Of a stretch of DNA of 32,000 nucleotides, positions 1-32,000 are shown piece by piece. Numbering within the stretch: position 1 is the stretch's first letter; every line of letters begins with the position of its first letter. The notes under the pieces are model-generated. The model did no database searches and was not told the DNA's origin. It saw nothing but the letters and a program-made list of their open reading frames with translations. The position numbers and the translations under genes are program-made. The DNA is from Alteromonadaceae bacterium (GTDB lineage: Bacteria; Pseudomonadota; Gammaproteobacteria; Enterobacterales; Alteromonadaceae): assembly GCA_965277695.1 (NCBI GenBank), contig CBDIDQ010000114.1, positions 4,914 through 36,913 on the forward strand, in the 5' to 3' direction.

Positions 1-1248
1 ACTAGCATCCAGTGGGATCCAACTGTCTCCTTCGACGTGTTTGGCCCCACGGCTAGGGAAATAATCTACCCAAGCTTCTGCCCAAACGGTTTCGAGACGA
101 ATATGAGTGATTTTGCCACCGTTAACTAGCGCGACATTGGGTATACCCCCTTGACCTAACAATTGTTGCGCCGCTTCTGGCACATCAACACCACCAACCC
201 AATTCATCACTTTGTCTACGGGGATTTCAACGGTGCCATAAGCATAACGGGCAGGCACATTGGCTGAGCGCAATAGCGCAATGACTAAACTGGCGGTATC
301 AAACGCATTACCCTTACCATGTTGCAAGGTATAATCAGCACCTTGAATCGAACCATAACTGGGAATAAACTCGATGTTATTGCGTACCCAGTTATAGATT
401 TTTAATGGGTCATTATTCAACGCCACAGCTTTGGCTTTGATCGCATCGCTAAATTGAATATCCGGGGTTTCACTCAAATCAGCCGCAACAGGGGTCTCAG
501 CCAGCAGTGTGGTAGTGATATTTTTTGCCGATGGCTTAATCCCGGTCAGCTTGGTGAGTTTTTCAGCAGTGGCTGCGGGTTTACGGGTTTTGGTCGCATC
601 GGGTGTGCCCCAAGGTAGGTTATTGGGATCGGTGGTTTGGTGGGTTTTTTTCAGCTTGTGCCGACTCATGGTGTCGTTGAGCACATTCATGGTGATTTGT
701 TGCTCGTCAAGACTGGTTGCAGTTAATACCGCTTGAATTTTGCTGTGCATATCATCAAAAGACGTTTGGTATTGAGCCACGGTATCTTGATGGCGTTGCA
801 GCATAATAGCGGGCACCGCTTTGGCAATAAGTGTCGCTTCGAGTTGGGCAAAATTGTCCAAAGCTTGCTCATGCTGCGCTGTCAGCAAATCACTCAGCTG
901 CTGCAATTCGTCGATATCTTGTGGGCTAAGCTGGTTGATATCAAAGAAATCGGCCAGTTTGTCTACCATGGTTTCAAACACGTTAGTGCTGGCGGCATCA
1001 TTTATGCGCTGATCAATCTCGGCTTTTTTACTGGCAGCCAGTTGTTTGACCTTAAGTAAGCCCTGATTCATTTGTTGCTCAGCTGTACCGGTGAGCACAA
1101 TCGATTCAGGGTTGTGGTTTATCTGTTGTGAAACCGCCATCGCAAAAGGCGAAAAGTAGAACACAAAAGTAAAGAAAAATAACGACATAGCCGTGCCAAT
1201 GCGGGCGATGACGGGGTGACGTAAAGTATCTAAATTAAGTGCTTGCAT
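1..1248 (-). CDS. Transglutaminase-like domain protein, 5' part only (gene runs off the left edge of the window)
   Basis: Absent from the ORF track because no stop lies in the window. Reading the reverse strand from ATG at 1248 stays open for 416 codons to position 1. An AGGAAA Shine-Dalgarno sits just upstream, and the ATG lies 1 nt after the stop of the upstream gene. The product begins MQALNLDTLRHPVIARIGTAMSLFFFTFVFYFSPFAMA (hydrophobic N-terminus). It contains GKGNAFDTASLVIALLRSANVPARYAYG ... TVWAEAWVDYF ... WIPLDAS, which matches the spacing of the transglutaminase-like core. Confidence 0.8.
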   Translation of the reverse strand, partial: MQALNLDTLRHPVIARIGTAMSLFFFTFVFYFSPFAMAVSQQINHNPESIVLTGTAEQQMNQGLLKVKQLAASKKAEIDQRINDAASTNVFETMVDKLADFFDINQLSPQDIDELQQLSDLLTAQHEQALDNFAQLEATLIAKAVPAIMLQRHQDTVAQYQTSFDDMHSKIQAVLTATSLDEQQITMNVLNDTMSRHKLKKTHQTTDPNNLPWGTPDATKTRKPAATAEKLTKLTGIKPSAKNITTTLLAETPVAADLSETPDIQFSDAIKAKAVALNNDPLKIYNWVRNNIEFIPSYGSIQGADYTLQHGKGNAFDTASLVIALLRSANVPARYAYGTVEIPVDKVMNWVGGVDVPEAAQQLLGQGGIPNVALVNGGKITHIRLETVWAEAWVDYFPSRGAKHVEGDSWIPLDAS

Positions 1249-1249
1249 G

Positions 1250-4200
1250 TTATTTTCCTGCCTTATACTGTTGCTGTTGCAGCACAAAGAGCCACTCACC
1301 AATGATTAACCGCGCTTTAGTTGCGGACGCTGATTGTTCTTTGCCAATTTCATCGGCAGCTTGTAGCAAAGGGTGAAATGCTTTGTCAATTTTGCCTTTG
1401 GCGAGATCCGACTGGGCGGCATTGATTCGCTTGATAATAAAATCGTATTTGGCAACCCCTGAGCCTTGTAGTCGTAATTCATCTATTTGGTTGAGTGCTC
1501 GCTGATAGGGTGATAATGACGAAATGGCAGCGAGTTTAAGGGCGATATTTTGGTTGTCGACGATCAAACTACGATTGATACCGGCATCAATATCCACCTC
1601 CAAATAAATGTCACCGGAAACTTGCTCAGGTAATTGAATATAAAATTGGTTGCTTGCACTTTGCCCAGCAGCCGAGAAATCTCTTTGCCATAACCATTTA
1701 CCTTCAGTCAACTGTAACGCTTGTTGGCTGTCGATAATCACGCCGCCTTGAGGCAGGCTTAACCACACATCAACCGCCGCTTTACGACTGAGGTTTTCTA
1801 ACGTTAAGCTCACTGGGATCACCCGTCCTGCGCCTGTCGGCCAAACCTCTGGCTGAATATAAAGCAAAGCTTGCAACAGTAGCTGTTGATGCAAACCCTG
1901 ATCAGCAGTGGCCAAATCCAGCAGGTCATAAGCAAAATAACTATTTTTGCCGTTGCCGTAATTACCAACTGTTACAGCCGCTGGTGCTGATGGATAGGCG
2001 CAATCGCTATTGGCATTTTTACCACCAGCAAACGTTGCCCAAACCTCAGCCTGACAATGGGCTAAAACTAATCCTTCGGGTACCCGTGCAGTTGTCGTCA
2101 GCGGACTTTCAATCGCACCTGCGACCAAGTTAATGCTGGCTGTTTGGTTATTTTTGCCATTTAAACTAATAGCCAAAGCCCGCTCAAGCTGGCTATTGCG
2201 GCGGTTCCAACTGCCACTAATCAACAAACCGACACCGCTGTGTTGTGCTTCAACCAGCAAACCTTCGACTTCGGGGTGTAGGGTGACTTTATCTGAAAAC
2301 AGCGCAATCGCGGCATAGATGCCCGAGTAAAATTCGCTAACAAAATCAGCCTGATTATCAACTAAGGTATAACGCCACTGGTTGGCCAATAACAGTTGTT
2401 CTAAGTACTGACGTTGCTGTTCAGCTGACTGGCTATCTTGTGTTGCGCTGCTATCGAGCAGTATCAGCAATTTACCTTGTGCTGCTGGTGTTAGTGATAC
2501 ATTCAACTCAGGTGGCGTGACCTCGAATCCGGCGGCGGCTAGTTGTGACAGTTCGCCATCAATTTCTGCCATTAAAATACAAGCGTATCCGCCATAAGCT
2601 GGTGCATCACCTAGCAGCAGTTGGTATGGGTGAGCGGCTGAATTGCTAATGGCAACGTTGGTTTGTTTTATTTCGTAAACCAACTCACTAGTATCCAAGT
2701 TGACCAATTGATAAACCAAGTTGGCGGTTATTGGGCTGGTGGCACTACGGTTGTTGGTTTCAAAAGCACAACTTTGCGCTTCTCCAGTGGGATATTTATT
2801 GACGCTGACAGCACCAAGCAAAGCGGTTACGGCTGAACGTTCAACAGCAAATACCGCGCTACTCGTCGCCAGTGTGGTGTCATTTTGCCTGACTGTCCAT
2901 TGAACCTGATAGTTGCCCGGCTCACGATCAACCAGCGCTAACACATACTGTCGATCAGCATTGGCGCTAGGAGCCAAGCTGTTTAAGCTATAGGTTTGTT
3001 GTGACAATAGTTCGCCATTAGGTCGAGTTATGCGCAACTGGCCTTGTCCACCACTAAAGGTCGCGTTTTGGGTCAGGTTAAGCACTCGCAAACCAATAAT
3101 CGCCTGATCCCATGCTTGATAAATTGGCTTATCGCTATTGACTAAGCTGCCGACGTTAACAAATTGACCGTTGTCTGTAGCAATGGCAAAAGACGCCATG
3201 GCTTGTTGTACGACGTCACCGTTTTCAACTAATTTGGCCACTGCTTCATACGCCCCAGCATAAACACCTGTGGTATCAAACAAGGTATCGGGTAATGGAC
3301 GCTGGCCTTTTGCGGTAATATCGGCTTCAGTAAAACTGCCGAGACTGGTGACCAGATTTTGTTGATTATCGACGATCTCTAGGACCACGGTTGCGGTTGC
3401 CGGAATATCACTGAGATTTTGTAGTAAGCTTGCTACGGTAACCACTTCACCGGGCAAATACAGGGTTTTATCAGTACTAATACTGACACGAGTTAAGCTT
3501 GATGCGACTTTAACGATTTGTTTATCAAGTAATTCATAAACAGGCTGGCCGTCAATATCGGTGTAAAACAATTCGAGTTTTTCAGTGACAACACGCTGTT
3601 CGGCGGGTTGTAAATTAAACAATTGCAACTGGGTATTGAGGTTTTCAATCTGGCCGACGTTAAAGGTTTCAAAGTGCCAACTGACTAAGGTGTGTCCTTG
3701 TTCAACTGTAATTTGCGACGGGGCAATGGAATATGAACTGGCATCAATTTGAATATCCGTAGTGTTAATGGTGCTGACCACACGCACATCTGAAATCGCC
3801 GGTTTGATCACATCAATGGTCACGGCAACGGGCGTTGAAGCCCCGCCTCTGTTGTCATTGGCCAGAAAAGTCACTATGTGTTGCCCGATATCGTTGGTCG
3901 TTGGGGTCCACAGTAATTTCGCCACACCAGTTACGCCACCGGATACCGTTTGTTCAAAAGTCGCCCCCTGCGGTAAACCGACATGATTTAAGAACACCTC
4001 ATCATTGGCGTCCGAGTCAGTCGCTTGAACAGTAATATCAAGGGCTTGGCCAACAATCGCTCGCAGTATTGTGCCACTTTGTGGTGTTGGTGGGGTATCA
4101 AATTGTGGTGGTGCGTTGGCACCTTGGTCTTGCAAGTTAATGATAAAATCTATGGCTGTATTGCTTTTAATTAGGTTATCTGCGTCTCGGTCTTCGATGA

Positions 4201-4939
4201 TGACTTGAACACTGTATAAGCCATTGCTAAACGAGCTGCTGCCATCCCAAGTGAAAATCCCGGTATCGCTATCAACAACCATGCCCGAGGGTATAGAAGA
4301 GATGGCTGATTCGCCACGCGTTGCCATGCGCCAAACTAATTTATCACCATTTGGATCCACAGCCGGAATAAGAAAACGACAATCAAACTTGGAGCAGGTC
4401 ACAATCGGTGGCAGGTTGCTAAAAGGAGACGAATTGCCATCGGCCAAGTTGACCTGGGTGATCACACGCCAGTTGGCATTAGCGGCATTTCTCAATGAAC
4501 CTATTTTGCAACAACTTTCAAAAGCCGCTCGCCACGGGCTACCATTATTATTGACGGATGGATAAACATGGCGAACAATGCCGTTTTGTTGGCCTGCTTC
4601 AATGGCACGTCCGACAATCCAGTCTTCTTGTAGATTGCGGGCGATCACTTCAAAACGATAACTGGCTGCACCGCCATCACCAAAAGTGAACCTCCCGGGA
4701 CTAAAGGTTTGGCCAATTGCAGGATGGCCAAAAGCACTGCTTCTGAAAGCCACTGTCATGCTAAAATCAGCGGTTTGCGGTGAAATATCCGGTCGGGCTT
4801 GCCAAGTGAAATGACCAAAGCGAAAGTGGCTGGCTTCAACTGTCAGCGTGAATAGCAGGCCAATCAGCAGTAAAAAGCAACGGCTAAGGTTGTTGTTACC
4901 ATGGTCTTTAAAAAAGTTGTGAGTCATCTTATTCACCAT
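1250..4939 (-). CDS. Very large secreted protein with cadherin-like/putative Ig domains, function unknown
   Basis: 1229-aa ORF with a signal-like N-terminus (CFLLLIGLLFTLTVEA). Two cadherin-like/Ig-like segments are visible: DPNGDKLVWRM..SIPSGMVVDSDTGIFTWDG..YSVQVIIEDRD and TDSDANDEVFLNHVGLPQGATFEQ..LLWTPTTNDIGQHIVTFLANDNRGG. AGGAG precedes the ATG at 4939; an alternative ATG lies at 4927. The start overlaps the stop of the upstream gene (4929-4931), and the stop at 1250-1252 lies 1 nt from the next ATG. Confidence 0.85.
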   Translation of the reverse strand: MVNKMTHNFFKDHGNNNLSRCFLLLIGLLFTLTVEASHFRFGHFTWQARPDISPQTADFSMTVAFRSSAFGHPAIGQTFSPGRFTFGDGGAASYRFEVIARNLQEDWIVGRAIEAGQQNGIVRHVYPSVNNNGSPWRAAFESCCKIGSLRNAANANWRVITQVNLADGNSSPFSNLPPIVTCSKFDCRFLIPAVDPNGDKLVWRMATRGESAISSIPSGMVVDSDTGIFTWDGSSSFSNGLYSVQVIIEDRDADNLIKSNTAIDFIINLQDQGANAPPQFDTPPTPQSGTILRAIVGQALDITVQATDSDANDEVFLNHVGLPQGATFEQTVSGGVTGVAKLLWTPTTNDIGQHIVTFLANDNRGGASTPVAVTIDVIKPAISDVRVVSTINTTDIQIDASSYSIAPSQITVEQGHTLVSWHFETFNVGQIENLNTQLQLFNLQPAEQRVVTEKLELFYTDIDGQPVYELLDKQIVKVASSLTRVSISTDKTLYLPGEVVTVASLLQNLSDIPATATVVLEIVDNQQNLVTSLGSFTEADITAKGQRPLPDTLFDTTGVYAGAYEAVAKLVENGDVVQQAMASFAIATDNGQFVNVGSLVNSDKPIYQAWDQAIIGLRVLNLTQNATFSGGQGQLRITRPNGELLSQQTYSLNSLAPSANADRQYVLALVDREPGNYQVQWTVRQNDTTLATSSAVFAVERSAVTALLGAVSVNKYPTGEAQSCAFETNNRSATSPITANLVYQLVNLDTSELVYEIKQTNVAISNSAAHPYQLLLGDAPAYGGYACILMAEIDGELSQLAAAGFEVTPPELNVSLTPAAQGKLLILLDSSATQDSQSAEQQRQYLEQLLLANQWRYTLVDNQADFVSEFYSGIYAAIALFSDKVTLHPEVEGLLVEAQHSGVGLLISGSWNRRNSQLERALAISLNGKNNQTASINLVAGAIESPLTTTARVPEGLVLAHCQAEVWATFAGGKNANSDCAYPSAPAAVTVGNYGNGKNSYFAYDLLDLATADQGLHQQLLLQALLYIQPEVWPTGAGRVIPVSLTLENLSRKAAVDVWLSLPQGGVIIDSQQALQLTEGKWLWQRDFSAAGQSASNQFYIQLPEQVSGDIYLEVDIDAGINRSLIVDNQNIALKLAAISSLSPYQRALNQIDELRLQGSGVAKYDFIIKRINAAQSDLAKGKIDKAFHPLLQAADEIGKEQSASATKARLIIGEWLFVLQQQQYKAGK

Positions 4940-7730
4940 CTACTCCTGTTATTGTTATCTTGCTGTTGACTGGTATTCCTTCTAACGGCACCACTTCATT
5001 GGGGTCTAGAGATTGGGTTGCCTGTAAGCGGATAGACGGCGGCACGAATACCGCACCAGTGGTTAACTCGTTAACGGTAGCACCTGTAATATTGACAATT
5101 TCCAGTTGGTAATAACCGCTTGCGTTAAAGCTATAGGGAAATACCGATAGCGCCAGACTATGGTTGGTTTGCGCGGCTGTCAGTGCAAATTGCGTACTGC
5201 CCTGAGTTAATAGCTGATTGTCAGGGTCGAGCAAACGATAATCAAAGCTAATGTCGGCCGCACTATTGGAGCGATTAAACAGCTCGGCAGCAATCTCAAT
5301 ATCAGCACTATTGTTCAACAGCACATAACCTGGCGATGCTTTAACATCTAAAGTGATAGCGCGTGTAGGTTCAACAGTTACTACCGTACTGCGCTCTGAT
5401 ACTAGGTTACTGGTGATGCTATCGAGTGCCTGCACGGTGACGGTGTAAGTGTCTGGTTTGATTGATAAAGTGTTCCACCATTGTTCGAGCTGGATGGTGC
5501 GTTGTTCAGTTGGGGGAAATTCTTCAATGGTTTCAGCTAAGTGTTGTTGGTAATGTTGCAGCTCTTCAAGGTCGCTCATCGGATCTAGCGGTGGTAAGAA
5601 GGCTCCAGAGAAACTGGCGACCTCAATACCCGCTGTATTTTTCACCTTCACATATAAACGAGCGCCTTGTGTTAGTGCAGTATCGTTTTTCAAAGTCGCC
5701 GAAATGACCACTGCATCGTAGGCTCCGTAAGCTGTCTTATCGGTGGTGACAGCGGTAATACTAACACTACCTAAATCTGCCTGACGGATATTTATATCGA
5801 GACCTAAACTGCTATGTTCTGCGAGGGAAACTTGTTTATTGGTAAATAAATAACCCGGCGCATTGACCGCAACAATGAACTCTAACAGTGGAATATCGCT
5901 AATTCGGTAAAAACCATTGGTATCTGTGGTGGTGCTTAAACTGCCAACAACCACTGATGCCGCTGCCACGGGATTGCCTGATACCATGTCGATAATCTGG
6001 CCTGACACGCTGGTAGAGGGGAGAGTTTGCGGTTTACGTAAGGTAATACTGCCGATATTGGCATGGGTTTTTTCAGGAATAACCACACCCAAAGTCACCG
6101 ATTCATAATCTGTTTTACTGATCTGCAGGTTGATTTCATCTGGATTTAAGCTGGTGAATTCAAACATTCCGTCAGTATCTGTTGTTGTGGTTGCACCGCC
6201 TGCAATCAAAATGGTTGCCGCTGGTACGGGCTGGTTTTGCTCATCAATGACTCTACCGAATAGTGCCGAAGTGACAGGTTGGGGTTCAGAGGATAACAAC
6301 AATGAAGGTGAAAATTGCACTTGCATACCGGCAACCAAATCCGCAGCCACAGATACCAGATGATATGAGGCAGCACTGACTTGAATTTGGGCTTGTCCGG
6401 CTTCTGCTAACAGTTGATAAGCGCCATTGATGTCGGTGACGGTGTTACTGGTTTGGCTGCCAACAACGGCACTAACGTTTGCGCCAGCGATTGGGTCGCC
6501 GCTGGTGGCATCGGTGACAACACCATTAATTAATGTGGCTGTTGGTGCAATAGAGAGTCTGACAGTGCCGACGTTAACGAACTGTCCTTTTTGCAGGGTA
6601 ATGTTTTGTGAAGCGCCCAAATAGCCGGGCGCTGAATAGGCAAATACATAGGAATCAGCATCCATGTTAGAGACAGTAAACCGACCGTCTGATTGAATAT
6701 CGACAGTCTCTGTTGAGATATCAAGGGCGTCAATAACCAGTGCGGTTATCGGTGCGCCATTTGCTGCATCGACTACGCGACCTGCGACAACGGCTTTTTG
6801 TGGGTCATCGGGTACGTCTATTGAGGTCAATAGTTTTAATGTCGCGGCGGCTAAAGCGGTGGTGTAAACCTGTTGGTCCCAGTCGCCATCAATTGATTGT
6901 TGGCTTTTTAACGCATCCAAAGCGGATTGATAACGGCTAACGTCTGTGGTTAGCGGAATTAATGCTTGTAGCACCAGTGCGGTTTCCCACGCACTGCCCC
7001 AGCCACCAGCGGTATTTTCTGCGGCGTAGAGAAAGTCAATGGCGCGGTTCATCATGGCTGAAATATTGTAAGTGTAGAGATAACTTCTCATCGCCTGTAG
7101 CACCATGGCGGTGGCGATCACTGATTTTTGTTCGCCGTAGAGACTAAAAGCCCCATCAGTCAACTGGCTGGATGACAAAAACGCTAATGCATTGCCTGCA
7201 ATTAGGGTATCGGCGTTGACTTGTTGTAACGCCAGCAAGGCCAAACTGGTATCCAATGCGGTGCCGTCATATCCGGCGAAAGCGCCAAAACCGCCTTGGT
7301 TGTTTTGCCGAGTCAGTAACTCAGCTTGTTGTGCGTTTAATGGCTGTGCATTTTGGTGCAGCGCAATAAGCAACTGAGCCAAGCGCTCTGTCGGTAATGT
7401 TTGTGACGTGTTTTGTGGTGTGTTTTGTGGAGAGTTTTGTAGTGATGATAAAGCCGCAGAGCGATTGGCGATGGTAGAATCCAACAGCACAAACATTGTC
7501 AACGCCTGAGCCGTCGCCTGAAAATCGCTGGCAATATCGGCGGCATTAGTGACTGTACCGTCAGCGTTTTGGGCCAGCTCTAACCAATGTAAAGCGGCGT
7601 TAAGACTGGCATCTTGCCCAGAAATCTGATGGTTATTACCATTATGCGCAGATGCCGGGTGGGCAATCATGACCAGCGCAAACATCAGCATATATGCAGG
7701 GGATAAAATAAATTTGAGGTTCTTCACCAT
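4929..7730 (-). CDS. Secreted protein: N-terminal prenyltransferase/terpene-cyclase-like alpha/alpha-toroid repeats followed by four CarboxypepD_reg-like beta domains
   Basis: Long ORF. I prefer ATG at 7730 (MVKNLKFILSPAYMLMFALVMIAHPASA signal peptide, GGAG 7 nt upstream) over the track start at 7748. Five QxxDG-type repeats are present: QNADGTV, NNQGGFGAF, QLTDGAFSL, ENTAGGWGS, QSIDGDWD. Four repeats of the GRVVDAANGAPI / GVVTDATSGDPIAGANV / GRVIDEQNQPVPAATI / GQIIDMVSGNPVAAASV type follow, each ending in a TDxxGxF/Y motif. Confidence 0.85.
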   Translation of the reverse strand: MVKNLKFILSPAYMLMFALVMIAHPASAHNGNNHQISGQDASLNAALHWLELAQNADGTVTNAADIASDFQATAQALTMFVLLDSTIANRSAALSSLQNSPQNTPQNTSQTLPTERLAQLLIALHQNAQPLNAQQAELLTRQNNQGGFGAFAGYDGTALDTSLALLALQQVNADTLIAGNALAFLSSSQLTDGAFSLYGEQKSVIATAMVLQAMRSYLYTYNISAMMNRAIDFLYAAENTAGGWGSAWETALVLQALIPLTTDVSRYQSALDALKSQQSIDGDWDQQVYTTALAAATLKLLTSIDVPDDPQKAVVAGRVVDAANGAPITALVIDALDISTETVDIQSDGRFTVSNMDADSYVFAYSAPGYLGASQNITLQKGQFVNVGTVRLSIAPTATLINGVVTDATSGDPIAGANVSAVVGSQTSNTVTDINGAYQLLAEAGQAQIQVSAASYHLVSVAADLVAGMQVQFSPSLLLSSEPQPVTSALFGRVIDEQNQPVPAATILIAGGATTTTDTDGMFEFTSLNPDEINLQISKTDYESVTLGVVIPEKTHANIGSITLRKPQTLPSTSVSGQIIDMVSGNPVAAASVVVGSLSTTTDTNGFYRISDIPLLEFIVAVNAPGYLFTNKQVSLAEHSSLGLDINIRQADLGSVSITAVTTDKTAYGAYDAVVISATLKNDTALTQGARLYVKVKNTAGIEVASFSGAFLPPLDPMSDLEELQHYQQHLAETIEEFPPTEQRTIQLEQWWNTLSIKPDTYTVTVQALDSITSNLVSERSTVVTVEPTRAITLDVKASPGYVLLNNSADIEIAAELFNRSNSAADISFDYRLLDPDNQLLTQGSTQFALTAAQTNHSLALSVFPYSFNASGYYQLEIVNITGATVNELTTGAVFVPPSIRLQATQSLDPNEVVPLEGIPVNSKITITGVDGE

Positions 7731-8506
7731 GGAAACTCCAGTACCCATAAAAGTATTGATATTATTGTGAGGGCAGATCCTACACTGGGGTGTTATCCAT
7801 GTAAATGTTTGCTTACGAATTCATTCATACTTTTTACATATAAGTCATATTATTAACATTACCACTGATACCAGCCAAACTGTCGAATGGGCAATCAGAG
7901 CGACCAGTAAACCCCCGCTAACCCGATGTTTTCTCAATGATGTCAATAGCGCTTTACGCCAATTATATCAATCAGATAGGTTTCACCAAGACCATATTCG
8001 ACACCTTGATAACAGTGAGATTGCACAATTTAATCGCCACTATCGGAAGGTGTTTAAATAAAGCATATCGTCATGAATACACTTCAAACATTTATTGTTG
8101 TCTGGTATTAATTTTTTATGACGATTAGAGATAGTGTTAAAATTATAATGCTTGTTTCTGATTTAACGTATCTTAAACCTATAATCACCGTTCCTATTTA
8201 TTTTATTTACATATCAGTAACTTATGTATAAGTTGTGACCATTTTATTTTTGCCCCGAATTATCTATCACATTCAATCTGCCTTTGCCTGACATTGCCCT
8301 TTATATTTGATTTATAACAAGTTTATGACAGGTAGCATGAAAAAAAAGCGATTAAATTGCCTGTTTGTACTTGTTTCAATGGGTTTTGTCGTATAGAGTT
8401 TATTTCGACTTTTTGGTTAAAAAGTAATAATTATTTTATTGCCGCTGAGAGTCAAACGCACTATGTATCACTTATCAAAATTAAATAGGTTAAAGGAAAT
8501 TTTATA

Positions 8507-9940
8507 ATGAGAAAAATAATTAAAAAGCGTTATTTGCTTTTTTTTGCAGGCTTGTACACGGCAACAATGGTGACAGCAGCACCAAATATAGCGCCTCCGG
8601 AGGTATATGAACAAAATATTGAGTTGCTGGCAGAAGATATGCTCGAATTAAAAGGGTCATCAGAGTCGTTGTTTCAGATTCATTCGCCACAACCGGTGTT
8701 AAATAACCTGCTCGATATATCTTCAACTAATGTCGTTGAATTTAACGGTAAAGGTGCGCTGGAAAAATTTACCCCTGAGTTACAAGCACGGGCTAGTACA
8801 CAAGAGCATTTTATTTCGGTAGAAGACTACTTAAGTGAAGCAAAAGTGCCGACGCTTGCGAGTATGCCGACTACGTTTTCTGACGGTAATGATACGCCCA
8901 ATGAAGCACAGTTAGTGTCACTAGACAGTGGTCTAGCCAACTATTTAACTAAAGAAAATGATCAGGATTGGTATTTTGTTCAGGCTCCGGCAGCAGGGAA
9001 AATGACCTTTTATTTGCAGGTTCCCGGTAGTGCCGATTTAAATTATAACCTGAATGTCTTTCGATTGGATAATGGCGCGTTGGTTGAACAACAGTTTTCG
9101 TCATATCCGGAGCAATTGGGTGAGCAAATTGCAGTAGAAGCGACGGGCACAGACTACTACTTTTTTGTTGTTAGTACGGTAAAAGGATTTAGTACGACTG
9201 ATCCTTACGCCTTTATTGTTACTCATAATACTGATTATGACACTACTGAGCCGGATGATAATATTTGGCAAGCAGCTAGTGAAACAGGCACTCGGATTAT
9301 TAACAAAAATCTCGATAATACCTTTGATGCTGATGTTTATCGGGTGAGCTTTTCCCAAACCACCACTTTTGGTATTTATTTTAAGCCACATGCTGACTTG
9401 CCTTCACAGGTCGATGTACTCAATAGTGCGGGTATTCCTGTGGCGATAGTTACTGACCGCAATATGTTTAGTTTTCCAGCGGGTACTTATTATCTGCGGG
9501 TTAAACAAACGGTTGATGCGGCTTTAACTCCGGCGCAAAGAACCTATAAGTTACATACCTATTTACCTGCGAGCTTAAAGCCGATCACCAATTATTCATT
9601 AGCCAATGAACAATTTAGTGGCCTGTATAAAGTAGAACAGCACTGCATCCGTTTATCGGCATATGTTTATGACGTTAATAATACCCCGGTGCCTTATGCC
9701 AATATTCCGTATCAAGTTTATCTTAGAGGCTGGGATGGCGGTTGGTCTGGAAGATTGCTTAAAGGTACGGTAACCGCTGATGAAAACGGTCGGTTGTCTA
9801 AATCAATAAGACTTAGCTGGACAATGTCACTGGACTACGACATCGATAATTTCTTCTTGTTGGATCCGTCTTATGCCACAGAAGTGCCTTTGTTAGCCAC
9901 TCCATTTATCCATTACTGGACTGGTACTTACGGTTGTTAA
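8507..9940 (+). CDS. Secreted protein with two pre-peptidase C-terminal (PPC)-like domains
   Basis: 477-aa ORF preceded by AAAGGAAA. Signal peptide MRKIIKKRYLLFFAGLYTATMVTAAP. Two segments carry the PPC signature: NDTPNEAQ..ENDQDWYFVQAPAAGKMTFYLQVPGSADLNYNLNVFRLDN and EPDDNIWQAA..DADVYRVSF..GTYYLRVKQ. Confidence 0.8.
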   Translation: MRKIIKKRYLLFFAGLYTATMVTAAPNIAPPEVYEQNIELLAEDMLELKGSSESLFQIHSPQPVLNNLLDISSTNVVEFNGKGALEKFTPELQARASTQEHFISVEDYLSEAKVPTLASMPTTFSDGNDTPNEAQLVSLDSGLANYLTKENDQDWYFVQAPAAGKMTFYLQVPGSADLNYNLNVFRLDNGALVEQQFSSYPEQLGEQIAVEATGTDYYFFVVSTVKGFSTTDPYAFIVTHNTDYDTTEPDDNIWQAASETGTRIINKNLDNTFDADVYRVSFSQTTTFGIYFKPHADLPSQVDVLNSAGIPVAIVTDRNMFSFPAGTYYLRVKQTVDAALTPAQRTYKLHTYLPASLKPITNYSLANEQFSGLYKVEQHCIRLSAYVYDVNNTPVPYANIPYQVYLRGWDGGWSGRLLKGTVTADENGRLSKSIRLSWTMSLDYDIDNFFLLDPSYATEVPLLATPFIHYWTGTYGC

Positions 9941-9996
9941 GTTGCTAATTATTCAGGGTAATTGATGACTTCTTTTAGTCTCAAATAATCGATTTG

Positions 9997-10028
9997 AAGG
10001 AGAAGATGCAAAGGTGCATCGACTCCTT
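9997..10028. terminator. Hairpin between convergent genes (possible bidirectional terminator)
   Basis: AAGGAG-AAGATGCA-aagg-TGCATCGA-CTCCTT. The outer AAGGAG/CTCCTT and inner GATGCA/TGCATC arms pair. It lies between the stop of 8507-9940 (+) and the stop of 10063-10275 (-). The flanking T-tracts are only moderate. Confidence 0.4.
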
Positions 10029-10062
10029 TATTACTCTTCCAATACTTTTAATAGAGGAGTTG

Positions 10063-10275
10063 TTACTGTGGTGTACCGCATCCCCAACGGCAGAGTTGTT
10101 TGTTGCGGCTGCAAAGTGCTCCATCAATGCCAGCATTAACACAAATTTGATAACGCTGGATACAGTCAATCAGACACTCTTCATATGGTGAGTTAGCGTT
10201 TGATACGCCAGACAACATGGCCATGGACATCCCTAGGCCGAGTAAAAAAGCAGAGCGTTTTGTTTTTGTTTTCAT
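10063..10275 (-). CDS. Small secreted cysteine-rich peptide (70-aa precursor, roughly 43-aa mature, 6 Cys)
   Basis: AGGAAA lies 4 nt upstream of the ATG. Signal peptide MKTKTKRSAFLLGLGMSMAMLSGVSNA. The mature part is NSPYEECLIDCIQRYQICVNAGIDGALCSRNKQLCRWGCGTPQ, with Cys spacing 3-6-9-6-3. Confidence 0.6.
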   Translation of the reverse strand: MKTKTKRSAFLLGLGMSMAMLSGVSNANSPYEECLIDCIQRYQICVNAGIDGALCSRNKQLCRWGCGTPQ

Positions 10276-10489
10276 AAGTTTCCTATTTTTATATTTAGTT
10301 TAAGGTTATTGTTTTAAATTTCATACCTTTACAGTCGTTCCAGTTAAAAGTCAGAGCGGTACAATGTAAAGGTGATGTGAGTATTGGAAACGAAAAGGGA
10401 GTTGTCAAGTTGGATTATAGATAATTTAGTGTAACCTTGCCGTAAACCAAAGGTTACAAACGATTCATTTGAGTGAGTTATCGTTTAAC

Positions 10490-12082
10490 TCAACAACCCC
10501 AAATGGTGATCTCACGTCCTTCGAAGTTTCGCTGCTGCTGCCAAATTTTATCATCCCATGATGTCTGTGGATGGCGATTGAAAATCACCAAATGGGCTTG
10601 TGAGGCACTCAGTTTGTCGGCATAGTCAGCGGTTTGTTCCAGCCCTTCTTTAATACAGCTTTCTAGCGATGAATAAAGTATTTTAAGTTCAATCACTATG
10701 CGCTGAACATCGCCATGGAAACCGCTATCGCCTGTTGGCCATTCAATCATTAAATCGGTTCTTCTACGGCCTAAAGCGTATTCTCTGTTGATACGGCCCC
10801 CACCGTTAACAACCCGTTGTAAAAATGCCTGCATTAACAATTGCGGCCCTGCTTCTTTATAATCAAAACGTTCCAACCAACTTTCTGAATTCTCACGAAA
10901 GAATTGTTGAAAGGCGGCCAGCAATTTAGCCATATCAAGGTGATTGTGTTGGTCGATGTACCAGACCTGTTGCTGTTCTATAGCCATCTGGCTGCCCCAA
11001 GATAATTCTCTGGGGATCACTTCTTGATAGATTCGGTTGGCAATGACCAATTCACCATTGCGAGCACGGTTGAGCAGACCTAAATCAACGACATAATCGA
11101 CATCATCCGGCACCATTTGTTGTTGACTGATGCCTGAGAGCATCGGGGCGATCACTGAACGCACCCGTGATTCTTTGAGCTTATCGCTTAATTGGTCCAG
11201 ATGAGTGGTTCGGGCATAAATCAGGCTTTCACGGGCTGCTTTATAATCCTCCAGTTCAATGGTTTTGCTACGGTCCCGGTTTGCTTTAGTTTCCCAAGTC
11301 ATTTCCCAAGCAAGGGCATTTACCAGCCAAGGTTGACCTTGAGTATCTTGCCAAAGGGCCGGAAAAATATCCTGGTTAAATATCTGCCCGGTTTCAGCCG
11401 TGTGTTGCTGATAAAGGGCAAGCACTTCATCGAGACAAAAATTGCCCATGCGCAAGGATTTTGATTTGATATTGAAAGCGCTGCCACCCGTAATAATTTC
11501 ACCGCCACTATGAATGCGATAATCACGTACATCCCTGATACCACACAATACGATGCTTTGTGGAAAAGCACTGGGACGTTGATCATAACCCGCTCTTATT
11601 TGACGTAATAATGAAATTAAGGTGTCACCAATCAAGGCATCGACTTCATCGATGAATAAAACGCAAGGTGTCGGTGAGGCTTCACTCCAATAACTGAGTA
11701 GTTGGGTCAGGCGGTCTTTGGGGTTTATTGTTCGTCCTTTTTGTTCCAACCATTCGATTAATGTCGTGGCTTTGAGGTGAGTTTGGGCGCGATGGGCAAG
11801 GGTTTCACATAATCCGCTGATACCTTCATTGGCATCATTACGAGCAGCCTGTGCTCCTTCGACATTGACATAAAGCGCATTATATTGACCCGATTGGTTT
11901 AATGCATTCATCATGCTTAACAGCGTGGTGGTTTTACCTGTTTGGCGAGGCGCATGAAGGACGAAGTACTTGTCTTGTCCGATAAGCATTTGGAGCTCTT
12001 CCCAATCAAGACGGCTGAGCGGATTGATATGATAGTGTCTACCAGTTTGAATGGGTCCAGCGGTGTTAAAGAAACGGGTCAT
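10490..12082 (-). CDS. AAA-type ATPase with C-terminal PD-(D/E)XK nuclease-like domain
   Basis: The ORF track gives 10490-12151. I prefer ATG at 12082 because MTRFFNTAGP... is the usual N-terminus of this ATPase family. Walker A is HAPRQTGKTTT and Walker B is VLFIDEVD. The C-terminus carries RRRTDLMIEWP..(about 17 aa)..VIELKI, which fits a D..(D/E)xK nuclease motif. Confidence 0.8.
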   Translation of the reverse strand: MTRFFNTAGPIQTGRHYHINPLSRLDWEELQMLIGQDKYFVLHAPRQTGKTTTLLSMMNALNQSGQYNALYVNVEGAQAARNDANEGISGLCETLAHRAQTHLKATTLIEWLEQKGRTINPKDRLTQLLSYWSEASPTPCVLFIDEVDALIGDTLISLLRQIRAGYDQRPSAFPQSIVLCGIRDVRDYRIHSGGEIITGGSAFNIKSKSLRMGNFCLDEVLALYQQHTAETGQIFNQDIFPALWQDTQGQPWLVNALAWEMTWETKANRDRSKTIELEDYKAARESLIYARTTHLDQLSDKLKESRVRSVIAPMLSGISQQQMVPDDVDYVVDLGLLNRARNGELVIANRIYQEVIPRELSWGSQMAIEQQQVWYIDQHNHLDMAKLLAAFQQFFRENSESWLERFDYKEAGPQLLMQAFLQRVVNGGGRINREYALGRRRTDLMIEWPTGDSGFHGDVQRIVIELKILYSSLESCIKEGLEQTADYADKLSASQAHLVIFNRHPQTSWDDKIWQQQRNFEGREITIWGC

Positions 12083-12562
12083 GATGGTTTTCCGTTGATA
12101 CTTGTATAAAGAGGTTAGCAGCAGGTAACGAGTGATTTGATTATATCCCAATACGAAGGAGAGGTCTTAAGTTTATGTTGTTGCAAGGTTTTCACGCTTT
12201 GGTTGATTATTTGCTTGATTAGTCCAAACCGCAGTTAATGAGTTGCTTCAATAGGCGCACAACCAATCCACTTAAAGAAACGGCTTTAAGGTGCAATATT
12301 AGGTGTTTTTACCTAATTGTGAGATGTGAAATCAGTTCGATTTACGACTTATTTCATAGCTTCGCAAGAGACTACTTTATATTTTCGCGGATAAATCCGC
12401 TGACCACAACGTCTTTCCCAGTTGGGTTATCGCCTCAAATTCACTATTGGTAATAGTCGGGGACAATACGGTCATGGTACTATTTGGGCGTAAACTGGCG
12501 CTTAAACTTTTAAAGCAAAAAACAATAACGCTCAACCAATCAAGTAACATACTGGTGTTTAT

Positions 12563-14167
12563 ATGGCCCGTAAAAGAAAAAAAGATAAAGAACAAAACTG
12601 GTTAGCCAGATACGAAGTGCTCAGTGGTGTTGCTGGCGCTATTATTGCCGCGATAGTGGTTGTCTCGTTGACGATATTTGTCAATAAACCAGCATCGCCA
12701 CCGGCCACGCTAAACAACAGTGGCAGTGGCATTGCCGTTGTTAATACTGGCAAAGGTGATGTTAATTTTTCTCCCGGTTACACTATTTCGCAACATGAAC
12801 AAAAACTCAAAGCGGCGATCACCAAAGAAACCCGTTACCTTGCACAGATTCATCGCGGTAAAATAACCGCAGCCAAGCTTGAAAAACAGCTGGCCGAGCA
12901 AAAAGTCGCTGAGTTACAAAACCAGTTAACTCACCTTGCAGACAGCCACCAAAAACGTATCAAGCAATTACAATCGATCAATGGCGCATTGCGGACACAA
13001 GCCAATAAAATCGACCAAAATATGTTGACACAGGCAACTACCGCCTTAGCGACAGGCGATACCCGCGTGGCCGAGCGACTGTTTAAGCAAATCGAGGACA
13101 ACGCCCAATCGGCTACTTTAGCTGCTGCCGCTGCCGCATTTGAACGGGGTAAAATTGCCCACGCCAATCTCGATTATTATAAAGCTTATAAGCATTTCAA
13201 ACGTGCTGTGGGTTATTCACCAGATAATGCAAATTACCTAAATGAAGCCGCTATGATGGCGGGTATAGTGGCCGACTACCAGCAACAAATTCAATGGAAT
13301 GAACAGGCTCTGGTGCTTTATATTGAGCAAAAAGGTGAAAACTCAATACAAGTGGCGACGGTGCGCAATAACTTAGGTTTGACTTATCAATCTTTAGGTC
13401 AATACCTAAAAGCCATTGAGCACTATCAGTTGGCTTTAGTAGCTGATATAAAAACTTATGGTGAGTTTCACCCTGATGTGGCGATAGACCACAATAACTT
13501 AGGTTTGGCCTATAAATCTTTAGGGCAATACCAAAAAGCGATTGAGTATTATCAATTAGCCCTAACATCCGACCTAAAAACCTATGGTGAGACGCATCCG
13601 CAAGTTGCTACGTACCACAATAACTTAGGTTCGGCCTATAAGTCTTTAGGTCAATACCAAAAAGCGATTGAGTATTATCAATTGGCTCTGGCATCTGACC
13701 TGAAAACCTATGGTGAGGCGCATCCGAATGTGGCGACAGACCGTAATAATTTAGGCTCGGCCTATAAATCTTTAGGTCAATACCAAAAAGCGATTGAGTA
13801 TTATCAACTGGCCTTAACCTCAGGCATTCAAACCTATGGTGAGACTCATCCAAAAGTCGCTTTAAGACGCAGTAACTTAGGTTCGGTCTATAAGGCTTTA
13901 GGTCAATACCAAAAAGCGATTGAGTATTATCAACTGGCCTTGACCTCTGGCATTCAAACCTATGGTGAGATCCATCCAAAAGTCGCCTTAAGGCGTAATC
14001 ATTTAGGCTCGGCCTATCATTCTTTAGGGCAATACCAAAAAGCGATTGAGTATTATCAACAAGCGTTAGCTATTTTTGAAAATACTTTCGATGCCAAGCA
14101 CCGATATATAATAAAGACCAAAAAGAATCTTGCATCTGCACAAGCGGCGTTGGTTAAAAATCTTTAG
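12563..14167 (+). CDS. Membrane-anchored coiled-coil / tetratricopeptide repeat (TPR_12, kinesin-light-chain-like) protein
   Basis: 534-aa ORF. The basic N-terminus is followed by a TM helix (VLSGVAGAIIAAIVVVSLTIFV) and a coiled-coil-like region (KLEKQLAEQKVAELQNQLTHL). About six 42-aa units of the form NNLGxAYKSLGQYQKAIEYYQLALxSDLKTYGExHPxVA follow. Confidence 0.9.
   Translation: MARKRKKDKEQNWLARYEVLSGVAGAIIAAIVVVSLTIFVNKPASPPATLNNSGSGIAVVNTGKGDVNFSPGYTISQHEQKLKAAITKETRYLAQIHRGKITAAKLEKQLAEQKVAELQNQLTHLADSHQKRIKQLQSINGALRTQANKIDQNMLTQATTALATGDTRVAERLFKQIEDNAQSATLAAAAAAFERGKIAHANLDYYKAYKHFKRAVGYSPDNANYLNEAAMMAGIVADYQQQIQWNEQALVLYIEQKGENSIQVATVRNNLGLTYQSLGQYLKAIEHYQLALVADIKTYGEFHPDVAIDHNNLGLAYKSLGQYQKAIEYYQLALTSDLKTYGETHPQVATYHNNLGSAYKSLGQYQKAIEYYQLALASDLKTYGEAHPNVATDRNNLGSAYKSLGQYQKAIEYYQLALTSGIQTYGETHPKVALRRSNLGSVYKALGQYQKAIEYYQLALTSGIQTYGEIHPKVALRRNHLGSAYHSLGQYQKAIEYYQQALAIFENTFDAKHRYIIKTKKNLASAQAALVKNL
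13351..14090 (+). repeat. Intragenic tandem repeat, 126-bp period, about 6 units (encodes the TPR units)
   Basis: The string caataccaaaaagcgattgagtattatcaa recurs about every 126 bp (near 13525, 13651, 13777, 13903 and 14029) with very few nucleotide differences. Confidence 0.85.
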
Positions 14168-14570
14168 GTCATACGATGGTTTTGGATCGTCAAGCCAACT
14201 AAGAGCTGATGCCTTTTTAGCATCCGATTAAATAGGGTATTGATCAAAACCACGAATGAATTCGCGCCTAAGTTTGCTAACTTTGCCGTAGACGAGGTTT
14301 CAACCTCGTTAATGTTGAGGGATAATTGTCACCTTAATTTGCGCTAGATGATCAGCGCTATTTTACGTTTATCTACCATAAAGTGTGTGCTTTTCTCTTA
14401 ACTTTCTTAACTTCCTTCTATCACATCTCAAAATATGATCACCCGCAAGTCATTATTGCAGAGCGTGGTTTTTATCTATTCATGGGGAAAAGCCAGACGT
14501 CAAAAAATAACCCACAGTGAGCTGATTAGCTTCACTGGTTATTAAATTATTCCAGATAAAGGATAAGACT

Positions 14571-14717
14571 ATGCTCAATGAACAGAAACACCCAATATCA
14601 TCGAAAGATAACGAACCCACTTCAGTTAAGCATACTGATAATAAACTGGCTTTGCCAGAAACCAGCGATTCACAGACTAAGGGGACGGGAAGAGACGAAA
14701 ATGAAGATTCCACTTGA
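14571..14717 (+). CDS. Possible small ORF (48 aa) of cassette 1
   Basis: AAGGA lies 6 nt upstream of the ATG. My translation is MLNEQKHPISSKDNEPTSVKHTDNKLALPETSDSQTKGTGRDENEDST. The acidic C-terminal tail (TGRDENEDST) parallels the tail of the 15115-15327 ORF (TGRDEEEEE). Part of that similarity lies inside a shared DNA repeat, so coding status is uncertain. Confidence 0.3.
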   Translation: MLNEQKHPISSKDNEPTSVKHTDNKLALPETSDSQTKGTGRDENEDST

Positions 14718-14889
14718 TAGGCGTTATGATTGTTAGTGGTCGAGCATTTATTTAGGTTGTACGAAGTAGTGATGCTCGACATGGCTAACAAGCGACCTTG
14801 GAACGAAGCGGTCGGACTTTTTAACTATTTTCTTTCAACCCGTCGGGCGTTAAGGCTTTTTAGAGGCACTTTATAGTGCCTCTAAAATT
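14676..14889 (+). repeat. Structured composite repeat, copy 1 (three hairpin modules, attC-like middle module)
   Basis: Alignable with 15289-15512. Module H1 is GTTAGTGGTCGAGCA..loop..TGCTCGACATGGCTAAC. Module H2 is CTAACAAGCGAC..46 nt..GTCGGGCGTTAAGG (xAAC-NNN-CGAC / GTCG-NNN-GTTRRR). Module H3 is the perfect hairpin TAGAGGCAC-tttata-GTGCCTCTA at 14861-14884. Confidence 0.7.
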
Positions 14890-15114
14890 GACTAATCCGA
14901 GCTAATACAATGGTTTGATAAGAACCTTCAACATTCACGAGATTAAAATTTCGACTACGTAGAATGGCTGCGCCTCGCATTATTTTCCGTCAATCGCTTA
15001 ACTTTCTTAAGTTGTGCTTAAGCCTGATTTTCTCCAATACGGCAATGCAAGATAATTTGAATCGTTGGTACCAGCAACCTGATCAATCTTCAAATTAACT
15101 AGGAGTTTTTTAAA

Positions 15115-15327
15115 ATGAAAAAAACGACAGAGCAGAAATTAATTGAACCACAAAATATCCTTTTTAACAAAATGTTGCCAGCCAAAAGTAAGCAGCCAAT
15201 TGACAGCCTTGTGTCGAGTAAACCATCAATTTTCACAAAGTTTGAGTTTAAACGGCTAAATAAGCTGATGAAAATGTTTAGCAACCTGACTAAGGAAACT
15301 GGTAGGGACGAAGAGGAAGAGGAATAA
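15115..15327 (+). CDS. Small hypothetical protein (70 aa) of cassette 2, acidic C-terminus
   Basis: AGGAG lies 9 nt upstream of the ATG. The ORF is MKKTTEQKLIEPQNILFNKMLPAKSKQ...TKETGRDEEEEE and is followed directly by repeat copy 2. Confidence 0.45.
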   Translation: MKKTTEQKLIEPQNILFNKMLPAKSKQPIDSLVSSKPSIFTKFEFKRLNKLMKMFSNLTKETGRDEEEEE

Positions 15328-15512
15328 TTCCCCTTAATAAGGAGTTAGGATTGCCAGTGGTCGAGCACTTTATTTGCATGAAGTAACGCGATTTTTACTC
15401 GACCTAGCAAACGAGCGACTTAGCAACGAAGCGAGCAAGGACATTTTAGCTGTTCGCTATTAACCTGTTGCTCGTTAAAGCTTTTAGAGGCACTTAGCAG
15501 TGCCTCTAAAAT
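15289..15512 (+). repeat. Structured composite repeat, copy 2
   Basis: Same three modules as copy 1. H1 is GGTCGAG..loop..CTCGACC. H2 is CAAACGAGCGAC..46 nt..GTTGCTCGTTAAAG. H3 is TAGAGGCAC-ttagca-GTGCCTCTA at 15485-15508. The stems are conserved while the loops differ. Confidence 0.7.
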
Positions 15513-15815
15513 TATTCATTTTACCCAACACAATTGGGCAATAAACGATGATATTTCAAGTGTTTTCGGCCAATTGGTGAATTTCGGTTCACAATAGTGA
15601 CCAGTGAGGTTTGAAATACCACTAAAGCACCGTTTTTGTAATCGAAAACGCAATCGGAAATACAATTCATTTTTCTTTTGTCATAGTTGATCTTTAATTT
15701 AACATAATAATTAATTCATCTAAATTACGCTTTAGAAGAGTCAAGAGCTTGAAATTTTTTATTGCTTTGCGTAGTCTTGTTTAATCTCTTGTCTGCTGGT
15801 GTTATATTATACACT

Positions 15816-15835
15816 ATCAGTCTACCTTCAAATTA
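15816..15835 (+). promoter_or_regulatory. Repeated asymmetric motif, site A (candidate Ter / Tus-binding site)
   Basis: ATCAGTCTACCTTCAAATTA, ending 1 nt before the GTG of the recombinase ORF. Confidence 0.45.
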
Positions 15836-16843
15836 GTGATTTCAACTGCTATGACCCTTGCCACAAATCGTCTTCAAGCCGCATTAGCTTACCAACCCGG
15901 TGAAATGGTGGCTGCTAAACCAGAAAAATTCATTCGGGTTTTTGATGGCACTAACCCAGCACATAAATATTTACAGCAATTAGGGTCTAAAAACAGCCAA
16001 GCAACTATGGGTTATGTGCTGGATCGAGTCGCTAAAGTATTATTGCGTGATGCTGATGTTCGACTCGATGCGATTAATTGGATCACTGTCACCGATGTGC
16101 ATTTAATGGCCTTGATCCGCTATTTCAGCGATGAAGTAAAACTCTCTCCTTATACCGTTAGTTTGTACGCTTCGGCGGTGAAATCGGTGATGGTCGAAGC
16201 CTATTTTCTTGACATGATTAACGAAAAACAACTGAAATTAATCCAACGGGTGAAAATCCCCCGAGGTTCACGTATTCGTCAACGAACTGCCTTGAGTCTG
16301 ACTGAAATCCAAACTTTTTTTGCTGCTTGTGATGATGGCACTGCCCTTGGCGCACGAGATGCTGCGGCTTTTTCGGTATTGGTGGGCTGCGGTTTACGTC
16401 GCGAAGAAGCGGCAACCCTGGCGATGGAAAATATCGATTTTGCTGTGGCTGAATTAAAAATCATTGGTAAAGGCAATAAACAACGAATGGTGCCATTGCA
16501 AACAACCGTTGAGGATAAATTACTCGATTGGATCGACAATTGGCGCGGCGAATACCCGGGGGCATTATTTACCGGACTACATAAAAATGGCAGCATCACT
16601 GACCAACAACTGACGGTTTCTGGGCTGTATAAAGCGATTAAAAAACGCGGTGTATTGCTGCCGATCCAATCGTTTATGATCCACGATTTACGTCGAACCT
16701 ATGGCACTTTATTGCTCGATAATGATGTTGATGTGTTTACCGTACAAGAATTGCTAGGTCATGAATCGGTTGATACCACTAAAAAGTATGATATGCGTGG
16801 CAATGACCGCAAACGTAAAGCGGTCGATACGTTGAAGTTTTAA
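15836..16843 (+). CDS. Tyrosine-type site-specific recombinase/integrase (not IntI-type)
   Basis: 335-aa ORF starting at GTG 15836, with an alternative ATG at 15851. The catalytic signature is present: GLRREE (Arg), KGNKQRMVPL (Lys), HDLRRT (His-x-x-Arg), LGHESVDTTKKY (His..Tyr). The stretch between the Lys and the HxxR motif is short, so the extra domain typical of integron integrases is absent. Confidence 0.85.
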   Translation: MISTAMTLATNRLQAALAYQPGEMVAAKPEKFIRVFDGTNPAHKYLQQLGSKNSQATMGYVLDRVAKVLLRDADVRLDAINWITVTDVHLMALIRYFSDEVKLSPYTVSLYASAVKSVMVEAYFLDMINEKQLKLIQRVKIPRGSRIRQRTALSLTEIQTFFAACDDGTALGARDAAAFSVLVGCGLRREEAATLAMENIDFAVAELKIIGKGNKQRMVPLQTTVEDKLLDWIDNWRGEYPGALFTGLHKNGSITDQQLTVSGLYKAIKKRGVLLPIQSFMIHDLRRTYGTLLLDNDVDVFTVQELLGHESVDTTKKYDMRGNDRKRKAVDTLKF

Positions 16844-16873
16844 TCTCCACCAGCACCAAAACGTAGCAGCAAA

Positions 16874-17776
16874 TTACAATATACCAATCAATTTTAATGG
16901 TCTGAACAGGCTTTCTGCTCCTGGTGGCAATTTGCTTTGCGGTGGATTTTCATCCCTGACAAAGGACTTTAATTCAGTGCCAGATGGTAACGAGTTACTT
17001 TTTTGGTCTAATAAAATCCACGGCATAATGGCATTAAACCGAGTGGTTTTGAGTTTATCATTGACATAATGGCTGTAGTCGGTGACGGGAAAGGTGCGGT
17101 AAACCTTTTCTCGCTGGATACTACGGTAATTGCCCTGTTGAATTTTGGCCATGGTGGCTTCGATGTTGGCTTGCCATTCTTGCAGGTCGACAAATGCTTT
17201 GGGTTTATGCTTTTGTTCAGCCAGCCAGTTAATGGCTTCTTTGGGGGTATAACTATAGTTAACCTGTCTTGAGCGGCACCAGCTAAACCAGACGCTTTTT
17301 ACCTGTCGTTGACTGTAACTGATATGACGATACAGTTGTTCGGTCATCACCTGTGGAAACATTTGGTGAATAAAAGCATGGCGTTGTTGATGATTGCGGT
17401 TGTGCTGCACAATGGTTTTGATGGCGTCTTTTTTGCTGTTGATTTGGTCGATAAGATTGATCACCGTATCGGCAGGCAAGCTGGAGACAATTAAACCCGG
17501 CATTCGCGAGACAAACCGGGTAGAGCAACCATCAGCGACGTAAAAGCGCTTATAGTAATTCAGCACGGTTAAGCGATGTAGCCATTCATTGAGTTTGGTC
17601 ACTTCAATGAACGGCTGACCATGGGCTAATACCTGTTCTTCATTGATACTTAATACTGGCGAGGTTTCATAACCGATAAATGATAGTGAGTCGTCATTAT
17701 CAAGCAAGTCACTGAGTTTATCGGTTAGTGATATTAATTGAGCCATCAGCATTTTAACTTCAGTTTTTTCATTCAT
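16874..17776 (-). CDS. tus: DNA replication terminus site-binding protein (Tus homologue)
   Basis: About 300 aa, against 309 aa for E. coli Tus. By-eye alignment to E. coli Tus as I remember it gives these pairs: RMPGLIVSSL..LIDQINSKKDAIKTIV vs RLPGVLCYQV..HIQHINKLKTTFEHIV; RHAFIHQMFPQVMTEQLYRHIS vs [29 protein letters not shown] vs LRFGWAN; LQEWQANIE vs REEWQRKLE; C-terminal LFRPLKLIGIL vs LRLIIPRLHLY. I prefer ATG 17776 (MNEKTEV...) over the track GTG at 17791. Confidence 0.75.
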   Translation of the reverse strand: MNEKTEVKMLMAQLISLTDKLSDLLDNDDSLSFIGYETSPVLSINEEQVLAHGQPFIEVTKLNEWLHRLTVLNYYKRFYVADGCSTRFVSRMPGLIVSSLPADTVINLIDQINSKKDAIKTIVQHNRNHQQRHAFIHQMFPQVMTEQLYRHISYSQRQVKSVWFSWCRSRQVNYSYTPKEAINWLAEQKHKPKAFVDLQEWQANIEATMAKIQQGNYRSIQREKVYRTFPVTDYSHYVNDKLKTTRFNAIMPWILLDQKSNSLPSGTELKSFVRDENPPQSKLPPGAESLFRPLKLIGIL

Positions 17777-17794
17777 TGGTTTGCAAGCCACATC

Positions 17795-17813
17795 ATCAGT
17801 CTACCTTAAATTA
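17795..17813 (+). promoter_or_regulatory. Repeated asymmetric motif, site B (candidate Ter / tus operator)
   Basis: ATCAGTCTACCTTAAATTA. It lies 4 nt upstream of the tus GTG (17791) and 19 nt upstream of the tus ATG (17776). It sits just downstream of a predicted -10 box on the tus strand. Confidence 0.5.
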
Positions 17814-17821
17814 TATTAACT

Positions 17822-17851
17822 ATAATAAAAGTTCATGCCACAGTCAATCAA
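17822..17851 (-). promoter_or_regulatory. Candidate sigma70 promoter of tus
   Basis: The minus strand reads TTGATT (-35, 17846-17851), an 18-nt spacer, then TATTAT (-10, 17822-17827). Motif site B starts 8 nt downstream of the -10 box. Confidence 0.35.
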
Positions 17852-17868
17852 CCTGGATGTTTTTTGTT

Positions 17869-19137
17869 TTATGCCTTAAAAGGTTCATACGATCCGGCAT
17901 AACCGAGCTGACCGAAAATACCAAGAAAAGCGGTTATTATCTTTTCATTGTCTTTGAGCCTTGGCGCAGCTTCGATGCCAATCAGTGATAAAACCAATGG
18001 CTGATCTGGGTTTTGCTGTTCGGCGCGTTTTTGTAATTCAAGGTTATCTAATGTTGTTCCGTCTGACAAAATACAACACAACAGGTCAGGCGACATAATG
18101 AAAGGTTGTGACTGACTACTGCGATAAGCCAGCATATTTTCGTTCACAATATAAATAGTGATGATGTCATTGTCTTTGGTTTTCAGCGTTAGTTTGCCGT
18201 GATCTAGCGCTTTTTCGGTGGCTGATTCAAAGGCTATCACGCTGACTGATTGGGCGAGAATTGTTGCGGCAAAACCAGAGGCTTGTAATGTCTCAACCGT
18301 CAATGCGGCATAATTGATGTTTGGCGTTGCCACTGGTGTCTGTCGAAGGGCTTGTCCGAGCATTCTTGAGTGTGAAAGTCCGCCTTCAATAGCCAAGGCT
18401 TTGAGTTGATGACCTTGCATCATCCACATTGCTAATCCAGCTAAATTACCAAAAGCGTCAGTTGTCACTATTCCTCCGGCTAATGCCTCTGCGGCATTAG
18501 TTTGCTTAACTTCGACAAAAGCGGATTGCTGTTTATCAAGCGCTTCGGTTTCATTGGTCAACACTAGCCCTTTGTCTAGTAATTGATCTTGAGTGCCAAA
18601 GGTGAGGCAAGATAAAGTGGGTACCGCCCTGCCTGCGCCATCGGCATCGACAACTGGAATATTCAGGTCCCACGCGGTATTGATTGGCGTGATACTACTC
18701 ACTGCGCCTATCTCTACTGGCACGATGAACTTTGCTGTACAGCCGCTGTATTTTTGCAACTTTTTTACCGCTCGGGTTGGCGAGTTGTACTGCACATTTG
18801 CTAGCGCATTAGCCGCCTCAGGCGAACCTAAAAATGCACTAACCACAACCCAATCATCATCACCGACCGCAGCCAGTGGCACCATTTCGACTTGTTGGTT
18901 ATTGTCCATGGTTTCAATCATTTCAAACGCCATACTTTTTGGACCGCCACCACCGGCACTGAGTAATGCAGCCCCATTGACGATATCCAATAAGGCTTGT
19001 TTGTCTAGCAAGGTTCCCTGACATTGATTGGGTGATAACGTCTGGTGATTGGCTCGATGTAATACATGTCGTGCCGAGTCAGGAATGGATGGTTTTTTGG
19101 TGTCAAATCGTTTGGAGTCAGCATCAAGTAATAGCAT
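17869..19137 (-). CDS. DUF917 family protein (S-methyl-thiohydantoin desulfurase-like fold family)
   Basis: 422-aa ORF. Family-typical motifs are present: GAALLSAGGGGP, FLGSPEA, VPVEIGAVSSITP, IPVVDADGAGRAVPTL. Confidence 0.8.
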   Translation of the reverse strand: MLLLDADSKRFDTKKPSIPDSARHVLHRANHQTLSPNQCQGTLLDKQALLDIVNGAALLSAGGGGPKSMAFEMIETMDNNQQVEMVPLAAVGDDDWVVVSAFLGSPEAANALANVQYNSPTRAVKKLQKYSGCTAKFIVPVEIGAVSSITPINTAWDLNIPVVDADGAGRAVPTLSCLTFGTQDQLLDKGLVLTNETEALDKQQSAFVEVKQTNAAEALAGGIVTTDAFGNLAGLAMWMMQGHQLKALAIEGGLSHSRMLGQALRQTPVATPNINYAALTVETLQASGFAATILAQSVSVIAFESATEKALDHGKLTLKTKDNDIITIYIVNENMLAYRSSQSQPFIMSPDLLCCILSDGTTLDNLELQKRAEQQNPDQPLVLSLIGIEAAPRLKDNEKIITAFLGIFGQLGYAGSYEPFKA

Positions 19138-19195
19138 AAATTAGCCTGTTGTATCTTTGTTATGTTATTTAGGGATTTTGCCATCATAACAAATC

Positions 19196-19214
19196 ATCAG
19201 TCTACCTTCAATTA
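19196..19214 (+). promoter_or_regulatory. Repeated asymmetric motif, site C (candidate Ter site)
   Basis: ATCAGTCTACCTTCAATTA, in the intergenic space between the DUF917 gene start (19137) and the protease gene stop (19325). Confidence 0.45.
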
Positions 19215-19278
19215 ACTAAATCAAATAACCCTACATCCATACAGTCGATCCATCGATGAATAGTTACCATCAGATTAA

Positions 19279-19307
19279 AACCTCGTCTACCACAAAACGA
19301 CGAGGTT
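19279..19307 (-). terminator. Probable intrinsic terminator of the protease gene
   Basis: A 9-bp stem, AACCTCGTC / GACGAGGTT, with an 11-nt loop, starting 18 nt after the stop codon. On the minus strand the stem is followed by TTTTAATCTG. Confidence 0.5.
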
Positions 19308-19324
19308 AATCTCATCTGCTATTT

Positions 19325-22300
19325 TTAACGGTTTCTTCTACGGCGAATAAATGCCAGAGGTGCTAATAACAGCCCCCATAAACCTAAAGCACCACCACTA
19401 GAGCGGTTTTCGACCGTGACATTAATTTGCGTTGCTGCACTGACTTCATCACCATCAAATGCTGTCACACTAAAGACTACTGTGGTATCAGTTGACACCT
19501 CAGGTCCGGTAAAGCTCATAGAAGCACCCGTTTCGGTTAATGTCGCACCGTCTTTTGTCCAACGATAGGTTAAGCTGTCGTTTTCAGCATCAGTGGCAAC
19601 TACAGCTAACATGACATCTTCACCTTCACGAATAACCACGTTTGGTTGTGCAGCAGTGACTACAGGTGCAACATTAGCAACAATCTCCACGACAATTTGA
19701 CTCGCTGAGCTGGTTGCATCACCATCAGATGCAGTAACCGCAAACACCACAGTAGTATCTTGCGATACCGCTGGTGCGGTGAAATTCAATGAAACACTCG
19801 CATGGTCAAGCAACACGCCATCTTTAGTCCAACGATAAGCAAAAGCGTCATTTTCCGGGTCGACGGCACTGACACTGAGCATCACTGACTCTTTTTCTTT
19901 GACACTAACAAACGCTTGATCAACAGTGACTATCGGTGCTCGATTAGCCAGCACAGTCACTGCCATTGTCACCGCTTCACTGGTTTCATCACCATCAGTC
20001 GCAACCACACTGAAAACAACGACTTTATCTTGTGTTAAACCCGGCGCAGTAAAATCATACCAAGCACTATTGTTATCCAATGCCTCACCATCCATAGTCC
20101 ATTGGTAAGTTAATGCATCGTTTTCAGGGTCTACTGCCATCACCGCCAAAGTGGTCGATGTTTTCTCTCGGATACTGATTTGTGCTTGCTCAGTGCTAAC
20201 AACCGGTGCTCGGTTAGCAACCACCGTCAAGGCGATTTCAACCGGCTGGCTGGTTTCATCACCATCGTTAGCCGTTACACTAAAGGTGATCAAAGTATCT
20301 GCTGACACACTCGCTGCGGTATAGTTTAATGATGAGCTATTATTGGCTAAATCAATACCATTTGCCTGCCATTGATAGCTCAACCGATCATTTTCAGGGT
20401 CTGTTGCGCTAACCGCTAACATCACCGACCCACGTTCTTTCACTGAAACCTGCTGTTGCGTCGTAGTCACTACCGGCACCTGATTAGCAATAACGGTAAC
20501 CACCATTTGAATCGCTTCACTGGTCGCTGTACCATCTGAGGCAGTAACACTAAACACCACTTCTTTATCCTGCGAAACAGCAGGGGCGACATATTCAAAT
20601 GTGCTGGCGGTATTTGCAATCAACTCACCATCGATCATCCACTGATACGTGATGTCATCACCGTTAGCGTCTGTGCCATTAACCATTAACGTCAATGCTT
20701 GCTGTTCCTTAACACTGGTAATCCCCTGTTCGGTCGTCACCGTCGGCGCTTGATTGATAATAACCATAATAGAAAATTCGCTACTGCGTGATAATAGCTC
20801 ACCATCAAATGCGGTTACTGAAAAACTATACACTTCATCGCTCGATCCTTCAGGAGCCTTAAACGTCAAAGTCGCACTTGTGGTGCTAACATCAATAGCA
20901 CTGCTGCCGCCGGTTTGCGTCCACTGATAAGTCAAGGTGCTGTTATCATGATCAACAGCATTAGCCGTCAAAGTCACTTCACCACCACCATTGGTGCTAG
21001 CAGGACCTTCAACATTGGTCACCACTGGCTCACGATTTACACACGCACCAACATTAGCCCCAAGTGAAGGAAAAGGAGTCTGTACAGTAGCATTAGTAAA
21101 TCTAAAGTTGTCTATGTTCCAACCCCAGGATGCCACCGAACCATCCGAACCAATACGAAAGCGGAATTTAACCGACTTGTTATTCAAACTGCCAGCAGCA
21201 AACGTTAAGCTTTCTGGACTGATCCACAGGCTTTCAATAATACCAATAAACCCAGCACGACCGGGCAATTCAGGATTGAAATCGGTGATATTACCGTTGT
21301 AACCGTTAAGAAATGAACCGCCGGCAGCAACCACATCAGTCCACTCGCCGCCATCAATACTAATCTCCATAACCCCGCCATCCCAAGGCGTAGTATCGTC
21401 CGGGTTATTTGGATCACCGCGTTCGAAGTCATAATAATGTTCAAATTGAACGGCAAAATCACCACTCGCAGCCACGGTCACCTCAGGTGTGACTAAGCTG
21501 ATATCATTTTGTTGAGATAAGTTAGGTCCAAAACCAACGTTGCCAAAATCAACATCATCAAACACGCCCCACTGCGACAAGAAGTGCTCTGGATCTTCTT
21601 CGCTGTCTACCTGCCTCGTACGTTGCCAGCCCGACCAAACATTGACGCTATCTTCAAAATCTTCAATCTCACGATCATTGCTTAAATCAAAGTTAACATT
21701 CAAGCTCGCGGTCATTGGTTTGCTCAATATCACTTCAGCATCGTCAGACATTAGAGTCACTGTGATTATGACTGTATCATTAGTGTCGCCACTGTTTAAC
21801 GTCGCTTCAATGGTGCCGCTTGTGGTATCACGCCACTGGGCCAAATCGGCAAAATCAATCATGCCGTCATTAGCAAAAGTGATATCGCTATCGCTAGTCA
21901 GCTTAGCTTTAATACCGCTAAGCAATTCAGTACCCGTGTTGTTGATGCTCACTGTCAACAGCCCGGTTTCGCCGACATCTAAAATATTATCTGTATCACA
22001 AAACGCACCGTGAGTGCCATTGTATCGGTTATCCAGCACAATACTGTCCAGCGCCACAGCACGACCAAATGCCTCGAAGCTTTCGACCGTACCGGCATGA
22101 CCTCGGCTTTCAAACGTGCCATCAAAACCGGCATCAAAACGTTCAGGTGATTGGGCTGTTAACCCCATACCGCGCTTAGCAAAAGCGGCACGAATAACCT
22201 GATGATCAGCCGCATCAGTTGCCATTGCCACAGCCAGTAAAGCATCACGAGCTTCGGTAAAAGTCGGGGCAAAAGGTGTCATTTTCATGCTGGCGACCAT

Positions 22301-24370
22301 GTAATCCATCATCCGGCTTTGGGCTTCACTAAAACTCACACCATCACGATTAAGCATCGCCGTATAGGACTCCCATAGCATCAATGCCCAAATTTCACCG
22401 GAGTTATGCACCTCTGAATTCAATGCCCCATCCATATGAAAATCGGCTTGATAAAGATTACTGATGGGGTGAGTGGTAGGTACTTTGACTTGATCTTGAA
22501 TGTGTTTAAAGGTAAACGCATTATGTTCCATATTAGTACTGTAAGGGGCACGACGCAGACCAAAGAAATAGGCAAACTCTACAAAACCGTTGTTAACCGC
22601 ATAACCGCCGTCATTATAAGGAGCTTGCCATTGATCATTACCAACCAGTTGCTGATCGGCTTCACGGGCCATGGTCATTAAAGCAAAAAAGTCACCCCAG
22701 CCCTCGCCCATACTCGCCCCCTGATTATTGGCATACATACCGCCACCAGTTAAACGGCTAGAGATATAATGCCCCCATTCGTGTTCGACAATGGCATTAT
22801 CCACCGTGCCGTCACGAATAGTATCGGTTTGCCAAAGAAACATATGCATACGTGGTGAAGCACCATCCGCAGGTGTGGCCATGGTGGCGTTATTAACACC
22901 AGAGTAGTCTTGCGCCTCAGCACGAAGCACATCGCCGTCAATACCACCACGACCAAAGTTATCGGTCTGGGCGACGCCCGCCACCTCATCAAAACCATGG
23001 TTGTAATAAAGGTCATGCAAATAATTATTGACATAAAACAAGTTCACCGTCGCGGCGTTGATATTTTCGTTTGAATTGACCCTATCATCATGAGTAAAAA
23101 CGTAACCAAAGGTATTAGCACTGGTGGTAGTCGGTCTGATATCGCCCTCGTTAAATCCATCTGGTGCAGACAAGTCAGCGTAAGCATCAACATTGTTGCC
23201 GGTTGTTACTGTCGCGCCAGTTGGCAGCCACGGATCGCTTGTGCTGATACCGCTATGCTCAAGCGTGACGTCATTCATCGCAGCGGGGACTTCAGTCACC
23301 TTATCATTAAAAACCCCGCTCGGATGGGGTGTTAATGCATTACCCATAGGATTATCAAAAGGGGTAAAAGGCGCAGTGCTGTCGGCAAAGGTTTTATAAG
23401 TGAAGGTATCACGTTGTACTAGGTTAGTTCGATTCAACACCTGGCCATCAACAGCGGAGATCACATGGCTGTAAGCAATCAGGTCTTTGCTATTTTTTTC
23501 GCTGATCATCACTTCAACATAATAAGCGGGGATTAAGGTTTTTCTGCCTGGATAATAAACTTTTTTACCCCGGGGTTGTTCAGAAAAAGCGTAATTATCA
23601 CTGCTGGCTTTAAACCGCTGATAATTGGCTTTTTTATCTAGCAACGACAGTTTGACCGCATCGCCAGTAATATTGTTAAAGGCTTTACTGATGGCTTCTT
23701 CGGCAGACAAAGTAAACTGGTCAACTAATGTTTTTTGTGGCGCTGGTAGGTTGGCAAAATAACCACTGGTTGCGACTAATTCCATGTTTTGATTGAGTAA
23801 AACATTCAATTGGCGGCCATACACTTCGATGTCATTAACCTTTTGCTGATATTTGCTGATGATCGATCCGCGTTTATTATCAGAGACATATTTAAGTTCA
23901 GCCTGTTTAAAGCCACTGGCTGACACCCCATGTTTAGCCCCCATGGCATTGACATAACCTCGGGTCGCCTGTTCGATGGCGGAACCGCGATTAAACACAG
24001 AATAGGGTATTGCAGCGGTTTTTTGTGCGCCCTTAGCCCAACTAAAAGTGTGAGTATTTAAGCTGTTATCAAAGTGGTCGCCTTTTGCTGCGAGGTAAAT
24101 CCCCGATCCATTAAGATTGGCGGTAGCTGCGGTGTTGGCTTTCTTTGAAGCAGATAAATTCGCTCGCTGATGGATTGATTTCACCATCGCTTGGGGTTGT
24201 TGTTGTCGGGCTGTTTGAGCAAACTGATCATAGCTGGGCAAGCTAGCTAAAGCGGGTAAAGTTGCTGGGGCTGATAGCGTAGCTGCGCTTGCTACACTAG
24301 AGAGTCCGGTAGCAAACCCGGTAGAAAGTGCAGCAGAAACCGCAGCAGTAATAAGTGTTGTTTTATCCAT
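19325..24370 (-). CDS. Secreted M36 (fungalysin-type) zinc metalloprotease with six tandem Ig-like (PKD-like) repeats and a GlyGly-CTERM sorting signal
   Basis: Long ORF. I prefer ATG 24370 (MDKTTLITAAVSAALSTGFATGLSSVASAA signal peptide, AAGGGA Shine-Dalgarno) over the track start at 24415. The zinc site HEWGHYISSRLTGGG resembles fungalysin HEYTHGLSNRLTGG. Six units of about 90 aa carry the pattern NxAPVVT..V.V.E....L.V.A.D.END.LTYQW..DG......F.AP.VS.D..VVFSVTA.DG. The C-terminus SSGGALGLWGLLLAPLAFIRRRRNR fits the GlyGly-CTERM/rhombosortase signal (Gly-Gly, TM helix, Arg cluster). Confidence 0.9.
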   Translation of the reverse strand: MDKTTLITAAVSAALSTGFATGLSSVASAATLSAPATLPALASLPSYDQFAQTARQQQPQAMVKSIHQRANLSASKKANTAATANLNGSGIYLAAKGDHFDNSLNTHTFSWAKGAQKTAAIPYSVFNRGSAIEQATRGYVNAMGAKHGVSASGFKQAELKYVSDNKRGSIISKYQQKVNDIEVYGRQLNVLLNQNMELVATSGYFANLPAPQKTLVDQFTLSAEEAISKAFNNITGDAVKLSLLDKKANYQRFKASSDNYAFSEQPRGKKVYYPGRKTLIPAYYVEVMISEKNSKDLIAYSHVISAVDGQVLNRTNLVQRDTFTYKTFADSTAPFTPFDNPMGNALTPHPSGVFNDKVTEVPAAMNDVTLEHSGISTSDPWLPTGATVTTGNNVDAYADLSAPDGFNEGDIRPTTTSANTFGYVFTHDDRVNSNENINAATVNLFYVNNYLHDLYYNHGFDEVAGVAQTDNFGRGGIDGDVLRAEAQDYSGVNNATMATPADGASPRMHMFLWQTDTIRDGTVDNAIVEHEWGHYISSRLTGGGMYANNQGASMGEGWGDFFALMTMAREADQQLVGNDQWQAPYNDGGYAVNNGFVEFAYFFGLRRAPYSTNMEHNAFTFKHIQDQVKVPTTHPISNLYQADFHMDGALNSEVHNSGEIWALMLWESYTAMLNRDGVSFSEAQSRMMDYMVASMKMTPFAPTFTEARDALLAVAMATDAADHQVIRAAFAKRGMGLTAQSPERFDAGFDGTFESRGHAGTVESFEAFGRAVALDSIVLDNRYNGTHGAFCDTDNILDVGETGLLTVSINNTGTELLSGIKAKLTSDSDITFANDGMIDFADLAQWRDTTSGTIEATLNSGDTNDTVIITVTLMSDDAEVILSKPMTASLNVNFDLSNDREIEDFEDSVNVWSGWQRTRQVDSEEDPEHFLSQWGVFDDVDFGNVGFGPNLSQQNDISLVTPEVTVAASGDFAVQFEHYYDFERGDPNNPDDTTPWDGGVMEISIDGGEWTDVVAAGGSFLNGYNGNITDFNPELPGRAGFIGIIESLWISPESLTFAAGSLNNKSVKFRFRIGSDGSVASWGWNIDNFRFTNATVQTPFPSLGANVGACVNREPVVTNVEGPASTNGGGEVTLTANAVDHDNSTLTYQWTQTGGSSAIDVSTTSATLTFKAPEGSSDEVYSFSVTAFDGELLSRSSEFSIMVIINQAPTVTTEQGITSVKEQQALTLMVNGTDANGDDITYQWMIDGELIANTASTFEYVAPAVSQDKEVVFSVTASDGTATSEAIQMVVTVIANQVPVVTTTQQQVSVKERGSVMLAVSATDPENDRLSYQWQANGIDLANNSSSLNYTAASVSADTLITFSVTANDGDETSQPVEIALTVVANRAPVVSTEQAQISIREKTSTTLAVMAVDPENDALTYQWTMDGEALDNNSAWYDFTAPGLTQDKVVVFSVVATDGDETSEAVTMAVTVLANRAPIVTVDQAFVSVKEKESVMLSVSAVDPENDAFAYRWTKDGVLLDHASVSLNFTAPAVSQDTTVVFAVTASDGDATSSASQIVVEIVANVAPVVTAAQPNVVIREGEDVMLAVVATDAENDSLTYRWTKDGATLTETGASMSFTGPEVSTDTTVVFSVTAFDGDEVSAATQINVTVENRSSGGALGLWGLLLAPLAFIRRRRNR

Positions 24371-24474
24371 TATGTTCCCTTCGGTGTTACCAATTAAAAT
24401 AAACTGACCTACCACAATATAGCAGTATTATTAGTAAACACAGATTTTTTGCTGGCGGTAATGTTGCAACAAAG

Positions 24475-24494
24475 AAAATTGAAGGTAGACTGAT
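24475..24494 (-). promoter_or_regulatory. Repeated asymmetric motif, site D, inverted relative to A-C (candidate Ter site)
   Basis: The plus strand reads aaaaTTGAAGGTAGACTGAT; its reverse complement is ATCAGTCTACCTTCAATTTT. It lies between the LysR stop (24579) and the protease start (24370). Confidence 0.45.
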
Positions 24495-24578
24495 GAAAAA
24501 CAATGGATAAATAAGAAAGGTAAGTGGCTTAATTTTTGCGATATAATGAACGCTAAAACAAAGGCAAAGGGCTGATTT

Positions 24579-25514
24579 TTAATTCATCACCTTAAGCACC
24601 GCTTGGCGTCGAGCATCACGATTATTAAGAAATACAGTCACAATATTTTCTCGAAACCAGGTCAATCCGGCGTCTTTATCTTGACGCTTATGCCACCAAA
24701 TCGATAACACGGTGTCGGCAACATGGATCGGTGGTTTGGTGATCCACAGTTGTTGGTCGGCCACTTGCGGGTCAATGGTTTCTATCGGTAAGATGGCAAT
24801 CAGATCACTTTGCAAAATCACCGGAATAGCCGAAGAAAAATTATTCACCGTCATCGCCACCCGGCGAGTCAAACCCAACTGACTTAATGCTTCATCGGTA
24901 GGCCCGCTGCTGTCGCCAGACAAGGTGACCAGCAGATGTTCAGCTTGAGCAAAGGCGTCAACGGTTAGTGTTTTTCCGGCCAGAGGATGACCAATACGCA
25001 TCACGCAAACATAATCAATATCGGCTAAATGCGACGAAAAAATATTACTCGGTGGTGCCGGACGAGCACTGAAAACTAAATCGACTTCAGCGTCATCGAG
25101 CAATTGTTGAGATTTACCGATGGTGTAAGGAATGGCATAAAGATTAATGCCCGGCGCATGACGCTGAAAGAATAACCGCATCGACAACCACACACTGTCA
25201 ACCGCCAAATCCGTCAGTGCAACCCGAAAGGTGCGTTGCGCGGTTTGCGGTTCAAACACCTCGGGGCTGATCGCCTGCTCAATCTGATACAGCGGATCTC
25301 TAATCAAAGCCCATAAATCCTTGGCATAACTGGTCGGTTGAATATTGCGGCCATCTTTAACAAACAACTCGTCCTTCCAGATGGTTCGCATTCGGGATAC
25401 CGCATTCGATACTGCCGGTTGGGTCATCGCTAAACGTTCAGCCGCTCGGGTGATTGAACGCTCGGTCATGATATGATCAAAAATCACCAGTAGGTTCAAT
25501 ACTTGAGGTCGCAT
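24579..25514 (-). CDS. LysR-family transcriptional regulator
   Basis: 311-aa ORF preceded by AAGGAAA. The N-terminal winged-HTH signature is LLVIFDHIMTERSITRAAERLAMTQPAVSNAVSRMR. Length and architecture are typical of the LysR family. Confidence 0.9.
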   Translation of the reverse strand: MRPQVLNLLVIFDHIMTERSITRAAERLAMTQPAVSNAVSRMRTIWKDELFVKDGRNIQPTSYAKDLWALIRDPLYQIEQAISPEVFEPQTAQRTFRVALTDLAVDSVWLSMRLFFQRHAPGINLYAIPYTIGKSQQLLDDAEVDLVFSARPAPPSNIFSSHLADIDYVCVMRIGHPLAGKTLTVDAFAQAEHLLVTLSGDSSGPTDEALSQLGLTRRVAMTVNNFSSAIPVILQSDLIAILPIETIDPQVADQQLWITKPPIHVADTVLSIWWHKRQDKDAGLTWFRENIVTVFLNNRDARRQAVLKVMN

Positions 25515-25805
25515 ATTATTTCCTTACCTATCAATAAGTTATCAATAAGTGATGGCTACAATAGCCAATAAATAGAGAGGGTTTTCTAAAACGCGTTTAT
25601 TACATCATATTTATTGATAAGTTGTATATGAATTAAAAATTATATGTGATGCGTTAATGCAGCTACAATGCTTGTCGATATGATTAACTATTAGGAACGA
25701 AGCGATCTTAATACCCATGATATCAAACCCAACCAACAAAGTTACTAAGCGCACGGATAATTCCCCTGCAAGGATGCAGCGGGAATGCGGATTTTACATC
25801 TTATC

Positions 25806-26015
25806 TATAACCCCAATTCATTGCCACTTAATTTGCTGTGAACCATCAAAACGCGAATGAATTCGCGTCTACCGCTTGTTTATAACCCCAATTCATTGCC
25901 AGCTTAATTTACTGTGAACCATCAAAACGCGAATGAATTCGCGTCTACCGCTTGTTTATAACCCTAATTCATTGCCAGCTTAATTTACTGTGAACCATCA
26001 AAACGCGAATGAATT
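25806..26015 (+). repeat. Three tandem copies of a 75/76-bp unit, each carrying a REP-like hairpin; the third copy is interrupted by the IS
   Basis: Units start at 25806, 25881 and 25957. The unit is tataaccccaattcattgccagcttaatttactgtgaaccatcaaaacgcgaatgaattcgcgtctaccgcttgtt. The hairpin is ACGCGAA-tgaa-TTCGCGT. The rest of copy 3 (cgcgtctaccg) resumes at 28093, after the IS. Confidence 0.85.
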
Positions 26016-26034
26016 CTGTCTCTTAGTCACATCT
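26016..26034 (+). repeat. IS left terminal inverted repeat
   Basis: CTGTCTCTTAGTCACATCT. Confidence 0.85.
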
Positions 26035-26172
26035 TTATTTGCATTTTTGGCTTGTGTCTGATTCAGCTTAAACTTGTGTCTTATTTAGTATCATTGAAAT
26101 TAACTGTGATATTTCACTTGCTTTTTTTCACCATTGTGATCAAATACGCTTTTTTCACAGGGTGGTCAGTAG

Positions 26173-27618
26173 ATGTTTGAATCCGATGCCGAAAGCTGGG
26201 CTGAAAAAACTTTCGGAAAAGCGCAGTTGAATGACAAAAGAAGAACAAAACGCTTGGTTAAGGTCGCCGCTGATATGGCCGACGGGGCGGGCAAGTCAGT
26301 AGTTAAAGCGAGTAAGGATTCTGCCAGTATTGAAGGGGCCTACCGTTTTATTGAAAATAATTATGTTGATGCGTCAGCCATCGCTCAGGCCGGTTTTGAA
26401 ACAACGGCGGCAGAATGTGCTGAGCGCCGTCTTGTTCTTGCGCTCGAAGATACCACAGGGTTAAGTTATACACATGATGTGTGTGACGATCTTGGGAATA
26501 ATCCGGCAGGCAAAAACCGCGATGTCAAAGGCCGCTCACTTTTCCAGCATTCTATTCTTGCGCTAGATGCAGACACGGAAACCGTGATTGGCTTGGCACA
26601 TCAACAGAATTATATTCGTAGTGAATTACCAAAAGCGTTGAAAGGTTCCGGTTCAGCCCGGGCGCGGCGACCTAAAGAGGAGAAAGATAGTTATCGTTGG
26701 GAAGAATCTGCTGCCAAAATGGACGAAACCTTCATCCGAACTGATAATGTGATTCATGTGTGCGACAGAGAAGCTGACTCATATGAGTATATGGATCAAC
26801 ATTTAAATAACGATAGGCGATTTATTATCCGGTGTCAGCACAATCGAGCGCTTCAATTGCCCAATCATGATAAGACCGTCAAATTAAAGGATATGATAAA
26901 CTTTCCGGTTGCGGCTGAACAATCCCTTAAAATTGAACAAAAAGGGAAAAGTAAAAACACCAAAAATAGACCCGCTCGGACGGCGAAAATGGGCATCAGT
27001 TACCATTCAGTTTCCTTCAAAAGAACACATGACGCCGATAAAAACACCCGAGATGAAATGTCGCTGAACTTAGTGATTTGCCGTGAGCTTGACTTACGCG
27101 GTGAAGCGTCTGATTTATGCTGGTTTTTATACACCAATGAACCAATCAACACGATAGAAGATGCGCAAAAAATTGTTCGCTACTATGAGTTACGTTGGCG
27201 GATAGAAGATTTCCACAAAGTTTGGAAATCAGAGGGTACTCAGGTTGAAAAACTGAGGCTGCAAACCCGTGCCAATACTGAACGCATGGGTACCATTTTA
27301 GCGTTTGTGGCAGTGCGGTTGATGCAATTAAAGGAGATGGCCGAAAATAAAGAAAAAGCCAAACAGCAATCCTGTGAGCTCATGTTCAGTGTGGTGGAAT
27401 GGCAAATGCTGTGGTTGAAAATAGAGGAAAAGAAACTCCCGACAGAACCGCCTTCCATTTTTTGGGGTTATTATGCATTGGCGAAACTGGGCGGCTGGCA
27501 CGATAGTAAAAGGACAGGACGAGTGAGTACGAAAACTATTTGGGAGGGTTGGGCGGCGTTAATGCTGATGCTTGATGGACACCGAACCATGACAGAAAAC
27601 ATTGCCCTATCAGGATGA
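26173..27618 (+). CDS. IS4-family (Tn5/IS50-like) DDE transposase
   Basis: 481 aa, against 476 aa for Tn5 Tnp. The N-terminus, WAEKTFGKAQLNDKRRTKRLVKVAADMA..GKSV...IEGAYRFIENNYV, parallels Tn5 WAKSVFSSAALGDPRRTARLVNVAAQLA..GKSI...QEGAYRFIRNPNV. It also has ALEDTTGLSY (first DDE Asp region) and YYELRWRIEDFHKVWKSEG (YREK region, compare Tn5 YSQRWRIEEFHKAWKTGAG). Confidence 0.9.
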   Translation: MFESDAESWAEKTFGKAQLNDKRRTKRLVKVAADMADGAGKSVVKASKDSASIEGAYRFIENNYVDASAIAQAGFETTAAECAERRLVLALEDTTGLSYTHDVCDDLGNNPAGKNRDVKGRSLFQHSILALDADTETVIGLAHQQNYIRSELPKALKGSGSARARRPKEEKDSYRWEESAAKMDETFIRTDNVIHVCDREADSYEYMDQHLNNDRRFIIRCQHNRALQLPNHDKTVKLKDMINFPVAAEQSLKIEQKGKSKNTKNRPARTAKMGISYHSVSFKRTHDADKNTRDEMSLNLVICRELDLRGEASDLCWFLYTNEPINTIEDAQKIVRYYELRWRIEDFHKVWKSEGTQVEKLRLQTRANTERMGTILAFVAVRLMQLKEMAENKEKAKQQSCELMFSVVEWQMLWLKIEEKKLPTEPPSIFWGYYALAKLGGWHDSKRTGRVSTKTIWEGWAALMLMLDGHRTMTENIALSG

Positions 27619-28065
27619 ACAACGGTCAAATATTAGAGGATGTTCCTCAAAATACACACAAAAAGTGGACAGTCTAGCAGCGACGGACTTGAACTGATGA
27701 TTCTGCCTGTAATTAATTTAGCGCTGATCATATAACATCATCTGGCAATCATCGGCATTGAAACGGTTAAGTATGAAAAAGGAACTATCGCCAAAATTAA
27801 AATTGGAAATCCTCACCGACTTACTCGTATTGGTGTGCATCACTAAGGCTCTGCGCCACTGTACAAGAGCCTGCTCTCTAAAAGGTAATCACAATCATTT
27901 GATATTACCGCCTTTTTAGGGGGCGCGACGGCTCTATGTTTCGATAAAATGTAACAGCACGTAGCAACGCCCACCTTTTGTAGATAAAAAAGATAATGCC
28001 CAAATTTATTCGCAAAATCAGCAATTACGCTAAATAGTGACAATCAAATTTAGATAGTACCATTA

Positions 28066-28084
28066 AAGATGTGATCAAGAGACA
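28066..28084 (-). repeat. IS right terminal inverted repeat
   Basis: The plus strand reads agatgtgatcaagagacag; its reverse complement is CTGTCTCTTGATCACATCT. Confidence 0.85.
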
Positions 28085-28265
28085 GAATGAATTCGCGTCT
28101 ACCGTAAATTTTAAAAACCCTAATAATCATAGAGATAGCTGAGGTACATGTCAATGCTACAACCGCCTAGCGGCAAAGTTATTTGATAAAGAACTATCCA
28201 GACGTCTAAATGGCTGTTATAGTCATGACAACTTATCATTCTAGACGGCTAGACGGACACCAATA

Positions 28266-29267
28266 ATGGCTTTGGCATTACAACAAAAAATTCGCCACCC
28301 TCATCAGGGGGTTTATCTTTTTGGCACCACACCACCAAAATCCGGGCTTGATGATGCCCGGGTAGAAGGCATCGCCCATAAGTTGCTGAGTCGGTTACAG
28401 GGATTGCAAACCGATGGTTTGATTATTTATGACATTCAAGATGAAAGCCGCCGAGTATCAACACCTCGCCCTTTTCCGTTCAAACAAACCATTGCCCCCA
28501 CCGATTACAGCCAGCTATTACAGCGCTTGTCTGGATTGGATGTGATCACTTATAAAAGTGTCACCCAACGCAGTGCCGGCGCATTTAAACAATGGCTCGA
28601 CAACAGCCAACAAAGCGCTCAGCTAGACAATATCGTATTGGTGGGCAGTCCTTCCTCTGACGGTGAGATAAAATTGAGCTTGCCCGATGCCTGCCAAGTG
28701 ACACGCACAGATCACAGCAAAGTGTTTTTAGGGGGGGTTACCATCGCTGAACGCCATAGCAAAAAACGCAACGAACACCGCCGATTATTGGAAAAAACCA
28801 AACAAGGTTGTCAGTATTTTATTTCTCAAGCGGTTTACGATACCCAAGCCACCATTGATTTGCTCACCAGCTATGCACTGCTCTGCCGTCAGCAAAATAT
28901 TAAAGCCAAACGGGTGATCTTGACGTTTACCCCTTGCGGCGGTGAAAAAACCCTCACGTTTATGCAATGGCTGGGCATTTCAGTGCCACAAGCCGCCCAA
29001 TCACGCATTCTGAGCGCCGACAGCCCGCTTGATGAATCGATTGATATTTGCCACCAAAATCTTAAACACATCCTCAACAGCTGTGCCCATTTAGATGTGC
29101 CGCTAGGTTTAAACATTGAAAGCCTGACCAACCGAAAAAGCGAAATAGAAGCATCAGTGAATTTATATCAATTGCTTAAAACCACCATGGAGAATCATTT
29201 AACCCTGTTGAGAACAACCGAAGCCCAAAATGAAATAGATACTGTGGATGAAGTTTTAGCCGCGTAA
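28266..29267 (+). CDS. Methylenetetrahydrofolate reductase (MetF/MTHFR)-fold family protein
   Basis: 333-aa ORF. By-eye matches to E. coli MetF blocks: [10 protein letters not shown] vs FEFFPPRT; IVLVGSP vs [38 protein letters not shown] vs [59 protein letters not shown] vs IIPGILPVSNFKQAKKFADMTNVRIP. Confidence 0.65.
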   Translation: [333 protein letters not shown]

Positions 29268-29367
29268 ATGTGCGGGTAATAATAACCCGCGCTTATTCTA
29301 TATTGGTCAAAACCGCGTTTGTGTATTAAATTAACTTCATCGTCCTTGGTTAATCGCCACGCTTGAG

Positions 29368-29742
29368 ATGGATTTTATGAATAACACAACGCAACAAACC
29401 CAACTGTTTCTTAAAATGACTCAGCAGTCAGGTAATCGAACACTGATCAGCGCTTTTGATGATTTTTTTAACAGCGATATTGACAATAAACATGTGATCT
29501 TAAAACGTTCGATTGTTTACTTTTATGATAAACACACCATAGTCAACTCCCTTCCCTGCCAACAAGCCACCGCCGACGACAATATTTATACCTTTGATGG
29601 TGAAAAAGTCGCCCGGGTTGCACCACAGTTTTTTCTCGGCAGTGCCGCACTGATGGCCAGCACCGCAGCCTTTAGCGCCGGTGCTGCCAATAACAATAAT
29701 AACAACAACAATAATAACAATAACGGCAACAACAACGGTTGA
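29368..29742 (+). CDS. Hypothetical protein ending in a hydrophobic segment and a poly-Asn tail (candidate radical SAM substrate/precursor)
   Basis: 124-aa ORF; ATG 29368 or 29377, with no strong Shine-Dalgarno. The C-terminus is ..APQFFLGSAALMASTAAFSAGAANNNNNNNNNNNNGNNNG. The stop lies 6 nt before the next gene's ATG, and all flanking genes share its strand, which suggests one transcription unit. Confidence 0.5.
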   Translation: MDFMNNTTQQTQLFLKMTQQSGNRTLISAFDDFFNSDIDNKHVILKRSIVYFYDKHTIVNSLPCQQATADDNIYTFDGEKVARVAPQFFLGSAALMASTAAFSAGAANNNNNNNNNNNNGNNNG

Positions 29743-29748
29743 TATCCT

Positions 29749-30585
29749 ATGGAATTTATACACATAATCAATGGGTTAGTTACCCTGATAACCGTCATCT
29801 TATTTTTCAAACAAAGCCGTTTGTTTTTCAACAGTCGGCGCAAACACCGCAGCCTATCGAACGCACCACTGCTTAGCGCAACAGCCGAGGTCGGAGATTA
29901 CGTGCAATTTCACGGTCATTTGGTACTGACGGCAACAGAAACCCCTTTTGCTAAACAAAAATGTGCTTATTGGGGCGCAACAGTACGGGCTGAGTTCACC
30001 ACCAAAAAACCCAGACCCGCTAAAGGGATGCAAACCCACCAGCCTGTGATTTACAAAAAAGACCGAGATGATTTGCCTTTATTGGTCGCTGATGATCAAC
30101 TTACCGTGCAGCTGGGATTTACCAACAATATTGCAGTGGTCCTCAATTACCAGACCAAAGAAACTCGCAGCAAAATCCCACCATCAGCCGAAATCGCCGA
30201 GCTAGCCAAACCAAAATACCAAACCTATGTAGTGCGAGAATCCTGGTTACCTCAAGATACCCCGATGGCATTGTGGGGCATCATAGACAGCGCCAATAAA
30301 AACTGTATTACCCTGGCGGGTGCAAAAGATCAGCAAGAAAGTAAACAGCAACCCGCTTTTGCCTTTCATGGTGAAGCCAGTCAATTATTGGCTCATTTTG
30401 TTGCTAAACGAAACCAGTCAATCGAAATGTTAATCGCCATCACCATTCTCGTTGCCAGCCTGTGGAGCTGGATGCCGCAGGTATTACACGATGCAGTCAC
30501 TGGCGTATTAGCCATTGCGTCACTGGTACTGTTGTTAATAGGTCACCATGCCAGCCAGCAAATGCCTTTTGATGGCTATAAATAA
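29749..30585 (+). CDS. Membrane protein (N-terminal TM helix, soluble beta-rich middle, two C-terminal TM helices); possibly GIDE-like
   Basis: 278-aa ORF. TM segments are IINGLVTLITVILFF, MLIAITILVASLWSW and VTGVLAIASLVLLLIG. From memory, the segment after TM1 (EVGDYVQFHGHLVLTATETPFAKQKCAYWGATVRAEF) resembles the start of bacterial GIDE-domain proteins. That assignment has low confidence. Confidence 0.65.
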   Translation: MEFIHIINGLVTLITVILFFKQSRLFFNSRRKHRSLSNAPLLSATAEVGDYVQFHGHLVLTATETPFAKQKCAYWGATVRAEFTTKKPRPAKGMQTHQPVIYKKDRDDLPLLVADDQLTVQLGFTNNIAVVLNYQTKETRSKIPPSAEIAELAKPKYQTYVVRESWLPQDTPMALWGIIDSANKNCITLAGAKDQQESKQQPAFAFHGEASQLLAHFVAKRNQSIEMLIAITILVASLWSWMPQVLHDAVTGVLAIASLVLLLIGHHASQQMPFDGYK

Positions 30586-30596
30586 GGAAGATCAAC

Positions 30597-32000
30597 ATGA
30601 CAGCCCCAGTACTATCAACAGCAACAGCCAATAAGTTCATTCACCTATTATATGCACCGACCAACTTTTGTAATATGGGCTGCAAGTATTGTTATTTAGG
30701 CACTGGCACCGAAGAAAAAAACCTTGCCAGCCAAGTGGTCAGCACCTTAGAACATGCCATCAAGCAGTTTTTGGCCGAAGATATCATTCCCTTTAACCTA
30801 TCTTTTCATGGCGGCGAAGCCACTTCAATTCCACCAGCATCACTGGCAGAATTATTCAGCTTTTCAAAAAACTACTACCAACAATACGGCCCGCAAATCA
30901 AGCAGGCAGGATACCCACTCAACCCCATTCACATCAAAACCAACCTGTTCAATTTCGACCGCTTATATGAGTTGTTTGATCAATATGAAGTATCAATTAG
31001 CGGCAGTGTTGATTTGCCGTTGTTCTTACATGAAAAATATCGCACCGATAAACGCGGTCGTTCGACATTAAAGCAGATCAGCAAAAACCTCAAATTATTG
31101 GCTGATTACCCCCATCACAAAAAAATATCCTGTGTGGTCACCCAAGAGCATTTGCGCCATCTTGGACCAATTTATCGCCGATATCAAGTATATTCACTAC
31201 GATATTGGCCTAGATATGAGCAAGTTCAACATCATGTTTGCTTTTGACAGCAACAAAAACAGCGAAAAATTTGGCGAGAAAATCACTGGCACTGAGATGT
31301 TGACTCAAGCCCAACAAGTGGCATTTATATCGGGGCACTAACACGGCTGAATTTAGTGGTACAGAGTTGGAAGCGGGTTTAAAACAGCATTGGTTCAAAG
31401 AGTTCACCCCGGAATTTTGTTGTAGTGCGGTAAACTGTGGTGATAAGTTCTTTTTATTGCAGAGTAACGGTGATGTTTATGCCTGTCCGAGGGGTCAATC
31501 TTCCCGTGATTTCTTTTATGGTAATGTATTTAAAAACCCCATAACGACTATTTTGGCCAATGGCTGGCAAACCATTGAGGCATTAGAAAACCGCCTAGAT
31601 GCCGATGAAGAATGTTTCAGCTGCTCATATTTACCCTATTGTAATCAGGGTTGTGTATTTGTTCGCGATCAAACCCGCTTGACCAAAAGCTATACCTGCC
31701 AATTGCAAAAAGAATTATACCAAGACAACCCCGAGCGATATCCCGCTTATGATGATCAGTACATCAAACAGTACGCCGCCAAATACAAATATCGTAATAG
31801 TATTCAAAGCTTTAAGGCCAATGAAATTGAAACCGTCAAACCCAGTTATATCACCCCAGAACTGTATGAAGATGAAAACTCACTGTCTGCACTGATAGCA
31901 GCCGATGAAGTGCTGCAACATATTTATTCTGATGATATGTTTGTCATCGAAGTCGATGGCGTTGATTACACCGTCGCCAGCCCAATATTGCAAAACAGCA
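30597..32000 (+). pseudogene. Radical SAM / SPASM-domain enzyme (peptide-maturase-like), interrupted by two +1 frameshifts; 3' end beyond the window
   Basis: GGAAG precedes the ATG. Frame 0 carries HLLYAPTNFCNMGCKYCYLG (CxxxCxxC) and LSFHGGEAT. The sense reading moves to frame +1 at the CCC run 31141-31143 (..ISCVVT | KSICAILDQFIADIKYIHYDIGLD..). It moves to frame +2 at the GGGG run 31332-31335 (..QQVAFISG | TNTAEFSGTELEAGLKQHWF..). Frame +2 then stays open to 32000 and carries a SPASM-type Cys cluster: FCCSAVNCGDKFFLLQSNGDVYACPRG ... ECFSCSYLPYCNQGCVF. Confidence 0.8.

Follow-up and report, generated by a model that had tools for sequence, protein, structure and literature searches.

A divergent tus homologue among four copies of an asymmetric box: a candidate narrow replication fork trap in an uncultured marine bacterium

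The window, as we call the whole 32-kb stretch of DNA analysed here, carries a homologue of tus between a tyrosine recombinase gene and a gene resembling S-Me-THD/DUF917, followed by the gene for a secreted M36 protease (Table 1). The recombinase is Xer-like yet far under the XerC and XerD cut-offs (for XerC, 107 bits against 335). Its 330-residue form, which begins at the ATG at 15851, is the catalogued one, and exactly this protein is found on four contigs. Four copies of a short asymmetric box, referred to as sites A to D, are distributed among these genes over 8.7 kb. The listing of open reading frames and domains agrees with the original prediction that the interval between sites C and D (19215-24474, 5.26 kb) holds the M36 protease as its sole gene.

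Table 1. Genes, boxes and other features of the locus (window coordinates)
Feature	Position	Strand	Match to ATCAGTCTACCTTMAA	Description
Site A	15816..15835	+	15816-15831(+)	PWM 18.0; same orientation as B and C; downstream of tus
Tyrosine recombinase	15851..16843	+		330 aa; convergent with tus; PF00589, E 1.5e-27
tus homologue	16874..17776	-		300 aa (P0001); Pfam PF05472 (Ter), E 5.9e-29
Site B	17793..17813	+	17795-17810(+)	tus-proximal; position -35 relative to tus start
Predicted sigma-70 promoter of tus	17819..17847	-		TTGACT-17-TATAGT; 10/12 matches
S-Me-THD/DUF917-like gene	17869..19137	-		between boxes B and C; domain search; passenger gene
Site C	19194..19214	+	19196-19211(+)	innermost of three co-oriented boxes; between 19137 and 19325
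M36 (fungalysin-type) secreted protease	19325..24370	-		PKD/Ig repeats; ATG as called in L022/L023
GC3-skew change-point	24137..25185	.		support interval; best 24,341; 2dlnL = 76; reached by 0/500 shuffles
Site D	24475..24496	-	24479-24494(-)	only box in opposite orientation

On the evidence of sequence and structure prediction, the gene at 16874-17776 encodes a true Tus, though a very divergent one, with the Tus fold, as had been proposed. Apart from the Pfam Ter match, hhalign aligned it with E. coli Tus at a probability of 96.7% over 263 columns with 20% identity. In its AlphaFold 2 model (pLDDT 83.7) the structural matches were exclusively Tus structures, the top four Foldseek hits all being Tus (E 1e-18, TM 0.68). 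The protein misses the NCBIfam Tus equivalog cut-off widely, with 75 bits against 323. Residues aligned with E49, K89 (R), R139, H144, P148 and Y156-R157 of E. coli Tus are identical or similar, and mostly invariant. In the lock pocket, the hhalign mapping gives I79 to V, F140 to H, H144 to H and G149 to Q; since the pocket is conserved only in part, a lock of the C6 type is not to be assumed.

A pattern search of both strands found exactly four matches to ATCAGTCTACCTTMAA in the window, three of them on the + strand and the fourth on the - strand, which is the 3:1 opposed arrangement originally described. No further copy with up to two mismatches was found elsewhere in the 32 kb, and none of 100 dinucleotide-preserving shuffles of the window contained any match (chance expectation 0). 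When the four sites were aligned with 60 nt of flanking sequence, their identity was limited to about 20-22 nt, TCATCAGTCTACCTTCAATT, in line with the earlier observation that conservation extends a few bases past the 16-nt core. The flanks are otherwise unrelated, and the boxes are therefore not copies of a larger repeat. Over 20 nt, sites C and D are exact inverted copies of each other (20/20 complementary). The box itself has no dyad symmetry, as first noted, and its 21-mer has a folding energy of 0 kcal/mol as single-stranded DNA. Site A is conserved in strains L026-L028 and site D is identical in L021-L023.

All four boxes are intergenic, judged by the starts and stops of the flanking genes, and lie 19-110 nt 5' of a start codon; relative to the downstream gene, A and D face one way and B and C the other. 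Site A is 20 nt 5' of the recombinase ATG, and site D is located between the protease ATG and the LysR stop codon at 24579. On the tus-sense strand, site B reads TAATTTAAGGTAGACTGATGA and lies 19 nt 5' of the tus ATG at 17776. It does not abut the start codon of tus, as the original prediction had it; only an unused GTG is abutted. The accompanying statement that TerB is directly upstream of E. coli tus is correct, with 11 nt between TerB and the ATG on the tus-sense strand. The predicted -10 element of tus precedes the start of box B by 6 nt, and E. coli TerB comes directly after the TATAAA element of tus. In the tus-sense frame, the order of the locus is D(-) at -6702, C(+) at -1436, B(+) at -35, tus, and then A(+).

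Alignment of related tus loci, which had been suggested as a check, revealed the core (A)GGTAGAC in 11 loci, 23-105 nt 5' of tus and in the tus-sense orientation; the Tus proteins of these loci are 32-72% identical where measured. In L001, L006, L007, L010, L011, L013, L014 and L016 the core, with the variants AGGTTGAG, AGTTAGAC and GGGTAGAC, is located between -23 and -105 relative to the tus start, and it is likewise present beside tus in L035 and L036, two loci retrieved only after construction of the PWM. L009 has the exact core in (-) orientation at about -160, and L008 has the GGGTAGAC variant at about -170. The genes neighbouring these tus loci are unrelated (DUF4202, SNF2 helicase, NRPS, Rep_3, AcrVA2-like and UmuC/UvrD-type). 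In the roughly 170 kb comprising the window and the related loci fetched before L035 and L036, 14 of 17 exact AGGTAGAC 8-mers were tus-associated sites. A second, inverted copy is present at -130 to -290 in six loci (L001, L010, L011, L013, L014 and L035). In L008, L009 and L012 the tus promoter has an abutting palindrome, a feature that a simple trap does not account for.

As far as these sequences can tell, an inverted partner farther upstream is the rule in the relatives, with the same geometry as B and C versus D. The related loci indicate that the boxes are candidate binding sites of the window Tus, and the positional argument for a Ter role is thereby upheld and strengthened. The inverted pairs of the relatives are only 100-290 bp apart and some are next to a Rep_3/iteron plasmid origin, for which reason the layout of the window, D(-) ... 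C(+), B(+), tus, A(+), reads as the stretched form of a plasmid-type module. The term 'ultra-compact' applied to the locus does not describe a unique feature, as the pairs of the relatives are narrower.

Third-codon-position GC skew on the + strand switches from positive to negative, G-rich on the left and C-rich on the right, and the best change-point falls at site D. Genes at 1250-12151 have GC3 skews of +0.16 to +0.22 whatever their strand, the interior protease gene has an intermediate value of +0.04, LysR has a skew of -0.19, and the genes at 28266-31247 range from -0.20 to -0.52. The switch has the polarity of a terminus, and a position of this locus at the terminus of the whole genome would fit it. 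A switch within 32 kb might also be local and reflect boundaries of horizontal transfer. At related loci the skew fits to the left of L010 (+0.26) and to the right of L003 (-0.22), and is flat or opposite in L001, L008 and L009.

We consider it reasonably probable that the adjacent Tus homologue has its cognate Ter-type sites in the four boxes and that these together form a fork trap. These results support the fork-trap reading of the original prediction, and they indicate a candidate Ter binding sequence that has not been described before and a trap of about 5 kb. A single Tus monomer would occupy each asymmetric box of ~21 bp, and the box would halt the replicative helicase in one direction only. 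The likeness of the box to E. coli Ter is as weak as first described, being an AAG.TA.G-type similarity to the left half of Ter only, and its polarity therefore rests on position and geometry rather than on homology. If the polarity of the boxes relative to tus is that of TerB, then C, followed by B and then A, would stop leftward forks and D would stop rightward forks. Site C would be the arrest point for leftward forks and site A their outer back-up barrier; site B, the equivalent of TerB, would combine a leftward-fork barrier with autoregulation. Forks could enter 19215-24474 from either side and would be blocked on exit, and replication would end within the protease-gene interval. With box B just past the tus -10 element, Tus probably also represses its own gene. 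The module appears to derive from an inverted pair directly upstream of tus, of the plasmid type seen in the relatives; the two boxes of the pair would since have become separated by two genes, and further copies in the same orientation would have been added. DNA between efficient polar barriers can be replicated only if their blocking faces point inward, and the conserved order thus implies a trap, provided that the boxes are such barriers.

The boxes could be real Ter-type sites in a unit of tus, Ter and recombinase that is the remnant of an integrated plasmid or island, in which case the terminus of the host replicon would not be marked and the local switch in skew would reflect a boundary in composition. 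We regard this as unlikely, although several observations favour it. L011 and L013 are both replicons of the Rep_3/iteron kind, in which a box pair 130-200 bp apart accompanies tus and a recombinase convergent with it, L035 is plasmid- or phage-like in gene content, and 'mobile' tus genes of erratic distribution have been described (Galli et al. 2019, PMC6549158). The window region is also plastic, with tandem repeats, an IS and, to the left of 15603, a segment that varies between strains, and no E. coli-type dif site is found within the 32-kb window. Against a remnant, the 32-kb window has neither a Rep gene nor an iteron array, its DNA has no similarity to the 72,556 plasmids searched, and GC3 skew is of opposite sign in the two flanks, not just across the module, for at least 12 kb on one side and 3 kb on the other, irrespective of gene strand. 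The near-identity of the four sites argues for current selection. A further reading, which we hold to be quite unlikely, is that the Tus homologue binds the boxes purely as a regulator of nearby transcription, takes no part in replication, and represses tus through B, the recombinase through A, the S-Me-THD-like gene through C and the protease through D. The 5' location of all four boxes agrees with this, as do the place of B immediately past the predicted -10 element of tus and the overlap of C with a weak predicted -35 element, and autoregulation of E. coli Tus via TerB is cited in PMC10331603. Operators alone would not explain why the boxes face both ways relative to their downstream genes, why the inverted partner is kept in relatives whatever gene adjoins it, why partner D is still 20/20 identical to C at 6.7 kb from the tus promoter, or why the skew switch maps to D. 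A purely regulatory member of the Tus family is not known.

Readings of the boxes as recombinase or transposon sites are disfavoured. The adjoining recombinase gene, with site A at its 5' end, and the inverted repeats C and D raise the prospect that the boxes are core sites of this enzyme, so that the protease segment would be invertible and the direct copies A, B and C would permit deletions. A recombinase convergent to tus in L011 and L013 points the same way. This is very unlikely, as the box lacks the two inverted arms and spacer typical of tyrosine-recombinase core sites and accompanies tus with no recombinase nearby in L001, L007, L008, L010 and L035. The recombinases of L011 and L013 have palindromes of their own just upstream and are only about 20% identical to that of the window, LysR, D and the protease have the window orientation on three independent metagenome contigs from other samples, and strain variation starts at 15603, outside any box. 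As 20-nt terminal inverted repeats flanking a single gene, C and D also resemble the ends of a non-autonomous transposon or MITE, and the box might be a genome-wide REP-type element. We give this almost no credence: there is no transposase between the repeats, there are no flanking similarity and no target duplications, and the same core beside tus across Tus proteins that are 32-72% identical is unlike the ends of mobile elements.

The proposed trap shares with E. coli Tus-Ter a protein of the Tus fold, an asymmetric site of ~21-23 bp just after the -10 element and a few nucleotides 5' of tus, and further copies in two opposed orientation classes. The core is GGTAGAC in the window and GTTGTAAC in E. 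coli, and the two Tus proteins differ as described above. The E. coli sites span about 2 Mb compared with 8.7 kb, and TerB is not innermost (a type II trap). RTP-Ter of Bacillus subtilis, with polar barriers in opposed groups and Ter in the rtp promoter for autoregulation (PMC10331603), is a functional analogue only, as RTP has an unrelated fold and binds bipartite A/B sites as dimers. Narrow type I traps are known from Enterobacterales outside the Enterobacteriaceae, such as the 56 kb between Ter1 and Ter2 of Edwardsiella tarda and the 18 kb of Dickeya paradisiaca (Toft et al. 2021, PMC8707476). Like the proposed trap of the window, they have few sites, a tus-proximal Ter cluster as one wall and a GC-skew flip at the trap. 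The interior of the window trap, at 5.3 kb, is three to ten times narrower, its box bears no relation to enterobacterial Ter, which is highly conserved, and it is found in an uncultured marine bacterium that belongs to none of the three 'resident tus' clades.

The terminus of R6K was reportedly found by Horiuchi and Hidaka in 1988 to be an inverted Ter pair roughly 100 bp apart. Both forks are blocked at a specific terminus in R6K, and the R1 system is likewise described (PMC10331603). Closely spaced opposed polar barriers beside a plasmid origin are common to these termini and, as candidates, to L011 and L013. R6K and R1 depend on the Tus of their host and have Ter sites of the E. coli type, whereas window-type elements encode a divergent Tus and have a different box; the window differs further in that it lacks both a Rep gene and iterons and has genes between the two boxes of its pair. 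On Pseudoalteromonas chromosome 2, tus is next to ori2 (Galli 2019, PMC6549158; Xie 2021, PMC7858055), and the ter sites are given in the literature consulted as unidentified or only speculated. Two records of this chromosome have two (-) and one (+) copies of TTAAGTAYGATGTGTTCTT immediately upstream of tus, a box with 11/19 matches to E. coli TerB, including TAAGTATG, in the TerB orientation. These loci, in which the inner gap is 84-90 nt, share with the window clade an inverted box set directly upstream of tus; they differ in that the box is E. coli Ter-like (TAAGTATG.TGT), Tus is about 25% identical to that of the window, and tus is origin-proximal on a unidirectionally replicating chromid.

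A pattern search of the window found the 16-mer ATCAGTCTACCTTMAA at four positions (sites A to D in the table), three in one orientation and one in the other, with no fifth copy in the window at up to two mismatches and no match in any of 100 shuffles. When the sites were aligned with their flanks, identity was confined to about 20-22 nt (TCATCAGTCTACCTTCAATT) and the flanks were unrelated, while C and D are complementary at 20 of 20 positions. The box lacks self-complementarity and has a folding energy of 0 kcal/mol. With starts that match the catalogued proteins (tus ATG 17776 for the 300-aa protein P0001, recombinase ATG 15851, protease ATG 24370), all four sites are intergenic. The original prediction of four motif copies, absent elsewhere in the window, opposed three to one, intergenic and without an internal dyad, is thus upheld by the pattern search, the shuffles, the gene starts and the folding. 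Box B lies on the tus-sense strand, 19 nt 5' of the tus ATG and 6 nt past the -10 element of the predicted tus promoter (TTGACT-17-TATAGT), a TerB-type, autoregulatory position that is also occupied in 10 relatives.

Features of the window and of related tus loci
Record	Feature	Position	Strand	GC3 skew (+ strand)	Tus identity to window	Remark
Window	four genes	1250-12151	-, -, +, -	+0.16 to +0.22		
Window	site A, 16-mer	15816	+			
Window	tyrosine recombinase, Xer-like, non-canonical	15851-16843	+			convergent with tus
Window	tus	16874-17776	-	+0.24		
Window	site B, 16-mer	17795	+			
Window	S-Me-THD/DUF917-like gene	17869-19137	-			
Window	site C, 16-mer	19196	+			
Window	M36 protease	19325-24370	-	+0.04		interior of proposed trap
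Window	site D, 16-mer	24479	-			
Window	LysR regulator, LeuO/BsrA-like	24579-25514	-	-0.19		
Window	IS4-family insertion sequence	26017-28084				interrupts 76-nt tandem repeat
Window	four genes	28266-31247		-0.20 to -0.52		
L006	box surroundings				72%	ATAGAAGGTAGACGGGTGA
L007	tus locus				48%	
L001	box surroundings				48%	CTGGAAGGTTGAGGTATGA
L016	box surroundings				40%	TATGAAGTTAGACTGAC
L010	tus locus				35%	
L011, L013, L014	box surroundings				32-34%	CTGGAAGGTAGACACACTT
L011	iterons	4408-5475				
L011	Rep_3	5523-6515				
L011	box pair	6737-6902				
L011	tus	6974-7942				
L011	recombinase	8167-9138				
L011	palindrome	9178-9227				
L013	layout equivalent to L011	7333-12276				
L020	TTAAGTAYGATGTGTTCTT copies	3029-3048, 3770-3789, 3867-3883	-, -, +			tus ATG 3896
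L034	TTAAGTAYGATGTGTTCTT copies	1154-1175, 1269-1287, 1370-1389	-, -, +			tus ATG 1387

The neighbouring gene had been read as a Tus homologue, and profile, alignment and fold comparisons bear this out. Its product matches Pfam PF05472 ('Ter') with 101.5 bits (cut-off 22, E 5.9e-29) over profile positions 4-271 of 296, profile-profile alignment with E. coli Tus (hhalign) gives a probability of 96.7% over 263 columns at 20% identity, and an AF2 model (pLDDT 83.7, pTM 0.73) has 1ECR, 4XR0, 4XR1 and 4XR2 as its only significant PDB matches (E ~1e-18, TM 0.67-0.68). The gene is on these comparisons a Tus homologue with a predicted Tus fold. Neither the window protein (phmmer) nor the profile of its clade, the Tus relatives of the window protein, found any match among PDB sequences, so that homology to E. 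coli Tus could be seen only by Pfam, hhalign and fold comparison, and the enterobacterial Tus equivalogs of NCBIfam (NF002810 / TIGR02648) stayed far below cut-off (75.4 bits versus 323 and 31.2 versus 178.3). The Tus superfamily comprises 370 clusters at 50% identity among 1.84 billion representatives, 29 of which reach E 1e-30 against the clade's profile, and the closest plasmid Tus proteins are 25-30% identical to that of the window. By the hhalign mapping, residues E49, H144, R139, P148 and Y156-R157 of the E. coli protein are conserved, with R in place of K89. The residues of the C6 base-flip lock pocket, I79, F140, H144 and G149, correspond to V80, H133, H137 and Q142; three of the four are thus changed, and H144 is kept and invariant in the clade.

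Related loci were drawn from metagenome and genome assemblies, with Tus proteins 32-72% identical to the window's where measured. The core (A)GGTAGAC, or a variant differing by one or two bases, lies on the tus-sense strand 23-105 nt 5' of the tus start in L001, L006, L007, L010, L011, L013, L014 and L016, and L008 and L009 have only a (-) copy about 160-170 nt 5' of tus. The genes beside tus are mutually unrelated from locus to locus (DUF4202, SNF2 helicase, AcrVA2-like, NRPS, Rep_3, endonuclease I), and in the loci fetched by then plus the window, about 170 kb in all, the exact 8-mer AGGTAGAC occurs 17 times, 14 of them at these tus-associated sites. Two loci fetched after the scoring matrix for the box had been built also fitted its prediction, with boxes at -26(+) and -254(-) in L035 and at -28(+) in L036, relative to the tus start. 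A scan of the genome collection with the clade profile returned a single locus, L007. Across these sequences the box travels with tus and with no other gene, which is the expected signature of a protein's own binding site, and the boxes are very probably the binding sites of the window Tus homologue. Related tus loci had been suggested as a check, and conserved copies near tus were indeed found there.

Several subclades show features of their own. The 43-45%-identical loci L002, L003/L004 and L005 always have tus followed by a convergent alpha/beta-hydrolase gene, a synteny that suggests a 'resident' tus; they contain no clear GGTAGAC box and only weaker AAG(A/T)TA(A/G)A-like sequences. A nearly perfect palindrome, CCGGTGTACTGT-ATATAAT-AACAGTACACCGG, covers the tus promoter in the subclade with 33% identity (L008 ~9885-9925, L009 ~4190-4225, L012 ~35-75), accompanied in L008 and L009 by the GGTAGAC-type (-) box at -160/-170. 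Its half-site is similar to the box and also to the Ter core of E. coli, but the head-to-head orientation does not fit a trap. Upstream of tus, L001 carries a second, unrelated repeat family, TAGTGGTCAAACTATTTTGTC, in six copies at 1027, 2834, 4227, 4249 and 9777 (+) and 9187 (-), two of them 22 nt apart, and this family has an iteron-like look.

Among relatives with a clear (+) box and an upstream (-) copy, the inverted partner lies at -130 to -290 (L001, L010, L011, L013, L014, L035). Followed along the tus-sense strand, the window has D(-) at -6702, C(+) at -1436 and B(+) at -35, then tus, and A(+) at +1944, which is the order of the relatives, but stretched and with extra co-oriented copies. 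The closer relatives L006 and L016, on short contigs, show no partner within 1-2.8 kb, so distant partners may be usual in that subclade.

L011 and L013 are plasmid-type replicons with at least 10 iterons (ATGACACTTTnTTATG), Rep_3, a box pair, tus and a convergent tyrosine recombinase, and we read them as complete plasmid-type replication/termination modules from marine metagenomes. Their recombinases have their own dif-like palindrome (TTATCTAAGATAATTA/TAGTTATCTTAGATAA) just upstream of the gene. Since iterons and recombinase palindrome are both distinct from the box, the box is neither an iteron nor a recombinase site in these replicons. The predicted modules show an origin-proximal plasmid terminus as the likely ancestral setting, of the kind discussed for R1, R6K and Pseudoalteromonas (PMC10331603). 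An iteron plasmid origin was also considered for the window boxes and rejected because the window has no Rep gene, the copies are 1.4-5.3 kb apart, and the iterons of L011 and L013 differ from the box. No convincing box pair precedes tus on either of two further plasmids, one from Alteromonas and one from V. cholerae; L019 has a single TTTAGGTAGAATGTCTC at -130.

In E. coli, TerB, read directly, is on the tus-sense strand and ends 11 nt 5' of the ATG. Its blocking face is the 5' (AATAAG, G6) end, and it stops forks that move in the direction of tus transcription. The Ter consensus (G6 and the GTTGTAACTA core) is absent from the box TTGAAGGTAGACTGATGA, which has an AAG.TA.G-type similarity to the left half of Ter only and appears to be a different recognition sequence. 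The chromosome-2 records of Pseudoalteromonas, L020 and L034, carry three copies of TTAAGTAYGATGTGTTCTT directly 5' of tus, two of them (-) and one (+), and the inner gap is 84-90 nt; TTAAGTAYGATGTGTTCTT agrees with TerB, in the same orientation, at 11 of 19 positions, TAAGTATG among them, and this ties the shared layout to a recognisable Ter. Pseudoalteromonas can be grown in culture, and marker-frequency data are available for it. With a pair of efficient polar barriers, the interval can be replicated only if the blocking faces are turned inward. Together, the TerB position, the Pseudoalteromonas layout and this inward-face logic make a trap reading of (-)...(+)tus coherent, and the opposed three-to-one sites of the window match that geometry, with the blocking face taken from position alone. 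Because the GGTAGAC box is only weakly like the left half of Ter, we infer its polarity from position and geometry: it would be that of TerB, with the TTGAAGG end as the assumed blocking face. An ungapped alignment of box and TerB was discarded as evidence of polarity, as it allows two alternative registers with about 6-7 matches each.

A skew switch near the locus had been proposed as a check, and over the 32 kb available one falls at site D. A single change-point model of GC3 skew, with the insertion sequence excluded, places the switch at 24,341 (support interval 24,137-25,185; 2dlnL 76; 0 of 500 shuffles), although the region is plastic, with its insertion sequence, tandem repeat and strain-variable segment, and a switch over 32 kb cannot fix the global extremum. 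The change from + to - is the polarity expected at fork convergence. The outcome at related loci was mixed, and no E. coli-type dif 28-mer was matched in the window at up to three mismatches, the best relaxed match having nine. We consider it somewhat probable that the boxes, as Tus sites, also act as a fork trap; that the terminus of the host replicon lies at these boxes is possible, and we put it forward with reserve.

The remainder of the window is varied. Two units of about 620 bp at 14578-15513 (14719-14890 versus 15340-15513, 81-91% alike) each contain a short ORF, of 52 and 70 aa respectively, and after it a perfect palindrome of 30 nt, TTTTAGAGGCACTT..AGTGCCTCTAAAA, with no T-run. In strains L026 and L027 the sequence departs from that of the window to the left of 15603. 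The region, which lies shortly before the recombinase gene, is variable and cassette-like, and the true target of that enzyme may be found in it. A 76-nt tandem repeat at 25806-26016 (2.8 copies, with an internal CGCGAATGAATTCGCG palindrome) is split by the insertion sequence, whose ends are Tn5-like (CTGTCTCTTAGTCACATC), with a target duplication of 9 bp, AATGAATTC, and which is missing from strains L021 and L022. A 28-nt partial copy of the repeat lies at 14243-14270, directly past a TPR gene, so that the two bracket the 11.6-kb tus region. That gene encodes a 534-aa protein whose TPR units form a 126-nt (42-aa) tandem repeat at 13352-14064, and a 124-aa protein has a C-terminal Asn-rich run that is encoded by a CAA/AAT repeat at 29688-29736. 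The M36 protease (1681 aa) terminates (19325-19400) in SSGGALGLWGLLLAPLAFIRRRRNR, which we take to be a GlyGly-CTERM/rhombosortase-type sorting signal and which suggests a host among the marine Gammaproteobacteria. Scanned in full with Rfam, the window gave no RNA genes, tRNA/tmRNA scans of the window, L026 and L027 gave no matches, and searches of plasmid DNA with the tus region and with the insertion sequence found none.

It is highly improbable that the boxes are sites of the adjacent tyrosine recombinase flanking an invertible segment. They have no dyad, they track tus and not a recombinase in the relatives, and strain divergence begins at 15603, away from any box. Inversion of 19.2-24.5 kb had been named as a check, and three contigs from other marine samples, a small sample at 98.5-99.7% identity, carry LysR, site D and protease in the window's orientation alone, with no sign of the alternation of a fim/hin-type segment; the samples holding 99%-identical contigs were ERZ23491250, ERZ909335, ERZ27295458 and JGI 3300025860. 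Two contigs, L024 and L025, end at the same base inside site D (24486). A recombination or break point there was rejected because the ends of L022 and L023 coincide too, at a place without a motif (24094), and the shared ends at site D are probably due to shared reads or low coverage and not to biology.

Binding of the boxes by the Tus homologue purely as operators suits B well, as this box follows the predicted promoter, but it leaves unaccounted for both the conserved inverted partner and the placing of that partner 6.7 kb from the tus promoter, and we regard it as unlikely. The LysR regulator was rejected as the binder because its gene is missing from every related tus locus. That the tus-box unit is a relic of a mobile module is rather unlikely as a full account: it is plausible as the origin of the module, but explains neither the four near-identical sites nor the opposite skews of the flanks.

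The wider picture is more tentative. The window may represent the terminus of an uncultured marine gammaproteobacterial replicon, with a plasmid-derived, highly divergent Tus, a new Ter with a GGTAGAC core, and the narrowest chromosomal trap (5.3 kb, three sites facing one, and the skew flip exactly at one wall); the inverted Ter pair directly 5' of tus would be ancestral to all Tus systems and common to Rep_3 plasmids, Pseudoalteromonas chromosome 2 and this clade. If true, these would be the first Ter consensus sequences outside Enterobacterales, and the loci would be living intermediates for the hypothesis of plasmid-to-chromosome domestication. The series runs from pairs 100-290 bp apart beside a plasmid origin, through pairs in chromosome-like contexts, to a 5-kb trap at a skew switch, intermediates of the kind which that hypothesis predicts (Galli 2019, PMC6549158; Goodall 2023, PMC10331603). 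The locus and its relatives supply a definite recognition sequence for a Tus clade that shares about 20% identity with E. coli Tus, so that one could test directly whether the base-flip 'lock' occurs throughout or is confined to E. coli. As a programmable fork barrier, an orthogonal Tus/Ter pair would also have practical value.

To our knowledge, defined Ter sites are limited to Enterobacterales and to plasmids that borrow their Tus. Reports of a resident tus are confined to Enterobacterales, Pseudoalteromonas chromosome 2 and Aeromonadales, other tus genes being described as 'mobile' (PMC6549158), and Ter elsewhere was not found (Xie 2021, PMC7858055) or is 'only implicated' (Goodall 2023, PMC10331603); outside Enterobacterales, Pseudoalteromonas included, the literature leaves it unidentified or merely speculates that it sits in the tus promoter. 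The narrowest traps described, 18 kb in Dickeya paradisiaca and 56 kb in Edwardsiella tarda, both use enterobacterial Ter (PMC8707476), whereas the interior in the window is 5.3 kb and the recognition sequence is different. The locus thus belongs to the Tus family by its protein, while its recognition sequence, which is not that of Ter, and its very compact 5.3-kb layout are both new.

Follow-up and report, generated by a model that had tools for sequence, protein, structure and literature searches.

A radical SAM/SPASM enzyme encoded beside poly-asparagine-tailed proteins in a candidate three-gene modification cassette

A radical SAM/SPASM enzyme, a small protein that ends in a run of asparagines, and a membrane protein form, as judged by comparing gene neighborhoods, a conserved gene set in bacteria. 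We consider it probable that this set is a self-contained three-gene cassette whose enzyme modifies the C-terminal Asn tail of its partner. The set was analyzed in a 32,000-nucleotide stretch of Alteromonadaceae DNA (the window), where four ORFs lie on the + strand between 28266 and 32000, exactly as listed in an earlier sequence-only reading. These are an MTHFR-like gene (28266–29267, 333 aa), the gene of the poly-Asn-tailed protein and presumed substrate (29368–29742, 124 aa, ending in AANNNNNNNNNNNNGNNNG), the membrane protein gene memA (29749–30585, 278 aa, starting 6 nt past the preceding stop), and the radical SAM/SPASM enzyme gene, which begins at 30597, 11 nt past the memA stop, and is interrupted by the window end at 32000. 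As that reading had anticipated, the gene set continues past the window, with the enzyme gene leaving it at about residue 469 of roughly 597. Our literature search found no description of the cassette, and curated families and libraries give none either.

Enzyme homologs with 50–80% identity number 383 and come from unrelated taxa, and a survey of 185,579 species genomes reveals 161 relatives in about ten phyla. The taxa involved include Gamma- and Betaproteobacteria, Myxococcota, Campylobacterota, cable bacteria, and Geobacterales, as well as Bacteroidota, Spirochaetota, Cyanobacteriota, and Fibrobacterota. A same-strand adjacent ORF with a terminal Asn run is present in 77 of 81 distinct enzyme loci, and of the four loci without one, two lie at contig ends and two are rearranged; the possibility that the Asn-tailed ORF is not kept beside orthologs, which would have undone the earlier proposal, is thus dispelled. 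Clustering of the neighbors returns just three conserved families per locus, and among 80 loci no protease, exporter or transporter, and no sulfatase family is conserved near the enzyme. For a released RiPP, a protease and an exporter would be expected. The coupling also extends to an IMG/VR contig, where a 39%-identical enzyme is followed by a downstream ORF ending in ...SSSN14R. The N-domain of this ORF is unrelated to the others, and so is the 2-TM protein encoded by the third gene; as both the N-domain and the membrane partner are swapped at this locus, enzyme and tail are the only constants. Such co-location suggests, but does not prove, that the two are related as enzyme and substrate.

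By contrast, the MTHFR-like gene and a LysR gene farther upstream appear to lie outside the conserved cassette. The sequence-only reading had proposed a four-gene system. Of its members, the radical SAM/SPASM enzyme, the poly-Asn protein, and the membrane protein make up the conserved set at the related loci, and the MTHFR-like gene is not part of it. That an MTHFR-fold enzyme and a LysR regulator belong to the same pathway as the cassette would fit with the closeness and common strand of the genes in the window, but the comparative data already contradict this reading, which we regard as highly improbable. Specifically, none of the 80 related loci carries an MTHFR-like gene within 6 kb of the enzyme (the gene is a singleton in neighbor clustering), a terminator-like hairpin at 29270–29292 directly follows the MTHFR-like stop codon, and 100 nt separate this gene from the cassette. 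The LysR gene, earlier suggested as a possible cognate regulator, is not supported in that role: it is found near the enzyme in 0 of 80 related loci, and an IS50-like insertion (26003–28098) intervenes between it and the gene cluster. Before this insertion, its divergent partner would have been the MTHFR-like gene and not the cassette. The MTHFR-fold label itself has weak backing from Pfam, as the 333-aa protein stays below the gathering score of PF02219 (18.1 bits against 24); the protein is, however, clearly homologous to PDB 3ijd (E 9e-67), a structure deposited as an uncharacterised protein.

The enzyme is, as had been claimed, a radical SAM protein with a C-terminal SPASM Cys cluster, with both models matched above cutoff. 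Its N-terminal fragment in the window scores 33.2 bits with Pfam Radical_SAM PF04055 (cutoff 29.5), and the segment at 31313–31999 scores 43.6 bits with the SPASM model TIGR04085 (cutoff 27), compared with 41.4 bits for the intact ortholog P0001. In this family of proteins of about 600 aa, the radical SAM core begins near residue 10. Its CX3CX2C motif (Cys25/Cys29/Cys32; 30669–30692, +, translated FCNMGCKYCY), the site of the radical SAM [4Fe-4S] cluster, has cysteines that are invariant in 25 orthologs and at least 90% conserved in 98. The SPASM cysteines (CC-x4-C-x15-C ... C-x2-C-x5-C-x3-C-x14-C; 31418–31699, + strand, frame +2, within the TIGR04085 match) are invariant or nearly so in 98 orthologs, and this cluster would bind two auxiliary [4Fe-4S] clusters.

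An AlphaFold2 model of the enzyme (mean pLDDT 92.3) adds a confidently modeled, beta-rich C-terminal domain of about 200 aa that is family-specific and a fold-orphan. This domain, most of which lies past the window end in the window copy, is strongly conserved and has invariant His, Asp, Glu, Arg, Lys, and Tyr residues. The solved structures nearest to the model are all protein or peptide maturases (anSMEcpe, CteB, ChlB, SuiB, and SkfB), with anSMEcpe on top (4k36, E 2.6e-15). No RRE or PqqD-like match was obtained with Pfam or NCBIfam, either in the enzyme or as a separate protein.

In the window, the small protein begins with a conserved domain of about 95 aa, continues with a linker rich in Ala, Gly, and Ser, and ends in the tail N12-G-N3-G, whose codons, for NNNNNNNNNNNNGNNNG, span 29689–29739 (+) ahead of the stop codon at 29740–29742 and mark the presumed modification site. 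Members of the family measure 110–160 aa and share this plan, with a conserved N-domain and a linker that varies; at the very C-terminus stands a tail of 6 to about 30 Asn that is sometimes interrupted by Gly and, in the lineage of the window, closed by one terminal Gly. A set of 72 tails has a median of 15 Asn and a maximum of 32, with 70 of the 72 Gly-terminated; these tails are composed of Asn and Gly only, and the aromatic-X-X core motif is absent from the tail set. Their Asn codons are mixed (574 AAC and 492 AAT, and the window tail likewise uses both AAT and AAC), which indicates that selection acts at the protein level. Since the codons are mixed and the tail recurs beside orthologous enzymes, the run can be attributed, on sequence grounds, neither to chance nor to DNA slippage. 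Searching by phmmer with the N-domain stripped of its tail retrieves 15 small proteins, all 15 of which end in an Asn run plus Gly. The family comprises two types with homologous N-domains (hhalign probability 97%, E 8.6e-11), and many type-B proteins carry a TM-like hydrophobic stretch ahead of the tail. Neither the small protein nor the membrane protein receives a name from Pfam, NCBIfam, PADLOC, or PHROGs.

The third cassette gene always encodes a membrane protein, drawn from at least three unrelated families. The one in the window, memA, has homologs in 32 type-A loci and was rightly read as a three-TM protein, as Kyte-Doolittle analysis gives hydrophobic segments at 1–22, about 224–246, and 244–269. 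One N-terminal TM segment is thus followed by a soluble domain of about 200 aa, which carries a basic W-x-TK-x-KKP-x-KGMET motif, and by two C-terminal TM segments. GIDE-domain membrane proteins share this TM–soluble domain–TM architecture, and Pfam GIDE PF12483 weakly matches 4 of the 32 memA members (best E 4.8e-5) and does not match the window protein. The memA and memB membrane partners are not homologous according to hhalign.

As sequenced, the window contains a degraded copy of the three-gene cassette. Relative to orthologs, its enzyme gene carries one extra base near 31161 and another near 31322, two +1 insertions that shift the reading frame from 0 to +1 to +2, and tblastn with the Psychromonas ossibalaenae ortholog returns three pieces (frames +3, +1, and +2) with 73–86% identity. 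The first frameshift (31159–31164, +), located by DNA alignment with the orthologous loci L003 and L004 and by the tblastn junction, is a single extra base, CATCTTGGAC vs CAT-TTAGAT in the orthologs. The second (31320–31342, +), located by DNA alignment and frame translations, combines the single extra base near 31322 with an in-frame extra codon near 31338, and a TAA stop in frame +1 occupies 31339–31341. Read in this way, the window cassette is unable to make a SPASM-containing enzyme, and with its enzyme gene broken, this copy may lack function. The stretch upstream of the cassette (29293–29367) showed no sigma-70-like site.

How might an intact cassette work? We propose that the C-terminal domain of the enzyme docks the Asn-tailed partner protein, whose tail would then thread into the active site. 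There, a 5'-deoxyadenosyl radical would take hydrogen from the C-alpha or C-beta of Asn; the probable sites are several tail positions or the terminal Asn-Asn-Xaa unit. The auxiliary clusters would then finish an oxidative change, e.g. a cross-link, dehydrogenation, or epimerisation. As the terminal residue varies by lineage (G, R, Y, F, or S), reaction at that residue itself is unlikely; and as the Asn run has none of the Cys, aromatic, or Lys residues of known SPASM cross-links, the chemistry would be without precedent. The membrane protein may serve as anchor or receiver of the modified protein or may act on it, a role that is likely generic, given that other lineages have unrelated membrane proteins in its place. 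RiPP pathways pair a maturase gene with that of a precursor made up of recognition region and core, and N-domain and Asn tail show this arrangement at the 77 loci. The earlier reading of a RiPP or cofactor maturase is reasonable by analogy.

The same small protein could instead be a mere partner of the enzyme (a scaffold, regulator, chaperone, or aggregation-prone tether), with the enzyme acting on a small molecule, a lipid, or the membrane protein. Its conserved part is domain-sized and no short leader, the RiPP protease and exporter are missing from the conserved neighbors, the tail lacks the classical cross-link residues, and the TM-like stretch of many type-B proteins would also agree with such a role. 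On the other hand, only the enzyme and the tail stay constant across lineages when N-domain and membrane partner are both replaced, the constraints on length and composition of the terminal homopolymer suit a reaction site better than a tether, and every one of the nearest structures and HMMs belongs to a maturase of peptides or proteins. For these reasons a partner-only role seems to us unlikely, and we retain the tail as the probable substrate.

Distant homologs of the enzyme are also found in prophages. Full-length homologs, classified as phrog_1802, are encoded in the tail modules of Campylobacter Mu-like prophages. Seven such loci were inspected (CAM-P21 and six taken from a viral scan), and in every one the tail fibre encoded two genes upstream terminates in an Asn run followed by a single residue; the prophages are related and do not count as independent samples. 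These fibres end in ...NNNNY, ...GNNF, or ...GNNS and differ in their distal domains. Against this evidence stand the shortness of the Asn runs (2–4 residues) and the AT-richness of the genomes. We give somewhat less than even credence to the broader reading that SPASM enzymes with the orphan C-terminal domain represent an unrecognized class of radical SAM modification on C-terminal oligo- or poly-Asn runs, deployed in two settings, the three-gene cassette and tail-fibre tip maturation in Campylobacter Mu-like prophages.

The viral copies also bear on the biological role of the cassette, which could be that of a mobile conflict module (anti-phage defence, superinfection exclusion, or a toxin) in which the interchangeable membrane proteins serve as effectors and the Asn-tailed protein, modified or unmodified, is their switch. 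This idea concerns role and is compatible with the tail as enzyme substrate. It draws on the patchy, HGT-like spread of a very conserved enzyme over about ten phyla, on the pairing of a constant enzyme core with exchanged membrane partners, as is typical of defence systems, on the copies in prophages and on a predicted viral contig, on the IS element beside the window copy, and on toxin-antitoxin genes near the Electrothrix copy. However, PADLOC gives only generic viperin-like radical SAM similarity (E 3.6e-5, residues 13–71) and no match for the partner proteins, the neighborhoods inspected hold mostly housekeeping genes and no defence islands, and the Campylobacter prophage gene sits inside a tail-fibre module, which suggests virion maturation over defence. 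We therefore rate a conflict role as rather unlikely.

Comparison with known maturases places the tail-modifying enzyme we propose near, and outside, several described families. The sequence-only reading had allowed that the enzyme might belong to one of them, for example the sulfatase maturases, but it falls in none that is well described. Anaerobic sulfatase maturase (TIGR03942; PDB 4k36) is both the best NCBIfam and the best structural match, and its radical SAM core, like that of our enzyme, runs directly into a complete SPASM domain for two auxiliary clusters, with no RRE at the N-terminus; its substrate is a protein, as we propose here. This would agree with an ordinary anSME, or another described SPASM maturase, beside a small ORF that is a low-complexity artefact. 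Yet the intact ortholog reaches only 84.1 bits against a cutoff of 349 (56 and 39 bits for the window fragments), and the enzyme is about 230 residues longer and carries the conserved 200-aa orphan domain. Moreover, no sulfatase is conserved nearby, the partner lacks the Cys/Ser-X-Pro-X-Arg motif, and the Asn-tailed ORF is kept in 77 of 81 loci. Of all the alternatives weighed here, this one is the least probable.

The three-residue cyclophane maturases AmcB, GrrM/OscB, XyeB, YhhB, and FxsB and the darobactin and dynobactin enzymes DarE and DynA likewise have a SPASM domain and no RRE, and their genes adjoin that of a precursor whose core is repetitive or of low complexity, as here. Models of this type are among the top partial HMM matches (46–81 bits; cutoffs 310–650); P0001 scores 80, 63, 46, 52, and 30 bits with AmcB, GrrM-OscB, XyeB, YhhB, and FxsB, against cutoffs of 425, 310, 450, 445, and 370, respectively. 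By contrast, these maturases need aromatic core residues, of which the Asn/Gly tail has none, and their precursors are short peptides, whereas the cassette partner is a domain-bearing protein of 110–160 aa. The mycofactocin maturase MftC resembles the cassette enzyme in performing SPASM chemistry at the extreme C-terminus of a ribosomal precursor, MftA. However, the enzyme scores 37 bits with the MftC model (cutoff 265), and MftA has Val-Tyr at its end and depends on the RRE protein MftB and on downstream enzymes, whereas the cassette has a homopolymer tail with a variable last residue and no further conserved enzymes.

Proteusins and nitrile-hydratase-like RiPPs (e.g. polytheonamides) have a long domain-like leader and an Asn-rich core, many positions of which are modified iteratively by the radical SAM enzyme. 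Proteusin epimerases are not known to have a SPASM domain. The small protein, unlike these leaders, has no Pfam or NCBIfam match, and the cassette differs from proteusin clusters in having no methyltransferases or other tailoring genes. The prophage homolog phrog_1802, itself an uncharacterised "radical SAM domain-containing protein," is full-length and includes the orphan C-terminal domain (E 1.5e-45 and 34% identity with the intact ortholog). Unlike the cassette enzyme, it sits within a tail-fibre module without a small Asn-tailed protein, and its likely partner is the tail fibre of 296–689 aa that ends in 2–4 Asn followed by Tyr, Phe, or Ser.

All four plus-strand ORFs that the sequence-only reading had grouped into one cluster are found exactly where it placed them: a gene for a 333-aa protein labeled MTHFR-fold (28266–29267), one for a 124-aa Asn-tailed protein ending in AANNNNNNNNNNNNGNNNG before the stop codon (29368–29742), one for a 278-aa membrane protein (29749–30585), and a radical SAM gene starting at 30597. 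The membrane protein has three hydrophobic segments, in line with its description as a three-TM protein, and the last gene does encode a radical SAM enzyme with a SPASM domain—i.e. it carries a CX3CX2C motif (FCNMGCKYCY), passes the Pfam Radical_SAM threshold, and in its distal part scores 43.6 bits against TIGR04085 (cutoff 27). The MTHFR-fold label holds in part only: the protein misses the Pfam MTHFR threshold but is a homologue of PDB 3ijd (E = 9e-67), itself an uncharacterized protein.

The system is one of three genes, not four or five. Clustering of all neighbors within 6 kb of the enzyme genes left only three conserved families per locus, and the MTHFR-like gene was a singleton, which contradicts a four-gene system that includes it. 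Directly 3′ of this gene lies a GC-rich, terminator-like hairpin with a T-rich tail (29270–29292). The LysR gene (24579–25514), previously put forward as the cognate regulator, is not conserved either, and an IS4/IS50-like insertion sequence (26003–28098) sits between it and the MTHFR-like gene. Both genes thus lack conservation and are split off by the hairpin and the IS element, and they are therefore excluded from the system; they probably formed a unit of their own, with LysR divergent, before the IS insertion. The element consists of a 481-aa transposase ORF (26173–27618) between 35-nt imperfect inverted repeats (26003–26037 and 28064–28098) containing CTGTCTCTTAGTCACATC, which we take to be close to the Tn5 end sequence. 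On the minus strand, a 1,696-aa ORF (19325–24415) with an HExxH motif (HEWGHY) probably encodes a large secreted or surface metalloprotease. Some six tandem repeats, each close to 90 aa long, are also found in this ORF, which ends in a Gly-rich stretch, then a hydrophobic helix and RRRRNR, similar to a sorting signal of the GlyGly-CTERM/PEP-CTERM type.

Searches with the repaired translation of the enzyme recovered 383 homologues (protein clusters) of ∼600 aa, with 50–80% identity, from very different bacteria. With each species represented by a single genome, a scan identified 161 relatives, and 80 loci were retrieved. These span Gamma- and Betaproteobacteria, Myxococcota, Campylobacterota, cable bacteria, Geobacterales, Bacteroidota, Spirochaetota, Cyanobacteriota/Sericytochromatia, and Fibrobacterota, and cultured carriers include Psychromonas ossibalaenae, Pseudoalteromonas luteoviolacea, Thiothrix caldifontis, Trichlorobacter thiogenes, Archangium violaceum, and Chitinilyticum. 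The presence of an Asn-tailed ORF beside orthologues, which had been left as a check, is conserved: an adjacent same-strand ORF with a terminal Asn run occurs in 77 of 81 distinct sources (the window counted), and the 4 exceptions are 2 contig ends and 2 loci broken by inserted genes or a transposase-like ORF. Type A loci, the window among them, have enzymes sharing at least about 50% identity and combine the small protein with a ∼270-aa membrane protein and the enzyme, in either order, while type B loci (enzymes 40–46% identical) encode a ∼166-aa two-TM protein, then the enzyme, then the small protein. A cluster of "response regulator" neighbors at 18 loci was dismissed as a heterogeneous mix of common signaling domains. 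In Candidatus Electrothrix scaldis (CP138355.1, locus L084), P-II and ammonium-transporter genes closely follow the cassette (11607–13504), and a number of toxin–antitoxin pairs lie further downstream, a pattern absent from the other neighborhoods inspected.

The enzyme family is unusually conserved, with a mean column identity of 56% across 98 sequences. Conserved positions include the radical SAM cysteines, the full SPASM cysteine set, and many residues of a ∼200-aa C-terminal extension, a domain in which numerous His, Asp, Glu, Arg, Lys, and Tyr residues are invariant. An invariant Cys–Cys pair starts the SPASM motif (residues 264–265 of the intact orthologue P0001; about 31418–31423 in the window). 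Judged by spacing, one Cys of this pair corresponds to an auxiliary-cluster ligand of the anaerobic sulfatase-maturating enzymes (anSMEs), and its neighbor may serve as a further ligand or donate a hydrogen atom.

None of the curated families claims the enzyme. The fit to a described radical SAM family, another point raised earlier, is closest for the anaerobic sulfatase maturase among NCBIfam models, and the intact orthologue scores 84 bits against a cutoff of 349, which contradicts the view that the enzyme is a sulfatase maturase. DynA, AmcB, PapB, GrrM, and DarE follow, all far under their cutoffs, and the generic SPASM domain model is the only NCBIfam model passed. In a fold search, the AlphaFold2 model of the enzyme (mean pLDDT 92.3) superposes best on anSMEcpe, then on CteB, ChlB, SuiB, and SkfB, so all of its closest structures belong to maturases of proteins or peptides. 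No N-terminal RRE (RiPP recognition element, PqqD-like) is present in the enzyme. Its C-terminal domain, modeled alone with a pLDDT of 92, has no Foldseek match at E ≤ 1e-3 in PDB or BFVD, and no PDB match in a sequence profile search.

The copy in the window appears inactivated. A tblastn search with an orthologue shows that the gene is not one ORF but three pieces in frames +3, +1, and +2, and DNA alignment with two orthologous loci places one surplus base near 31161 and another near 31322. Because no disruption affects the remaining long genes of the window, which reach 1,696 codons, the two frameshifts look like local decay rather than the product of a generally error-prone assembly; an assembly error could still account for them, given that an exact-sequence look-up matched the window to one contig of 40,212 bp and to no independent assembly of this region. 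Programmed frameshifting was rejected, as it would take two +1 events in succession and each orthologue has a single ORF. The apparent inactivation makes this copy a poorer working example, and does not reduce the value of the family it revealed.

The N-terminal domains of the small proteins are homologous between types A and B (hhalign probability 97%, E = 8.6e-11). An exhaustive phmmer search queried with the N-domain alone, its tail removed, retrieved 15 small proteins, all 15 with the tail. Tails have a median of 15 Asn, with Gly as the last residue in 70 of 72, and are typically N10-13-G-N3-G in type A and N11-19-G in type B. AAC and AAT codons are mixed near evenly within them, which argues that the tail is kept by selection on the protein, not by DNA slippage. 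A whole-database search queried with an alignment of the small proteins gave no hits at E ≤ 1e-3; set against the phmmer search, where relatives were found, this most likely reflects a word-index limit for short, divergent proteins. Many type-B members (e.g. 9782–10216 of locus L074) have a TM-like stretch, LVMLGTAGLLLxMPG (Kyte–Doolittle 1.9), followed by a Lys/Arg-rich patch just ahead of the Asn tail, and these features suggest that such proteins may be tail-anchored at the membrane. The linkers of most type-A members are not hydrophobic.

The type-A and type-B membrane proteins (memA and memB) show no homology in hhalign comparisons, and a whole-database search with the window protein found only itself. 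Type-A partners have a GIDE-like architecture, although just 4 of the 32 members match GIDE, and weakly, and their first TM segment is followed by a positively charged stretch, which suggests that the soluble domain faces the cytoplasm. Since unrelated families replace one another at this position, the role of the membrane partner is probably generic, i.e. anchor, receiver, or effector. This swapping of membrane partners, together with a patchy distribution and prophage and IS contexts, is also what a conflict or defense module could look like; against this, PADLOC is silent and most neighborhoods consist of housekeeping genes. Neither a match nor a name for the small protein and both membrane partners was found in Pfam, NCBIfam (release 20), PADLOC, or PHROGs.

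More distant relatives retain the Asn ending. A third architecture is found in L087 (IMG/VR UViG_3300029664_000120, 6001–9139), where the enzyme shares 39% identity with the family. After it come a 128-aa ORF with the ending ...GGSSSN14R and then the gene for memC, a two-TM zinc-ribbon protein of 333 aa that has no homology to memA or memB (hhalign). Full-length homologues with 34% identity, orphan domain included, form phrog_1802, a PHROGs family of radical SAM domain-containing proteins encoded inside the tail-fiber modules of Campylobacter Mu-like prophages (e.g. CAM-P21, MW462221.2, 26302–31199, loci L085/L086; also loci L092–L101). The order here is tail fiber, a conserved 211-aa protein, enzyme, tail-assembly chaperone, and second fiber; three prophage loci have a small hydrophobic ORF after the enzyme. 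In 7 of 7 loci (six from the viral scan plus CAM-P21), the first fiber, two genes upstream of the enzyme, ends in small residues, 2–4 Asn, and one more residue (...STNNNNY, ...GATNNNNY, ...GSSNNNNY, ...STGNNF, ...SMGNNS, and ...SSGNNF), and the distal domains of these fibers are of three dissimilar types. The small-protein N-domain has no homology (hhalign) to the fiber C-termini or the phage 211-aa protein, and that of the L087 small protein has no detectable similarity to the others. Since these prophages are AT-rich relatives of one another, the phage association is suggestive and not proof; should it hold, it would exemplify virion-protein maturation by a radical SAM enzyme. Only two things stay constant in every lineage: the enzyme, and a partner protein whose C-terminus is an Asn run followed by one residue.

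The enzyme has motifs for a radical SAM cluster plus two auxiliary ones, is similar to maturases of proteins and peptides, and is strictly coupled to Asn-tailed partners. We propose that its C-terminal domain would dock the partner, standing in for the missing RRE, and that the Asn tail would enter the active site, where the 5′-deoxyadenosyl radical may take a hydrogen from an Asn C-alpha or C-beta before the auxiliary clusters finish an oxidative cross-link, a dehydrogenation, or an epimerization. The reaction site is likely the Asn residues themselves and not the terminal residue, because the latter varies (G, R, Y, F, S) and two Asn are seemingly enough in phage. The Asn-tailed protein could also be a partner of the enzyme and not its substrate.

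Radical SAM/SPASM maturases are a main source of new peptide and protein chemistry and, to our knowledge, every characterized member uses Cys, aromatic, Lys, Glu, Thr, or similar residues. A family tied to a homopolymeric Asn tail implies chemistry without precedent, and this family is large, highly conserved, and widely transferred. Full-text searches, with subscription-only literature outside their reach, found no published description of the system. Three or four protein families are newly defined by our results, namely the Asn-tailed protein, memA, memB, and the C-terminal domain of the enzyme. A radical SAM/SPASM maturase with a co-encoded substrate, which this system would be, is of a kind already known. 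What is new is the proposed substrate class, i.e. a domain-sized protein whose C-terminal tail is an Asn homopolymer, along with the orphan C-terminal domain of the enzyme and a membrane partner that is obligatory yet interchangeable.
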